64,000 nt of DNA. Source: an uncultured Chlamydiae bacterium (GTDB lineage Bacteria; Chlamydiota; Chlamydiia; Chlamydiales; JAJFMB01). Each line of letters opens with the position of its first letter. Positions within the stretch are counted from its first letter, which is position 1. The notes below the pieces were generated by a model. That model ran no database searches. It had not been told where the DNA came from and saw nothing but the letters and a program-made list of their open reading frames with translations. Below, one piece after another: positions 1 to 64,000 of this stretch. A program made the position numbers and the translations under genes. The stretch spans positions 672,001-736,000 of the forward strand of contig CAVOJR010000001.1 in NCBI GenBank assembly GCA_963696295.1, read 5' to 3'.

Positions 1-773
1 CCAAACACAATAAAGGCCAGCAAGACCGTAAAAAGAGGATCGCTCATTTCAAGGACTTGCACTTTGCTGGCTTCGGCAATATTCAGGGCTTTTGAAGTGA
101 AATAAAAACCCGCGATCGTCGGCAATATAGCCAGCGGAATCAGATAGATGAATCCCGTCCAGGGAAATTTCAGAGTAATATCGCAAAACGGCAAGGGGCA
201 AAGAAGAAACAGGCATCCAAATCCCATGAGCCACCACAAAAACCCAAAGCTCGTTTTCAGATTATACTTTCTAGCCATAACGAGAAATACCGAATACCCG
301 ATGCCTCCGATCAGCGCATAAATAATACCCTGCAGGTACTCCTTAGAGGGTAATTCCCCCGCGATCAGCAAGCCTCCGGAAGCGACGACTGTCATTCCCA
401 TCATTTTTTTAGCCGTAATTTTCTCTTTCAGCAAAAAATAGCTGAGAAAAATGGTCACAATACCCGAAGAATAAACCGTAAATGAGACGGTGGGAATCGG
501 AGCTATGCTGAAGGCTTTCGTTTCAAAGAAATAAAGCAGAAAAATGCCCCAAAAAGCCAGGAAAGCGAGCTTTAGTTTTTTATCCTTGAGGACTTTTACC
601 TGCTCCCTTAGATGAGGTTTTGACACGCAAAGCGCCGAGAGAATGATAAAGGCAAAGAGGCACTTAAAAAAGGCAATCTGATAAAAATCCAATTGCCTCA
701 GGCCCAACCGGCTGATAATCCCGATGCTGGAATTACACATCGCAGCCAAAAGAGCGTAGAAATAGCCTACCAT
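1..773 (-). CDS. EamA/DMT-family transporter (3' end runs off the left edge)
   Basis: Translated by hand from ATG at 773: MVGYFYALLAAMCNSSIGIISR...GYSVFLVMARKY...LAILPTIAGFYFTSKALNIAEASKVQVLEMSDPLFTVLLAFIVF. Hydrophobic, two-repeat EamA pattern. Absent from the ORF track because there is no stop in the window. Confidence 0.85.
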   Translation of the reverse strand, partial: MVGYFYALLAAMCNSSIGIISRLGLRQLDFYQIAFFKCLFAFIILSALCVSKPHLREQVKVLKDKKLKLAFLAFWGIFLLYFFETKAFSIAPIPTVSFTVYSSGIVTIFLSYFLLKEKITAKKMMGMTVVASGGLLIAGELPSKEYLQGIIYALIGGIGYSVFLVMARKYNLKTSFGFLWWLMGFGCLFLLCPLPFCDITLKFPWTGFIYLIPLAILPTIAGFYFTSKALNIAEASKVQVLEMSDPLFTVLLAFIVF

Positions 774-801
774 CTCTTGGCGCTTAGATGCCGCCGTTAG
801 T

Positions 802-1839
802 CTATTTAACAACAATGTTGCTGTATTCACTCTTCCTCAAATGTACGGATTTTCTCAAATCATCAAGTGTCAGCACCCTTTCCAGCCAACGGTCTTTGCC
901 GTCGTAATTGGCTTTAAAGGAGCCCCTGCCATGAGCCAGGCGATGGTTGTTAATCAAAATGATATGGCCTTGCTCCAGAACAACTCCGGTGTTCGCTTCT
1001 TCAATCACCTCGATAATATAATCAAAGGCTCTTTTCGCCTCAGGAGAAAGCCCCGACACATCCATAATTTCAGGATCTATCCTCAAGTAGGGAGATTCAT
1101 AGCGTCCGTAAAGAATGGAAATATATTTCGTCTGGTTATATTCGGAAAACGATTGATCCAGCTCATTTTCGATCTTGATTTGCGTGTAGGTCAATTGGGT
1201 ATGCGACTCATCCGGGACGATGGGAAATTGCTGTTTGAACAATTCCACCTTGTATTCATCGGGGATTAAAGACAAGTCCACCGGAAATACTTTCGTCGGC
1301 GTTTTACTGAAATTGCGCATGCACATCAGGGTGAAATAGTCTGCCTGGCATACGTGGAAGGGATCTTCGGTGTGGAAGCGCAATCCACCGATAGAGCCGA
1401 ACCCCTGCTGTTTCTCTTCAAAACCCGCTATCGGCAGCACGTCGCTGATGAGTGAGCCGTTTTGCTGCGTTTGCCACCCATAGGGCTGGCCGGCGCAAGA
1501 GGCGATCAAATAGTTGACAAACTGCAAAAGCCTGGTGTAGTCATTTTTGGGTTTGCACCAGTGTTCGGGAGTGGGTCCCAGCTTTTCATCATCGATTCCG
1601 ATCCCCTTGATCAGGAAGCAGTCATAGGGACGTATTTTGAAGGAAAATAGAAAGGAGCGAAGCGAAAAGGGAAGTCTTAGGGAATAGTTAAAGTAGTCGA
1701 GGTTGAAATCGGGATTGTTGACATTTCCATATTTATTAAAAGCCTCTTGAGAAACTTCGAATATTTTTCCGATCTCATCGTCGGACAGTTGGTATGTTTT
1801 GGACTCTAGATCTCTTTTTAACGATACAGCAGTGGCCAT
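802..1839 (-). CDS. Clavaminate-synthase-like (AsnO/VioC-type) 2-oxoglutarate/Fe(II) dioxygenase, TauD/TfdA superfamily
   Basis: FHTED (H-x-E) motif, distal NNHRLAHGRGSF and YDGKDRWLER; AGGAGG RBS upstream. Confidence 0.85.
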   Translation of the reverse strand: MATAVSLKRDLESKTYQLSDDEIGKIFEVSQEAFNKYGNVNNPDFNLDYFNYSLRLPFSLRSFLFSFKIRPYDCFLIKGIGIDDEKLGPTPEHWCKPKNDYTRLLQFVNYLIASCAGQPYGWQTQQNGSLISDVLPIAGFEEKQQGFGSIGGLRFHTEDPFHVCQADYFTLMCMRNFSKTPTKVFPVDLSLIPDEYKVELFKQQFPIVPDESHTQLTYTQIKIENELDQSFSEYNQTKYISILYGRYESPYLRIDPEIMDVSGLSPEAKRAFDYIIEVIEEANTGVVLEQGHIILINNHRLAHGRGSFKANYDGKDRWLERVLTLDDLRKSVHLRKSEYSNIVVK

Positions 1840-1943
1840 AAGCCCTCCTAAAGCCGTTTAAGGAAATAATTCGATTAAATTTAAAATTAAACGGGCATTA
1901 TTGTCAAACGAAAACGGCTTCAGGATAGGATGTCAGAGGATTA

Positions 1944-2492
1944 TCATTGAAAGTCTTTTGACAAATACTTGGACTCGATCCAGCAACAAGTCTTTTTCCC
2001 GTCCCTGTGAGTGAGTTCGACCTTTGCTTCATGCGGATAGTGTTCGCTGTTCATCTCCACAATTTTGCCCGTATTTTCCGTGTAGGCAGCGCCTACAAAA
2101 ACGATATCGCCCACTTTAAACCCTCTTTGGACAATCGTTTCAGCACCCTTGTACAGCACGCCATCATCGACGAGTTCTCGTTGCGAATAAGCCGCAGAGT
2201 AATCTCTGGCACTGAATACGGGAGATTCCGTATCTTTTGATAAAAATTCGGAATTAATCCAGCTTTTGGAAATCCTATCCTTATGAGTGAGCTCGATTTC
2301 TGCCTGATGGGGATAGAAGTCATTCAAAGTGACAATTTTGCCCATTCTTTCGCTGTAGTCGCCGCCCACGAAAACGATATCGCCCACTTTAAACCCTCTT
2401 TCAACAAGCGTCTCTGTTCCCCGATAAAGGACGCCGCCTGTAGCGGCAGTAATTGAGCAGTCGTGAATTTTAGTAATACTTTGAGCATTCAT
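1944..2492 (-). CDS. Hypothetical protein made of two tandem ~70-aa KOW/SH3-like repeats
   Basis: GVLY.G.ET.V.RGFKVGDIVFVG..Y.E..GKIV occurs twice; the DNA repeat acgatatcgcccactttaaaccctcttt is at 2101 and 2374. Confidence 0.65.
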   Translation of the reverse strand: MNAQSITKIHDCSITAATGGVLYRGTETLVERGFKVGDIVFVGGDYSERMGKIVTLNDFYPHQAEIELTHKDRISKSWINSEFLSKDTESPVFSARDYSAAYSQRELVDDGVLYKGAETIVQRGFKVGDIVFVGAAYTENTGKIVEMNSEHYPHEAKVELTHRDGKKTCCWIESKYLSKDFQ

Positions 2493-2633
2493 AATGATCT
2501 CCTATTTAGTTTGCGATTTTCGAAACAGGAAAAAAGATAGCAAAGTGGGATTACCTTTTCAAGGGGTCATTTTTTTCACCTTTACAGATTATAAACCCTG
2601 AGCGATAATCTTTGCTAAACTAAAGGAGAAATT

Positions 2634-2930
2634 ATGCAGATTCAACCTAATTATCAACTGGTATACCAAACTTTAAATTCTCTTGCAGCATCCACTCTGC
2701 CTAGAAAGAGCAAAGCGGAGGCTATCTGCCGTCTGGCCCAGACTATGGGAAATAATTCCACGGAAAAATTGCAGAAAATAATTGATGAACACACCATCTG
2801 CCGGACCTATGAAGACAAAAAAGTGCATCAATGGGCCATGCAATTTCTTAATGGCTTGCTGGCTATTCAATTAAAATTAGAGAGCAAGATAAACAACCGA
2901 TATTCAGCACTCAATGAGGTAGACTGCTAA
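2634..2930 (+). CDS. Hypothetical protein (98 aa)
   Basis: AAGGAG RBS; TTTACA-17-GATAAT promoter-like sequence at 2581-2609; stop codon lies inside the CIRCE element. Confidence 0.55.
   Translation: MQIQPNYQLVYQTLNSLAASTLPRKSKAEAICRLAQTMGNNSTEKLQKIIDEHTICRTYEDKKVHQWAMQFLNGLLAIQLKLESKINNRYSALNEVDC
2904..2930 (+). promoter_or_regulatory. CIRCE operator (HrcA binding site)
   Basis: TCAGCACTC-N9-GACTGCTAA versus consensus TTAGCACTC-N9-GAGTGCTAA, directly upstream of hrcA. Confidence 0.9.
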
Positions 2931-2935
2931 ATTTC

Positions 2936-2965
2936 TTGACCGATTGATGGGTTTTTTGCTATATT
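2936..2965 (+). promoter_or_regulatory. Sigma66/70-type promoter of hrcA-grpE-dnaK
   Basis: TTGACC-18 bp-TATATT with TG extended -10, adjacent to CIRCE. Confidence 0.7.
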
Positions 2966-2987
2966 ATTGGTAGACAAAGGAAAAAAT

Positions 2988-4148
2988 ATGCAAAAAAACC
3001 CAACTGCAGAGGGAAAGAGGGGAGGCAAACAGGCCCGCGAACATAGCGTCCTGATCGGCCTGATCGAATACTATATCGAGACGGGCAAACCGGTGGGTTC
3101 CAACACTTTAAAAGAGTGCGGCTTTGAGGACTTAAGCTCCGCTACCATCCGCAATTACTTCGCCAATCTCGAAAAAAAGGGGCTTCTAACCCAAGCCCAC
3201 TCCTCGGGCGGCCGGATTCCCACAGACAGAGCTTTCCGCCTTTATGGCCATGAAATTTTAGAAACTGACACCTTTTTGCCGGAAATCGGAGAAGCGGAAG
3301 AATCGCGCGAAATTGCGGCCTTTCTGCAGGAATCGGCCGAAAAATTGTGCCATCTCACCGGCTACCCCGTCTTTCTCTCCGCCCCCAGATTCGACCACGA
3401 CTTTGTCGCCGATGTGAAACTGGTGCCGATCAATATTAACCGCTGCTTATGCGTCCTCATCACCGATTTTGGGGTCATCAAAACCGAAATCATCCATCTG
3501 GACCAAAAGCTGACTACCTTTTTCACAAAAAAAATGGAAGGGTATTTTCACTTCCGGCTGACCGGACATGACAAGCCGGAAAACCTGACGACTGAAGAGG
3601 AGCAAACCGGACAGCGCCTGTATAATGAGGTCATGGTGCGCTATATCGTGGGTTACTCCAATTTTATCGATGAGGAGCTCTACCGCACCGGTTTTTCCAA
3701 GCTGCTGAACTATCCCGAATACCATGATACGACTCTATTGGCAAGCTCCCTCGCTCTCTTCGAAAACAGCCATGCCTTACGCCTGATGATCAGGGAGACC
3801 ATGAAAAAGAATACTTTAAACTTCTGGATCTCAGACGACCTCAACAGATTTACCTCGGAAACCCCCGATTGCACCATTATTGCCTTGCCCTACGCGATCA
3901 ATCATCAGCCGGCCGGAGCCATCGGCATCATGGGACCGACTCGCCTGCCTTACAAAAAAGTCTTTTCCCTGGTGAAGGCCATGGCAGGGCATATCAGCCA
4001 AACATTAACCAAAAGCGTGTACAAATTCAAAATAACCTTCCGTCAACCTCACGAGGGAACCCTCTATCTGCAGCAGGAAGAGCGAAAAATGCTCGGCCAA
4101 TCCCGTATGACGTTGCTGGAAGACAAAAGGAGGAAAAATAATGACTGA
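2988..4148 (+). CDS. hrcA: Heat-inducible transcription repressor HrcA
   Basis: YIETGKPVGS, LSSATIRNYFANLE, HSSGGRIPTD, GIMGPTR motifs; CIRCE upstream and grpE/dnaK downstream. Confidence 0.97.
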   Translation: MQKNPTAEGKRGGKQAREHSVLIGLIEYYIETGKPVGSNTLKECGFEDLSSATIRNYFANLEKKGLLTQAHSSGGRIPTDRAFRLYGHEILETDTFLPEIGEAEESREIAAFLQESAEKLCHLTGYPVFLSAPRFDHDFVADVKLVPININRCLCVLITDFGVIKTEIIHLDQKLTTFFTKKMEGYFHFRLTGHDKPENLTTEEEQTGQRLYNEVMVRYIVGYSNFIDEELYRTGFSKLLNYPEYHDTTLLASSLALFENSHALRLMIRETMKKNTLNFWISDDLNRFTSETPDCTIIALPYAINHQPAGAIGIMGPTRLPYKKVFSLVKAMAGHISQTLTKSVYKFKITFRQPHEGTLYLQQEERKMLGQSRMTLLEDKRRKNND

Positions 4149-4695
4149 AGAGGGTCAAGAAGAGAACGAGATCGAAGCTGCCCCGACCATGAGCGTCGGC
4201 GAAATCGAGCTGGAAAACTTAAGACGCGAATCGCAAGACTATAAAGACAAGTATTTGCGCACTTTGGCAGAATCGGAAAACTTACGGAAGCGCCTGCAAA
4301 AAGAGCGGCAGGAACTGATCCAATACGCCATTCAAAATATTGTCGTAGACATTTTGAATCCTTTGGATCACATGGAAAAGGCATTATCCTTTTCCGAAAG
4401 CATGCCCCCTGAAGTGAAAAACTGGGTGCAAGGCTTTCAGATGATTCTGACGCAATTTAAAGACGCGTTAAACAATCACGGAATCCGGGCATACGATTCC
4501 AAGGGGCACCATTTTGACCCCCATTATCATGAAGCCATTGAAATGATCGTCACTGAGGAATACCCGCCGGGTACCATCATTGAAGAGAACGTCAAAGGTT
4601 ATAAACTCGGCGATAAACCCATTCGTCCGGCCCGGGTTAAAGTGGCGAAAGCCCCTAATAAAGAAGAAATACAAGTTAATAATGAAAAGGAGTGA
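4141..4695 (+). CDS. grpE: Nucleotide exchange factor GrpE
   Basis: [40 protein letters not shown]. Confidence 0.97.
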
Positions 4696-4699
4696 TGTT

Positions 4700-6641
4700 A
4701 TGGAGAAAAAAAGTAAAAAAATCATCGGCATTGACCTCGGAACGACAAACTCCTGCGTTGCGGTGATGGAAGGCGGTTCGCCTAAAGTCATCGCATCGCA
4801 GAAGGGTCGCGCACAACCCCTTCTGTCGTCGCTTTCAAAGGCAATGAGCGGCTCGTCGGCATCCCCGCCAAACGGCAAGCGGTCACCAATCCGGACAAAC
4901 ACCATCTCTATCTTCCAAGCGCTTCATCGGCCGCAAGTACTCGGAAGTCGCAGTCTGAAATCAAAACGGTCCCCTATAAGGTGACCAAAAACAGCAACGG
5001 CGATGCCGTCTTTGAAGTCAAGGCAAAATCGTATACACCCGAAGAGATCGCCGCGCAAATCCTGATCAAAATGAAAGAGACGGCCGAAGCCTATCTCGGA
5101 GAAAAAGTCACCGAAGCGGTCATCACCGTTCCCGCTTACTTCAACGACTCGCAAAGGCAGTCGACAAAAGATGCCGGAAGAATTGCCGGTCTCGATGTCA
5201 AACGGATCATCCCCGAACCCACCGCGGCAGCCCTGGCCTACGGCCTGGATAAACAGCAAACCGACAAGAAAATCGCCGTTTTCGACTTCGGCGGCGGTAC
5301 ATTCGATATCTCCATCCTCGAAATCGGCGACGGCGTCTTCGAAGTGCTCTCGACAAACGGCGACACCCACCTTGGCGGCGACGACTTCGACAACGCGATC
5401 CTGAAATGGATGCTCGACGACATTCAAAAAAGAGCAACGGCATCGATCTGAGTCAAAGATAAAATGGCTCTGCAGCGTCTGCGCGATGCGGCCGAAAAAG
5501 CCAAAATCGAGCTTTCCGGCACCCATTCGACCGAGATCAACCAGCCGTTCATCACGATGGATGCCTCAGGCCCAAAACACTTGGCGCTGACACTGACCCG
5601 TGCCAAACTGGAGAGCCTGACGCACGATCTGATCGAGAGAACGCAGGAGCCTTGCCTAAAAGCCTTGAAAGATGCCGGCCTCAGCAAGAGACGACATCGG
5701 CGAAGTGATCCTCGTCGGCGGTATGACCCGTATGCCTGCCGTCCAGGAGATGGTAAAAGAGATCTTCGGCAAAGAGAGCCGCATAAAGGGGTCAACCCCG
5801 ATGAAGTCGTCGCCGTCGGCGCTGCTATTCAAGGGCGGAGTTCTCAGCGGAACCGTCAAAGACGTGCTTCTCCTCGACGTCATCCCGTTAACCTTGGGTA
5901 TCGAGACCATGGGCGGCGTGATGACTCCGCTCGTCGAGCGCAACACGACGATCCCGACCCAGAAGAAGCAAGTCTTCTCTACTGCTGCCGACAACCAGCC
6001 TGCCGTGACCATCCGCGTCCTCCAAGGGGAGCGCAAAATGGCCAATGACAACAAAGAGATCGGCCGTTTCGACCTGGCAGACATCCCTCCGTCTCCGCGC
6101 GGCATGCCGCAGATCGAAGTAGCCTTCGACATCGATGCCGACGGGATCCTGCACGTCTCCGCCAAAGACATGCTCAACCGGAAAAGAGCAGAAAATCCGC
6201 ATCGAAGCCCAATCCGGCTTAAACGAAGAGGAGATCAAACGGATGGTGCAGGATGCTGAATTGCACGCCGAAGAGGACAAAAGCGCAAAGAAGAGGAAGT
6301 CGAAGTGCGCAACGAAGCCGACTCTCTGCCTTCCGCGCTGAGAAGTCCTTGAACGAGTATAAGGACAAACTGCCAAAAGAGGTCGTACGAAGACGTTTTG
6401 GGCAAAGTCGAGAATGTCAAAAAGGCTCTTCAGCAGCAATGATCTGGCCCGCATCCGCCAGGCCAAGAAAGAGCTTGAGGAGCATATGCAGCATATCGGC
6501 GAGGCAATGGCCAAAGGCGCTCAAGCCAGCGCCAAGCCAAGTCCGGAAGCCGCTCCGCACGGCCATCATGAGAAGGCCTCTGCAGGCGAGAACAACAACA
6601 TTGAAGAAGCCGAAGTCGAAATCATCGACGACGACAAATAG
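4700..6641 (+). CDS. dnaK: Chaperone DnaK (Hsp70); reading frame broken by many small indels, probably sequence errors
   Basis: [50 protein letters not shown] and C-terminal [12 protein letters not shown] are spread over at least 7 ORF fragments in different frames. Confidence 0.93.
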
Positions 6642-6650
6642 ACAAATCCG

Positions 6651-6674
6651 GGCGAGGAGAGCTCTCTCCTCGCC
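6651..6674 (+). terminator. Hairpin terminator after dnaK
   Basis: GGCGAGGAGA-GCTC-TCTCCTCGCC perfect 10-bp stem just after the stop codon; weak U-tract. Confidence 0.6.
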
Positions 6675-6875
6675 TCATCTAATTAAAAGCCTTTTTGCGA
6701 CTGGATCGATGGCGCGTCTTTTACGTATTGTGCAAGAGTTGTACTGCGGAGCGCAAAAACTAAGTTCCAGACAATAGCTATTTTTACCTGAAACACGATT
6801 TGCTGGATTTTGCTGAGGGCCGACAGGTCATTGACGATTGAACCAAATTCCGTCTCGGCGAGCAATCATCATGAT

Positions 6876-7232
6876 TTAGCAGCAGCGCTTACCTTTGTTT
6901 ACCCGGTAACAGGCAAACTTGCCGGTCCCATCGCTTTCACACATAAATCCGCACGCCTCAAAAAAAGGAACGCATGAGCTCGTTACGTAAGCTTTGAGCA
7001 TCGGCGAAAGCACACAGCCGGTGATATGCTCGATTAAATGGCGGGCAATATGCCGGCCGCGATAGGCGGGATCTACGGTGACATGAAAAATCTCACCCGT
7101 AGTCGCATCGAAATTGATACAACCCACAACCCGGTCATCGCGAAGAGCCACACAGAGGGAACGGGCTTTATCAAAGCTACCTTTTATCTGGCTTAAGTCA
7201 TGCCGTTCAGGGGAATAGGACTCAATTTTCAT
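6876..7232 (-). CDS. GNAT-family N-acetyltransferase
   Basis: VTVDPAYRGRHIARHL acetyl-CoA motif A; FFEACGF motif B. Confidence 0.8.
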   Translation of the reverse strand: MKIESYSPERHDLSQIKGSFDKARSLCVALRDDRVVGCINFDATTGEIFHVTVDPAYRGRHIARHLIEHITGCVLSPMLKAYVTSSCVPFFEACGFMCESDGTGKFACYRVNKGKRCC

Positions 7233-9190
7233 CTGAGATAACGGCTTAAAATTCGCGTTATGTCATTATAAGTGATAAAGAGGAAAAAGATAATCAAAAG
7301 GATGGCAAAAGGATAAACCAGCTTTTCCATCGTTTTGGGCTTCAAACGGCGTCCGCTGATCAATTCTGTACAAGCGAGCAGGATGCCGCCGCCATCAAAG
7401 GGGGGCATAGGGATCAAATTGATCACGCCCAAATTCAAACTGATGGCGCCCAGCCAAAAAAGCATCTCTTTCAAGCTTGTTCTGGATTGTTCCTGCACAG
7501 CCTGAACAATACCGACCGGCCCGCTCATCCACTTAGGGCTGAGATTTCCGGTAACGAGGGCGGTCAACATACGCCAAATCTGCTGAAACACATCATTAAA
7601 TTGGGCAAATGGATTTGGGTTATAGGTAATCTGCCTGTCTTGAATACCCGGCAAACCAATCAAAAGCTGCTTCTCCTGATTTTCCAGCAACTGCATCGCT
7701 TTAGAACGCCGTTCGGGATCTTCAATAGCTTCGATCTGCTTTTTTTGCTCGAGATAATCTGCGGTCATTTGCGCTTCAGCCTCCGGGGATACGGCAAAAG
7801 AACTACGCTTCTTCGGCATAACCGGCTTCAGCAAATAATAATTGCCGACATTTTTAATGATGTGATCAGTACCGATGGTCGCGGCTATCGCCTGAATATC
7901 CCGCCCATTGAGGTTTTGATCAAAACTTTGATCGCTAGTTTCCCAGGAAACTTTCTTGATCGCATCGGGATTCCGCTCGACGATGATGTTCAAATGCTTC
8001 TCTTGCAGCAAGCCGAGCAGCTGATAGGGGTGTTTCACCTCGGTCCCGTCTACCGCTATAATACGGTCGCCCGGCTCCAAAGGCTGATCCAAATCGCTAA
8101 ATGAAGTTTTTGGAAAAAATTTGAGATCCATTTCAGGATCGATGAATTTAACTTTGCCTTCCACCACGTTGAAATCGTTAAGCACGTAGGGTAAAGTGTT
8201 CAGCGAAGGAAAGCGGATCGCGTTCAAATGAGCTTCAAACTGCCAGTCAACGATCTCTTCTTTATAACCTGAAGAGAGTTTTAACTCCTGAAGCTTTATG
8301 CGGGGCGCCCGGCGCAAGAATGTTTCATTCCCTCTTTTTATTGTCAATAAGGCCTTGTCGCTATTTATGACCTGATTCAGCTGCTGGTTGGAAAATATCA
8401 TCTCTCCATCAATCCAGACTAATTGGTCCCCATACTCGATTCCACTCCCTTTGAGAGGGGAGCCTTCCATGATCGGATTCTCTTTGCCGCTTGGCAGCCG
8501 GTTATAAATTATATAGTTCGCAGGATACAATATGCCGCTTGTCAAAATTCCTTTATCCTGAACGGCAGGATGGCTATAAGGCTTCACTATAAAGGAAAAA
8601 GGGGTTCTTTGTTTGTTAAAGTAATTTTCCTTAAAGCCATTAACCACAAGATGATCGCCGGATGTCATGGGAGAATAAAGGAGATCCCCTGTCGTTTGAT
8701 AAGGGTGATTTCCAAAGGAAGCGATTTCGTCGCCGGGTCTGACTCCGTCCTGGTAAAGTTCCGATTGAGGATCCACCCAGCCGATCTTATGGGTATATTC
8801 CGCAAAGTTTTTTGTCCGGCCGCCAATTCCCCAGAGAAGGGAAAACGCGATCAGAGCAAAGGCGATATTGACAAGCGGGCCCATAAATAAAACTTTAATC
8901 CGATCGATGGCGCTCTTGCCGAAAAAGCCGTCCTTCATGGCATAAGGGTCGGAATGTTCGGAGGTTTCCATGCCGGCGATCCTGACAAAACCGCCGCAAA
9001 GCAGCCAGCCGATCTGCCATTTTACGCCATCCCACTCCCATTGATATATGGGACGGCCAAAGCCGATGGAAAATGTTTCCACGCGCATGCCGACTCTTCT
9101 TGCCATCCAATAGTGGCCGAGCTCATGTATGAAAATCAAAAAAGTCAAAGAAAGAATAGCTAGAATGAGGTACAGGAGGCTAATGATCAT
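7229..9190 (-). CDS. rseP: Site-2 intramembrane metalloprotease RseP (M50B) with PDZ domains
   Basis: HELGH, FSIGFG, GP.VN, NLIPMPPFDGG motifs; long chlamydial-type form. Confidence 0.93.
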   Translation of the reverse strand: MIISLLYLILAILSLTFLIFIHELGHYWMARRVGMRVETFSIGFGRPIYQWEWDGVKWQIGWLLCGGFVRIAGMETSEHSDPYAMKDGFFGKSAIDRIKVLFMGPLVNIAFALIAFSLLWGIGGRTKNFAEYTHKIGWVDPQSELYQDGVRPGDEIASFGNHPYQTTGDLLYSPMTSGDHLVVNGFKENYFNKQRTPFSFIVKPYSHPAVQDKGILTSGILYPANYIIYNRLPSGKENPIMEGSPLKGSGIEYGDQLVWIDGEMIFSNQQLNQVINSDKALLTIKRGNETFLRRAPRIKLQELKLSSGYKEEIVDWQFEAHLNAIRFPSLNTLPYVLNDFNVVEGKVKFIDPEMDLKFFPKTSFSDLDQPLEPGDRIIAVDGTEVKHPYQLLGLLQEKHLNIIVERNPDAIKKVSWETSDQSFDQNLNGRDIQAIAATIGTDHIIKNVGNYYLLKPVMPKKRSSFAVSPEAEAQMTADYLEQKKQIEAIEDPERRSKAMQLLENQEKQLLIGLPGIQDRQITYNPNPFAQFNDVFQQIWRMLTALVTGNLSPKWMSGPVGIVQAVQEQSRTSLKEMLFWLGAISLNLGVINLIPMPPFDGGGILLACTELISGRRLKPKTMEKLVYPFAILLIIFFLFITYNDITRILSRYLR

Positions 9191-9277
9191 TGTTGAAAAC
9201 CCAAATAAAAGTTTGAGACTAAGTATAACAGATAAAGCAGAATCCTGCCACGATAAATTTTTCCGTAAATTGCGCCC

Positions 9278-9306
9278 TTGTGCAAAATCCTCGATTTACT
9301 TATACT
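9278..9306 (+). promoter_or_regulatory. Sigma66/70-type promoter of the rpsL operon
   Basis: TTGTGC-17 bp-TATACT about 80 nt upstream of rpsL. Confidence 0.6.
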
Positions 9307-9385
9307 TCTACCAAAGTTCTCGGAAAGGAAAATCCTTTCTCGGGAATGCTTCATTTCAAATTTTTATTTAGGAGTTAGGCAAAAG

Positions 9386-9757
9386 ATGCCGACGATTAAC
9401 CAGCTTGTGCGAACACCGCGAGAAGCAAAGAAAAAACGCAGCAAATCCCCTGCTCTGAAGGCATGTCCTCAGCGCCGTGGAGTTTGCGTCCAAGTTAAAA
9501 CAAAAACACCTAAAAAACCAAACTCTGCATTGCGTAAAGTGGCTTGGGTGAGACTGTCGACTGGACAAGAAGTCATTGCCTATATCGGCGGTGAAGGACA
9601 TAACCTCCAGGAACACAGCATTGTGCTCGTCCGCGGCGGTCGTGTAAAAGACCTACCCGGCGTACGTTACCACGTTGTGCGCGGAGCGTTAGACTGTGCG
9701 GCAGTAAAAGACCGCAAACAAGGAAGATCGAAGTACGGGGCGAAACGTCCTAAGTAA
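9386..9757 (+). CDS. rpsL: 30S ribosomal protein S12
   Basis: MPTINQLVR...[11 protein letters not shown]...[18 protein letters not shown]. Confidence 0.99.
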
Positions 9758-9777
9758 CACTAGAATACACGTAAAAT

Positions 9778-9888
9778 GTGCCTTCTGGTTCGTGATTTGT
9801 TTATTCTCTTTCAGAATGAAAAATCACGCACAGGTGTTTAATACCACCAGGTGAAGCACGCCGATCTATCCTGCGGGCCATTAGCCCG
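9778..9888 (+). promoter_or_regulatory. Structured rpsL-rpsG intercistronic RNA (candidate S7 autoregulatory element)
   Basis: Outer stem GTGC/TTC/CTGGT pairs with ACCAG/GAA/GCAC and encloses two hairpins, CGTGATTT..AAATCACG and GGTGT..ATACC; a further hairpin CGGGC..GCCCG follows. Confidence 0.5.
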
Positions 9889-9923
9889 AATTATAAACAG
9901 ATTTATTTATAAGGAAGACAAAC

Positions 9924-10397
9924 ATGTCACGTAGACGTCGCGCTGAAAAGCGTACCATCGATCCCGATCCGGTATACAAAAGCGAGGTTTTAGCCAAATT
10001 CGTCAATAAGGTGATGCTAAGCGGCAAAAGATCTACAGCTCAAAGGATCATTTATAATGCGCTGGAAAAATTCGCCAAACGCGTAAAAGTGGAAGATCCG
10101 CTCGAAGCATTCGAGCAGGCTCTCGAAAACGCCAAACCTTCGCTTGAAGTGAAATCCCGCCGTATCGGCGGCGCCACTTATCAGGTTCCTATCGAAATCC
10201 CTTCCAACCGCCGTATCTCTATGGCCATGAAGTGGATCATCAACTACGCTAGAGCCAAAGCCGGCCGCTCCATGGAAGACGGTTTAGCCAGCGAACTGGT
10301 CGATTGCTTCAACAATCAGGGATCAACGATTAAGAAAAAAGACGACACGCACCGCATGGCCGAAGCAAACAAAGCCTTCGCGCATTACAAGTGGTAG
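9924..10397 (+). CDS. rpsG: 30S ribosomal protein S7
   Basis: [27 protein letters not shown]. Confidence 0.99.
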
Positions 10398-10404
10398 GAG
10401 GAAT

Positions 10405-12501
10405 ATGGCAAGAGATAAAAACAATCAGCTGAAAGACGTCCGCAATATCGGTATCATGGCCCACATCGACGCCGGTAAAACGACCACGACTGAACGCATA
10501 CTCTATTACACCGGCCGTCTGCACCGCATGGGCGAGGTTCATGAAGGCGCAGCCACGATGGACTGGATGGAGCAGGAACAAGAGCGCGGCATCACCATCA
10601 CATCCGCAGCGACAACGGTATTCTGGAAGGGCGGTAAGATCAACATTATCGATACCCCGGGCCACGTCGACTTCACCATCGAAGTGGAGCGCTCGCTCCG
10701 CGTTCTGGATGGCGCCGTCGCCGTATTCTGCTCCGTATCCGGAGTGGAGCCGCAGTCGGAAACGGTATGGCGGCAAGCCGACAAGTACGGCGTACCGCGC
10801 ATCGCCTTCGTCAACAAAATGGACCGCACAGGCGCCGATTTCTTCGACGCTGTCAACACGATGAAAGAAAAACTCCACGCCAATGCCATCCCTGTTCAGT
10901 GCCCTATCGGCGCCGAAGGGGAGTTCAAAGGCATGGTCGACTTGATCAAGATGAAAGCGCTGGTTTTCCACGACGAGACGCTTGGAGCCGAATGGGAAGA
11001 ACAGGAAATCCCTGCCGACCTCAAAGAAAAATGCCACGAAATGCGCATGGCGCTTCTCGAGGAATTGGCTACCATCGATGAGGCAAACGACTCGTTCATG
11101 ACGAAAGTGCTCGAAGATCCCGATTCTATCCCTCCCGAGGAGATCAACGCAATCATCCGCAAGGGCGTTTGCGAGAACAAATTCAACCCTGTTCTTTGCG
11201 GATCAGCCTTCAAAAACAAAGGGGTGCAACAGCTTCTCGACGCCGTCATCGCCTGGATGCCTTCACCGCTCGACCGCGGACAAGTGCATGCTCACGATGT
11301 CGATACGGGCGAGCCCGTCCTGATCGAGCCTGCCGATGACGCGCCTTTTGCCGCTCTTGCTTTTAAAGTAATGACCGACCCTTACGTGGGCCGTCTGACC
11401 TTTGTCCGCATCTACAGCGGAACCTTAGTCAAGGGGATGACCCTTCTCAACAGCACGAAAGGGACCAAGGAAAGGATCTCCCGCCTGATTGAGATGCACG
11501 CGAATACCCGCAATGAGAAAGATGAGTTCTATGCCGGAGATATCGCTGCCTGTATCGGCCTGAAAACCGCCAGCACAGGCGACACCCTTTGCGATGCCAC
11601 CAAGAAGCCTTTTGTGCTTGAGAAGATGGAATTCCCAGAACCGGTTATTTCCATGGCTATTGAGCCTAAATCAAAAGGGGACCGGGAGAAACTGGCGAAC
11701 GCCTTAAACGCCCTGTCTGAAGAGGATCCGACTTTCAGAGTCACCTCTAACGAAGAGACTGGCCAGACCATTATCTCCGGTATGGGCGAGCTGCATCTTG
11801 AGATCCTGCATGACCGTATGAAACGGGAATTTGGCGTAGAAGCCAATGTGGGCAAGCCGCAAGTTTCCTACAAAGAGACGATCACAATCCCCGGCTCAAC
11901 ACAAACCAAGTTTGTCAAGCAGTCCGGCGGACGCGGTCAATACGCGCACGTCGAGCTGGAGATCGAGCCGAACGAAAAAGGGAAAGGCAATGAGATCGTC
12001 AGCAAGATCGTGGGCGGTGTCATTCCCAGGGAATATATCAACCCGACCATTGAAGGGATTAAAGATGGTCTGGCTACCGGAGTTTTAGCCGGTTACAATC
12101 TAGTCGACGTTAAAGTGTTCATCGTCTTTGGATCTTACCACGAGGTAGACTCCAGCGAGATGGCCTTTAAGATTTGCGGATCGATGGCGATCAAAGAAGC
12201 GGCCAAAAAATGTAAGCCGATTATTCTAGAACCGATCATGAAAGTGGACGCCACAACGCCGGAATCGGCGATGGGCGATGTCATCGGCGACTTGAACCGC
12301 CGCCGCGGACAGATTGTGGGACAAGAGAATCATAAAGGCGCTGTCATTGTGCATGCCGAGGTCCCATTATCAGAGATGTTTGGCTACTCGACACAATTGC
12401 GCTCGCTCTCCTCTGGCCGGGCGACCTATGTGATGGAACCAAGCCACTTTGAGCGCATCCCGCAAAAACTACAAGATGAAATTGTTAAAAAAGGATCATA
12501 A
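10405..12501 (+). CDS. fusA: Elongation factor G
   Basis: [33 protein letters not shown]. Confidence 0.99.
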
Positions 12502-12504
12502 TTC

Positions 12505-12840
12505 ATGGCAAAACAAGATAAACAGACGAAAAGTCTCAAACCAAAGATCCGCATCCGGCTCAAAGGTTTCGACCAGCGCCTGCTGGACCGATCCACAGCC
12601 GATATTGTGGAGACAGCCAAGCGCACCGGAGCCGGTGTCGCCGGGCCGATTCCCTTGCCGACGCGCAAGGAAATTTTCACTGTGCTAAGATCCCCTCACG
12701 TTGACCGCAAGTCTCGTGAACAGTTTGAGATCCGCACCCATAAGCGTTTGATTGATATCCTCAATCCAACCGGAAAAACGATTGACGCCCTCAAAACACT
12801 GACCCTTCCTGCCGGCGTTGACATCAAAATCAAAGCTTAA
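12505..12840 (+). CDS. rpsJ: 30S ribosomal protein S10
   Basis: [37 protein letters not shown]. Confidence 0.99.
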
Positions 12841-12849
12841 AACCAGTTT

Positions 12850-12880
12850 AGCGCTCTCAACTTGAGAGCGCTTTTTTTTT
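12850..12880 (+). terminator. Rho-independent terminator after rpsJ
   Basis: AGCGCTCTCAA-C-TTGAGAGCGCT followed by a T run. Confidence 0.9.
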
Positions 12881-13693
12881 ATGATTCTCTCTTATTTATT
12901 TGAACATACCCCTACCTGCACAGGCTTTGATGATTTTGACCATAAGCCGATGGTTACGACGAATGAAATTAATTCCGGATCCATCATCGGGGAGATGGGC
13001 ACAAAGGCCCCCCAAGGCAATTTGATGGTGGCCGTATCGGGCTTTTTTGCGCTCAACATCTTCGCTGTCCGACAAAATCTAGATTATTTGCTGCTTTTAG
13101 ACCGCGGCACGAAGGTGCATCACTTCTGGCAGGAAACCAAAAGAATCATCGAAAACACAGACGACCATTCTCAAGCCTGCGAAAGCCTAATGAACATGAT
13201 TGAGCGAAATCAGGAATATTATTATTCCGGTCATTCTCAATATAGCCCTGAATTCATCAAGAATATTATCATTCAGGATTTGGCAAGAGAGGTGCTAAAC
13301 GGGACCAGCTGGTTATCGACTCAGTCAAAGTATTGGCGCATCAAGACCCTTTTCCACTTAAATCGCATAGAATTCAAACAGGTAGACTTATGCAATCCCA
13401 CACCCTTAAAATGGATCACTACGGCGATTAATATATCAGGCCTTTCCGTTGATATTATTTATCTCTCAAATGTGCAGGAATACGCTGCCAAAGAAAAAAA
13501 ATTAACCCTGTTTTACAAAAGTCTCAAACCCCTCATTGCTCCCGCCACCTGGATCATCGATGCCCATGAGGGCCCCGACAACTTCCTTTTACAGCGCATT
13601 TTCCAAAAAGGCACGCGAGAATTACGGCATTGTCTAAAGGCGGGTGCACCCGTGGCACACCCAACCGATTTGCCCATCAAACCTTTACTTTGA
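12881..13693 (+). CDS. Hypothetical protein, possibly Rossmann/SAM-methyltransferase-like
   Basis: 270-aa ORF; LLLLDR, FKQVDL and VDIIYLSNVQEY segments resemble class I methyltransferase strands (weak). Confidence 0.5.
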   Translation: MILSYLFEHTPTCTGFDDFDHKPMVTTNEINSGSIIGEMGTKAPQGNLMVAVSGFFALNIFAVRQNLDYLLLLDRGTKVHHFWQETKRIIENTDDHSQACESLMNMIERNQEYYYSGHSQYSPEFIKNIIIQDLAREVLNGTSWLSTQSKYWRIKTLFHLNRIEFKQVDLCNPTPLKWITTAINISGLSVDIIYLSNVQEYAAKEKKLTLFYKSLKPLIAPATWIIDAHEGPDNFLLQRIFQKGTRELRHCLKAGAPVAHPTDLPIKPLL

Positions 13694-14981
13694 TTTGCGG
13701 GTGGAATCTGATTTGGCTCGTGACAAAATAGCTGTCCAGATCCAATTTGCGCGAAGAGGAGATTTGAGGATGTTGTTTTAATCCACTCTTTTGAATTTTT
13801 TCATTCATGCCGATCAAAAGCTGTCTGACAGTCAGATGGTAGCCATGCTCTTCCAGCGTGGAATAATAGGCCGCCGTCATCGCACCGGATCCTTCCCCAT
13901 GGACGGTTCCTCCATCAGCGCTGGTCTCTTTATCCTCGCAGCCGCTGATCATAATCACACTGCCAAAACTTAAGTCGTCAGTCGTCTCCTCGGCTTTAAT
14001 GGTCTCCTTGCCACTGGCGATCTCAAAATAATAGTTATGAGGGAGATCGAGCATGGATCCGCTATGGCAGCAGTCCAGCGTGAAAACGGCCGCTGCATCT
14101 TTATCGAGCGTTTTTATTAAATCATTTAATTCATCATCGGCAATGAATTCAAAATCTGCCGCGACCATGTCATCATCCAGACCATCTTTTTCACTGCCTT
14201 TCTTTTTCTCCGGCGTTCTTGTTCCATGTCCCGAATCGTGGACGTAGAGGATGGAATTCGGATTCTTTTTGATAGCCGCATTAACATCGGCAATCGCAGC
14301 TTTAATTTGGTTGATGATGTTTTGTTTGGTCGGGTAAACCTCTTTAGCTTTATATTCACTTAAGTCTACCATCAGGGTGATGTCGTCCGGCTCAGATCCT
14401 GTATTGAGCAACAACTCTCTGATATGTTTCGCATCGTTGACGCAGTTGGATAATCTATATTGGCCGTTCTTGACTTCAGGGTAGTTGCATCCAATGACCA
14501 CAGCTCTTTGCACCGGCACTCTTGTAGCCACAGACGTAGGATGGCCGCTTGGGGTAGGAGCCGGTTTGGCGGGAGAAGTGGGTAATTTTGTTTCTTCTTG
14601 ATGGTGGTAATGGTAGGGGAAAAATTGCGAGAAAAAGGCCAGGTTCAACACTTTCTCTTTTGGCTCCAAAACCAGGGCTGCCGCTCTGATGTCAAACCAG
14701 TGCTTGGACTGATTGAGGCGGTGCAGGATAAGATCCAGCGCGAATGTTAAGACCGGCAATGAGACAAAATAGGTGGCGGTAAAAGTCAGCCCGGTCGCAC
14801 TTATTGAAGCAGCGGCGATCGGGTAGGCGAGGATGCTGGCCAAGGCCACGGAGGTGACAGCGACGGCTATGTCTCTCAAAGTGTTGTAAGCATGAGGAGA
14901 GGTGCGCTCCGCTTTGCCGATATAGGCTAACATGTACATATTATCAATATGTGGGGATAGTGACGTTGAAGGGGTTGACAT
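13677..14981 (-). CDS. Metacaspase (peptidase C14) with N-terminal hydrophobic hairpin and Pro-rich linker
   Basis: RAVVIGCNY, CVNDA, PTKQNI, HDSGHG (catalytic His), DCCHSG (catalytic Cys), SGCEDKETSAD, GAMT, QHPQISSS; AAGGAG RBS before ATG at 14981. Confidence 0.9.
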   Translation of the reverse strand: MSTPSTSLSPHIDNMYMLAYIGKAERTSPHAYNTLRDIAVAVTSVALASILAYPIAAASISATGLTFTATYFVSLPVLTFALDLILHRLNQSKHWFDIRAAALVLEPKEKVLNLAFFSQFFPYHYHHQEETKLPTSPAKPAPTPSGHPTSVATRVPVQRAVVIGCNYPEVKNGQYRLSNCVNDAKHIRELLLNTGSEPDDITLMVDLSEYKAKEVYPTKQNIINQIKAAIADVNAAIKKNPNSILYVHDSGHGTRTPEKKKGSEKDGLDDDMVAADFEFIADDELNDLIKTLDKDAAAVFTLDCCHSGSMLDLPHNYYFEIASGKETIKAEETTDDLSFGSVIMISGCEDKETSADGGTVHGEGSGAMTAAYYSTLEEHGYHLTVRQLLIGMNEKIQKSGLKQHPQISSSRKLDLDSYFVTSQIRFHPQIKVKV

Positions 14982-15177
14982 ATTTGTCTCCTTTTTAAAA
15001 TATTTACTACACGTCCCCTTACCGTAGGTGGTAAGGAAAAAATACAATTGTCAACTTTAGCCGTAGTAAAATTTTTAAGTCAATTTATTTTTGATATATA
15101 GCAGTAATTTTATTAACGCACCCCGGAGCGTGTTGTCCGAGGAATGCGATAAAAAAAGATTACCGTGGGAAAATATG

Positions 15178-16338
15178 TCAGCGCTGAATGCCTAACTTAT
15201 CGGCTTGCCGGGCGGCTTCGGCAAAGGCCGCAAAGACTTGTTTGAGGGCGGCCGGCTGTTCCTTGATCCGTGACACCACTCTTTTTTGAAAGGTTGGGTT
15301 GAGCAGGGCCAGCATGACAAATTCCGATTGAATACCAAAGAATTTGCCCGTCCCGTTCGCCCAATCTCTGACCTTGTCCACCGTAATGGACTTCCAATCG
15401 GCCCCTTCCTGGGAATCTATCAAATGAGCGGTCACCCGCGTTTCACGCCAGGCGTGGAGACCGTTGCGCGTATCGGCCAGGTCTATCCCTTCAAAGATCA
15501 CCTCTTCCTGCCCCTTTTCATTTACGGGCGTGAATTTAAGCTGCATCATATCGCCCCTCTCAGCAGCCACTTCCAAATTTCCCGAAGGACCGATCCGAAA
15601 AAAGGCCTGATCCGTGGAAGGGTTTGGACCGAGCAACCGGAATTTGAGGTATTTTTCCTCCAAATGCTGGTTGCCGAGCTTAAGATGGCGCAAGGGGTAA
15701 AGCGGGAGACCGGAAGGGGTTAGCTCATAATCTCCGTAACTTTTTCTTTCCTGTTTGAAATCGATCTTACGAAAGACCAGAGTCGAATCATGGGGAATGT
15801 GTTGCCCGGGGTTTTGCCATGTCTTTCCCTGATCTGTTGAATATTCATTACCTTTGACCAGAACATGGCTTGGATCCAGCTCCATGAACCCAAGCGACTC
15901 CTTGTAGCCGTCGCCAAAGATCCCATCGGGACCAAAGCGCCCATTTTCCGGAAAATAATTCAGAAAGGAAAGGGGAAATACCTCATATGAATCGCTATCC
16001 GTTTTCGTCATATTTTGAGATGTTACCCGCTGCACTTTCTCATAGACCAATTTGCCCGGTTTATCAGATAGGATTCCCTTTTTTGTTAAATAGGTATAGA
16101 TTCCTTGAAATTTGTCGATTTTTTTGACTAGCAATAGAAAGGCCTCATCTTTAGTGAGCTCTTTATTGAGGAATTTGACCTCTTTTTCCAAAAGGGCATT
16201 AATTTTGCCGCTGTGGGTTTCTTTATAGCAGCCGAACAACCGACGGACAATCCATTGAAAAATATTCAGCTTTTTAACAGTTAAAGTATTCTCAGCTGTT
16301 ATTGCCACATAATTATACGTCGGAAATATCGCCTGCAT
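15178..16338 (-). CDS. Degenerate NUDT9-like protein lacking the Nudix box (paralog of 16610-17989)
   Basis: Aligns by eye with the neighbour (FGCYKETHS, YS.D.GKTW, GLP.YP.R, LGPN, D.RN..H.W.ET, LLNP.FQK, AARQADK), but GG...REF.EE and AGDDA are absent. Confidence 0.75.
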   Translation of the reverse strand: MQAIFPTYNYVAITAENTLTVKKLNIFQWIVRRLFGCYKETHSGKINALLEKEVKFLNKELTKDEAFLLLVKKIDKFQGIYTYLTKKGILSDKPGKLVYEKVQRVTSQNMTKTDSDSYEVFPLSFLNYFPENGRFGPDGIFGDGYKESLGFMELDPSHVLVKGNEYSTDQGKTWQNPGQHIPHDSTLVFRKIDFKQERKSYGDYELTPSGLPLYPLRHLKLGNQHLEEKYLKFRLLGPNPSTDQAFFRIGPSGNLEVAAERGDMMQLKFTPVNEKGQEEVIFEGIDLADTRNGLHAWRETRVTAHLIDSQEGADWKSITVDKVRDWANGTGKFFGIQSEFVMLALLNPTFQKRVVSRIKEQPAALKQVFAAFAEAARQADKLGIQR

Positions 16339-16419
16339 AATATAAACCCCAAGTTGGTTTATTATGCATCATATCAGAATTGGTAAATAGAGAAGGAATA
16401 ATTTACCAAAAATTAATAA

Positions 16420-16567
16420 TCTCGACTTTACCCAATTTTTGAGGGAAGATTTTTAAAGAGGCAATCTCCAGCGTAATGAATTTCGAAGGATAGGGTGTTT
16501 ATACCCATCCTGAGAAATTCATTTAGCTGGAGGCAGTCTCTTTGAAAAGATGAGGGCAAAGCCGAGA
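16420..16567. repeat. ~148-bp imperfect palindrome (MITE/REP-like)
   Basis: TCTCGACTTTACCC..CTCCAGC..AATGAATTTC..AGGAT.GGGT pairs with ACCCATCCT..GAAATTCATT..GCTGGAG..GGGCAAAGCCGAGA. Confidence 0.75.
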
Positions 16568-16568
16568 G

Positions 16569-16596
16569 AAACCTCTTGAGTTTCCCCAAGAGGTTT
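16569..16596 (-). terminator. Hairpin terminator after the NUDT9-like gene
   Basis: AAACCTCTTG-8 nt-CAAGAGGTTT perfect 10-bp stem, 13 nt past the stop codon. Confidence 0.6.
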
Positions 16597-16609
16597 ATTG
16601 GAAGAGGGA

Positions 16610-17989
16610 TTAGGCTTTTGCGAAACCTGAGAGGCCCATTTTGTCGGCCTGTCTTGCGGCTTCAACAAAGACTCCGAGCAGTTGTTTTACCTGTTCCGGA
16701 TTATCTTTAGCCTTAGCGATGGCATTCTTTTGGAAAGCAGGATTGAGCAGAGTCATAACGACATACTCTGTATGCAAAGCGAAGAGCTTCTCTGTTCCAT
16801 TGAACCAATCGTTAAGGGTTTTGGCGTCAATGGTCAGCCATTTGGCTCTTGAAGCATCATCTCCGGCTTTTAATTTTTCCCACTTAGGAGCTTGCTCCTT
16901 ATCCAGGACAAGGGCATTCACGCTTGTCTCCATCCAGCCATGGCGCGTATTGCGAAAATCCGCGGCATTAGGACCGTGCCAGATGAAATTCCAATTATTA
17001 TCATCATTGAGATACTTTAAGCGATCCCCTTTGGCATCCTCGGCTGCTTCCTCAATAAACTCTCTTTTTGCAGCGCCCAGGTTTTTCTCGCCATGATCGC
17101 GCATACCGCCGGTTAAAGCCCACTCATTTTCGTTTTTGCGGTAAACGACAGCGAGCTCCAAAGCGCCAGTTTCTGGATTGAAGCGGAACACTTCGGCGTC
17201 GCCGGCATGGTTCGGCCCTAATTTGCCCAGCTGAAGCTGCGGGTTGTCAGGTTTTTGTTTGTCATCAAGCTGAATATCGCGGTAAGGATAAACGGGTAAA
17301 CCGTTTTTTGAAAGTTCGTAGTCGCCGCTGTAGCTGGCTCTATCGTCTGCATTAAATGCAATTTTGCGATGAGGCAGGGGTTGGGCTGCACCTGAGGCAG
17401 AGGAATATTCCCAAGTTTTGCCGCCGTCAACGGAATACTTGGTTTTTTCAACAGTCTTATCACCCTCTTTTACTTTTTCTTTCTCTACTTGAACTTTGCT
17501 TCTATCGAGCTCTACAGGACCTTCACCATCCAAATAGCTATCTCCAAACATTCCCAATTTGCCGTGTACGCCGGCATTTGGAGCGGCATGATAAAGCGGC
17601 GCTGTTCCGGAAAAGACTGTATTCGGATCTGTGTCTGCAGCAGGAAGCGCATCTGCCTTTTTGCACGGTAACTTGCGGAAATCAATGCTGGCCGGCTTCT
17701 CGGATAAAATTTTGCTGTTAGTTAATAAGACGTAGACACCTGTAAAAGTATGAATTTTTTTGATTAAGGTAGCAACAGGACCATTTTTACTAAAATTATC
17801 AACAGTAGTGACACGCATTTCAAGATGATTATTTATAGTTTTTGAATGAGTTTCTTTGTAGCAGCCAAAGACTTTGCGAAGAAAACATTCAATAAGATTC
17901 AAGTTTTTATATTCTAATTTTTCACTATCCTTACTTATAGCCACAAATTCATATGACCAAGATGGCATATATTTTGTTATAGATTGCAT
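16610..17989 (-). CDS. NUDT9-like ADP-ribose pyrophosphatase (Nudix) with effector-like N-terminus
   Basis: LGKLGPNHAGD, EWALTGGMRDHGEKNLGAAKREFIEEA (Nudix box), DFRNTRHGWMET, LKAGDDA..AKW and LFALH match the NUDT9 motif series. Confidence 0.88.
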   Translation of the reverse strand: MQSITKYMPSWSYEFVAISKDSEKLEYKNLNLIECFLRKVFGCYKETHSKTINNHLEMRVTTVDNFSKNGPVATLIKKIHTFTGVYVLLTNSKILSEKPASIDFRKLPCKKADALPAADTDPNTVFSGTAPLYHAAPNAGVHGKLGMFGDSYLDGEGPVELDRSKVQVEKEKVKEGDKTVEKTKYSVDGGKTWEYSSASGAAQPLPHRKIAFNADDRASYSGDYELSKNGLPVYPYRDIQLDDKQKPDNPQLQLGKLGPNHAGDAEVFRFNPETGALELAVVYRKNENEWALTGGMRDHGEKNLGAAKREFIEEAAEDAKGDRLKYLNDDNNWNFIWHGPNAADFRNTRHGWMETSVNALVLDKEQAPKWEKLKAGDDASRAKWLTIDAKTLNDWFNGTEKLFALHTEYVVMTLLNPAFQKNAIAKAKDNPEQVKQLLGVFVEAARQADKMGLSGFAKA

Positions 17990-18071
17990 ACTATTATCTC
18001 CCCTTATAAAGTTAGGTTAAAAGTAACATTTATATCAATTTAATAAATAATTGTCAATAATAATTATTAAT

Positions 18072-18506
18072 TTAATCTTTTTTCCAAATTTTACCTTCTA
18101 TGATGCTGCGAAATTGGTCTTGCGAGGTATACTCGGCATGCACCCCATACTCCCCGTTATCCTGCAACTTGAACGATTCGAATCCCTCAAGGCCGCTTTC
18201 GCCGCGGAACTCCCAGGCGATCCTCTTCTCATCGATGACGCCTGTCCCTTGCACTTTGCCTATCAAATCATTTTCTAAAGTAATGACAAAACTTTCCCCT
18301 TTGATCTCGGACAAAATAAAGCGGTTAAAAACCTGTTCATTCGCTCCTTGCATTTCTACAACCTGCACGCATTCAATGGTCCCGTTTTTCAGCCCATTGG
18401 CCTGCCATTTAGTATAAAAGTGCAAAACCTCGGGAGAGGTGCTGAACGTCACCCGCCCTTCGCCTATCCAAAAACCTGGTTGAAAGATGAAATGGTGTTT
18501 TTCCAT
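18072..18506 (-). CDS. Hypothetical protein (all-beta, lipocalin/DUF6314-like)
   Basis: 144-aa ORF 14 nt downstream of rodA on the same strand; N-terminal G.W.GEG motif. Confidence 0.65.
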   Translation of the reverse strand: MEKHHFIFQPGFWIGEGRVTFSTSPEVLHFYTKWQANGLKNGTIECVQVVEMQGANEQVFNRFILSEIKGESFVITLENDLIGKVQGTGVIDEKRIAWEFRGESGLEGFESFKLQDNGEYGVHAEYTSQDQFRSIIEGKIWKKD

Positions 18507-18520
18507 GTCGCGATTCCTTG

Positions 18521-19666
18521 TTAAAACATAAAGCGGCGGCTATAGATGCTTTGCAAAATGCCGAGCGCACTCATGGTGGACAGAATAGACGAGCCGCCAT
18601 AACTAATCAAGACTAAGGGCACACCGGTGATCGGCAAAATGCCGCTCATCATGCCGACGTTCACTAAAATGTGCATCGCGAGATAGACCGTCACCCCGGC
18701 GGACAGGAGCCTGCCAAAATGATCTTTAGCCACGGCCGTCACCTGAAAGCTGAAGCAGAGCAGGGCGTAAAAGAGCCCGAGAAGCACGGAAAGTCCGATA
18801 AAGCCAAACTCTTCGGCAAAGGCGGGAAAGACCGAATCGGTGTAAGCGGCGGGCAGCCAGCCCCTTCTCGTAAATTCGCTTTTGCGCCAGCCGGTGCCGG
18901 TCAGGCCGCCGATAGCAATTGCGGTCGAGGCGGCCTTCTGGTGGGGGGTGTTGGGGTCAAGGCGGTCGAACTGATACTCCTTCAACACTTTCGAGGCGTA
19001 AGGGCGGAGGTCCTCGTGGTTCACCACCCCTAAAAAAATGAGCGCGACCACAATCAGCATGGAGGTGCCGATGGCCGACAAAATCTTGATCACAAGCGGA
19101 TGCACCTGTCCAAAATAGAGCATGACTAATGTAATGGGAAAGAGCACGAGAGCCGTGCCAAGATCGGGCTGCTTCAAGATCAAAAGGAAAGGGATGCCGG
19201 CGATCAGGCCGGCGTAAAAAGTGGTCTTCCACTCTTTGGCCATGCTGTGGTGCTTCTCCAAAAACCAGCTCAGGGCAATCACGACAATCAGTTTGGCGTA
19301 TTCCGAAGGTTGAAAACTGATGCGGAGAAAGGGGAGGCGGTACCAGCGGTGCACCCCTTGAATCGGGGCGGTAAAAAAAAGACCGATGAGAAGAAGCAGC
19401 ATCCCCCCATACATCACCCACGTCCACTCCCGCAGCTGGTTATAGTCAAAAGCGGCAAAGAAAAGAAAGACGCCCGTTCCGATCAAAAACCACTGGATCT
19501 GCTGCTGCACCACCGGCGTCAAAAAAGGCTCCTCAACCATTTCAGAGACAGTATCAACGGTATTTGCCGAGATGACAGCCAGACTGATCAGCATCAGGGC
19601 GGCCAATATCGGCAGGACGCGAAAATCGATTCTTTTCAAATATTGAAAATTCCACATATAATCCAA
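18521..19666 (-). CDS. rodA: SEDS peptidoglycan polymerase RodA
   Basis: HRW, FQPSEYAK, KQPDLGT, LPAAYTDSVF, LPITGVPLVLISYGGSS. Confidence 0.92.
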   Translation of the reverse strand: MDYMWNFQYLKRIDFRVLPILAALMLISLAVISANTVDTVSEMVEEPFLTPVVQQQIQWFLIGTGVFLFFAAFDYNQLREWTWVMYGGMLLLLIGLFFTAPIQGVHRWYRLPFLRISFQPSEYAKLIVVIALSWFLEKHHSMAKEWKTTFYAGLIAGIPFLLILKQPDLGTALVLFPITLVMLYFGQVHPLVIKILSAIGTSMLIVVALIFLGVVNHEDLRPYASKVLKEYQFDRLDPNTPHQKAASTAIAIGGLTGTGWRKSEFTRRGWLPAAYTDSVFPAFAEEFGFIGLSVLLGLFYALLCFSFQVTAVAKDHFGRLLSAGVTVYLAMHILVNVGMMSGILPITGVPLVLISYGGSSILSTMSALGILQSIYSRRFMF

Positions 19667-19692
19667 TATACTGTGCTAAAAGGAAATTTGCA

Positions 19693-20424
19693 ATGGATGT
19701 CGCCTACTTTCACTTCGACAGCATCGATTCTACAAATAATTGGGCCAAGCAAAATGCCCACCTGTTCCAGCCTGATCAATTGGTTTTGATCACCGCCGAT
19801 GAGCAAACGGCCGGCAGAGGGCGTTTCAAACGCACCTGGGTCTCCCCGGCGCAGCAAAACATCTACGCCACCTTCTGCTTCTTCGTTGATGCCAAGCGAA
19901 AAGATTTGGGAAACATCCCGCAAGTCTTAGCGCTCTCCTGCCTCGAAATGCTCGAGTTTTACCACTTCAATCCCACATTACGCTGGCCAAACGATCTCCT
20001 GCTCGAAGGAAAAAAAGTGGCCGGCATTCTCTGCGAAACGACCATGATTGAAGACCGCCTCTGCTTTATCGCCGGAATCGGCGTCAATGTGAATATGACC
20101 CTGACCTATCTCGAGGAGATCGACCGCCCCGCCACCTCAATGCAGATCGAGCAAGGGCGTCCTTTCAATCACTTGGAGGTGCTGAAGAGGCTGGAGGAGA
20201 CCTTTATGCGCGATCTAAAAACCTTTTTCAAAAAGGGTTTTGAGCCCTTTTTGCCCCTTTTCAGGGAGAAGATGGTTTTGCCGAAAAACAAACTGCTCCA
20301 CTTTCACGACAATCTCACCCTTTGGGAGGGCTACTTTGATTCGATCAATGAGGACGGCTCGCTCAACATCAAACTGCCGGACGGCGAAATCAAGCGCTTC
20401 ATCGCCGGCGAATTTTCGGTGTAA
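19693..20424 (+). CDS. birA: Biotin--[acetyl-CoA-carboxylase] ligase (no HTH domain)
   Basis: DSTN, QTAGRGR, RWPNDL, KKVAGILCE, GIGVNVN. Confidence 0.95.
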   Translation: MDVAYFHFDSIDSTNNWAKQNAHLFQPDQLVLITADEQTAGRGRFKRTWVSPAQQNIYATFCFFVDAKRKDLGNIPQVLALSCLEMLEFYHFNPTLRWPNDLLLEGKKVAGILCETTMIEDRLCFIAGIGVNVNMTLTYLEEIDRPATSMQIEQGRPFNHLEVLKRLEETFMRDLKTFFKKGFEPFLPLFREKMVLPKNKLLHFHDNLTLWEGYFDSINEDGSLNIKLPDGEIKRFIAGEFSV

Positions 20425-20560
20425 TCATTCAACCTCCGCTTTGCAAGTTGCCCGCTTGACGCATGCTCCAAATAATTTAAGCACCCTCTAAAAGGTTTTG
20501 GCAAAAGAGAAAATATATTCGTCTTTATAGAAAAATTATACTTTTTAAAGTATGATTTAT

Positions 20561-22069
20561 ATGCAGTCTATAAATTTTTTGCCTTCTTTTAAAGAATTGC
20601 ACACCTCTGCTGAAAAGAAATATCTTTACTCCAATGGAAGTGAAATTTCCATATTTTTTCTGCGCAAAGCGCCTAAAGGCTCATCACTGAGATAATCCGT
20701 AATATTTCGACTATTTTATCTTCAAATTGTCAAAAAAGCGATCTTGATGAAATGACTCTTTCGCTGAGCAAAATTAAGACAAATCACAATATTTACTGTT
20801 TTTTTATCTTCTCTTCTTAATCTTTATCGGGGATTTGGTTTTAAAGATTCATTGGTCTTAATCAACGAAACCTTGGCAAAAGTCAAAGCAGAGACCGACA
20901 AGAAACCAATAGCAGCCGCCCCAAAACCAGCGATTGATTTTGAAGTAAAAGGAAATCTTTTTAATGATAACACTCTATTAAAGAAAGTATTTACAGAAGA
21001 AAATATATCAAAATTACGGTCTTCTTCAAAAACAATATCCCTTGATGGAAAAGAGATAAATATCACCTATCACAACTCAAATTTTCCTGTGTTTGAATTG
21101 GAGACCTTTCCTGACATCATCTTCAAATTTAGTAACGCTAAAACACGGTTTGAAAACGAGCAAAAAGCTAAAAAGATCTGCGAAGAAAATAATTTAAATC
21201 TATTAATTGTGCCTGAGAGTTCTTTAATTCAACTGCCAGGGCATGACATCATTGCTGAAAAAAAATATCCCATAGAGCACGAAAATGAAAAACAAAGATG
21301 GCAATTCGAAAGGAAAGAGTGTCAGACTGAGGAAATAGTCAAACAGTTAACCCTTTTTATTTGTAAGACAAATTTTTCGGATGTCAAGTGGAACAATATT
21401 CCTTTGACAAACCAAAATGGTCTGAAAGTCGCACTCATTGATTTGGAAGATGACTTCGATAGTTTTGAAGCTCTTACCGGTCTTTGGGGAAGGGATTCTA
21501 CGTCTATTGGGTTAATCTACTGCTTTCCAAAATATGCCTCCACCATCTACTCAATCGCCGAACAACATCTTAAAGCAGACCTGACAACCCTTAAAAAATG
21601 GTGCGATACATTACAAAACAGATATGATCAAGAGTTCTCCCGGGAAAATGAGATTGTGCAATTTCATAAAGATCATGGGATTACCCGTGAATCCCTGCCG
21701 ATCCCCTCAAATACACCCTTAAAATTAGATAAGAAATCGTATGAGTGGAACGATCTCAAAGAGTCATTTATTCCAGATTTTATTACAGCTGTTAACAATA
21801 AAATCGCCAAACAAAAGGACGATCCTAATCTGGCACATGCGCGGGAATTGAAATTCACAACTTACCTTTCAGAAAATGAAGATGGTTCTTTTGATGAAGA
21901 TGATTGTTTGATTAGTAGAAACTTTTATCTGATAAAGGATAAAATTCTTCCGCAATTGAAGGAGTTAGGAATTGTTCATTCTATCCTCAACAGAGATGAA
22001 GCTCTAAATTTTAATGCAGATCTCAGACAAAGATTATATTACGATGATGATCTGATCGTCCAATTTTAG
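20561..22069 (+). CDS. AT-rich effector-like protein with kinase-like motifs; 5' part (20561-20851) frameshifted
   Basis: ORF 20852-22069 has IIFK, FSDVKWNNI and VALIDLE (kinase-fold-like). Upstream, MQSINFLPS.. at 20561 and an intermediate frame (LITEIIRNIST..) join through two shifts, one at the T run near 20800. Confidence 0.55.
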
Positions 22070-22193
22070 CTACAAATCGGACGTCACGGTCAGATTCAAA
22101 ATTAACATTTCTCCCTTTGGGAAGAATGCTTTGATTCGATCCATCAAGCTGCGTGAAATCAAGCGCTTCATCGCCGCCGAATTTTCGGTGTGA
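22070..22193. repeat. Juxtaposed copies of the nifU 3' end and the birA 3' end
   Basis: 22071-22097 matches 22873-22899 (26/27). 22155-22191 matches 20386-20422 (36/37). Further degraded birA pieces lie at about 22107-22152. Confidence 0.9.
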
Positions 22194-22607
22194 TTAATCT
22201 CTTGGCTTTTTCAAAAAGGGGGCAATTAGGGTTGCAAGACTGCTCCCGACGATTACACCCGCCACGATGGGTTCATGAATGCTAGCACAATAAACACTTC
22301 CAGCGATACCTGAAATTCCTAATACAAAAGCACAGAGCTGACCCATATGGCTCATAATAATGTTATGGTCTACAGTTTTTTTCTCAAGTTGACGGCGATG
22401 ATTTGCTTCAGCCTCTTCAATTTTACGACGGTGATTAGCTTCACCCTCAGCAAGTTCAAAAATCCTATTTGAAGCCCCTGGGAGGGTTCTTTCATATTTT
22501 TCGAAGGCCTCCGGAGGGGGAAGAGGTCCCGAATAAAGGGATGATGCTGTAGCAATTTGAATAGGTATCCCGTTTTTTTCGGGTGATTTAGTCTGTGTAG
22601 TTGTCAT
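22194..22607 (-). CDS. DUF2335 family membrane protein
   Basis: YSGPLPPPEAFEKYERTLPGASNRIFELAE.E..HR signature plus two C-terminal TM segments. Confidence 0.85.
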   Translation of the reverse strand: MTTTQTKSPEKNGIPIQIATASSLYSGPLPPPEAFEKYERTLPGASNRIFELAEGEANHRRKIEEAEANHRRQLEKKTVDHNIIMSHMGQLCAFVLGISGIAGSVYCASIHEPIVAGVIVGSSLATLIAPFLKKPRD

Positions 22608-22812
22608 ATTTCCTTATGGATTTTTCCAAATCCTTTCCTATTTTATGCCAATCTTTACCCAAAGCATTATAATCAATTTCCATAGAATTATTAAATGATT
22701 CAATTTTTGGGATAAAGTCAATTTCAGGTCTTAAATTTAATGATGAATATCCCTTTAAAAAACTATCCAGAATATTTTTGCTTACTAATGACATAATGGA
22801 CCCCTTTTTCAC
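22588..22812 (-). CDS. Small hypothetical protein upstream of DUF2335
   Basis: Overlaps the DUF2335 start; ALGKDWHKIGKDL motif resembles small genes that precede DUF2335; AT-rich. Confidence 0.6.
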   Translation of the reverse strand: MKKGSIMSLVSKNILDSFLKGYSSLNLRPEIDFIPKIESFNNSMEIDYNALGKDWHKIGKDLEKSIRKYDNYTD

Positions 22813-22871
22813 TCATACTAGCTTTTCAGAGCAAAATGGTCAATTAAAGATATTTATTGAATTGATTCCTT

Positions 22872-23645
22872 TTACAAATCGGGCGTCACGGTCAGATTCG
22901 GATGCACCTGGGAGCGCAGCACCTGCTGTATGTAGGAAAGGGTCGTCCCGACCGAGGAGAAGCAGGAGGTGCAGTTCCCCTGATAGGTGATGATCACCTC
23001 GTAAGGCGTTTTGATCTCCTTGATGTCCACGCCGCCGCCATCGAGTGCGATATAGGGGCGGATATCCCGGTCGAGGATCTCCTCTAATATGCCCCGGCGC
23101 TCAGGCGTTGAGAGCCCTTCCCAGCCGGGATAGCCGCCGGTCGCCGCCTGCCGCATGTCGTAAGGGACGGGTGGGGCGAGATAGGTCTCGGGAATGGGGA
23201 TGTCTTCGCATTGGCTGCACGCCTCCTCCAGAGCCTCGATCACGAGGTTCAGGTGGCCGTAAGTCTCTTTGGGGAAGGCGGGCTCGGCGGGATGGTCGCG
23301 CAGCTGCTTGTCGAGCAGATCGGCGCTGATCCGCTTAGCCTGGAGGTAGTTCTTGCCGACGCAAAATTCGCAGGCGGCTTCGGCCGCGCCGATCAGGGCC
23401 GACTGCCCATAGACCTGAAACTTGGCATCCACAATAACCCCATCCTCGGGATCGACAAACCAATAGAAGCAGACGGCGTTGCCATCCTCAACCGATCCGC
23501 TCTTCCCTTCCACATAGCGCACGGAGCGCTCTTTGGCGTTCTCCTCAGTGAAAAAGCCGCTGTTTTTGGGCTTTAAGATTTTCTCTTTCAGCTTTTTGCT
23601 ATAACGCGTCCAGGGAAATGGGGTCAGAAGGTCTTTAAAACTCAT
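22872..23645 (-). CDS. nifU: NifU-family Fe-S scaffold protein (IscU-like N-terminus plus NifU-C domain)
   Basis: IVDAKFQVYG, IRPYIALDGGGV, YQGNCTSC. Confidence 0.9.
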   Translation of the reverse strand: MSFKDLLTPFPWTRYSKKLKEKILKPKNSGFFTEENAKERSVRYVEGKSGSVEDGNAVCFYWFVDPEDGVIVDAKFQVYGQSALIGAAEAACEFCVGKNYLQAKRISADLLDKQLRDHPAEPAFPKETYGHLNLVIEALEEACSQCEDIPIPETYLAPPVPYDMRQAATGGYPGWEGLSTPERRGILEEILDRDIRPYIALDGGGVDIKEIKTPYEVIITYQGNCTSCFSSVGTTLSYIQQVLRSQVHPNLTVTPDL

Positions 23646-24808
23646 GCGGGCCTCTCCAGCAGGTGTGCGGATGTTTTAGCCAGTTTCCGGGCGGCGTCGA
23701 TGGTGATCTCGGCCGCTTTGTCGATCTCGTCTTCGTTCGTCTCGCGCGAGAGGCAAAAGCTGATCGCCGTCTGCGCCAAAGTCTCGGGAACGCCCGACGC
23801 CTGTAAAATGAGGGAGAGCTTCTGGCTCACTCCCCCGCCGATGCTCGCATACACGCCGTTTTGATTGAGCATGTAGAGCAGCGCTTCATTCACCACTCCC
23901 GGGAAACCGATCGCTGTGATATGGGGGAGGCGGTTCGATTCCTTGAAGAAAACAGTCGCTTGGGGAAATCCCTCTTTGATCTTTTTCTCCAGCCGGTCTC
24001 TGAGGCGGGCGGTCTCCGTGCAGATGAGGTCGCGGCACTCGAGAAGCTCCTGCGCCGCTACGCCCAGGGCGGCGAGCGAGGCGACATCGAGATGCCCGGC
24101 GCGCATCGAAGCCTGGTCGAGGCCGCCGACGATAAAGGGAGAGTGTTTCACCCCTTTCCTGATCAGAAGACCGCCCGTGCCTTTCGGCGCATGCAGGTGA
24201 TCGCCATTGAAAGTGACGAAATCGGCAGTCACTTCATCAAATAATTTGCCGAGCGTATGGGTCGCATCGAGGTGCAAAAGCACCCCCCGTTCCTGACAGG
24301 CCTCGGCTATGTCGGCGACGGGATTGATCACCCCGGTCAAGCCGTTGGCATAGGAGAGGGAAACCAGGGCCGTTTTTGGGGTGAGCGCTCCGGTCAGGGC
24401 CTTTTCTGTGAGAAAGCCGCCCGGCCCGGCCTCGGCCATTTTGCCGACGCACCCTAGCTGCTCCAGCCGGCTGATCGACATCATGGCCGGCGCCTCGTCG
24501 ATCGTCGAAGTGACAAACTGATTTTTCCCGGTAGTGCGCGCCACTTCGAGGTAAGTGGAGAGGAGGACGTGGTTGACCGCTTCCGGACCCGATGAGGTGA
24601 AGACAAAATGGTCCTCCTCATTCGCTCCTAAAAGCGCGTAGATCTCCCGATAGCTCTCCTCCATGATTGAGAAAAGCTCCTGCCCCTTCTGATGGGGAGC
24701 GGTGGGAACGCCCCAATAATCGGTCAGGTAGGGAAGCATCTTGGCTATCGCCCGCTCGGAGGGGCGCGTGGTCGTGCCGTTATCGAGATAAATCTTTTTC
24801 TTTTTCAC
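23642..24808 (-). CDS. NifS/IscS-like class V aminotransferase with degenerate catalytic motifs
   Basis: IYLDNGTTT, FTSSGPEA, LHLDATH, APKGTGGL; the expected HK is DHL and SSGSAC is SIGGGV; probable GTG start at 24808. Confidence 0.85.
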   Translation of the reverse strand: MKKKKIYLDNGTTTRPSERAIAKMLPYLTDYWGVPTAPHQKGQELFSIMEESYREIYALLGANEEDHFVFTSSGPEAVNHVLLSTYLEVARTTGKNQFVTSTIDEAPAMMSISRLEQLGCVGKMAEAGPGGFLTEKALTGALTPKTALVSLSYANGLTGVINPVADIAEACQERGVLLHLDATHTLGKLFDEVTADFVTFNGDHLHAPKGTGGLLIRKGVKHSPFIVGGLDQASMRAGHLDVASLAALGVAAQELLECRDLICTETARLRDRLEKKIKEGFPQATVFFKESNRLPHITAIGFPGVVNEALLYMLNQNGVYASIGGGVSQKLSLILQASGVPETLAQTAISFCLSRETNEDEIDKAAEITIDAARKLAKTSAHLLERPA

Positions 24809-25469
24809 GTATGAATTTTCCGTCGACATAATCGTAAATAATCGGCACCCCGGTAGGGATTTCGAGATGCAGCACTTCCTCTTCGCTTAAATGATCCAGG
24901 TCCATAATAATCGAACGCAAAGAGTTACCATGCGCCGAGACTAAAACAGTATACCCTTCTTGCAACATTGGGACAATCTTTTCTTCAAAGTAGGGAATGG
25001 ACCGTTCGGCGGTCATCTTAAGGCTCTCTCCATGCGGCGGCGGGGTGTCGTAGCTGCGGCGCCACAATTTCACCTGTTCGGCTCCGAATTTCTCTGCGGT
25101 TTCCGCTTTGTTGAGCCCCTGCAACTCCCCGTACATCCGCTCATTGAGCTCCCAGCAGCGGATCACCGGAATAGTCTTGGCTGACGCGCTGTAAATCCGG
25201 CCCCACTCCTCCAGCTTGCCCTCCCCGTCGTGCAATACGACCGGCACTTTGCCCGAGCTATGCCCGATCATGGCGAGCATCGCGGTCATTTGCGCGCGAA
25301 TGAGTGTCGTGGCGACGATAATATCTATAGGAATATTTTTGATCCGTTTGCCGGCTTCGAACGCCTCTTCCACCCCTTTTTCCGACAAAGGTATGTCTAC
25401 CCAGCCGGTGAAAAGATTCTGTTTGTTCCATTCCGACTGCCCGTGGCGCAATAAAATCAATTTATTCAT
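24780..25469 (-). CDS. gpmA: 2,3-bisphosphoglycerate-dependent phosphoglycerate mutase
   Basis: LLRHGQSEWN, LNERMYGELQG, WRRSYD, AHGNSLR. Confidence 0.97.
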   Translation of the reverse strand: MNKLILLRHGQSEWNKQNLFTGWVDIPLSEKGVEEAFEAGKRIKNIPIDIIVATTLIRAQMTAMLAMIGHSSGKVPVVLHDGEGKLEEWGRIYSASAKTIPVIRCWELNERMYGELQGLNKAETAEKFGAEQVKLWRRSYDTPPPHGESLKMTAERSIPYFEEKIVPMLQEGYTVLVSAHGNSLRSIIMDLDHLSEEEVLHLEIPTGVPIIYDYVDGKFIREKEKDLSR

Positions 25470-25581
25470 ATAGATCCTATTTTGAGCGAAGTATAACCCT
25501 TCATTAAGATTTTATAAAGAAAAAAACTGTTTGTTTTTATCTTCAAAACGATTATTATAGACTTCCTTCAGGAGGATTCTT

Positions 25582-26295
25582 ATGGAAAAACAACGACTCA
25601 ACAAAACACTCGCAGCAGCCGGAATCGCCTCGCGCCGGGCCTCCGAAGAAATGATTTTTGCCGGAAAGGTCTCCATCAATGGACAAGTGGTCGTAGAACC
25701 GCAAACTCTGGTCGATATCCATAAAGACAAAATTAAAGTCGACGGCAAACTCATCTCTTTGGAAAAAAAAGTTTATTTCATCCTGAACAAGCCGGCCGGC
25801 TACACCTGCACCGCCAAGGCGGGGCAAAAATCGCGCATTGTCCTCGATCTCTTTGCCGGCATCGATCAGCGCCTCTTCACCATCGGCAGGCTCGATAAAG
25901 ACACGCAAGGCCTTCTGATTGTCACCAACGACGGAGATTACGCCCAGCAAGTGATCCACCCTTCCGCTAATATCGAAAAGGAATACGTCGCCAAAACCGA
26001 TTACGAGATCACCGATCAGCACCTGAAATTGATTTCGAAAGGGACAGTGGTGGAAGGAAAATTCGTCAAGCCCGTCCAAGTCAAAAAAGTGCGGAAAGGC
26101 ACCGTTAAAATCACGGTGATGGAAGGAAAAAAAAGAGAAGTGCGCGAACTCGTCAACGCCGCCGGCCTTAAGGTGCGGGAACTGACCCGCGTGCGCATCG
26201 GCAGCCTCCTCTTAAACCGTTTGCCGGTAGGCTACTTTAGAGAAATGTCGGAAAGAGAAAAACAGCTCCCATTGATGAGGAAGCAAAGTGGTTGA
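25582..26295 (+). CDS. RsuA/RluB-family pseudouridine synthase with S4 domain
   Basis: RLNKTLA..G.ASRR, LNKPAG, IGRLDKDTQGLL, EGKKREVR. Confidence 0.93.
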   Translation: MEKQRLNKTLAAAGIASRRASEEMIFAGKVSINGQVVVEPQTLVDIHKDKIKVDGKLISLEKKVYFILNKPAGYTCTAKAGQKSRIVLDLFAGIDQRLFTIGRLDKDTQGLLIVTNDGDYAQQVIHPSANIEKEYVAKTDYEITDQHLKLISKGTVVEGKFVKPVQVKKVRKGTVKITVMEGKKREVRELVNAAGLKVRELTRVRIGSLLLNRLPVGYFREMSEREKQLPLMRKQSG

Positions 26296-27841
26296 ATATC
26301 GGGAATCGTGTCGACGGCTTCAGGAAGCTATCGCCTCTTTAAACCAGTATATTCAAAAATCACAGAAAACTCTCACCAAATTCTCCCGCGTTCTGTTATC
26401 CAAACTCATTTTCAGCCGCAAAACGGAAGAAGAACCCATATTACAAGCCATCGACGAGATCAAAAGCCATCGCTGGCTGATCCATCAGCTGCAGCTAGGC
26501 ACGGCGGAGCAAAAAAAACTCGCTGAGTCGGTCATGAGCACCATCTCCAAATATAATGAAATTGCGACCACCCTCAACCAGAAGAGCAGGCTCTGGCAGC
26601 GGCATCTCCCCAAATTTCTTAAAAAAAAGATACCATTCCCCGTCTTTCCGACCAGCCACCCCATCGAACTATCCCTGCCGGTCACTGTCCTGCATCAATC
26701 GCACGAACTCGTCCAGAAAACCGCAGGAACCTCCGACGCCCTTTCCGCCTCTTTGCTGACCTTGGAGGAGAAGAACGCCTTCTGGATGAAAGGGATCACT
26801 TTGCTAAAAGAAGCGGGAAACCCCTATCTGACTATTGCGAGAACCCAAAAAGAGGTATTGAACGCCCCGATCACTATCCATGTCGATACCTTGTCAAAGA
26901 AGATGTCTCTCTCGACCATTCTCACGCCTCTCCCCGGAGAAAGCTACCTCTTTAAAGGCTCGTTTAAATGCCTGCCGGGAGGAAAGCGGAGCTTGCCTCT
27001 TGGAAAAAGTTTTGAGATCACCACCCATGCCATCCAGACCGCCTTTCCCGATCCCCTGCAATACTTAGGGTGTTTCGGCAACGCCCTGATCCCTCCCTGC
27101 CCTCATCGGGTGCAAGAGGCGCCCCTCCTCGCACACATCCTGGAAAAAAAGCTAAATATCGCAAACGCGCTGCTTCCTCACGGGGAATACAACCCGACCG
27201 CCAAAGAGCAGCTCGAGCAGAAAAAAGCCCTCTTCAACCGGCATCGAAAAGAGCTTCTGCCGCTGCACCAAAGGCTCATAGAGCACCTGGTCAACGACCC
27301 GCAAAAACTCTTTTTCCAGCACCTGTACGAACGTGAAGACGCCCTGGAACAACTGGCCGATGTCTACCGGCAATTTGTGCATCTTTTCATCGACGCCCCT
27401 TTCCACCATTGGCAAGAAAAATGGCTCCAAAACCACAGCGCCTCCCCGATTTTTTTGTCCGACGCTCTGCAAAATCTAAAAAAAGAGAATCATCAGGATC
27501 CCTTTGAGAGGGCAAAAGCTGAATTTCTGATGGGAATGGGAGAAGTTTTGAGCGCCCCATGCCACACGCTTTTGATGCAGCACCTCTCAGAGAATCTGAA
27601 AATTTGTCCGCCGGAACTGAAGCCCTTTGAGAAAAAACTTCAGCAGCTGCTCTATCGGCAACTCCTGACATTTTTCCATGAGCTCGAAGAAAAAAAAGAG
27701 ATCACACTCGAATGGCTTAAAACCCATATGGAAGCTGAAATCGCCCTGTTCGCAACGCCCGGCAGCGATGCGCTGACTCAGGAGGCAGCCGGTATTTGCG
27801 AACACCTCAAGAACTACTTTTACTCCAGACATTTCAGATGA
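26288..27841 (+). CDS. Hypothetical protein (517 aa)
   Basis: Long ORF overlapping both neighbours in operon fashion; no motif recognised. Confidence 0.7.
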   Translation: MVEYRESCRRLQEAIASLNQYIQKSQKTLTKFSRVLLSKLIFSRKTEEEPILQAIDEIKSHRWLIHQLQLGTAEQKKLAESVMSTISKYNEIATTLNQKSRLWQRHLPKFLKKKIPFPVFPTSHPIELSLPVTVLHQSHELVQKTAGTSDALSASLLTLEEKNAFWMKGITLLKEAGNPYLTIARTQKEVLNAPITIHVDTLSKKMSLSTILTPLPGESYLFKGSFKCLPGGKRSLPLGKSFEITTHAIQTAFPDPLQYLGCFGNALIPPCPHRVQEAPLLAHILEKKLNIANALLPHGEYNPTAKEQLEQKKALFNRHRKELLPLHQRLIEHLVNDPQKLFFQHLYEREDALEQLADVYRQFVHLFIDAPFHHWQEKWLQNHSASPIFLSDALQNLKKENHQDPFERAKAEFLMGMGEVLSAPCHTLLMQHLSENLKICPPELKPFEKKLQQLLYRQLLTFFHELEEKKEITLEWLKTHMEAEIALFATPGSDALTQEAAGICEHLKNYFYSRHFR

Positions 27842-28305
27842 TAGTCCCTCTCACAGAAATACCCTACCGGGATGCCTTTGCGGCCGTCGCGAGGATCGAT
27901 CAATCCCAGTCAGAGTCGAAAATGTGTTCTTCCTCCGCTCTAAAGAATAACCCCAAAAATATGGTGTTGCTTGCCAAAGTAAATGAGCAATACGTTGGGT
28001 ATATCATCGCAAAACCCGATTATTTTCATGCCTCTGATGCGCGCATTTCACTTTTCGCCGTGGAACGCTCCTTTCAACGGCAGCAAGTAGGCACAAAGCT
28101 GATGGAGGAGGCGATCGATAAAGTGAAGAAAGCGGGCTTTTCTCGGCTTCACATCAACTGCCGCGAAAATGCGGCTCCATTTTATGAGAAGTTCGCAAAG
28201 AGGCATCAGCTGCCTTTTTCCAGGAAACAGGAAGGTTTTTATGGAAATGGGGATAAACAATTCCACTTCGTTTATCAAATTTTAAGCGACTCGAGCTTCT
28301 CATAA
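27838..28305 (+). CDS. GNAT-family N-acetyltransferase
   Basis: FAVERSFQRQQVGTKLM motif A; N....AAPFYEK motif B; ATGA overlap with the upstream stop. Confidence 0.85.
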   Translation: MIVPLTEIPYRDAFAAVARIDQSQSESKMCSSSALKNNPKNMVLLAKVNEQYVGYIIAKPDYFHASDARISLFAVERSFQRQQVGTKLMEEAIDKVKKAGFSRLHINCRENAAPFYEKFAKRHQLPFSRKQEGFYGNGDKQFHFVYQILSDSSFS

Positions 28306-29483
28306 CGGCTGTAGGCGAACATCCGCTCAGTCGCCGCCAGGCTGAGCAAGCCCCCAACCGCCAAAGTCAGCATGGGATCGAAATAGACGCAGATCAGACT
28401 GCCGATAGCCGGGACAATGGCGCCCCGCACTCCGACGGCCAGGATATTCACATTCGAATAATGGATGCTCTCTTCCTGCTTCGCAAATATCATGCCCGAA
28501 AGATTCCAGCTAAGCTCGCTGCCCGCCTGCATGATGCCGTAGGCGATATAAGCCGCATAGAGCCAAATAATGTGGACTTTGGCATAAAAAAGAATTACAG
28601 GGAAAAGACAGGCAAAGAGAGTGACAAAGCCGCTATAACGATAAATATCGATCCGGTTGATCAGCTTCGTCCATGTCTTCGTGCTTAAGGCAAAGCCGAT
28701 CCCTTTAAAGATCGCAAGAGCCGTCGTGAGTTCGGTGTAGTTCAAATCTAAAATATCGGCGAAAAAAATCGGCAGCGCGGGCTGCATCAGCACAAGCCCC
28801 ATGCCCCCCAGCATAAATCCCACCTGGAACCTGCGGTAGTCGCGCCGCCGCTGCAAAATCTTCCATGAGTCAATCCAAGGCTGAAGCAGCTGATGCCCCT
28901 CTTTCTCTTTTTGTATGGAGATATTTTGGATCGGTATGCGCAGCTGAAACAGGATCGAAAGAAACGAAAGGGCGGCCGTGACCACAAACACCCACCGCCA
29001 GGCCTCGTGAAAGCTGTCTAAAAACAGGCCCAAACCAAGCGCCACTATCCCATTGCCCAAGTAACCGCAAAGGGAAGCGTTGGCAAACACCCGTTCCCGC
29101 TCGACAGAGGGCAGATTGCGCTTTAAAATCTCCATCCAGGCGGGCACCACGCCTCTTGCCAGCATCATATAGAGGGCAAAAGAGGCTATAAAGAACCAGG
29201 GGCTGTCAAAAAACGGGCAAAACAGGAAAGGCAAATGGCCGAGGATGCCCGCGAAGATGATATTGCGCACCAAAAGATCGGGCCGGCTCGCGATGGCCGC
29301 GCTCCAGTAAATGGATAAAATGGAAACCATCGGTTTGAGCGCGAGAATCAATACGAGCTGAAAAGGGGTGGCTCCGAGATTTTTATGGAGAATAAAAGGA
29401 AGCAGGTTGTAGATCGCCCAAAAGGGAGCGCCCAAAATACGGGTCCACATATAAGCGGAAGTAGTCAGCAACTCTTTCTTCAT
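28275..29483 (-). CDS. MFS transporter
   Basis: About 12 hydrophobic segments with a central hydrophilic loop; probable start MKKELL at 29483. Confidence 0.85.
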   Translation of the reverse strand: MKKELLTTSAYMWTRILGAPFWAIYNLLPFILHKNLGATPFQLVLILALKPMVSILSIYWSAAIASRPDLLVRNIIFAGILGHLPFLFCPFFDSPWFFIASFALYMMLARGVVPAWMEILKRNLPSVERERVFANASLCGYLGNGIVALGLGLFLDSFHEAWRWVFVVTAALSFLSILFQLRIPIQNISIQKEKEGHQLLQPWIDSWKILQRRRDYRRFQVGFMLGGMGLVLMQPALPIFFADILDLNYTELTTALAIFKGIGFALSTKTWTKLINRIDIYRYSGFVTLFACLFPVILFYAKVHIIWLYAAYIAYGIMQAGSELSWNLSGMIFAKQEESIHYSNVNILAVGVRGAIVPAIGSLICVYFDPMLTLAVGGLLSLAATERMFAYSRYEKLESLKI

Positions 29484-29493
29484 AATTATCTTA

Positions 29494-29565
29494 TCTCGAG
29501 TTTGTACAATTTTTAAACTCATCTTCCGAGAGGAGGCTTCGTTCAAAAATTGTACAAAGTCGATA
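29494..29565. repeat. Short palindromic element, same family as 16420-16567
   Basis: TCGAGTTTGTACAATTTTTAAAC (29496-29518) and GTTCAAAAATTGTACAAAGTCGA (29541-29563) form a 23-bp inverted repeat. Confidence 0.75.
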
Positions 29566-29599
29566 TTATAATAACAAAAAAGATAAAATTACTCCATAA

Positions 29600-30391
29600 T
29601 TACTTTATCGGATATTCCCTTGGAATCGCTGCCAATAATTTTTTTGTATAGGGGTCTTGCGGATCGGCAAAAAGATGTTCCACGCTGGCTGATTCCACGA
29701 TTTTCCCCCCATGCATCACTACTACCCGGTCGCAAAGATGTCTTACGACTGATAAATCGTGAGTGATAAATAAATAGCTGAGATGGAGCCTCTCTTTTAA
29801 CTCGGAAAGTAAATTTAAAATTTGAGCTTGAACGGAAACGTCCAGAGCGGAAACCGCCTCGTCGCACACAATCAATTCCGGCTCGAGGCCAAGAGCCCGG
29901 CCAATGCAGATCCTCTGCTGCTGCCCTCCTGAAAATTCATGCGGATAGCGGTCCATCACATCGGCCGAGAGGCCTACCTGCTCCAGCAGATAAGCGACCC
30001 TTTCCTGCTGCTCCCTTTTGGTCTTGACGATCTGATGAAACAGAAGAGGTTCCCCGATGCTTTCGCAAATAGTCTTCCGCGGATTTAGAGATGAGTAAGG
30101 ATCCTGAAAGACCATCTGAATTTTTTTGCGGTACCCTTTCATCTCCACCTGAGATAATTTGAGCAAGTCATGCCCCAAAAAGGTAATTTGTCCCGAAGTC
30201 GGCTCGATCAGCCGGATCGCGGCTCTGCCCGCGGTGCTTTTGCCCGATCCCGATTCCCCGACCATCCCCAGCACTTCACCCTTTTTGATTTCAAAGCTGA
30301 TGTCGTCCACGGCTTTGATGACATTGACCTGATACCGGAAAACGCCGGAATAGACGGGGAAATATTTCGTTAAATTACGAACTTTGAGCAT
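29600..30391 (-). CDS. oppF: Oligopeptide/dipeptide ABC ATPase (OppF/DppF type)
   Basis: GESGSGKST, YPHEFSGGQQQR, DEAVSALDVSVQAQI. Confidence 0.9.
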   Translation of the reverse strand: MLKVRNLTKYFPVYSGVFRYQVNVIKAVDDISFEIKKGEVLGMVGESGSGKSTAGRAAIRLIEPTSGQITFLGHDLLKLSQVEMKGYRKKIQMVFQDPYSSLNPRKTICESIGEPLLFHQIVKTKREQQERVAYLLEQVGLSADVMDRYPHEFSGGQQQRICIGRALGLEPELIVCDEAVSALDVSVQAQILNLLSELKERLHLSYLFITHDLSVVRHLCDRVVVMHGGKIVESASVEHLFADPQDPYTKKLLAAIPREYPIK

Positions 30392-31385
30392 TGCTTCTTC
30401 TCTCTAAACTCTCTTCGGTTCCATCATAAAGCAGGCACTTGGCGACATGATTCTCGGATAGGGTGAAATTCGGTATGCTCCCCGTTTTGCATTTTTCCAT
30501 CACAAAAGGACAGCGCGGATGGAAACGGCAGCCGGAAGGGAACCGGCTGGGCGGGGGCACCGAACCCTTGATCACGGGCAAGTAGCTCTGCGGCCGGTCA
30601 ATGCGCGGCCGCGATTCAAACAGCCCCATCGTATAGGGATGCGACATCTGCTGGAACATCCTCCGCACGCCGGCCCGCTCTACGTCTTGGGCGGCATACA
30701 TCACGATCACATCGTCTGCCATCTCGGCTACAACTCCCATATCATGGGTGATCAGCAAAAGAGCCATCCCTTTTTTGCGCTGCAGTTCCCGCATCAATTC
30801 CAGGACTTGAGCCTGGATGGTCACGTCAAGGGCCGTAGTAGGTTCATCCGCGATCAAAATATCTGGCTCGCACATGAGCGCCATGGCTATCATCACTCTT
30901 TGGCGCATCCCGCCCGACATTTGATGGGGATAGTCGTTAATCCGGTCCTGGGGATCTCTAATGCCCACTTCCTGAAGGGCTCTTATCGCCCGCTCTTCAG
31001 CTTCTTCGCCATACAAATCGAGGTGAAGTTCGGCAACTTCTATCAGTTGGTTGCCGATGGTAAATACCGGATTTAAGGCGCTGGAGGGGTCTTGAAATAT
31101 CATGCCTATCGACGCCCCGCGGATACTCCGCATCTCTCTTTCAGGCAGCTCCAGCAAATTTTTCCCTTTGTAAATCACCTCTCCCTCAGAAGGCAAGGCG
31201 ATGAGTTCGGGCAAAATTCGCATAATCGACAAAGCAGCCATCGTTTTGCCGCATCCCGATTCCCCTACCAGAGCCAAGGTTTTGCCAAGGTGCAAATCGA
31301 AAGAGAGCTGGTCGACCACGGCAATCGGCTTCCCGTCGATTTTCAGGCGGGTCGTGAGTTTATCGACTTTTAAAATGGGCGTCAT
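30375..31385 (-). CDS. oppD: Oligopeptide/dipeptide ABC ATPase (OppD/DppD type)
   Basis: [42 protein letters not shown]. Confidence 0.92.
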
Positions 31386-32653
31386 AGGCAAGACACTAGC
31401 TTTGGAACTGAATCTGTGATAATCTGCGTGACCTCTAAATTTTGAAAGAGCGTTTCGATTTTTTCCCTGGAAGGAGACACCAGCTCAACAGAAGGGGATA
31501 ATCCCTGGATCTCTTCCACAAAAACCCTCACATCGCCCAATAGATACTCAAACCCTTTGCGGGAAAAAGAAAAGCTCAAGTTGTAACCGCTCAAATCTGA
31601 ATTCGCTTCTTCCATGCGGTCGTATTCCTTTTTGAATTTAGCAACTCTCATGTATTTATAGATCAGTACCACAGGCTTTTGCTTCCAATTCGTTTTTTCA
31701 TAGACCCTGAGTCTAACAAATTCCCGATTCCAATCATACTCTTTATCTTTTGGCTGGTAGAGGAAATCCTGAAAGGCGTACTCCCCCATAAATTCTGCGT
31801 TGAGGAGGGACAATTTGCTTTTAACCTGTTCGATGCTGCTGACAAACGCTCTTGCTTCAAAGCTCTGATTCCCATAAAACTCCCAAAGGGAAGGGTGAGG
31901 GAGAACATGGCCATGGTCATGGCCGGCGACCACTCTCGTTGTCCCGCCGGAATTCACCTCTTTTAAGCAGCTGATGAAAAGGTCGTCGTCTCGATTCGAC
32001 AGCACTTCATCGGGATTTTGAAAATGCACAATAAAATGCAATACCAGGCCCTTGAGACAGGCCAATGATTTGATCGGCTCCATCCCATTTTCCTCGTACC
32101 TTCTGGCAAAAATTTCAAGGTCACTATTCGATCCACGAAAATCGATAATTTCTCTGATCGACTTTAGCGGGGTGTCGAGAATGATCAATCCCTTTTGGAT
32201 CGCTTGCAGCATTTTTTGCTTCTCCTGGTGAAGAATGCCTATCTTTGCCAAAGATTTGTCAAAGCGGGAGGTGTTAAGCACGGTAAGGGCGTTGATAACC
32301 GCGCCTCCACCGGCGGAAAAGCCATAGAGATCGACTTCGGAATGCCCGTCGGTTACCACACATTTTTTTATGACATACAGAAGGGGGAGCAGCTCGTCGA
32401 TGGTGCCGAAAGTCGTGTTTTTTGCGCTTATCGCCCTTTTCTGAAAATCGTGATCGGGAAAATTAAAACTGATAAGAGACTTGTCGATCTTAACCGTTTC
32501 GCTGATCTGATAATTACCGCCCATCCCATGAGCCAGTATCATTACTTTGGAGCTTTTACCCTGCGTCAAGTGAAGATGCAAATCATAGGGAAAGGGGTGA
32601 TTTGCAAACGAGAGCTGAAACAGAAACAGGAAAACGGCTAACCATGGCATCAT
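31382..32653 (-). CDS. Secreted alpha/beta-hydrolase fused to a CYTH-like domain
   Basis: Signal peptide; LAHGMGG and GFSAGG nucleophile elbow; C-terminal FEARAF..QDFLY..FVRLR..LIYK..VEEIQGL...VEL resembles CYTH. Confidence 0.65.
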   Translation of the reverse strand: MMPWLAVFLFLFQLSFANHPFPYDLHLHLTQGKSSKVMILAHGMGGNYQISETVKIDKSLISFNFPDHDFQKRAISAKNTTFGTIDELLPLLYVIKKCVVTDGHSEVDLYGFSAGGGAVINALTVLNTSRFDKSLAKIGILHQEKQKMLQAIQKGLIILDTPLKSIREIIDFRGSNSDLEIFARRYEENGMEPIKSLACLKGLVLHFIVHFQNPDEVLSNRDDDLFISCLKEVNSGGTTRVVAGHDHGHVLPHPSLWEFYGNQSFEARAFVSSIEQVKSKLSLLNAEFMGEYAFQDFLYQPKDKEYDWNREFVRLRVYEKTNWKQKPVVLIYKYMRVAKFKKEYDRMEEANSDLSGYNLSFSFSRKGFEYLLGDVRVFVEEIQGLSPSVELVSPSREKIETLFQNLEVTQIITDSVPKLVSCL

Positions 32654-32654
32654 T

Positions 32655-33212
32655 TTAACCTATCTCCTTCAAAGACTCCTTGGTTCCGACGGGAGTGATA
32701 CGCTTGGGATAATTTCGATATTTTTGCGCAATTTGAGGTGGATTTAATCCTTCATTCAACAAAGCAATATATTTGTATAGCCGGCTTGGCGCAGGCATGC
32801 CCGCTTCAGACATGAAATCGGGATGGGGAACGTTTGCCATTCTCATGGCGTCTTTCACCAGATGAACACAGTTCCTGTGCATTAGATTATAGACGGTATG
32901 ATTGGCTATCCTTTCCTCCATCGCATTGATAATCGCTTCAGCCTGCTGCTCATCGACGGACCAGCTGTGGGAGACGCAAAAGCTGTAGCGGACCGCTTTA
33001 TTTCTCTTCATTCCGCCTCTGTTGATCTCATAGGATAAAACCTCTTTATTTTCATCTATCAGCTCAATCCAAGTATGACCCGTGAAAGGCGGGACAGGAT
33101 TGGGCGGATATACCCAAATCATCAGCCTGATGAAATTCCTTCCCTGAAACTCTGCCGGAATTGAATACCCCTCGAAGGAGAAGAGAATCAGGCAAAACAG
33201 TAGTTTTTTCAT
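32655..33212 (-). CDS. Secreted protein with permuted papain-like (PPPDE/DUF4105-like) motifs
   Basis: Signal peptide; GHTWIEL precedes YNLMHRNCVH (His before Asn-Cys). Confidence 0.6.
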   Translation of the reverse strand: MKKLLFCLILFSFEGYSIPAEFQGRNFIRLMIWVYPPNPVPPFTGHTWIELIDENKEVLSYEINRGGMKRNKAVRYSFCVSHSWSVDEQQAEAIINAMEERIANHTVYNLMHRNCVHLVKDAMRMANVPHPDFMSEAGMPAPSRLYKYIALLNEGLNPPQIAQKYRNYPKRITPVGTKESLKEIG

Positions 33213-33250
33213 ATTGCCATATTAGCAAAAAAAACTGTGCCTGCTCAAAC

Positions 33251-33277
33251 AAAAAAAAAGGGCCCTGAAAGGGCCCT
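33251..33277 (-). terminator. Rho-independent terminator of the Cys-rich protein gene
   Basis: AGGGCCCT-GAA-AGGGCCCT stem with an A run on the + strand (U tail on the - strand). Confidence 0.8.
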
Positions 33278-33302
33278 CGATCATTTTCAGCGTTACAGCC
33301 GA

Positions 33303-33890
33303 TTATTTTGCAGCAGGAGCAGCAGGAGCATTGTTCATATTGCAGCTAGGAGCAGCACCGCAAGGAGCGCATACTGGAGCGCAACCGCAGTCTACTGGGC
33401 AACCGCAATCACTACCACATCCGCAATCAGAACTACCGCAAGCAGGAGCTGGCTCTTCACCGCAAACTGGTTGGGTGAATGTTCTGTAAACGATGTAAGG
33501 TTGGTAGTAGCAATGTTTTTCGCAGTAAGATTTAGTACGATATCTAGTTTCGTTTACGCAATAAGGTTGTGGAACCATACGGCAGTGTGTAGTTTTGTAG
33601 TACTCAGGAACATAACGCACGTTTGTTTTTTCATAGTATTGTGGAACTTGTGTACAGCATTGTTTAGTTACAGTATAAGGCTCTTGGTAATATTTCGTTG
33701 TGCAATAATCTACACGACGATATTTTTTCATTGGGCATGTGCAAACGCAATTCCCTGAAGCGCGATATTCTTTGCATGTATCAATACTTTGGTCATGGTA
33801 GCAACCAGTATTACAACATTGAGCATTGACTTGGTTAGCCAAGACAAAGCTGCAGCAAATAGCTAATAAAGACAGGCCTAATTTTTTCAT
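33303..33890 (-). CDS. Secreted cysteine-rich protein with YTV-like repeats
   Basis: Signal peptide ending VNA; more than 20 Cys; PYTV/PYCV/PYIV and VP.YY repeats; DCGC repeats; GGAG RBS. Confidence 0.85.
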   Translation of the reverse strand: MKKLGLSLLAICCSFVLANQVNAQCCNTGCYHDQSIDTCKEYRASGNCVCTCPMKKYRRVDYCTTKYYQEPYTVTKQCCTQVPQYYEKTNVRYVPEYYKTTHCRMVPQPYCVNETRYRTKSYCEKHCYYQPYIVYRTFTQPVCGEEPAPACGSSDCGCGSDCGCPVDCGCAPVCAPCGAAPSCNMNNAPAAPAAK

Positions 33891-34299
33891 TTTAGACTCC
33901 ATAAGTTTTATTTATTAATACAGGTCAAGAAGCTTAAGTTTCCGGTCTCACCCACATCACCTGAGGAGGTGGGGCGCTACCGCCCGCCGCTTCTTTTCCC
34001 TTACTTCACTCCATATCGGTTTCCCCATTTTTCTCAAACAAAAAGTTTTCATTCTCATCTCATTAATCATAAGTTTGTTAAGTATAAGAATGCCTTATTT
34101 TGAAGATAAGATCGAAAATAACCCTGTTTAGGGTTCTTTTTTTTTGCAGATACTAAAATAATTTCTACACAGCTTAAATTCAAAGAGATAGAATTAGAAT
34201 CACCTGATAAATATTAAGCGTCAAACATTTAGCATCTTCCCCTTGTGTTATTTTTAAACCATAGACTATACTCCTGGATTTAATAGCTATTGAGGTCCG

Positions 34300-34974
34300 A
34301 TGAGAGCTCTGTTAAGTCTTTTTGGCCGATCCCCCTTTGCCCCGCTTCAGTCCCATATGGCAAAAGTGGCTGATTGCGTGCACTCTTTGCCCGAGCTTTT
34401 TACCGTCCTGGAAAATAAGGATTTCGGCAAAGTTGAAGAAATTGCCGCCAAAATCTCTCAATTGGAACACCATGCGGATTTGACGAAGATCGATATCCGC
34501 AACAACTTGCCTAAAAGCCTATTTTTGCCGATCGACCGCAGCCGGCTGCTCGAGATCTTATCTTTGCAGGATTCCTTGGCGGATGCTTCTGAAGATGTGG
34601 CGGTTTTGACCACTTTAAAGCAGCTGGAAATGCCCGAATCGATTAAGGCCGATTTTCAAAGTTTCTTAAAGAAGAATATTGAAGCCTTCGATATGGCTCA
34701 GCTCATCATTAAAGAAATGCATGATCTGCTGGAGTCTTCATTCGGAGGCGTTGAGGCGCAAAAAGTGCTGTCTATGATAGAAGAGGTTGCTTTTAAGGAA
34801 CATGAAGCGGATTTGATTCAGCGCAAGCTTGTCAAACACTTATATCAGGCAGAAGACCAGATGAGCTACGCCACTTTCCATCTTTGGCAGCGCATATTCG
34901 AAGGGATAGCCTCTCTTTCGAATCTATCGGAAAAGCTGGCCAATCGCGTACGCATGACGCTGGACGTTAAATAA
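34300..34974 (+). CDS. DUF47/TIGR00153 PhoU-like phosphate transport regulator
   Basis: LFGRSPFAPLQSH, LEHHAD, LFLPIDR, EHEADLIQ; directly upstream of a Pit transporter. Confidence 0.9.
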   Translation: MRALLSLFGRSPFAPLQSHMAKVADCVHSLPELFTVLENKDFGKVEEIAAKISQLEHHADLTKIDIRNNLPKSLFLPIDRSRLLEILSLQDSLADASEDVAVLTTLKQLEMPESIKADFQSFLKKNIEAFDMAQLIIKEMHDLLESSFGGVEAQKVLSMIEEVAFKEHEADLIQRKLVKHLYQAEDQMSYATFHLWQRIFEGIASLSNLSEKLANRVRMTLDVK

Positions 34975-34989
34975 TACTGGAGTAAACGA

Positions 34990-36411
34990 GTGCCCACAGA
35001 GACCATTATATTATGTTTGGTTCTTTTGGCAGGTTTTTATATGGCTTGGAGCATCGGAGCCAACGATGTCGCAAACGCCATGGGAACATCTGTCGGATCC
35101 AAAGCCCTCACTTTAAGACAGGCTGTCATCATTGCCGCCATCTTGGAGTTTGCCGGGGCTTTTTTTTTCGGATCGCATGTTTCCGAAACGGTCCAAAACG
35201 GTATTATCGATTCTAAGATATTTGCTTACAATTACATGGACTTTGTCTATGGGATGCTGGCAGCGCTCCTTGCCACCGGCGCCTGGCTGCAGCTGGCATC
35301 CTATAATGGGTGGCCGGTTTCTACAACCCACTCAATCATCGGCGCCCTGGTCGGCTTCGGCGCCATCATAGGCGGGGTGCATGCCATCTACTGGGGCAAC
35401 GTAGCTTTTATTGTAAGCATCTGGGTGGTTTCTCCCCTTCTGGGGGGAATCATCTCCTACCTGATTTTTACCTTTTTAAGAGAAAAGATTTTCTTCCGCC
35501 CCGATCCCGTACAAGCGGCAAAGCAACTTTCCCCGTTTTTGATCTTCCTGGTCTTTTCCATTCTCTCACTTATGCTCATTTACAAAGGGTTGCACGACGT
35601 CAATCTCTCTTTTACCTTTTTGACGAGCGTCTGGATCAGCTTAGGCATCGGCTTAGCCGCAGCGATTATCGGCCATTTTCTTATCAAGCGGATCACTTAT
35701 CCCAAGCTGCAAAAAGCGGACATGGATTATGACATCAACGTGGTGCGGGGGTTAAGCAAGGCGATCAAGCATTTGAACCGGGCTCAGGCCGCCTCAAGCG
35801 GAAAGCTGCAGGAAGAGATTTCCTCAATGTTAGGCGAGATAGAAGCTGTTTCCAGCCATTTGCAAACCCCCGATAAGTTTGAATACATCCACGGGGAATT
35901 TGGCGCAGTGGAAAAGATATTCAGCTATTTGCAAATCGTGACTGCCTGCCTGATGGCCTTTGCCCATGGAGCCAATGATGTCGCCAATGCGATCGGTCCG
36001 ATTGCCGCAGCCATCTCCTTCCTTTACGGGGGAGCTCTTACCGAAAACGAAACAACCGCCCCATGGATTTTGGCGCTTGGCGGAGCCGGCATAGTCCTCG
36101 GCCTCGCTACTTGGGGATGGCGCGTGATAGAAACAATCGGCCATAAAATCACAGAATTGACACCCACCAGGGGTTTTGCCGCAGAATTCGGCGCTGCGTT
36201 AACCATTCTTTTTGCCTCCCGTCTGGGGCTGCCTATTTCCACCACACACACTTTAGTGGGGGCGGTTATCGGCATTGGTCTGGCCCGCGGTATTGAAGCG
36301 ATCAATTTGAATACCACGCGGGATATTTTCATCTCTTGGCTAGTTACGATCCCGGCCGGCGCTTTCATTACGATCCTCTTTTACTATGCAATAAAACTCA
36401 TCTTCGGCTAA
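34990..36411 (+). CDS. Inorganic phosphate transporter (PiT family)
   Basis: Two GANDVANA signatures and two P(V/I)STTH motifs. Confidence 0.95.
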   Translation: MPTETIILCLVLLAGFYMAWSIGANDVANAMGTSVGSKALTLRQAVIIAAILEFAGAFFFGSHVSETVQNGIIDSKIFAYNYMDFVYGMLAALLATGAWLQLASYNGWPVSTTHSIIGALVGFGAIIGGVHAIYWGNVAFIVSIWVVSPLLGGIISYLIFTFLREKIFFRPDPVQAAKQLSPFLIFLVFSILSLMLIYKGLHDVNLSFTFLTSVWISLGIGLAAAIIGHFLIKRITYPKLQKADMDYDINVVRGLSKAIKHLNRAQAASSGKLQEEISSMLGEIEAVSSHLQTPDKFEYIHGEFGAVEKIFSYLQIVTACLMAFAHGANDVANAIGPIAAAISFLYGGALTENETTAPWILALGGAGIVLGLATWGWRVIETIGHKITELTPTRGFAAEFGAALTILFASRLGLPISTTHTLVGAVIGIGLARGIEAINLNTTRDIFISWLVTIPAGAFITILFYYAIKLIFG

Positions 36412-36442
36412 AATCGTTTTTCAACAATTTTAGAGGTTTTCC

Positions 36443-37243
36443 ATGAAATATTTCCTATTGACGGCGTCCTTGTTAATGTCTTGTTTTAATCTCAGTGCTG
36501 AAGCGGTGCTTCAAGCCACACTAACGGTAGCTTCGAATTCCCAGCGCACGGACAGTTCAGTAGAAAATATGGGTAAAATACAACCCGGCTCGCAAATTAA
36601 ATTGGTGGCGACGGTGCAGAATACCGGAACTGAGCCAAACGCCCCCGGAAAGATATCGATCCGATATATTTTTCCAGAGCCGCTATCGAGCCAGCCGAAC
36701 AGTATGCTTTTCCAGACAGAATGGTTGACAGTGCCGAGTATCACACCTGGGCAAGAGGTGGTAGTAAACTTTCCGACGGATCAGAATTGGCCATCGCTAT
36801 TTGAATTTATCCGCCATGATTGGGGTATGCGTCAATTTCAGGCGATAATGCCCGTTGATGGAACTGATAAAATTCTAGGAACGCTTTCCGTATTATTCTC
36901 AGCTTATTATTATCAGGGTCCGAATAAAGAAATTGGCACGCCGGTACCGGTGTTTAAACCTGAGCCGAAGCGGGAGCTGCGTTTGAAGCCTGCTGTGACG
37001 CGCAATGCGCAGAGACCGGCTGGATCGAAGCAGTTTGCGAAGCAGCGGGCGGCGGCAACGTCTGCAGTAGCTGGAGCGCCAACAGCGGCAAAAACTGCGT
37101 CAGTGCCAACTGCGGCAAAAGCGCCTGCGGCAGCATCAAAAGCAACCACAGCAGCAGTACCAGCAGCCAAAGCAGCGACTGTTCCTGCAGTGCCAGAGAC
37201 TAAAGCAATAGCCGCAACTGATAAGGAACTAGCGAGTAAGTAG
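36443..37243 (+). CDS. Secreted protein with CARDB/Ig-like domain and Ala/Lys/Thr-rich tail
   Basis: Signal peptide; PGSQIKLVATVQNTG and I.PGQE motifs; low-complexity C-terminus. Confidence 0.7.
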   Translation: MKYFLLTASLLMSCFNLSAEAVLQATLTVASNSQRTDSSVENMGKIQPGSQIKLVATVQNTGTEPNAPGKISIRYIFPEPLSSQPNSMLFQTEWLTVPSITPGQEVVVNFPTDQNWPSLFEFIRHDWGMRQFQAIMPVDGTDKILGTLSVLFSAYYYQGPNKEIGTPVPVFKPEPKRELRLKPAVTRNAQRPAGSKQFAKQRAAATSAVAGAPTAAKTASVPTAAKAPAAASKATTAAVPAAKAATVPAVPETKAIAATDKELASK

Positions 37244-37311
37244 TCGTCCCTGCTGAAAAAGTCCTCGCGATAATCCGAAAGTTGGTGGACCGACGAAGGA
37301 GGTTCGCCAAG

Positions 37312-38880
37312 TTAGACCTTCATCTTGGGATCGAGCGTGTCGCGCATCGCATCGCCCACAATCGCAATCGCCACCAGCAATATCACCAGCAATATCGCCG
37401 GGGGCCATAACAAATAACTCTCCCCGGGGAACGCCGTCCGCCCCTCATCCATCAACACCCCCCAAGAGGTCGACCCCTCCTCCCCAAGTCCCAAAAACGA
37501 TAGCGCCGCCTCGCTCGTTATCGCCGCCATCATCGAAAACGGCAGCAACGTCAGCAGCGGCGGTATCGCATTAGGCAAAATAGAATTAAATATGATCTTG
37601 CTGTCATTATAGCCAATCGCACGGCACGCCTCCACATAAGAAAGATTGCGCTGTTTAAAAAACTCCCCCCTGATATATCTGCTAAAGGTCGTCCAGCCAA
37701 ATAATCCAATCACAGAAATAACTAGAAAAATCGATTTGCTCTGCAAAATCGCCACGACTAACAAAAGCATAAAAAACGTGGGCATCCCTTCCCATACTTC
37801 AAGCAGCCGGCTGACAACGATATCAAACCGCCCCCCATAATATCCCGCCAAAGCCCCAATCGGCACGCCGATCAAAAGCGCAATACTCACAGCCGTTATT
37901 CCTACAACCAGCGAAATGCGTATGCCAAATATCAGCGCAGCAACCAGATCCCTCCGGTTTATGCGGGTTAGCTCAAACCAGCTGACATAACGATTCATAC
38001 TCTGCGAGCCCCCCGCATCCTCCTCCCAATGAAAGTCGCGGACGAGCGGCAACACCATATGCTTGACTTTTTTGCTCTCCTGCACCATCCATGCCCTCTT
38101 ATTGTCAACGTACTCAAACTTCGCCTTGGCCATCTGGAAGGCTGTGGAATTTTCAGGATTATTCTTCATCATCTTCTTGAGCCGGGCTTTCTCCTTCCTC
38201 GCATTCTGCACCGAGATATTCCAAAGTGTGGGCATCTCAAACTCCTGCATGCTCTCCAATTCCGTTAAAGCAGTGCCCTTATTTTTTTTGCGCCACCGCA
38301 CCTCAGCCGGCTTCATATAGGCCTGATAAGAAACCTTCAACCGCTCCTGCTGGTTCTTCAAGATAAGGTAGCGGGTGATCAGGTTGAGCTTGGCATAAGG
38401 CGTCATGTACTTTAAGTCAAAATCCCAGCTTGGCAAAACTCTTCCCTTTTCCTTAAGCTTCTCCTGAATTGCCTGCTGCCTTTCGGCATTGAGTTTGGGG
38501 TCTGAGGCGGGATCCTTCACGTTGCCGGAAAAGAAATAGAAAAAAGCCAAAAATTGCGCAAGGCAAAAAAAGGTAAACACCAAGCCTCTCGATTGTTTGA
38601 AAATAAAAAAGGCTATGAGCAAACAGGGCAGAGTAAACATGAGGAGATTGAAAAAAATATCCAACCCCTTGGTGAAAAACCCTGTATAGAAGAGATAGCG
38701 GAGAAGGGGAAAATAGTAAACCCCATCCCATTCTACCAACAAAGGCCTGCTCGAGGCTAATAATGGGGCATAAATGCCCGCCAAACAAAATAGGGCAATC
38801 ACAAATAGAGCCAGCAATCCCAGCTTGTGAGTGCAAAACCTGCTCCAGACTGCCTCCCAATATGTTTTTTGCATGCTCAC
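37312..38880 (-). CDS. oppC: Oligopeptide ABC permease (OppC type, extended)
   Basis: GIRISL, GYYGG..D, YVEACRAIG (EAA loop), EAALSFLGLG, GDAMRDTLDP. Confidence 0.9.
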   Translation of the reverse strand: MSMQKTYWEAVWSRFCTHKLGLLALFVIALFCLAGIYAPLLASSRPLLVEWDGVYYFPLLRYLFYTGFFTKGLDIFFNLLMFTLPCLLIAFFIFKQSRGLVFTFFCLAQFLAFFYFFSGNVKDPASDPKLNAERQQAIQEKLKEKGRVLPSWDFDLKYMTPYAKLNLITRYLILKNQQERLKVSYQAYMKPAEVRWRKKNKGTALTELESMQEFEMPTLWNISVQNARKEKARLKKMMKNNPENSTAFQMAKAKFEYVDNKRAWMVQESKKVKHMVLPLVRDFHWEEDAGGSQSMNRYVSWFELTRINRRDLVAALIFGIRISLVVGITAVSIALLIGVPIGALAGYYGGRFDIVVSRLLEVWEGMPTFFMLLLVVAILQSKSIFLVISVIGLFGWTTFSRYIRGEFFKQRNLSYVEACRAIGYNDSKIIFNSILPNAIPPLLTLLPFSMMAAITSEAALSFLGLGEEGSTSWGVLMDEGRTAFPGESYLLWPPAILLVILLVAIAIVGDAMRDTLDPKMKV

Positions 38881-40379
38881 TCCAGTGTCACTCTTGGATC
38901 TAAAACAGTATAAGCCACATCCGCAACAAGATAACCGAGCAGGGATAAAAAGGCCCCGGCTAAGGCTGAAAACATAATCACATTATAATCTCTATTTATG
39001 ATGGCTTCATAAAAAAAACGCCCAAAACCATTAATATCAAACAGCGTCTCCACAATCAAAGATCCTCCTAAAATCAGGCCGAAGGAACCCGCGATGGCGG
39101 TAACTATCGTGATAGAGGCGTTACGCCCCACATGCTTGAATAAAATCCTCAAAGTTCCAACCCCCTTTGCCTTGGCCGTCCGCACATAATCCTGGCGCAT
39201 AGTCTCAAGCACGGCTGTCCTTGAAAGGCGCGACTGCAAGGCAAGGCTGCCGTACATTATCGCAACGATGGGCAAAAAGATATGCTGCAGGGTATCCAAT
39301 AGCCTTTGATAGGAGACCTGCTCACTGTAAACGCTTTCCGGACTGGTGAAGCCGCTATAGGGAATCGGAATATTAGTGAAAGGGAAGGTATGGTTCAAAG
39401 CGATTTTTTCAATCAGAAAAGGCGCCACCACAAAGACCGGGATGGCATACAAAATCAAAAAAAGGATATTGAGCGAATAATCGGGAAACCTGTTTTGAAA
39501 GTATGCCATGGTGAATCCAAAAAGCTGACACAAACCAAAAGTCATGATCATAGGCAAAAGGGAAAGGGTTAACGAGTACTTAAACCGCCTTGTCACCTCG
39601 CTGATCACCGTCTTATTCTGGTCATTTCTGATCGTGCCGAAATCCAAAGTCAGCACGCGGCTCATATAGCGGCAAAATCTGGTTTCCAGAAAGAAAATCC
39701 GGATCTTGCTCCAAAAGGAGGGTTTGAAGTTATAAAACTGTTTATTCGCCCGGTACCATTTTTCCATTTCATCGATTTTTTTCTGGATCTCCTGCGGGCT
39801 GTCTTCCGTGCTGAACACCAGGCTTTCGAGCAGCTGATTGTCTTCGGAGACTTTGCGGTTATAGGCTTTTTGCGCCGGCGATAAATTAGGTTGAGTGATA
39901 GACTGGCGGGTGCCGCCCCGCACAAAAAAGCGGGCAGCCATGCGCCGCGTTTCCATCGTTTCCCCTTTATCAGAAACAATCTGCAACAATAGGGGCATGA
40001 TGAAACGGGCCTGATCCCCGAATTTGACTCTCATATTGTCATAGTCTCTGACACTCATCTCCTCTTTTGCGGCCGGATCCTCTTTTCGGTGAATGAGGCG
40101 CCAAAGAATCTTTTGAACGTACTCAAGGTTTATGTAAGGCCAGGGATTGAACAGGATAGGCAAAGTGAGTCCATAATGTTCCCGAAATTGCAGATAGCGG
40201 TCATCTCCGCCAAAGGCCACCGAACGGTCTTCGCTGCGCGTGGCGAGCCCTTCTGCCGAAACTTCGGTAACGGTAGTAGGGTCTCCGGGGGCTAAGTTGA
40301 TGATCACAAAGTTCACGAGAATAATGAAAAACATCGTGATCGGCAATAGCAGTGAGCGCCTTATGATATAATTTATCAT
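38877..40379 (-). CDS. oppB: Oligopeptide ABC permease (OppB type, extended)
   Basis: YIIRR, LAPGDP, DYVRTAKAKG, ETLF...GFG, RDYNV, DPRV. Confidence 0.9.
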   Translation of the reverse strand: MINYIIRRSLLLPITMFFIILVNFVIINLAPGDPTTVTEVSAEGLATRSEDRSVAFGGDDRYLQFREHYGLTLPILFNPWPYINLEYVQKILWRLIHRKEDPAAKEEMSVRDYDNMRVKFGDQARFIMPLLLQIVSDKGETMETRRMAARFFVRGGTRQSITQPNLSPAQKAYNRKVSEDNQLLESLVFSTEDSPQEIQKKIDEMEKWYRANKQFYNFKPSFWSKIRIFFLETRFCRYMSRVLTLDFGTIRNDQNKTVISEVTRRFKYSLTLSLLPMIMTFGLCQLFGFTMAYFQNRFPDYSLNILFLILYAIPVFVVAPFLIEKIALNHTFPFTNIPIPYSGFTSPESVYSEQVSYQRLLDTLQHIFLPIVAIMYGSLALQSRLSRTAVLETMRQDYVRTAKAKGVGTLRILFKHVGRNASITIVTAIAGSFGLILGGSLIVETLFDINGFGRFFYEAIINRDYNVIMFSALAGAFLSLLGYLVADVAYTVLDPRVTLE

Positions 40380-40383
40380 TGAT

Positions 40384-42450
40384 TTAAACTGGTTTTATCC
40401 AAACAGTACTCCAATCCGGCTCATCTACATTGGCGCCGGGTATTAAATCTTGCCGGTCAATCGGCAAAAAGAGGTTTTGGATATAATCGCGGTAGAGCAG
40501 CACAGTCTTGGGGGCATAAAGAAAGGTGTAGGGCTGCTGCTCATGGAGGATTTCGTGAAAGCGATGATATAGTTCCAGCCGTTTGGTATAATTATCCTCA
40601 TACTCTAAGCGATCGATGATTTTGTCCGCTTCGGCATTGGCAAAGCCGACACTGTTGGATGATCCTTTTTGCTTGGCTCCGGTGGAGTACCACAACTGTC
40701 TGGGATTTTCAGGCGGACTGCCGAGAACCCAGGCCAGAAGATAGGCGTCAAAACTTTTGTCGTCAAAAAGGAGGGAAAGATCGGTGATATCCACGCCGTT
40801 TAATTGACAATCGACGCCGATGTCCCTTAAAGCGGATGAGATATAGTCACAGATCGATTTTGATGTGGAACTTTTTACAAAATAAGTCAGATAAAAACGG
40901 AAGGGCACTCTCTCACCGTTGATTTCCTTATCTATAATGCCATCGCCGTCGCTGTCATACCACCCCTCTTCCTCCAAAAGCAGACGCGCGCCAGCCGGAT
41001 CGAAGGGCCAAGGCTCAATTTTCTGATTATAGGAAGGAGAATTCGGAGAGAAGCCGGCGGTGATCTCTACGCCGTTGCCATTTAGATTTTGTCTGATAAT
41101 CCTGCCCCGATCGATCGCCATCGTCATCGCCCGGCGCACCCTTTTGGAACTAAACAGCGGCTTGGCCTCGTTCCAGCCAATATAGGCGTAAGAGCGACCC
41201 AGATAATCGAGCCGGCTTATTCCGGCGCCCTCATTCTTCTGCTTTTCATAGTAGGGGGATTTTAAGAATTGCTCTAACTCAATTTCCTGATTCGGCTGAA
41301 GAGTGTAGCTGCCGATCTGATTGGCTTTAAAATCTTGCCAAATCGCCTCAAGGGTATCTTTAAAGAGCGATTCCCGCTCTTTGGTCAAGGCGTAATAGGG
41401 GCTGAAAAAGTTATCGTTGCGGCGGAATTTGATATCCCTTTCGCTGAAGCCATCGAAAATCCAGGGGCCGCAGCTGACGATGACATTTTTCGCCCAGTGC
41501 TGGGTGAATTGCTGCGCAAAGACAGAGTCTTTGCGATAGATTTCAGGATCTTGATCCTGCTCGACAATTTTTGAGCCGTCCGGATAGTATTGGTAGACAA
41601 AACAGGGTAGAGGCTGTAATCCTCCCGTCAAAAACTTCGCCGCGTATTTGATTCTAGGCACTTTTTTACCGTCCACGTCTGCCATCTCAGCTTTCCAGCG
41701 CACGACAAAAGTCAGCGGATCAATAATTTCGATGCTGTCGATATCCCCAATGTAGGTGCGCGTGGCGACAGCCCCCGGCTCCTGGATATGGGGGTTCATC
41801 ACGACGTCAAAATAAAACTTAAAATCTTTAGCCGTAACAGGTTGTTTCTGAAGAAACTGAGGAGCCAGTTTGATGCCCTTGGGAAAAAATTCTTGCGATA
41901 GAGGTTCCCAGAAAGAATCGTCTCTTAAAAAGACCCAAAATTCCGCCACGCCGGTTTTTTCGTTTTTCCGCTCTTCCATCCTATAGGCCATGGCGGGCGA
42001 GAGTGTTTCGTATTTGCCGAACAGGTTGGTGGCCACGGTATTTGTGCACATCCGGTACCAGACGGAGACATCGCGCCAATTATTGAAAACGTTGAGATTA
42101 GTCGGCTTGCCGACAACGGCATTAAGCAGATTTCCGTAAGGGTGGAAATTGGCTCCGAGCATTTTAGGTAAAGTCTCCTGATAAAACGGGTCCTCTTTAA
42201 GGAGGTTGGGCAATTTGGGATTGATGAGCTGGCGCGCCGCTTCTTTTTCAGCCGCGATTTCTTCGGAGGCTTTTGGTTCTGTCTTAAGGGCGTGGATTTG
42301 GGCGCTGATGGCTGCGAGCTCTTTTTGCACCTCTTTCATATCCTGTTCGATTAAAACCGAGGACCAGTAGAGCATGCACATGAAGGCGAATAAGCCAAAG
42401 GCTAAGAGAAAGCGAAAAATATAAAGGGAGATCGGCTCTTTCCGCATCAA
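40384..42450 (-). CDS. oppA: Peptide ABC substrate-binding protein (family 5)
   Basis: PVTAKDFKF, VSCGPW, VRRAMTMAIDR, D.DGDG, EQQPYTFLY. Confidence 0.9.
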   Translation of the reverse strand: MMRKEPISLYIFRFLLAFGLFAFMCMLYWSSVLIEQDMKEVQKELAAISAQIHALKTEPKASEEIAAEKEAARQLINPKLPNLLKEDPFYQETLPKMLGANFHPYGNLLNAVVGKPTNLNVFNNWRDVSVWYRMCTNTVATNLFGKYETLSPAMAYRMEERKNEKTGVAEFWVFLRDDSFWEPLSQEFFPKGIKLAPQFLQKQPVTAKDFKFYFDVVMNPHIQEPGAVATRTYIGDIDSIEIIDPLTFVVRWKAEMADVDGKKVPRIKYAAKFLTGGLQPLPCFVYQYYPDGSKIVEQDQDPEIYRKDSVFAQQFTQHWAKNVIVSCGPWIFDGFSERDIKFRRNDNFFSPYYALTKERESLFKDTLEAIWQDFKANQIGSYTLQPNQEIELEQFLKSPYYEKQKNEGAGISRLDYLGRSYAYIGWNEAKPLFSSKRVRRAMTMAIDRGRIIRQNLNGNGVEITAGFSPNSPSYNQKIEPWPFDPAGARLLLEEEGWYDSDGDGIIDKEINGERVPFRFYLTYFVKSSTSKSICDYISSALRDIGVDCQLNGVDITDLSLLFDDKSFDAYLLAWVLGSPPENPRQLWYSTGAKQKGSSNSVGFANAEADKIIDRLEYEDNYTKRLELYHRFHEILHEQQPYTFLYAPKTVLLYRDYIQNLFLPIDRQDLIPGANVDEPDWSTVWIKPV

Positions 42451-42460
42451 CTCCTCTCAA

Positions 42461-43141
42461 TTAATAAATAATAATATGGTACTCCATGGCCGCATTGGGG
42501 TTCAAGATCAAATGAGGAATTATTTCAAAATCAGCAAGACCGCGGCAAAAAGAGCACAGGGCTACACTAAGGGCGCAGCCTCCTAAAACAAACCGTCCGT
42601 ATTTTTTTCCTTTTTGGAAGAAAGAGTAGGCGCGCATCGCAAAAAAGAGGGAGGGGGAGGTGAGGAGGGCGAAAGCGAAGCCGTTTAGCCAGCCGGTGAA
42701 GGGGTCTTGTGAGAGGGCGCAGGCGGAGAAGACGATGAGGGTTTGGCCGCAGGGGAGGAAGGGAGTGAAAAAGCCGAAGAGGAAAGTGGGCCAGATTTCG
42801 TCTTTAAGGATGAGGAGGGAGAGGGATTGATTCAGACTGCTAAAGTTTGGCAGCAGGGCGCTTTCCCGTTGCAGGAGCGTCATGGTTCCCGCCGCGAACA
42901 AAATGCCTCCGAAAAGAAATGAGACGAGGGCGCTTATGTGGTAGGGTTGAAGGGCGACATTCAGGATGGATCCCACCGAAGCCGCGGCGAAGCCGGCCAG
43001 GCTGAAGGAGGAGAGGCGGCCGAGGAAGTACCAGTAGCGGTGCCGGTGTTGCCCGAGCATCATGGCGAGGGGCCCGCACATGCCGAAGCAGTGGAGGTTT
43101 CCGAAGAGGTAGACGGGAAGCATGGCGATAAGGAGAGTCAT
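42461..43141 (-). CDS. DsbD_2 / TauE-SafE-like membrane protein
   Basis: HCFGMCGP and FLPCG motifs in a multi-TM protein. Confidence 0.85.
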   Translation of the reverse strand: MTLLIAMLPVYLFGNLHCFGMCGPLAMMLGQHRHRYWYFLGRLSSFSLAGFAAASVGSILNVALQPYHISALVSFLFGGILFAAGTMTLLQRESALLPNFSSLNQSLSLLILKDEIWPTFLFGFFTPFLPCGQTLIVFSACALSQDPFTGWLNGFAFALLTSPSLFFAMRAYSFFQKGKKYGRFVLGGCALSVALCSFCRGLADFEIIPHLILNPNAAMEYHIIIY

Positions 43142-43305
43142 TATTTCTCCTTAGAGTAGTAGCATTTGGCGCCGGCGTTATAGAAACTGAAGGCTGTTGC
43201 GCCGATTAATAATGCGAGGAACAGGGCGGTGTAGAAGATGAAGAATCTCCGGAACGCGCCTTTTTTTTCATCAGGAATAGCATAATATCTAATATAACCC
43301 CTCAA
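43141..43305 (-). CDS. Possible small single-TM protein (start uncertain)
   Basis: FFIFYTALFLALLIGATAFSF hydrophobic stretch; stop overlaps the next start; an ATG followed by A8 is one base out of frame. Confidence 0.35.
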   Translation of the reverse strand: MRGYIRYYAIPDEKKGAFRRFFIFYTALFLALLIGATAFSFYNAGAKCYYSKEK

Positions 43306-43396
43306 TGCTTTTGCAGGCAAGCCCACAAAGATTCCCTTCCCCAAAATTCTCCTAATCACTAATGTGAGCCTAGAGTAACCAAACTTAAGCGCACTT

Positions 43397-45964
43397 ATGT
43401 CCTCACTCATTGAAATTCAAGCAGATAGAATTGTCGCTAAAACAAAGCACTATCTCATCACCACCATGGGACGCGTTTTGGAAGAGGCTAACCTCGACGA
43501 ACTTTACCGGGCCCTCTCCTACACCCTCCGGGAAGAAGTGATGATCAATTGGCTCGCTTCGGAACGCACCATCGCCAAACATAGCGTGCGCGTCCTCTAC
43601 TACCTCTCCATGGAGTACCTGCCCGGCCGGATCCTCAGCAACAACATCACCAACCTCCAGGCCAACGATATCATCCGCCTCATCTTGCAAAAACTCAACC
43701 GCACCTACGATGACATCGTCACGCGGGAGCGCGATCCGGGCCTCGGAAACGGCGGTCTTGGCCGCCTGGCCTCCTGCTTCCTCGACTCGCTAGCCACACA
43801 GCACTACCCCTCAAGGGGTTATGGCCTTCGCTACCAATACGGGATCTTTGAACAGCAACTCTGGAACGGACAGCAGATCGAAGCGCCCGATCCCTGGCTG
43901 GCCAACGAATACCCGTGGGAATTCAGACGGGACCTGCGCAAAGTTTTCGTCAAATACGGGGGGCATATCACTCCGAAAACCAATATCCATGGCGACGAAA
44001 TCTATCAATTGGATGGTTATGAACAGGTATGGGCTCTCCCCTTTGACATCCCGATCATCGGCTACAACCGGGAAAATACCTACACGGTCATCACGTTGCG
44101 CCTCTGGTCCACCAAAGAATCGCCGCGTAACTTCCTTTTGCAGCGCTACAACGCCGGCCGCCTCGATGAAGCCGCCGAAAACTCCACCCTGACCGACGTG
44201 CTCTATCCAAGCGATCACCACGAAACGGGCAAAAGAGTGCGGCTGAAGCAGGAATTCCTGTTAGTTTCGGCTTCGCTGCAAGATATCATCCGCCATTATC
44301 TGGCATCGCACCCTAATTTCCGCGATTTTGCCGATAAGGTGCGCATCCAAATCAACGACACCCATGCCACCCTGGTCATCCCCGAATTAATCCGCCAGCT
44401 GATCCAAACCTACGACCTCCCCTGGAATATGGCCCTCGAGATCACCCGGGAATGCACCGGCTACACCAATCACACCATCTTAAAAGAAGCTCTCGAGCAG
44501 TGGGATCACAATTTGATGTTCTATCTTTTGCCGCAGCAATTCCGCATCATCGAGCGGATCAACTACGGTTTTTGCGAAGAGATAAGGAAAAAATTTCCGC
44601 AGGACGAACCGCGCGTCCAAAGAATGTCTATCTTAAACGACGGCATGGTGCGCATGGCCAATCTGGCCATCTGCGGCTCCCATCGCATTAACGGCGTGGC
44701 AGCTTTACATACCGAAATTTTGAAAAATGAGGTTTTTAAAGACTTCTACGAAATGTTTTCCGACAGGTTCGTCAATATCACGAACGGCGTCACCCAGCGC
44801 AGGTGGCTTTTGCATTGCAATCCCGATTTGGCCGCTTTCATCTCACAAAGAATCGGGGACAGCTGGATCACCGATTTTATGCAAATCGAGCGCCTGGCTG
44901 AGTTTGCCAGCGATATCGATTCTCAAAGAGACTTCCTCGCCATCAAGCGAAAAAACAAACATCGCTTAATCAATAAGATTTTCAAGATCGAAAAAATGCG
45001 GGATGCAAGCGGCGAGTTCAAGGAGTCGTATCCCCTTGTGGATATCGACGCCCTCTTTGATGTGCAGATCAAGAGAATTCACGAATACAAAAGGCAGCTG
45101 ATGAATGCGCTGCACCTGATAATGCTTTATCAGGAGATCATCGAAGACCCCGAGTCCAAAAGAGTCAAACGCGCTGCTATTTTCGGCGGGAAAGCCGCTC
45201 CCGGATACGACGTGGCTAAAAATATCATTTTCCTCATCAACTGCATCGGCCGCCGCATCAATCGCGACCCAAAAACACAAGGGCTGCTTAAAGTTATTTT
45301 CATCGAAAACTACTGCGTCACAAGAGCCGAGCTGATTATTCCGTCCGCCGATCTTTCCGAGCAAATCTCGACAGCCGGCACTGAAGCCTCCGGTACAGGC
45401 AACATGAAGCTCACCATGAACGGCGCGCTCACCATCGGCACAAACGACGGCGCCAATATCGAAATGCGGGAAGAGGTGACGGACAAATGGTGGCCCTTCG
45501 CCTTTGGCTGTTCCGCTTCCGAAATAAAAAAAATGAGGGATGAGCAAACGTATCACCCCCAAAACATTTACAATGACAACCCGAAAATCAAAAAAGCCCT
45601 CGACACTCTCGTCAACCGAACCTTCGCCGAAAATGATTATGAGCATCAAATCTTTTCCAGCCTCTACCATATGATACTCGACGGCTACCCGGGCAGTCCG
45701 GCCGACCGCTACTTCATTTTGAAAGACCTGGAGAGCTATTACGACACCCAGCTGAAAGTGGAGCAGCTTTACCAGAAGCCCTTCCAGTGGGCCGAATACG
45801 CCCTGCACAATATCGCCGCCATGGGCAAGTTTTCCACTGATTACTCCATCCGCAACTACTGCGAGAAGATCTGGGGAATCAAGCCGCTGCCGCTAGACGA
45901 AGAAATCCTCAACCGCGTGCGCCATGACTACAGCGAGCACGACCAGTGCCGCATCTATTATTGA
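43397..45964 (+). CDS. glgP: Glycogen/alpha-glucan phosphorylase
   Basis: GLGNGGLGRLA, QINDTH, TNGVTQRRW, KRIHEYKRQ, EASGTGNMK (PLP lysine). Confidence 0.97.
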   Translation: MSSLIEIQADRIVAKTKHYLITTMGRVLEEANLDELYRALSYTLREEVMINWLASERTIAKHSVRVLYYLSMEYLPGRILSNNITNLQANDIIRLILQKLNRTYDDIVTRERDPGLGNGGLGRLASCFLDSLATQHYPSRGYGLRYQYGIFEQQLWNGQQIEAPDPWLANEYPWEFRRDLRKVFVKYGGHITPKTNIHGDEIYQLDGYEQVWALPFDIPIIGYNRENTYTVITLRLWSTKESPRNFLLQRYNAGRLDEAAENSTLTDVLYPSDHHETGKRVRLKQEFLLVSASLQDIIRHYLASHPNFRDFADKVRIQINDTHATLVIPELIRQLIQTYDLPWNMALEITRECTGYTNHTILKEALEQWDHNLMFYLLPQQFRIIERINYGFCEEIRKKFPQDEPRVQRMSILNDGMVRMANLAICGSHRINGVAALHTEILKNEVFKDFYEMFSDRFVNITNGVTQRRWLLHCNPDLAAFISQRIGDSWITDFMQIERLAEFASDIDSQRDFLAIKRKNKHRLINKIFKIEKMRDASGEFKESYPLVDIDALFDVQIKRIHEYKRQLMNALHLIMLYQEIIEDPESKRVKRAAIFGGKAAPGYDVAKNIIFLINCIGRRINRDPKTQGLLKVIFIENYCVTRAELIIPSADLSEQISTAGTEASGTGNMKLTMNGALTIGTNDGANIEMREEVTDKWWPFAFGCSASEIKKMRDEQTYHPQNIYNDNPKIKKALDTLVNRTFAENDYEHQIFSSLYHMILDGYPGSPADRYFILKDLESYYDTQLKVEQLYQKPFQWAEYALHNIAAMGKFSTDYSIRNYCEKIWGIKPLPLDEEILNRVRHDYSEHDQCRIYY

Positions 45965-46018
45965 GAAATGCCAATTTGATTGATACTATTCGTCGTTCTG
46001 TATTACAATTTGAAAGAT

Positions 46019-46852
46019 ATGAAAAAGTTCTGGTTGCTATTCTTACTCTGCACCGCCTGCCTTCATTCTGAGGAAAAAACCGTATTTCTCACTTCTATCA
46101 TACGCGATCAAGCCCACGTGCTCCCCAGATATTTAAAAAATATCGAAAACCTCGATTACGACAAAAAGCTGATCACCGTCCATTTCTATACGTATAACAA
46201 CGATGACCGGACCTCCCAGCTTTTGCAGGATTGGGCCGGGCAAAACAAAAACCGCTATAGAGATATTGCGGTCGAGACGCTGCAATATTCTGACATTCCC
46301 CTGCTGCCCAACTACAAGAAAAAAGAGTGGATCTACGAGGAAAATAGCGTGGTGCAAGAGCTCATCAATAAAGGCCTGTCAAAGGGCAAGGAGAGCGATT
46401 ACTATTTCTTCCTCGCCCCCACTTCCCTGATTGCCCCCTTTACCCTGAAAGAACTCATCGCCAAAGACAAACCGATCATTGCCCCCCTCTTGGTCAGCAT
46501 ACCGGAATGCGATGATCACTTCGCCAACTTTTTCTACAAAACCACTGAGGACGGCTACTATGCCCACGACGATAATTACACCAAAATCCTCTACAGGTGG
46601 GATCCGGGCGTCTTCCAGGTGCCTTTAGTCTATAATGCCTATTTGATTAAGAGGGAATATCTGGATAAACTGAGCTTCGGCGAAGAGAGCTCTGATCTCT
46701 ATTTTGTGGCTTTTGCGCGCAATGCCAGGAAGAACGGGGTCGAACAGTACCTCACGAACGAAAAAAATTACGGCGTGCAAATTCATTTTACCTCTTCAGT
46801 CACAAGGGAGGAAGAGATCCGCAAACTCAAAAACCTTTTACTGCTGCCATGA
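46019..46852 (+). CDS. Secreted GT-A protein resembling the N-terminal domain of procollagen galactosyltransferase COLGALT1/CERCAM and the PLOD accessory domain
   Basis: Signal peptide; AHVLP..L..IE.LDY.K, NNDDRT..L..W, TLKELIA.DKPIIAPLL, NF....T.DGYY, G.F.VP.V...YLI, VAF...A...GV..Y..N...YG follow the COLGALT1 motif order; DxD is replaced by APT. Confidence 0.75.
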   Translation: MKKFWLLFLLCTACLHSEEKTVFLTSIIRDQAHVLPRYLKNIENLDYDKKLITVHFYTYNNDDRTSQLLQDWAGQNKNRYRDIAVETLQYSDIPLLPNYKKKEWIYEENSVVQELINKGLSKGKESDYYFFLAPTSLIAPFTLKELIAKDKPIIAPLLVSIPECDDHFANFFYKTTEDGYYAHDDNYTKILYRWDPGVFQVPLVYNAYLIKREYLDKLSFGEESSDLYFVAFARNARKNGVEQYLTNEKNYGVQIHFTSSVTREEEIRKLKNLLLLP

Positions 46853-47802
46853 AACTGCTCATCTCCCTTCTGCTCCTGATCTCTCCCCTCTATGCCCTGA
46901 AAATCAACATCATCAGCTGGACAAATGGAGTTGGCTTAGAACAGGATATCGACATCCTTTACAAGGAACTGACCAAACTGGGCCATCAGGTCGATTTTAT
47001 CCATTTTTACGATTTTGATCCGAAGCCCAAAGCCGACATCAATATCTTTGTGGAGCTCGTGGAAGAATTGCACTTTGAGTTGGCCTCCAAAAATTACCTG
47101 ATCCCAAATCCTGAGTGGTTCACAAAAGAGCCTTTAATCCCTAAATTTGATCTGATTTTGTGCAAAACAAAAGAAGCGATGCGCCTCTTTCAACCCTTAA
47201 ATCCTCATGTCGTCTATCTCGGATTCACTTCAAAGGACTGCTTTTATGAAAATATCCAAAAAGATTACCGCTCCCCCCTCCACCTGGCCGGCCACAGCAT
47301 CCAAAAAGGGACCGACGGTCTCCTCGCTCTTTGGAGAACTAATCCGAAGCTGCCTCTCCTGCACTTGCTTAAGCATCGGGAGCCCTTTTACCCGGGCATC
47401 GCTAACGTAGAGCAATTCACAGAATATCTCCCCCTTTCCGAGTTAAGATATTTGCAAAACCGAAACGCCCTCCACCTATGCCCGAGCGAAACCGAAGGGT
47501 TTGGCCATTACATCGTAGAGGCCTTGAGTACCGGAGCTGTCGTCGTCACGACCAATGCGCCGCCGATGAATGAATTTGTGAGCGATCCGAGATGCCTGGT
47601 AAATTACAATACTACCTGGCAGCAGAATTTAGCGACAAACTACTATTTCGATCCTGAAAGTTTGAGAGCTACTTTGACAAATTTGCTCAATTTACCTGAT
47701 GAAGAATTACAAAAGATCGGCCGGCAAAACCGCCAGAAATACCTTGAAATCGACCGGTCTTTCAAACAAAGAATCGCTGAAATATTTGGAGAAGCAAAAT
47801 GA
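46849..47802 (+). CDS. Secreted GT-B (GT4-like) glycosyltransferase
   Basis: Signal peptide; NGVGL, S.QKGT, HLCPSETEGFGHYIVEALSTGAVVVTTNAPPMNE (E-X7-E). Confidence 0.85.
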   Translation: MKLLISLLLLISPLYALKINIISWTNGVGLEQDIDILYKELTKLGHQVDFIHFYDFDPKPKADINIFVELVEELHFELASKNYLIPNPEWFTKEPLIPKFDLILCKTKEAMRLFQPLNPHVVYLGFTSKDCFYENIQKDYRSPLHLAGHSIQKGTDGLLALWRTNPKLPLLHLLKHREPFYPGIANVEQFTEYLPLSELRYLQNRNALHLCPSETEGFGHYIVEALSTGAVVVTTNAPPMNEFVSDPRCLVNYNTTWQQNLATNYYFDPESLRATLTNLLNLPDEELQKIGRQNRQKYLEIDRSFKQRIAEIFGEAK

Positions 47803-48965
47803 AACGCCTGATTACCTTTTTGTGCCTGATGTGCCCCCTGGCGCTGTTTGCCAACGTAAAAGACCCCCTGCTGGTGGTTTCCCTGATGATCAAGAATGAA
47901 GTGCATTCGATCGAAGACACCCTTGAGCCGCTCGTGAGCGGAGGGATTACAGCCTATTTGATATTCGATACCGGCTCTACCGACGGCACGCTGGAGGTCG
48001 TGGAAAAGTTTTTCAAAAAACATAAACAGGTTAAAGCCGTCGTCAAACAGGAACCCTTTGTCGATTTTTCCACTTCGCGAAACCGCGCTTTAGACCTCGC
48101 CAAAGAGTCATTTCCTAAAGCCGAATTTATTTTTATGCCCGACGCCGAGTGGATCTTGCATGATGTTCCCGGCCTGCTCGCGTTTTGCGAAAAAGAGAGG
48201 GACTCCAATCTACCCTCCTATATGATCAGGGTGCTCGGAGGATCGCTGGACTACTACTCCACCCGCCTGGTCCGGGCCAATGGTCCCGCTCATTATGTCG
48301 GCAAAGTGCATGAAGTGATCATCCCCGCCACAGCCGTTAAAGCTCCCGACACCGTCTATCTGGAGCAAAGGTGCTATGAGAAAGGGCTCGCCCAATCTAA
48401 AGAAAGATGGAAAAGGGACCGCACCATTTTAGAGGAGGCCTTTTTAGAAAATCCGACCGATGCGAGAACCCTCTTTTATCTCGCCCAGACCTGCAGCTGC
48501 CTTGAAGATTACCAGTCCGCCTACCAATATTATCTCATCCGCTCCAAATTGAAAGGATGGCCGGAAGAAGACTATATGACCCTCTACCGGTTGGCTGAAG
48601 TGGTTGAAGAGCTCGCTAAAACGAACCAGACCTATCTGCCTGAAATGATCTATTACTATATGGAGGCTTATAATATGCGTCCTACCCGCGCCGAGCCCCT
48701 GGTCAAAATCGCCGAACACTATTTAAGAAATGGGAAATACCCCTTGAGCTACCTTTACGCCGAGAAAGCCACTAAGATTGAGTACCCATCCGGCGACACC
48801 CTGTTTGTCGACAAGTACATGTATGATTTTACGCGCTACGATATTTTGAGCCAGTGCGCCTGGTATGTGGATCAAAAAGAGGTGGGCTATGAGGCCTTAA
48901 AGAAAGCGATAGCCTACGCTCCCGATGCCGAGTATCTGAAAGCCAATCTCAGCTTCTACGAATAG
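47799..48965 (+). CDS. Secreted GT2 glycosyltransferase with TPR repeats
   Basis: Signal peptide; MIKNE, DTGSTDGT, DFSTSRN, PDAEW, VGKVHE, R..FYLAQT and TPR helices (P.RAEP). Confidence 0.88.
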   Translation: MKRLITFLCLMCPLALFANVKDPLLVVSLMIKNEVHSIEDTLEPLVSGGITAYLIFDTGSTDGTLEVVEKFFKKHKQVKAVVKQEPFVDFSTSRNRALDLAKESFPKAEFIFMPDAEWILHDVPGLLAFCEKERDSNLPSYMIRVLGGSLDYYSTRLVRANGPAHYVGKVHEVIIPATAVKAPDTVYLEQRCYEKGLAQSKERWKRDRTILEEAFLENPTDARTLFYLAQTCSCLEDYQSAYQYYLIRSKLKGWPEEDYMTLYRLAEVVEELAKTNQTYLPEMIYYYMEAYNMRPTRAEPLVKIAEHYLRNGKYPLSYLYAEKATKIEYPSGDTLFVDKYMYDFTRYDILSQCAWYVDQKEVGYEALKKAIAYAPDAEYLKANLSFYE

Positions 48966-49709
48966 GTGCATCTAGCTGATCACAATTTTGGGCGGGACTC
49001 TCCCGCCTTGGTTCCTTCTGGTTTTGAGCCAGTGCGCCTGGTATGTGGATCAAAAAGAGGTGGGCCATGAGGCCTTAAAGAAAGCGATAGCCTACCCTTC
49101 CGATTATCTGAAAGCCAATCTCAGCTTCTACGAATAGGTGCATCTAGCTGATCACAATTTTGGGCGGGACTCTCCCGCCTTGGTTCCTTCTGGTTTTGAG
49201 CCAGTGCGCCTGGTATGTGGATCAAAAAGAGGTGGGCTATGAAGCCTTAAAGAAAGCGATAGCCTACCCTCCCGATTATCTGAAAGCCAATCTTAGCTTC
49301 TACGAATAGGTGCATCTAGCTAATCACAATTTTGGGCGGGACTCTCCCGCCTTGGTTCCTTCTGATTTTGAGCCAGTGCGCCTGGTATGTGGATCAAAAG
49401 AGGTGGGCCATGAGGCCTTAAAGAAAGCGATAGCCTACGCTCCCGATGCCGATTATCTCAAAGCCATCAGCTTCTACGAATAGGTGCATCTAGCTGATCA
49501 CAATTTTGAGAGGGACTCTCCCGCTTTGGTTCCTTCTGATTTTAAGCTAGTGGCCTGGTATGTGGATCAAAAAGAGATGGGCCGTGAGGCCTTAAAGAAA
49601 GCGATAGCCTACGCTCCCGATGCCGAGTATCTCAAAGCCATCAGCTTCTAAGAATAGGTGCATCTAGCTGACAATTTTGAGAGGGGCTTGCCCGCCTTGA
49701 TTCCTTCTG
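48844..49709 (+). repeat. Five-copy tandem array (170-178 bp) of the GT2-TPR gene 3' end plus hairpin
   Basis: Units start at 48844, 49022, 49194, 49366 and 49540. Each holds the last ~120 nt of the CDS; the hairpin GGCGGGA-CTC-TCCCGCC is intact in units 1-3 and degraded in 4-5. Confidence 0.95.
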
Positions 49710-49773
49710 TATTTCAAAGGTCTATACAAAATTGAGGGAAGGCGGGAATGCGAATTCAAAAGTTGACATCAGC
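49667..49773. repeat. Imperfect palindrome overlapping the distal end of the array
   Basis: GCTGA..CAATTTTGA..CCCGCCTT..TTCC pairs with GGAAGGCGGG..TCAAAAGTTG..TCAGC. Confidence 0.55.
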
Positions 49774-49778
49774 ATGCT

Positions 49779-50804
49779 TTAAGCAGGGTTTAGTAAGATG
49801 AATGTCAGTATAACAGTTTTACCTGTATTGTCCCCTTGCAGGTGAAGGTTTCTATAATTGGTAACCTGCAAACTGACTGTCCAACCTGACTCTAGCGAAA
49901 GTAAATAGTTACCTTTCATTACAGTCCCACCTCCAGTAGCATCATTTACGACAGTTGCCACGCCTGGAGAAATTAAACCAGAACCTCCCCCTACATTTAA
50001 TTGTATTTCCAAAAGACCATCTCCAGACCCCGTAAGCTGAGAACTGACCGCAAACATCACAAGATAAACTCCGGTTTGAGGTATAGTGACTGCATCAGAA
50101 ACAACAGGACCAGGCCAAGATGATCCAGAATAATTGCTGCCCCGAGTTGTCAATGGAATAGTTTTAGGGAGAGAGCCACTTAGATCACCTGTCGTAGTAG
50201 CATAATACGTTGCAAAGATATTACTAAACCCCCCAGTTACACCCGTACTTCCGGTTGACCCCGTCGGCCCGGTCGGACCTGTGCTGGAGTAGCTTATTCC
50301 ATTAGTGCCTGTAGGGCCGGTTGGACCTGTTGCCCCAGCTGTAGGTGATGACGGCCCGGTTGGCCCGGTTGACCCGGAGAGCCCGCTTGGCCCGGTGGGA
50401 CCGGTTGGCCCGGAGAGTCCGCTTGGACCGGTAAGTCCTGTGAGTCCTGATACGCCCGTTGGCCCTGCAGGTCCAGTTGATCCGGTTGGTCCCGTCACCC
50501 CTGCAATGCCCGTTGCCCCGGTAGTGCCGGTAGGCCCCGGACTGCCTGGACAACCCTGGATGCCCTGCGGGCCCGGTTGACCATTCACACCGTTCATCGC
50601 ATCGCGCCCTGCTGGTCCTATAGGGCCGGTTTCACCGGTCAGTCCCTTGAGACCACGAGGTCCGGTGGGTCCTGTCGGACCCATAAGCAGGATATTTGGG
50701 CAGCTGTAATTACAATTCTCTTTCTGATTTGTCCTATTAGGCACCCCTTGAGAGTATGCCAAATTCGCTCCAACGACCAAAAGGGCGAAAAAAAACAATC
50801 TCAT
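49779..50804 (-). CDS. Secreted collagen-like protein (BclA-like; GPT-rich helix, C1q/BclA-C-like C-terminal domain) #1
   Basis: Signal [18 protein letters not shown]; long Gly-X-Y run containing [18 protein letters not shown]. Confidence 0.9.
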
Positions 50805-50838
50805 GAAAACACCCAAAGTAAACCAATAAGTTAAACCA

Positions 50839-50872
50839 TAGATTTTGAATCTAAATCCAAATTTAATCAAGA
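50839..50872 (-). promoter_or_regulatory. Conserved promoter/operator of collagen gene #1 (also at ~52047-52080 and ~53261-53293)
   Basis: On the - strand, TTGATT-17 bp-CA(A/G)AAT, with the palindrome TAGATTCnGAATCTA over the -10 region, precedes three paralogs. Confidence 0.6.
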
Positions 50873-50944
50873 AAAAAATCAACACCGTGGAGTACTAGTG
50901 TCTAACACCATAAATCCGTTTATTAAATTTGAGTGAATGTTGTC

Positions 50945-50988
50945 ACAGATTGCAGTAGCGTATCATTTTACGCTACTGCGAGCTGTGG
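50945..50988. terminator. Intergenic hairpin between collagen genes #2 and #1
   Basis: CACAG.TTGCAGTAGCGTA-loop-TACGCTACTGCGA.CTGTG. Confidence 0.6.
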
Positions 50989-51009
50989 AAAAAGGCGCCA
51001 AAATTGATC

Positions 51010-52014
51010 TCAAGGGTTTATCAGGATAAATGTCAAACTGGCAGTGATATTAGCATTGTCTCCGGCTAACACAAGGCCGTATGTAGACGCATTCTGCAAA
51101 CCTACGGCACTGGATGGGGTAAGGCTAAGAAAATAATAACCAGCTATTATAGTGGCCCCACTCGTTGTCGCATTAACGACAGATGTAAAACCAGGAGTAT
51201 ACGGTGCACCACCAATAATTAACTGAATATCCATAATTCCAGTATTAGAGCCTGAATTGTTCTGGGCATTGACCGTAAACATTATAAGATACTCTCCAGC
51301 TACGGGAACTGTGACAACGTAGTTTGATGCGAGAGAGGCACTAGAAAATCCGCCGCTAGCCGCACCGTAGATATTTAGCAAAGGGATGTTTGCGGTGGTA
51401 ACCAGTCCCGTCGCATTACCGTAAAACTGACCGTAAACAGGTGTCGGCTCTCCCATTTCTCCCATTGACCCGCCCGGCCCGGTTGGCCCGGTCGCTCCCG
51501 GGGTTCCGTTGGTTCCGCTCGCGCCTGTAGGTCCGGTTGGGCCTGTTGGTCCAGAAGATCCTGTCGGCCCGGTTGGTCCGGCTCCGGTAAAAGAAAACCC
51601 TGTCGGTCCGGTTGGCCCTGTTGCCCCGGAAAGTCCTGTCGGGCCTGTCGGTCCTGATAGCCCGGAAGGGCCTGTAGGCCCTGTTGACCCTGTGGCCCCC
51701 GCCGGTCCTGTCGTCCCTGAAACACCAGTCGGTCCACTAGGGCCTGAGGGTCCTGTAATCCCTTGACAACCCGCCGGCCCCTGGGGGCCTTGCTGGCCAT
51801 TCAACCCGTTTTGACCATCGCGTCCCGCAGGTCCTGGGGGGCCTTGTTCCCCCCTTAATCCGCGAGGCCCGCGATGTCCTCTTAACCCCGCCGGACCGGG
51901 CAGAATAATGGGAGCGTCGGAGTATCTGATATCACAATTTCCGCTATCAGGCACCCCTTGAGAGTGAGCCAAATTCGCTCCAATGACAAGAAGAGCGAAA
52001 AAAAACAATCTCAT
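51010..52014 (-). CDS. Secreted collagen-like protein #2
   Basis: Same signal-peptide family; GPT/GPS-rich helix with [18 protein letters not shown]. Confidence 0.9.
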
Positions 52015-52135
52015 GATAACACCCAAAGTAAACGGCTAGTTAAACCATAGATTCTGAATCTCATTAAATATTTAATCAAGAAAAAAATGAACATTGGGTC
52101 CCGCAATTTTGATACTTCGAACTGGCGGGTCCCTC

Positions 52136-53119
52136 TCAGCTAGGTATTAATAAGAGAAATGACAGACTGACAGTAAAATTGGTACCGTCTCCAGCTAAAT
52201 AAAGGCCGTTACCAGTGCTATTCTGCAAATATATATTTTGGCCACCAGATGGAATAACTATAAAATAATTACCAACTATCACAGTGGCGCCGCTCCCAGT
52301 ATCAGAGACGTAAGATGTAGAACCAATTTGAGCAGCACCGCCAACGAATAATGTAATGTCCATAACTCCAAGGTTAGTTCCTGAATTGTTCTGAGCGCTG
52401 ACTGAAAATATCACCAGATAATATCCGGGCGTGCCAACCGTTACTTTGTTACCTGCCACACTAAATGACCCTGCCATATCCCCGTAAAATCCGCTCAAGG
52501 GTATGTTCGTATTTGAAGTAATGAAACCCGTTTTATTACTGGATGCCGAAGCATAAGCCACGGCATATGCCCCCGAGAGCCCTGTTGGGCCGGTTGGCCC
52601 GGTTGGCCCCGTAAACCCCGAGGTTCCGTTTGTTCCGCTAGGCCCGGTAGGTCCGGTGGAGCCTGTTGCCCCGGAAAGTCCTGTCGGCCCGGTCGGCCCG
52701 GTTGTCCCCGAGAGTCCCGTTGGCCCCGTTGCCCCGGATAACCCCGAAGGCCCGGTCGGCCCGGTTACGCCGGAAAGACCTGTCGGACCCGTCGGCCCGG
52801 TCGGCGCGGTTGGCCCGGTAGGGCCGGTTGCCCCAGAAGGTCCTGTCGGCCCCTGAGGGCCTGTGATTCCAGGACATCCTTGGCACCCTTTTGGGCCGGT
52901 TGGGCCTGGCTGTCCGTTAAATCCGCTTTGGCCATTGCGTCCGGAAACTCCGGCCGGCCCTTGATCCCCCTGGATTCCCATAGGCCCGGTAGGTCCTCTG
53001 GGCCCTCTCGGACCGCGTATGACTTTGGGTTTAGCGGCAGAAATGTCAAAATCAGACACCCCTTGAGAGTGGGCCAAATTCGCTCCAAGGACCAAAAGTG
53101 CGAAAAAAAACATTCTCAT
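52136..53119 (-). CDS. Secreted collagen-like protein #3
   Basis: Same signal-peptide family; [17 protein letters not shown] repeats; [15 protein letters not shown]. Confidence 0.9.
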
Positions 53120-53152
53120 GCTAACACCCTAAGTAATCAGCTCAGTTAAACC

Positions 53153-53251
53153 GGCCATTTTCATAATTTCATCAACGGGGGCTGGCCGCGAGGCGCGATT
53201 GAACACATCTCGCGCCTCTCCTTCAGCCCGCGAATGATGAAATTAATGGCC
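53153..53251. mobile_element. 99-bp palindromic MITE-like insertion with 8-bp target-site duplication
   Basis: Termini GGCCATT/AATGGCC; internal arms pair; flanked by GTTAAACC at 53145-53152 and 53252-53259; the paralogous leaders have a single GTTAAACC. Confidence 0.85.
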
Positions 53252-53288
53252 GTTAAACCTTAGATTCTGAATCTAATTAAATATTTAA

Positions 53289-55271
53289 TCAAGAAAAATG
53301 GGAGAGAAGGCTTTCTTTTATCTCCTCAATAGGAGTAATGGCCAGATAGGCTTCCTTATCTTCAATCCCGACGGTGATGATCACATTTTTCTCTTCATGG
53401 TCCAAAGTCATCCCTGAGCCGTATTCAATACCGATGGCTTTGAAATAAAAGGGCCGGGAGAGTTTTGTGATTTGAAAGTTTTTATCCAGATAGACAAAAC
53501 GGTGAAGGTAATAGCGTCTGCCGGGATAGGCCACTTCATGGACTAATGTCAGATACCCTTCATCGAAGGGAATAGGACCGGCTGAGCCGCGAAAAGAAGA
53601 GCAGTCAAAGGGAGAGGTCGTTTCCACGATTTTTTCACAATGCCCTGAAAGAAGATCAGGTTTATAAATTGTGAAGGGTTCGTGAGAGTATATGATGTGG
53701 ATCGCATCGTTCAGCACAAAAGGGAGCCAATTTTTTTCGCACCGGTTCTTTACAGGGCCTGCTAGGGGAATCAGCTCTTTAATAGCCCCTCCGGGCTCTA
53801 TCTTTCCAAGCCCAATTTGAATGATGTTTGAGGGGTTGGCGTCGTATAAACAGCAGGTCAGCCAATTTGCCCCGCGAAAGGAAAAGAGACGGCAATCTTC
53901 GATGCCTGTAGTATACCCGCAAGGAAAGCGCGGATAGGAAGCCTCCTCAATCAGCTCCTCTTGGGAGAGTCTTTTAAAGGCCTTGTCGGTTTTGATCAGG
54001 AAATTACGCGTGTCAATTTTGGGATTATTGGGGTCGCGCGACCAATAATGTTTGGCTTCTTCTTGTCCAAAATTGACGGTGCGGCAGATGATGTCGTAGC
54101 CTGTTTCCGTTTTTTGAATCGAGGGGTTTAGGGGGTTGTAATTTTCTGTAGCGTTGATCTTTGGAGGGATGATGTCGACAGGGATATAAGTGGCTTTCAG
54201 GGGCCGGACATAAAAAAGGGCATTATTCAAGGCGTTATTTTTTATATCCTTTGGAATATCCTTATTCACCAATAAGCGGTTGATTGCTTCAAACCCCAAG
54301 TTTTTATGCGGCGTATAGAAAGCCGCAATCGAAAGTTCTTCATCGAGAAGATAGTTCGCTTTCCCCTGCATGGCGTAGTGAGTGCATAGATTATTATCGC
54401 CATTAAGTCTGTAGTAGCGGGCAAGCCGGTAAAACGGTTCGGCCCGCTCAGGGTTTAGTTCCATCGCTTTAAGGTATTCCCTGACCGCTTTTTCCCCCTC
54501 ATGCTTCTCTTCAAAATATTGGCCCAGCATGAGGCGCGAATGAAAGAGACCGTCCCCTTTTTCTTCACATTCACACCTTTTTTGGTACCATTTCGCGGCT
54601 AAATCGGAGACACCCAAGGATTTATAGGTATCAGCAAGACACACCATGCAGGCTAAATTGCGCGGTTCTTTCTCAAGAGCGGTTAAAAGAGCGCCCAGTT
54701 TTTTCTCCTTTTCCCCTTCCCCGTCTTCGACTGAAAGATAGGAAAGGTCATCGAGCCGGGAATGGTTGGGGCAAGCCCAATAATCAAAGAGCGCCCCCCT
54801 ATTTTCACAAGGAAGAGCTGCTTTGAGAAGAAATAGTTTTTTCGGAAAGCAATCGCGCGCTAGAAAGTAACCATCGGCCATCAAACTGCCTTTGTCAAAA
54901 GAGGGGGATTGCCTGACAACCATATCCGCATCTAAAAAAAGGAAATAGATGCCCTCCAGGGACTCTCCCCTCTTTTTCAGCCATTTGCGGGCGGCGTTTG
55001 CCGCGGCTGTGCGGCTTTCATTCCTGTTCCGGCATTTTTGGTGATGGATTATTCCCGGGATCTTTTCCTTTTCGATAAAGGCTTCGATAATCGCCACAGT
55101 ATTATCCGTCGAGCCTGTGTCGATAATTGAGATATAATCGACCAGCCCTTTGACGCTCTCCAGGCATTTTTCAATCGCATGAGCCTCATTGTTGACACTC
55201 ATGGATAGACAAATTTTTCCAAAAAGAAAAAAAGGCGTCAGACAAAAGAGCAGAAAATAATAGGGCATCAT
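53289..55271 (-). CDS. Secreted GT2 + TPR + five-bladed beta-propeller (GH130/GT91-like) protein
   Basis: Signal peptide; VNNE, DTGSTDNT, LDADM; TPR (PERAEP); C-terminal NPSI, IEDCRLF, EKNWLPF, FRGSAG, YLHRF, IEYGSG, VGIED. Confidence 0.82.
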   Translation of the reverse strand: MMPYYFLLFCLTPFFLFGKICLSMSVNNEAHAIEKCLESVKGLVDYISIIDTGSTDNTVAIIEAFIEKEKIPGIIHHQKCRNRNESRTAAANAARKWLKKRGESLEGIYFLFLDADMVVRQSPSFDKGSLMADGYFLARDCFPKKLFLLKAALPCENRGALFDYWACPNHSRLDDLSYLSVEDGEGEKEKKLGALLTALEKEPRNLACMVCLADTYKSLGVSDLAAKWYQKRCECEEKGDGLFHSRLMLGQYFEEKHEGEKAVREYLKAMELNPERAEPFYRLARYYRLNGDNNLCTHYAMQGKANYLLDEELSIAAFYTPHKNLGFEAINRLLVNKDIPKDIKNNALNNALFYVRPLKATYIPVDIIPPKINATENYNPLNPSIQKTETGYDIICRTVNFGQEEAKHYWSRDPNNPKIDTRNFLIKTDKAFKRLSQEELIEEASYPRFPCGYTTGIEDCRLFSFRGANWLTCCLYDANPSNIIQIGLGKIEPGGAIKELIPLAGPVKNRCEKNWLPFVLNDAIHIIYSHEPFTIYKPDLLSGHCEKIVETTSPFDCSSFRGSAGPIPFDEGYLTLVHEVAYPGRRYYLHRFVYLDKNFQITKLSRPFYFKAIGIEYGSGMTLDHEEKNVIITVGIEDKEAYLAITPIEEIKESLLSHFS

Positions 55272-55301
55272 GAGCTCCCAAAAGCGCTTATTCTACCGGA
55301 A

Positions 55302-56087
55302 TTACCCTCTTTTGACAATCAGCAAAGTGTAGGAGCTCGTTGTTTGACCCGCATTTAAAAGAGGAGTTGCTGTGAGCGGATCTCCAACACTGGTCACGCC
55401 TATCAAAGCAGTGGCCGCCTGGAGGGAAAAGATCCCTGTACCCATGACGTAGCTGAAAGTATCTTCTGCACTGGTAATAATTCCGGTCTGCGTCATGGCT
55501 TGCGCCGCGCCCCCATTGAGGGTGAGGCCAATAGCTAAATTGGACGCTACCTGATTAGACGCGTTCAGGATGAAAGTGATTTCATAAATGCCGTCCATGG
55601 GAACTTGCACAAAATTGCCATTTGGTGAGCTCCAATTAGCGCCGAATGATTCAACAGGACCATTAAGCGAAAGAACCCCGGAAGCCGCGCTAATCTGACC
55701 TGCGTAGGAATAGCGCGCCGCTACTGCCAGGCCACTGCCAAAACCGGTAGGTCCCGTGATTCCAGTCGGACCTGTCGGGCCCATGGGACCCATACAACCC
55801 CTTGGACCCTGGCAGCCCTGCGGTCCGGGAACCCCCGGAAACCCATAAGGACCCTGGCAGCCTTGAACTCCTTGCGGGCCGGGCTGCCCGTTCAAACCGT
55901 TCAGACCGTTACGCCCGGCGGGACCGGCCGGACCCTGATCCCCTCTTGGCCCCTCCGGGCCGGTGGGCCCGGGAGGACCCGGTGGCCCTTGGCACAGCGG
56001 CTCGCAATCGTCATACCTGGAAGAGGCATTCGCATGGAAGGTAAATAAACCGGCCAACACAATAATCAGTAAACGGCGCATCATCAT
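55302..56087 (-). CDS. Secreted collagen-like protein #4
   Basis: Signal peptide ending ANA; CEPLC then Gly-X-Y with three GC triplets; [13 protein letters not shown]. Confidence 0.9.
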
Positions 56088-56196
56088 ACCTTAAGTTCAG
56101 ACTAGATTCTTTGTATAAAGTACTTTTTTTTTTGCAACCAAATACGGACAAGCAAGTTTCAGTTGAAAAATATATTATAAATCTAAAGAATGAAAA

Positions 56197-57024
56197 ATGG
56201 AACAAACATCTCACTTGGGTGAAGCTGTGTCTCGTATTTTTATCGTAATAAGCCTCTTTTTATTTGCTTCTACAAGCTATGCAGATTATAAATCTGATTG
56301 CAGACCCTTGAGAGGACCTCCTGGACCCACCGGCCCCATAGGACCTGCTGGACCCAAAGGATTGAAAGGCAAGCAGGGTCCCTCCGGAGTGGATGGCCTG
56401 GACGGACAGACCGGTCCGACAGGCCCCACCGGTCCGTCCGGTTGTGCCGGATGCCCGGGCCCTCGCGGCAGTAAAGGGAATAGAGGAAGCGCAGGGCCGC
56501 AAGGCTCTATAGGACCCACCGGCATGCAAGGGCCGATGGGTCCCCAAGGGCCGACGGGACCTTTCGTACCGACGGCTTCAATGCCCTTTGTCCGATTTGC
56601 CAATTTTACGACTCAGCAAATCGCTTCCGGGGCCATTATTCCTTTAGGAAACGCGAACCCCGTCGACCGAAGCAGCGGATGGGCCGTCCAATCAGGGGGC
56701 CGTGTGACCGTTCCCAAGGATGGTGTTTACCTCGTTACCTGGATAGTCAACATTGATTTGAGCTACACCTCTAATGAAGGGGGTTATGACGCCATCATCG
56801 GCCTGGAAAACACGACCACGACCAATACCGGGACATTTGTGAATGGCAGTAATCAAACCGCCCAAGTGATTGGAGTATCCTTACAAAACCTGTTTGCGGG
56901 AATGACTGTCGGGCTTGTGAACTTTTCCAATTATCCCATTCAGATTATAGCCCAGCCATCATCATCGGGATCAGCAGGAGCTTCCTATACACTGAAAGTC
57001 GTTAATATTGGCACAAGCTCTTAG
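56197..57024 (+). CDS. Secreted collagen-like protein #5 (divergent orientation; start may be GTG at 56227)
   Basis: Signal peptide ending SYA; Gly-X-Y with [20 protein letters not shown]. Confidence 0.9.
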
Positions 57025-57049
57025 GGGCTAATTTCGTCCAATCGCCCTC

Positions 57050-57802
57050 TTAGGAAATTTTTATGAGCTTAAGAGTGTAGGCGCTGATATTGCCGTTTTG
57101 ACTATCGACAGCTAAAGAATTTGCGGAGACGTTGTAAAGCCCGATCATATCCCCTTGATTGAGCGATATAATCGCTGTTCCGACGCCATAAGGATAAATT
57201 CCCATGCGCGTATTCGGCAAAGAGGCGCCATTTTTTCTTAGCTCAACTACGACCGGGCCCGTGTCATTGAGGTTGAGTATCCAGGTTATTTCGTAGTTGC
57301 CGCTGACCGGAATTTTGATAATTCCATTAGCGTCCGCCAGCCAGCCAGGGCTGCCGGCCGGATTGGTGCTGCCAAGGGAAATTTGCCCCCCTGACAAAGC
57401 CAAGCCGTCTGAAAAATTGGTATAAACAGCAAATTGGGTTAATGTGGTCGGCGCAGTTCCTGTGGGTCCCGACAATCCGGTAGGGCCAGTAGGTCCTGTG
57501 GGGCCGCTCGGACCTCTCGGGCCATCTGGACCCCTGTCGCCGGGACAGCCAGCCAGTCCCATAGGTCCCGTGCATCCCGGCCCCCCTTGCGGCCCTTGTA
57601 CGCCCTGTACACCATGGCGGCCGTTTTGGCCGGCCTGTCCAATATCGCCGATATCCCCTTTAGGGCCTCTGGGACCGGCGGGGCCTTGAGGACCCTGAGG
57701 GCCCGGTAAAATTCGCTGATCGCATTTAAAATCATTGGCGTGAGCGGAAAAAAAATTCAGGCAGAGAGCCGAAAGGAGAAAGTAGCGTGGAAAATGCTTC
57801 AT
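57050..57802 (-). CDS. Secreted collagen-like protein #6
   Basis: Signal peptide ending AHA; Gly-X-Y with GCT and GCP; IKIPVSGNYEITW. Confidence 0.9.
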   Translation of the reverse strand: MKHFPRYFLLSALCLNFFSAHANDFKCDQRILPGPQGPQGPAGPRGPKGDIGDIGQAGQNGRHGVQGVQGPQGGPGCTGPMGLAGCPGDRGPDGPRGPSGPTGPTGPTGLSGPTGTAPTTLTQFAVYTNFSDGLALSGGQISLGSTNPAGSPGWLADANGIIKIPVSGNYEITWILNLNDTGPVVVELRKNGASLPNTRMGIYPYGVGTAIISLNQGDMIGLYNVSANSLAVDSQNGNISAYTLKLIKIS

Positions 57803-57814
57803 AAATTACCTAAT

Positions 57815-58843
57815 TTAAAACAGGCCGTCATTTTCAACAATAGAATCTTCAATAATGTAGTCATCATGGCAAAAATGTTGTAACCCCTTTTTATCATTAA
57901 AGTTCCAGTCCCAGCAGGTTTGTTTGCGCAAGACAATGAGGTTGTTTCTCCGTTGCGGCAGAGGCGGGCACCATGATTCTTTGCAGCCGCTGCGCTTTCT
58001 GGCGCATCCGAAGGTAGGGAAGGGGATATTGATAGAAATTCTACCGATGACTTTAGTGTGGAAGTAACGATCGTAGGTGCCTTCCACTTCGACGCGAACG
58101 TTTGTGCTCAGGTCAGCGACCAAGCGGGCCCTGCCGCCGGCGAACCATTGCGATTGCGCCGTATTGTCATAAAAGTAGGCGCCAAGCCCGACATTGATGC
58201 GGGATTTGCACCAGAAGAAAAGCGTTTTGTCCAATTCGAGATCGAAGCCGCCGAAAGAGCAGATATTTTCTCTGCAGCAAGCAAAAAATCCCCCATCGTA
58301 ACAGAAAGTTTCGGAGCAGCAGTGTTTTTTCTTTTGGAAGGGGTAGTAGCCGTTGATATAGAAGTTGAAGCAAGGGTGGAAGAACTCGAAGCCGCCGCTG
58401 ATTTGATGAAAGTCCAGGTGGCAGGGCCCCCTTCTGTAGTCATAATATAAGTTAGCGCCCCCGACGATGCAATAGCAGTCGAAGGAGCGGACGCCGATGC
58501 CGACATTCACAGCGTTTTTCCAGTTGGCGAAGTAGTGCCATTTGGCGTCCAGATAGGTTTCGTAGCAAGTGTAGAACTGCCTTGCGTTCAGTTCAAAGGT
58601 GACATAATCCTTATTAGTCGCGATCGTTTCGCCGAAATTGCCCGTGAACTTGAAGTTCAGATCGCCCCCATTGGGCCTGTCGCAGGGGGGGAAGTAGAAT
58701 TCGCAGGGCATGAGGCAGCAGGCCATGCCATTATAGTTTTCGGTCTTGCAAGGATTGTAGCAGTCTCCTCCGCCGGGTGTATTATAATAGGTGACACCCG
58801 ACACACAGCCTACCCAAAGAAATCCCAACAACCACTTTTTCAT
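57815..58843 (-). CDS. Cys-rich stand-alone inverse-autotransporter (intimin/invasin-type) beta-barrel protein
   Basis: Signal peptide; NVGIGVR, GANLYYDYR, FHQISGGFE, NGYYP, GGRAR, EGTYD..F, and P.QRRNNLI linker; no passenger domain. Confidence 0.8.
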   Translation of the reverse strand: MKKWLLGFLWVGCVSGVTYYNTPGGGDCYNPCKTENYNGMACCLMPCEFYFPPCDRPNGGDLNFKFTGNFGETIATNKDYVTFELNARQFYTCYETYLDAKWHYFANWKNAVNVGIGVRSFDCYCIVGGANLYYDYRRGPCHLDFHQISGGFEFFHPCFNFYINGYYPFQKKKHCCSETFCYDGGFFACCRENICSFGGFDLELDKTLFFWCKSRINVGLGAYFYDNTAQSQWFAGGRARLVADLSTNVRVEVEGTYDRYFHTKVIGRISINIPFPTFGCARKRSGCKESWCPPLPQRRNNLIVLRKQTCWDWNFNDKKGLQHFCHDDYIIEDSIVENDGLF

Positions 58844-58894
58844 ATCATCCTCAAAGTTAAAAACCGCGCGCACGGTCGCGTGCGCGCCCTCGTC

Positions 58895-59812
58895 CTACCA
58901 ACAGCATCCACACGGATTCTCCGCAATCTTGACAAAGGTCAGGGTAACGGATGCACCGGGTAACACAGCTGACCCATTTGCAGGAGTGAGAGTAATAGGA
59001 GTAGTCATCCCGGACAAATTAACCAGTGATACTGTTTGTCCTTTATTCAAGGGCTCAATAGCAAAGCCTACGATATTTGCTGTCGGAGTAGTTGAACCAG
59101 AAGGAGTAATGACTCCTGAAGTATCTGACATGGAGGCGCTGCCATTAATAGACAAGCCAACCACAATGGTTCCCCCAGAATAATTCGCATTGACAACCCA
59201 CTGAATAAGGTACACTCCGCTGCAAGGAATCGTCACAGTTCCATTATTGATAGACCATCCATATGGAAAATTAGAGTATACGTTAAGAGGACCAATGATT
59301 GTTAAGGGTGGTGTTACTGTAATAGAAGCAAAACTCCCGAACTTGGCCCAGGCCGTAAACTCATCGCAACAATTGTTATTACAACAATCATTGCAACAGT
59401 TATTTCGGTTGTTTCTGCAGCAGCCGTTATTATTGTAACCATTGTTGCAGCATCCATTATTATTCCTGCCGCATCCATTGTTACAGCAATTGTTGTTGCA
59501 GCAATCATTATTATTGCAACAACCATTACAATTTCCGCAAGCCGTACCAGGTGTGCCGCCAGGCCCCTGCATACCATTCATCCCATCGCGGCCGGGAGGA
59601 CCCATTGGACCTTGACATCCCGGAGGGCCTTGAGGACCTGGAGGACCTTGCGGGCCTGGAGGACCGCAACAGCTTTTGCAGCCAAAGGAAACATTATCCA
59701 GCTTGAATATAGACCTGTCTTTTTGGACGATAGTATCTTCTTCTGATGCCTGAGCATAGCTGCAAAAAAGCGATGCCACAGCTATCAGTAAACTTAGGAG
59801 AATTTTTTTCAT
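58895..59812 (-). CDS. Secreted collagen-like protein #7 with short helix and Cys/Asn-rich segment
   Basis: Signal peptide ending AQA; CKSCC-(GPP/GPQ)[15 protein letters not shown]...; [15 protein letters not shown]. Confidence 0.88.
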
Positions 59813-60013
59813 GATGCCTTCCCTTCTTTTAGACAATTTCCCAAAGCTACACCTGATCGATATGTAAGGAAAATTTTTCTTATATACTTACTTAATAGTA
59901 AATTTCTTTTTTTAACTGTAGCTAATTTTTTTTTCAACAAAAAAAGGAAGGGACCCAAAATGGCAAGAAGCCATCTGGGTATTTAGAATAATTCTTGTAA
60001 GACGACTTAGTGC

Positions 60014-63000
60014 CTATTTTTTTTCATCATCATTTAGAAGACCTTTCATCATAGTTGAGGAACGACCACCTTCCACTTCATCTGCCTGTTTTATTCTGGG
60101 TATGTGCCGAGAAAGGCTTGTAAACATAGCTTTTGCTTTTTTCAAATAATCGTCTTCTATAGGTGGATCATCTTCATTTAGATCTTTTTTAATGATCAAA
60201 TCAAATTCCCGAAGCATGAAACCATCATGATCCTCAACTTGAATAGTAAAGCGACCCTTGTCTCTTCCGGAGGGTTTTCCTTGGAGCTTGTTATCTTCAT
60301 AAACCAAGCCATCGGGTAAAAGCCTCTCCTGACTGAGAGTATGACCCTTTTGATAAGCTCGCATCACCTTGACTTGCGACTCATCAAAATCAAAGGCCAG
60401 TTCAAAAGGCTGCCCAATTAGCGCCCTTTCAGTTTCCTTGCGATACTTCTCTTTTCGGAAGTAATTCCAAACCAAAGCCCGGCTTTTCCAATAGCCGATA
60501 CCAGAGACGGCAATAGAACCTAAAGTAATTCCTACCTTCAGGAAGGTTTCCCAAAAGGATTCCCCCTGCACGGTCAATTTAAATGCCGACTTGGTGCTTC
60601 CGGTACTATCCGATGCCCATACCTCAATGGTATATTCCCAATCTACATAGGTACCTGTGTCAAAAGGGCCCGGTTTTCCAAAAAACGATTTTGTCTCATT
60701 ATTCCATTTTAACCAGGGAGGAAGAGGCCTGCCCCCGGATTGAGTAACCGTAATTTCCAAAGCATCTCCATTTCTATCCTTAAAAGTATCGTCTGGAACT
60801 GGCTTAGAAAAAGATTCTCCCACTGTCGCAATAGCATCGGGTAATGGATTTAAAACAATCGGAGGATACTGCGTTCCATCGACAATGTTTAATGTAAACG
60901 TATCCAGGGCAAATGCACCCGATGGATCCAGGGCGCGAATTGTCACTCTAAGCGATTGAGGAGTGTCAAGCAAACCAGAGAGCGTGCGCGTGTCAGAATC
61001 AAAGTAGAGCCCTTCCGGCAATGCTCCCCCGCCCTCTAAACTCGCCTCGTATCTCAAGGGTTGATTTTCGGGATCTTCAAATGTTCCGGCATCGAAAGTA
61101 AAACTGAAAGGCACCCCGGCAGTTTTGGAAACATCGGGAATTTCCTTAATCAGAACAGGGGGATTGTTATTTGAGGCGCTCAAAACAGTTAAACTAAAAG
61201 TGGTCGATGCCTTAGCCTTATCAGGATCTTCCGCACTCAAAGTAATGGAATATGTTCCTATATCCTGAACCTGTGGTGTTCCACTAAAAGTTCTAGTCGC
61301 AGGATTAAATGAGAGAAAGGCGGGCAATTGACTCGTTGAATAAGTTAATACGTCATTATCCACATCGAAAAATGTGTTGGAATTAAAAGCGTAGCTAAAG
61401 AAAATGCCCACGCTTGCCAGCTGTGTTCCCGGCGGATTGAGCACTATAGGCGCGCTATTGGGAACGGTGATCGTAAAAGTATCTGAAACCGTTCCTCCAA
61501 AGCCATCATTGGCTGTCACTTCAATGGGATAGACGCCTTTTCCAAAAGGTGTTCCATAGAATTTTCTCAGCGCTGAATCAAAACCCAACCAACCGGGCAA
61601 TACATTGCTGCCAGCCAGCTTTGCCGAGTAACTCAATATGTCCTTATCTAAATCGGAAAAGGTATTGCTATCAAAGATATAAACAAAAGGTTCGCCTGTA
61701 TAGGCAGTTTGATTGGCAAAAGGCTGTTCTAAAACAGGAAACCGGTCTGGAACGCTTAGATCAAAAGGGATGGTTTTGCTGCCTCCATAACCATCATTAC
61801 CTTTTACTTCGATGCGATAGGTGTTTTGATCACCGGAACGGGGCGCAAAAATAAAAGTGCGCGTAGGCGGATCAAAGCTGATGAATGCAGGTAAAGGCAA
61901 TCCTCCGGCCAATGTAGCAGTATAAGTAAAGACAGCACCCGGATACTCAAATGTTCCGGCTGATAAGGTAAACAGGGTGGAGTTACCGACATAAACCTGT
62001 TGATTGGCAATCGGCAAAGTATTTATTTCACCTACGTGAATGGCAGTTGGTTCTACCACCGCATTAGTTCCATCGCTCCCTATCACGTCAAGCAGCAACA
62101 AGCCTCGATCTGTTAAAGCGGGTTTTCCGGATAAGGATCTTTCATCCACACTGTAATAAGTCAAGCCGGCGGCTCCATCTGCTATAAATGCAATGTTACC
62201 ACTAAGGAAAGTATCCCTTGCTTTTCCAAAGGTATTGATTGAAATAACTAATTGTGAATTCAAAATATTTTCAATATTGATCACTTTTACGCCACCACCT
62301 GTACATGAAGCATAAATATAGTTTCCCTCCAAAGTTAGCTTGCTAGGACTAACCCCAAGATAAACTGTCCCGACAACAACAGGGGTAGCAATTTGAGTAA
62401 TATCATAGATTTTCACTGCATTATTAGTATAAGCTATAAAAACATAATTATCTTTGCCTACTGCAGAGACAAAATAGCTCGAATCAAGAACGGAAGTCAC
62501 AATAACAGGATTAACCGGATTGCTAATATCAACCACTCGAAAACCAGAATCAGAAGTTGCAAAATAAGCATATTTTCCTATCACACCTATACATACTAGA
62601 CAATACTCCCAACTCAAAATACTCTTTTGAATTGGATTCGTTGGGTTACTTATATCTAATATCTGAAAAGTTCCGCCCCCCCCATTTCCGTCAGTGATAT
62701 ATAAATAATTACCCGAAGCAATCATAGAACAAATTGAACCAAAACCATCTACAGTTTTTACCAAAGAAATATTTGAAGGATTGCTAATATCTAAGACTAC
62801 CAATGGATTAACCGCTCCAGAACCAACTTTCCCATAAAACGCATAATTATCCCTAATATAAATAAACCTTCTTAGTGCATTGGATTCGACAGAAACCTCC
62901 CAAAAACCCACCACAACGGGATTACCCGGATTGCTAATATCGACAATCTTTAGCCCATTATCCAGGGCAACAAAAGCATAATTGCCCCTGATATACATAT

Positions 63001-64000
63001 CACTTGCATCGCCACCTAAAAAAAAGGTCTTTATCAATGAAGGCTGAACCATATTCATCGAGATCCAGCTTGGAGCCGCTGCACCGCTGGGCTGCTTTAT
63101 CGAGAGATCGAGGTTGGCGTTGGGATTGGAAAGTTCAAAGTACTGGGACATGTCGATGTTTTCAGTCAGCTGCACGCCGGGGGTTGCGGTCAGGTCGGGG
63201 AGGGGCGTGATAATGGTGATCGGGTCGGTGCGGCGATCGAGCTGCGTCCTTGCCTGCTCGACCTTCTTCACAGTGGGAGTGGCTTTTGCAGGAGTGAAAG
63301 ACGGTATGGAGAGCGCTTCGGAGCGTGGCAGGAGGGTGATCAGACTGGCAATGAGCGCGACTTTGCGATCATGGACGGTTAGCATGTTGATGGCAAAAAC
63401 GGTCGCGGCACTGAGGAGAGTATGCTGAGTGTTTTGGGGAACTTCTGGGGCTGGCGCGCTGCCGGGCAAACGGAGGCGCTCCTCGTAACTTTCTTCTTTC
63501 ACCAGCTTCCAGTTATCGCCATCTTTGGTAAAGGTGGCTTTTTGTACCAGTGTTTTGCCATCCAAGGGCTTCGTCTGGGTCAGTATGAGCTCTTCGGCAG
63601 TCTGTTCTGCCTTGTATTCGATGCAATCGGCGGGGCTTGTGCATTCGGTGCGGATGTGAGTCTCTTTGTCGGCTGAAAACTGGTGGATCTCCTCATAAGT
63701 GGTTCCGCCATAATTGAAAGTCTGGGTGTAACCGTCTTGCGTGAACGTCACTCTTTCAAGCTGGGAAAGCAGCTCGGGCTGCCCTTGATCGGCCCTCGAC
63801 TCGGCGATGTCGATCACTTTTTGGCAAAGGGAGGGATTTTTTGCCATCTCGGCAAGTTCCTCAGGGTCCAGACGCCCGTCTGCTGCCATCTGATCGGCTC
63901 TCTCATTTTCATTTTGGGCCACTTGATGCGGAAGGCGAACATGATCGTGAATCCAGGGGGCGAGCGCATAGCCTGAGAAATAGAGATAGCCAAGGAAAAG
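60014..64000 (-). CDS. Large membrane-anchored protein with LVIVD repeats and putative-Ig (He_PIG/dystroglycan-type) repeats; 5' end beyond the window
   Basis: GLKIVDISNP repeats; F.D.D.D.L.Y and LP.WL.F....RT.SGTP repeats; TM near the C-terminus; the frame is open from 63922 to 64000. Confidence 0.88.
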   Translation of the reverse strand, partial: LFLGYLYFSGYALAPWIHDHVRLPHQVAQNENERADQMAADGRLDPEELAEMAKNPSLCQKVIDIAESRADQGQPELLSQLERVTFTQDGYTQTFNYGGTTYEEIHQFSADKETHIRTECTSPADCIEYKAEQTAEELILTQTKPLDGKTLVQKATFTKDGDNWKLVKEESYEERLRLPGSAPAPEVPQNTQHTLLSAATVFAINMLTVHDRKVALIASLITLLPRSEALSIPSFTPAKATPTVKKVEQARTQLDRRTDPITIITPLPDLTATPGVQLTENIDMSQYFELSNPNANLDLSIKQPSGAAAPSWISMNMVQPSLIKTFFLGGDASDMYIRGNYAFVALDNGLKIVDISNPGNPVVVGFWEVSVESNALRRFIYIRDNYAFYGKVGSGAVNPLVVLDISNPSNISLVKTVDGFGSICSMIASGNYLYITDGNGGGGTFQILDISNPTNPIQKSILSWEYCLVCIGVIGKYAYFATSDSGFRVVDISNPVNPVIVTSVLDSSYFVSAVGKDNYVFIAYTNNAVKIYDITQIATPVVVGTVYLGVSPSKLTLEGNYIYASCTGGGVKVINIENILNSQLVISINTFGKARDTFLSGNIAFIADGAAGLTYYSVDERSLSGKPALTDRGLLLLDVIGSDGTNAVVEPTAIHVGEINTLPIANQQVYVGNSTLFTLSAGTFEYPGAVFTYTATLAGGLPLPAFISFDPPTRTFIFAPRSGDQNTYRIEVKGNDGYGGSKTIPFDLSVPDRFPVLEQPFANQTAYTGEPFVYIFDSNTFSDLDKDILSYSAKLAGSNVLPGWLGFDSALRKFYGTPFGKGVYPIEVTANDGFGGTVSDTFTITVPNSAPIVLNPPGTQLASVGIFFSYAFNSNTFFDVDNDVLTYSTSQLPAFLSFNPATRTFSGTPQVQDIGTYSITLSAEDPDKAKASTTFSLTVLSASNNNPPVLIKEIPDVSKTAGVPFSFTFDAGTFEDPENQPLRYEASLEGGGALPEGLYFDSDTRTLSGLLDTPQSLRVTIRALDPSGAFALDTFTLNIVDGTQYPPIVLNPLPDAIATVGESFSKPVPDDTFKDRNGDALEITVTQSGGRPLPPWLKWNNETKSFFGKPGPFDTGTYVDWEYTIEVWASDSTGSTKSAFKLTVQGESFWETFLKVGITLGSIAVSGIGYWKSRALVWNYFRKEKYRKETERALIGQPFELAFDFDESQVKVMRAYQKGHTLSQERLLPDGLVYEDNKLQGKPSGRDKGRFTIQVEDHDGFMLREFDLIIKKDLNEDDPPIEDDYLKKAKAMFTSLSRHIPRIKQADEVEGGRSSTMMKGLLNDDEKK

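Follow-up and report, generated by a model that had tools for sequence, protein, structure and literature searches.

The gene block and its features

We analysed 64,000 nt of a chlamydia-type genome that also carries an OmcB-like gene; the whole stretch is hereafter called the window. The locus lies at 46019..59812 within it, and its ends are the ATG starts of the outermost ORFs (46019 for the first, 59812 for the last). Its 12 ORFs comprise seven Gly-X-Y collagens, four glycosyltransferase-fold (GT) genes and one passenger-less invasin-type barrel. This gene block, as originally predicted, is confirmed. PF01391 is above cut-off in 7/7 collagens, the barrel matches the IAT_beta profile (PF11924, E 2e-5, above cut-off), and profile searches gave the GT-fold genes four different architectures (Anp1/COLGALT-like; GT4; GT2-TPR; GT2-TPR with a 300-aa C-terminal domain). 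The clustering of collagens is not due to chance, because 7 of the 10 collagen-like ORFs of the source genome fall in the locus. The features are as follows.

46019..46852, + strand: COLGALT1 GT1-domain homologue with a signal-peptide-like N-terminus (PDB sequence matches)
46849..47802, + strand: GT4 (GT-B) glycosyltransferase with a signal-peptide-like N-terminus (PF00534, E 4e-9)
47799..48965, + strand: GT2-TPR of SgtA-like architecture, DAE/HE subfamily (PF00535 and weak TPR)
48843..49714, no strand: tandem repeat, 172-bp unit in five copies, non-coding duplication (TRF and translations)
49779..50804, - strand: collagen, 47 triplets, Thr/Ser at Y in 32, BclA-type head
51010..52014, - strand: collagen, 49 triplets, Thr/Ser at Y in 27, BclA-type head
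52136..53119, - strand: collagen, 49 triplets, Thr/Ser at Y in 34, BclA-type head
53289..55271, - strand: GT2-TPR fused to a C-terminal domain of ~300 aa (PF00535, E 2e-10; TPR)
55302..56087, - strand: collagen, 28 triplets, BclA-type head (BclA_C E 2e-4, below cut-off) and a Cys directly ahead of the helix
56227..57024, + strand: collagen, 28 triplets, the sole + strand collagen
57050..57802, - strand: collagen, 28 triplets, head modelled as BclA/C1q-like (model and Foldseek)
57815..58843, - strand: passenger-less inverse-autotransporter (invasin/intimin-type) barrel, Cys-rich (PF11924 E 2e-5, model, Foldseek)
58895..59812, - strand: short collagen, 14 triplets, 28 Cys in all, BclA-type head (BclA_C E 2e-5, below cut-off)

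Three GT genes run opposite in transcription to the collagens. The barrel gene sits in a collagen-barrel-collagen run, which begins with the 58895..59812 collagen and continues past the barrel, 12 bp beyond which the 57050..57802 collagen starts. The 813-bp gap after the 47799 GT2-TPR gene holds no ORF and is filled by the tandem repeat (TRF period 172, 5.0 copies, 92%), whose unit consists of the last ~40 codons of that gene, the stop and downstream DNA. No inverted repeats flank the + strand collagen, and an invertible cassette was rejected. Scans for promoters and terminators gave matches at chance level.

Collagens, barrel and their recurrence in the phylum

The collagens have 14-49 triplets each. 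The original prediction described many GPT and GPS repeats, and this holds for three collagens that are rich in Gly-Pro-Thr (Thr/Ser at Y in 27-34 of 47-49 triplets); the pattern is weak in three others (5-8 of 28) and absent from the last (0/14). Gly-Cys triplets, predicted as well, are present and sparse, with Cys in 12 of the 243 triplets of the seven collagens. In the phylum, 36 of 48 collagens have a Cys at most 10 residues before the helix. The 58895..59812 collagen has a CC motif ahead of the helix and a separate Cys/Asn-rich segment. This motif is comparable to the one in the N-terminal peptide by which L-BclA docks (available text of PMC12357932).

The predicted shared C-terminal domain is BclA-like in modelled fold. 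The heads align with one another, and the model of the 57050..57802 head (pLDDT 85) has a predicted BclA/C1q-like fold, with Foldseek matches to F-BclA (9h38, E 4e-8, TM 0.84) and BclA (1wck, TM 0.74). Pfam BclA_C matches four of the seven collagens at E 2e-5 to 6e-4, all below cut-off. The locus collagens and the Bacillus proteins BclA, F-BclA and L-BclA share a collagen stalk and a C1q/TNF-like head (TM 0.74-0.84). They differ from BclA in these below-cut-off matches and in their N-termini, which in 7/7 cases are hydrophobic and resemble a Sec signal where BclA has an exosporium leader. The Bacillus proteins form the exosporium nap and appendage tip fibrils, whereas a chlamydia has neither spore nor exosporium.

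The barrel model (pLDDT 78) has invasin (4e1t, E 7e-9) and intimin (4e1s, 1.5e-8) as its top Foldseek folds, in agreement with the Atlas; a sequence search of the barrel against the PDB gave no match. The chain stops ~25 residues after a conserved RN-xx-I...C-W-x-WN motif, with no passenger. The fold is thus that of type Ve inverse autotransporters, but the C-terminal passenger that these carry on the same chain is absent. The short forms in the phylum (n = 20) end 0-36 residues past the profile end, while barrel paralogues of 650-880 aa extend into a passenger, which in one case has a beta-helix. The short forms, not the long ones, adjoin collagens: there is a collagen within 10 kb of 11/20 passenger-less barrels and of 0/20 passenger-bearing ones, and 8 of these 11 adjoin it on the same strand. 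One further passenger-less barrel adjoins a mini-collagen with BclA_C above cut-off. By the triplet test, 9/20 passenger-less barrels lack a collagen, and a GT2-TPR is nearby in only 5/20. The source genome has a single barrel gene and none near its two giant collagens. A weak search found no barrel-collagen fusion among two longer homologues.

Across 301 genomes of the phylum, 91 have both collagen and GT2-TPR, 36 the GT only, 15 collagen only and 159 neither; these counts include related genomes, which are not independent. In one small-genome family, collagen is found in 0/30 genomes. Pairing of GT2-TPR and collagen recurs in several chlamydial families, in unrelated phyla and at a second locus of the source genome, where a 1792-aa collagen is directly followed by a GT2-TPR. 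The original prediction had hinged in part on co-occurrence in other genomes. The genes do co-occur and neighbour each other across the phylum (91 of the 106 collagen-bearing genomes have the GT2-TPR), so this test failed to refute it. The word "dedicated" overstates the case for the GTs, because no collagen lies closer than about 10 kb to 24 of the best 40 GT2-TPR matches (16 have one), the GT4 has four paralogues elsewhere in the source genome, and conserved catalytic motifs are missing from two GT-fold genes of the four, which look degenerate.

Glycosyltransferases, export tags and nucleotide sugars

The two degenerate-looking genes are those at 46019 and 53289. The 46019 product matches COLGALT1 (9u7j, E 1.7e-16), LH3 (6teu, 3e-10) and mimivirus R699 (2.5e-6) in a PDB sequence search, and is probably non-catalytic because APT replaces the expected DxD, which is DCD or DVD in 16/19 aligned relatives. 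The 53289 GT2-TPR keeps DAD and has lost the HE pair present in 45/45 relatives. Its C-terminal domain of ~300 aa has no match in the PDB or Pfam; its Atlas look-alikes are mostly unnamed, one set carrying PF04041 on 32% of members. This label, with motifs that we take to be those of GH130, is a lead towards a GH130-like domain.

The 47799 GT2-TPR has both DAE and HE, as do its top homologues (DAE in 116/119, HE in 116). Its named homologues at 46-49% identity include Babeliales/Dependentiae, and sampled chlamydiae reach at most 35%. Searches gave weak matches only (GmaR and a SunS model). The predicted SgtA-like architecture stood, with a GT-A domain followed by TPRs in a gene beside a collagen. 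In Clostridioides difficile, the gene for SgtA, a protein with a GT-A domain and TPRs, precedes bclA3, and SgtA attaches O-GlcNAc to Thr in collagen peptides (available text of PMC7157674). The likeness, shared also in the neighbouring Gly-Pro-Thr collagen, is one of architecture, and by this analogy the 47799 GT2-TPR is a candidate initiating Thr O-glycosyltransferase. Unlike the SgtA-BclA3 pair, the locus belongs to a diderm intracellular bacterium, its collagens and GTs have signal-peptide-like N-termini, and it encodes seven short collagens together with a barrel for the outer membrane and a COLGALT-like protein.

The prediction of a Sec-type signal peptide on every ORF agrees with the hydrophobic N-terminal stretches found in 12/12 (best 10-residue Kyte-Doolittle mean 2.1-3.3), judged by hydropathy only, which may be uncleaved anchors. 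Among GT proteins, such N-termini occur in 67/69 chlamydial, 2/2 Dependentiae and 1/10 named free-living sequences. Elsewhere in the source genome, tagged GTs form further large clusters, and export tags are genome-wide and not peculiar to the locus (8/11 GT4, 4/10 GT2 and 3/4 FkbM proteins); the locus GTs may therefore serve other glycans.

Tags extend to sugar-converting enzymes. The source genome encodes cytoplasmic RmlA/D/B (the dTDP-rhamnose pathway) and GalE, and also an export-tagged UDP-rhamnose pair of plant/giant-virus type (4qqr, E 7e-112) with an export-tagged GalE; close relatives of the epimerase-reductase are tagged too (10/10). No GalU was found above cut-off in this genome, although it could make its own UDP-sugars since it has two UDPGP-family genes. 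Its search for the nucleotide-sugar transporter family gave no match above cut-off and one EamA-type match below. The type II secretion gene gspF is present. There is a chlamydial precedent: C. trachomatis GlgA works outside the bacterial cytoplasm, using host UDP-glucose in the inclusion lumen (available text of PMC4829429). GlgA leaves via type III secretion and makes glycogen, whereas the locus would combine Sec-type tags with protein acceptors and sugar-converting enzymes.

Possible surface fibrils and alternative readings

We favour, with a probability of about 0.6, a recurring module of environmental chlamydiae that makes surface collagen fibrils. The collagens would very probably leave by Sec and trimerise from the predicted BclA/C1q-like head, giving rods of roughly 12-42 nm. 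SgtA and the gene neighbourhood make it quite likely that the GT2-TPR adds the first sugar to Thr/Ser of the Gly-Pro-Thr repeats and that further sugars are then added by the GT4 together with other exported GTs, while the COLGALT-like protein and second GT2-TPR act more as binding or scaffold partners than as catalysts. The acceptor is likely Thr, not hydroxylysine as in COLGALT/PLOD systems. Because enzymes and substrates are all export-tagged, glycosylation would somewhat more plausibly take place in the periplasm or the inclusion lumen than in the cytoplasm, with nucleotide sugars probably derived from the host and converted by the tagged UDP-rhamnose/UDP-galactose enzymes. The chances are about even that the barrel works in trans for the collagens, its most likely role being that of an outer-membrane dock for their N-termini with Cys; the collagens may pass the outer membrane by type II secretion. 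What results would be a nap of glycosylated fibrils with a role in adhesion, clumping or shielding, possibly a stage-specific elementary-body coat.

In its fullest form the pathway would be Golgi-like and outside the cytoplasm. Exported enzymes would turn host UDP-glucose into UDP-rhamnose/UDP-galactose, and exported SgtA-like and COLGALT/PLOD-like enzymes would glycosylate folded trimers. A split "two-partner" inverse autotransporter, its passenger replaced by collagens that are encoded separately and dock through N-terminal Cys, would display these collagens on the infectious stage as a nap resembling an exosporium. We regard this complete version as tentative and rather unlikely. The original interpretation as a whole is partly supported: the head fold, the GT2-TPR architecture, the passenger-less barrel and the co-occurrence of the genes agree with it, whereas it is a prediction that the collagens would be glycosylated, surface-exposed, bound and anchored by the barrel, disulfide cross-linked and part of a spore-like coat. 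An exosporium-like elementary-body coat and adhesive fibrils would be alternative roles.

One alternative is that the collagens acquire their sugars in the cytoplasm and are exported afterwards, as presumed for free-living relatives, with GT N-termini anchoring the enzymes to the inner face of the inner membrane near the Sec translocon. By established biochemistry no extracytoplasmic supply of nucleotide sugars, NAD(P)H or SAM is then required; the genome has the cytoplasmic dTDP-rhamnose pathway and GalE, and hydropathy is the sole guide to cleavage and topology. Yet the N-termini follow the pattern of signals that are cleaved, short with basic, hydrophobic and small residues in turn, which places the GTs outside, and the coexistence of tagged and untagged copies of sugar enzymes is best explained by two compartments; we consider cytoplasmic glycosylation improbable.

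The fibril module is also to be weighed against a loose island of surface genes, in which there is an adhesin unit made up of collagens and barrel, and in which GTs that build another glycan (capsule, LPS-like polymer or inclusion-lumen glycan) became neighbours only by accumulation. The opposite transcription of three GT genes, the closeness of one GT2-TPR to Dependentiae, the other tagged-GT clusters and the lack of collagen at 24 of the best 40 GT2-TPR and 41/66 COLGALT-like loci all fit such an island, but the recurrent GT2-TPR/collagen pairing and the SgtA precedent make it unlikely. Even less probable is that collagens and GTs are released without an anchor, either as a soluble matrix or as proteins that modify the host, and end up in the inclusion or the host cell, with the barrel unrelated. 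Sec signals, gspF and the inclusion-lumen precedent would allow this, but collagens neighbour passenger-less and not passenger-bearing barrels, and BclA-type collagens in Bacillus are tethered via N-terminal peptides (PMC12357932, available text).

If the fibril reading is true, about one third of sampled chlamydial genomes (106/301 with collagen) would make a spore-type glycoprotein surface, new for the phylum; the persistence of these bacteria in soil or water and the readiness with which protists take them up may depend on it. The reading would also assign an in-trans function to a type Ve barrel that has no passenger, and would be a case of protein glycosylation from nucleotide sugars outside the cytoplasm of a bacterium. 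The enzymes, which are small, lend themselves to assays on synthetic peptides. We found no paper describing the module; the reviews that were searched make no mention of chlamydiae, and PMC8242063 contains none of the terms sought. Annotation tables may already list the genes, as supplements and most subscription papers fell outside this search.

The COLGALT-like domain family

Neither the COLGALT1/LH3 homology nor the export-tagged nucleotide-sugar enzymes figured in the original prediction. Homology of the 46019 product to the GT1 domain of animal COLGALT1, the LH3 (PLOD3) accessory domain and mimivirus R699 spans 230 aa. The GT1 domain of COLGALT1 has a structural role, with UDP-Gal and metal as ligands, and the second domain is the catalytic one (available text of PMC12003778). 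For the domain family, the COLGALT1 structure paper reported vertebrate, invertebrate and giant-virus matches. The locus copy differs from COLGALT1 and LH3 in lacking the DxD and in standing alone, as a single domain with no linked GT25 or PLOD-GT. A search for PLOD-GT in the source genome gave no match, with the control also silent.

Relatives elsewhere retain the DxD and have GT25 or PLOD-GT fusions. Two genomes of the phylum encode GT2-TPR and COLGALT-like (and PLOD-GT) fusions, and Mesorhizobium and Bradyrhizobium loci encode fusions of GT2-TPR, COLGALT-like and GT25 domains beside large collagens; the free-living proteobacterial fusions are without signal peptides. These fusions link the enzymes to one another and count in favour of the module. 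If the reading is true, bacterial relatives would join the COLGALT/PLOD domain family, and the triple fusions would be informative about how collagen glycosylation arose in animals. In viral contigs, 117 stretches encode a COLGALT-like domain, with collagen nearby in 17/80 loci. In a domain tree built in quick mode, the window copy falls among the chlamydial rows, on a long branch.

Organization of the locus

The 12 ORFs at window positions 46019-59812 comprise every gene named in the original prediction: seven collagens, four glycosyltransferase (GT)-fold genes and one inverse-autotransporter barrel without a C-terminal passenger. They are arranged as follows.

46019, 46849 and 47799 (starts), + strand: three GT-fold genes overlapping one another (COLGALT-like, GT4 and GT2-TPR), start of the locus
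48843-49714: 172-bp repeat, five copies, after these genes
Next after the repeat: three collagens
53289 (start): long GT2-TPR, after the three collagens
After the long GT2-TPR: divergent collagen pair
End of the locus: collagen-barrel-collagen run, gaps of 51 and 12 bp (barrel at 57815-58843)

The signal peptide claimed for every ORF agrees with a hydrophobic N-terminus in 12/12, as judged by Kyte-Doolittle windows. On sequence comparison, the locus and its gene association are real, conserved and of the kind formed by BclA (Bacillus spore-surface collagens) and SgtA (the C. difficile collagen glycosyltransferase). A chlamydial origin is likely: the named records closest to the locus genes come from Chlamydiae/Parachlamydiaceae, and the source genome (G000; 3.43 Mb, 97% complete; the window spans C1:672001-736000) has an OmcB-like gene with 35 Cys, its match being below cut-off.

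The 172-bp copies are decaying duplicates of the GT2-TPR gene 3' end, stop codon included. A glycogen phosphorylase gene (43397-45964) adjoins the locus. The gene directly upstream of the locus, on the same strand, encodes a 1543-aa protein (60014-64000, extending to C1:736645) that contains LVIVD repeats and five He_PIG Ig domains and has a transmembrane segment at its C-terminus.

Collagen helices and heads

The seven collagens have 47, 49, 49, 28, 28, 28 and 14 Gly-X-Y triplets, with Thr/Ser at Y in 32, 27, 34, 5, 8, 7 and 0. The predicted GPT/GPS richness thus holds for three of them, is slight in three and fails in one; Gly-Cys triplets are present but few (Cys in 12/243 triplets). With a collagen rise of 0.286 nm per residue, the predicted rods are 12-42 nm long. 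Matches to Pfam BclA_C occur in 4/7, all below cut-off. One head, modelled from a 19-row alignment (pLDDT 85), matched B. thuringiensis F-BclA (E 4e-8, TM 0.84), BclA and ExsF/BxpB, then C1q proteins. Among phylum collagens with an intact N-terminus, 36/48 have a Cys at most 10 residues before the helix; this Cys is also kept in a mini-collagen with just three to four triplets, encoded beside a barrel. In Bacillus, collagens of the BclA type are described as docking by means of N-terminal peptides, L-BclA having a CC motif (PMC12357932).

A Cys/Asn low-complexity segment separates helix and head in the first collagen (59340-59540), a candidate cross-linking block resembling Cys-rich coat proteins. 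A second locus in the genome encodes a 1792-aa RHS-collagen fusion followed by GT2-TPR; collagen joined to an RHS core is unusual. It is one of two giant paralogues (C1:1019338-1024017 and C1:2564994-2570372, or L216:1995-7370 in the extracted region). Both have a signal-like N-terminus and ~530 aa of RHS repeats, together with some 300-340 triplets rich in Gly-X-Thr and a head at the C-terminus; a GT2-TPR-GT2 gene follows the second of the two.

Glycosyltransferases, export tags and sugar donors

The 47799 gene shares the GT-A plus TPR layout of SgtA, a likeness judged by described layout. SgtA is reported to be encoded upstream of bclA3 and to add O-GlcNAc onto Thr of its collagen peptides (PMC7157674). 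Across 301 phylum genomes, GT2-TPR homologues occur in 127 and collagens in 106. The predicted co-occurrence was recovered: 91 genomes have both, 36 the GT only, 15 collagen only and 159 neither, and each is at 0/30 in the small-genome family f4. Neighbourhoods of the best 40 GT2-TPR hits (one 2-kb contig excluded) contain collagen in 16/40, the barrel in 11/40 and both in 6/40. The 47799 gene has DAE in the DxD position, like 116 of its best 119 homologues, whose named members are mainly Babeliales/Dependentiae. The HE pair present in 45/45 relatives is absent from the 53289 gene. Stand-alone paralogues of the latter's C-terminal domain lie at G000:C1:2001319-2002554 and 1368041-1369255; their Atlas look-alikes are mainly viral.

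The 46019 gene is similar to human COLGALT1 over the latter's N-terminal domain (E 1.7e-16), to LH3 over its accessory domain (3e-10) and to mimivirus R699; the gene has APT at the site of DCD/DVD in 16/19 relatives. The COLGALT1 structure paper describes this domain as structural and UDP-Gal-binding, with BLAST matches in vertebrates, invertebrates and giant viruses (PMC12003778). The family was found in 26/300 phylum genomes; two carry a fusion with GT2-TPR and two a fusion with a PLOD-GT domain, and fusions with methyltransferases are frequent. GTDB-wide, 66 COLGALT-like loci are flanked by GT2-TPR (31/66) and collagen (25/66, a few of them short). In Mesorhizobium and Bradyrhizobium, one protein unites GT2-TPR, the COLGALT-like domain and GT25, i.e. 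the full COLGALT layout, beside collagens reaching about 1900 aa. These fusion enzymes of bacterial COLGALT-like layout lie in regions L173:6722-12403, L209:6722-12406 (DUF4347 N-terminus) and L175:3652-6447. In chlamydial genomes, PLOD-GT domains (PF25342; L065:1-3393, L070:94-2808, L243:12746-15106, L167:3352-8688) are joined to GT2-TPR, to the COLGALT-like domain or to both, and seven stand in tandem in L167.

N-terminal to the catalytic domain, a hydrophobic stretch is present in 67/69 chlamydial GT proteins (a few counted twice), 2/2 from Dependentiae, 23/34 unclassified and 1/10 from named free-living genera, that one via an upstream start. Most viral COLGALT-like copies begin, by eye, at the domain itself; a crude count of 20/79 takes in the domain's first strand. 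Within the source genome, hydrophobic N-termini occur in GT4 (8/11), GT2 (4/10), FkbM (3/4), epimerases (3/13, of 23 hits) and nucleotidyltransferases (0/2), the genome baseline being 345/2071 under a stricter rule. The three tagged epimerases are GalE and a pair formed by a 4,6-dehydratase and a plant/giant-virus-type epimerase-reductase (PDB matches 4qqr, E 7e-112, and 7jid, 7e-67); untagged RmlA/D/B and GalE are also encoded. The epimerase-reductase occurs in 11/301 phylum genomes and is tagged in 10/10 close relatives. There are two UDPGP-family genes, and GalU had no match over cut-off in this genome. GlgA of C. trachomatis is described as acting in the inclusion lumen on UDP-glucose from the host (PMC4829429).

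The tagged UDP-rhamnose pair (L213:2517-4508; G000:C1:1280016-1282010) and tagged GalE (L214:791-1867) duplicate untagged cytoplasmic enzymes. RmlA (G000:C1:1203776-1204639) is the genome's sole NTP-transferase of note, GlgC, like GalU, not being found there despite the glycogen phosphorylase gene beside the locus. In an unclassified genome, a tagged GDP-mannose 4,6-dehydratase (L211:8693-9784) adjoins COLGALT-like and GT2-TPR genes.

The passenger-less barrel and proposed surface display

The barrel gene matches PF11924 over cut-off, and its model (pLDDT 78) is closest to invasin and intimin barrels. Homologues occur in 126/301 phylum genomes. We compared neighbourhoods (up to 20 kb) of the best-ranked hits in 20 genomes per class, passenger-less (open frame at most 450 aa) or passenger-bearing (at least 650 aa). 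Each genome contributed one copy, hits of intermediate length (450-650 aa) were omitted, and collagens were called from at least 8 triplets. Collagen lay near 11/20 passenger-less and 0/20 passenger-bearing barrels, and GT2-TPR near 5/20 and 0/20. Eight of the 20 passenger-less barrels have an adjacent same-strand collagen; of four further top-ranked short barrels outside this set, three have an adjacent collagen. The Fisher exact test for collagen near short versus long barrels (1.5e-4) treats genomes as independent and is too strong because related genomes are not. A conserved motif ends the short barrels, and long forms continue past it into the passenger. The two longer homologues retrieved in a search for barrel-collagen fusions both lack collagen.

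The folds, motifs and gene neighbourhoods of the module are established, and every part has a known relative. We infer all the biochemical steps: most likely, the collagens would be exported by Sec and trimerize from their heads, Thr-linked glycans would be added outside the cytoplasm, and the barrel would help to keep the fibres on the outer membrane, gspF being a possible route across it. The product may be a protective coat on elementary bodies or adhesive/clumping fibrils; the data fit either. In the literature searched (without supplements and most subscription journals), we found no described chlamydial locus of this kind, in line with the original prediction, nor this combination in a diderm intracellular bacterium, its export tags or its barrel link.

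Environmental chlamydiae also have a big family of passenger-bearing inverse autotransporters of 650-880 aa (regions L249-L268), with up to 7 per genome among the matches listed and passengers mostly without Pfam match.
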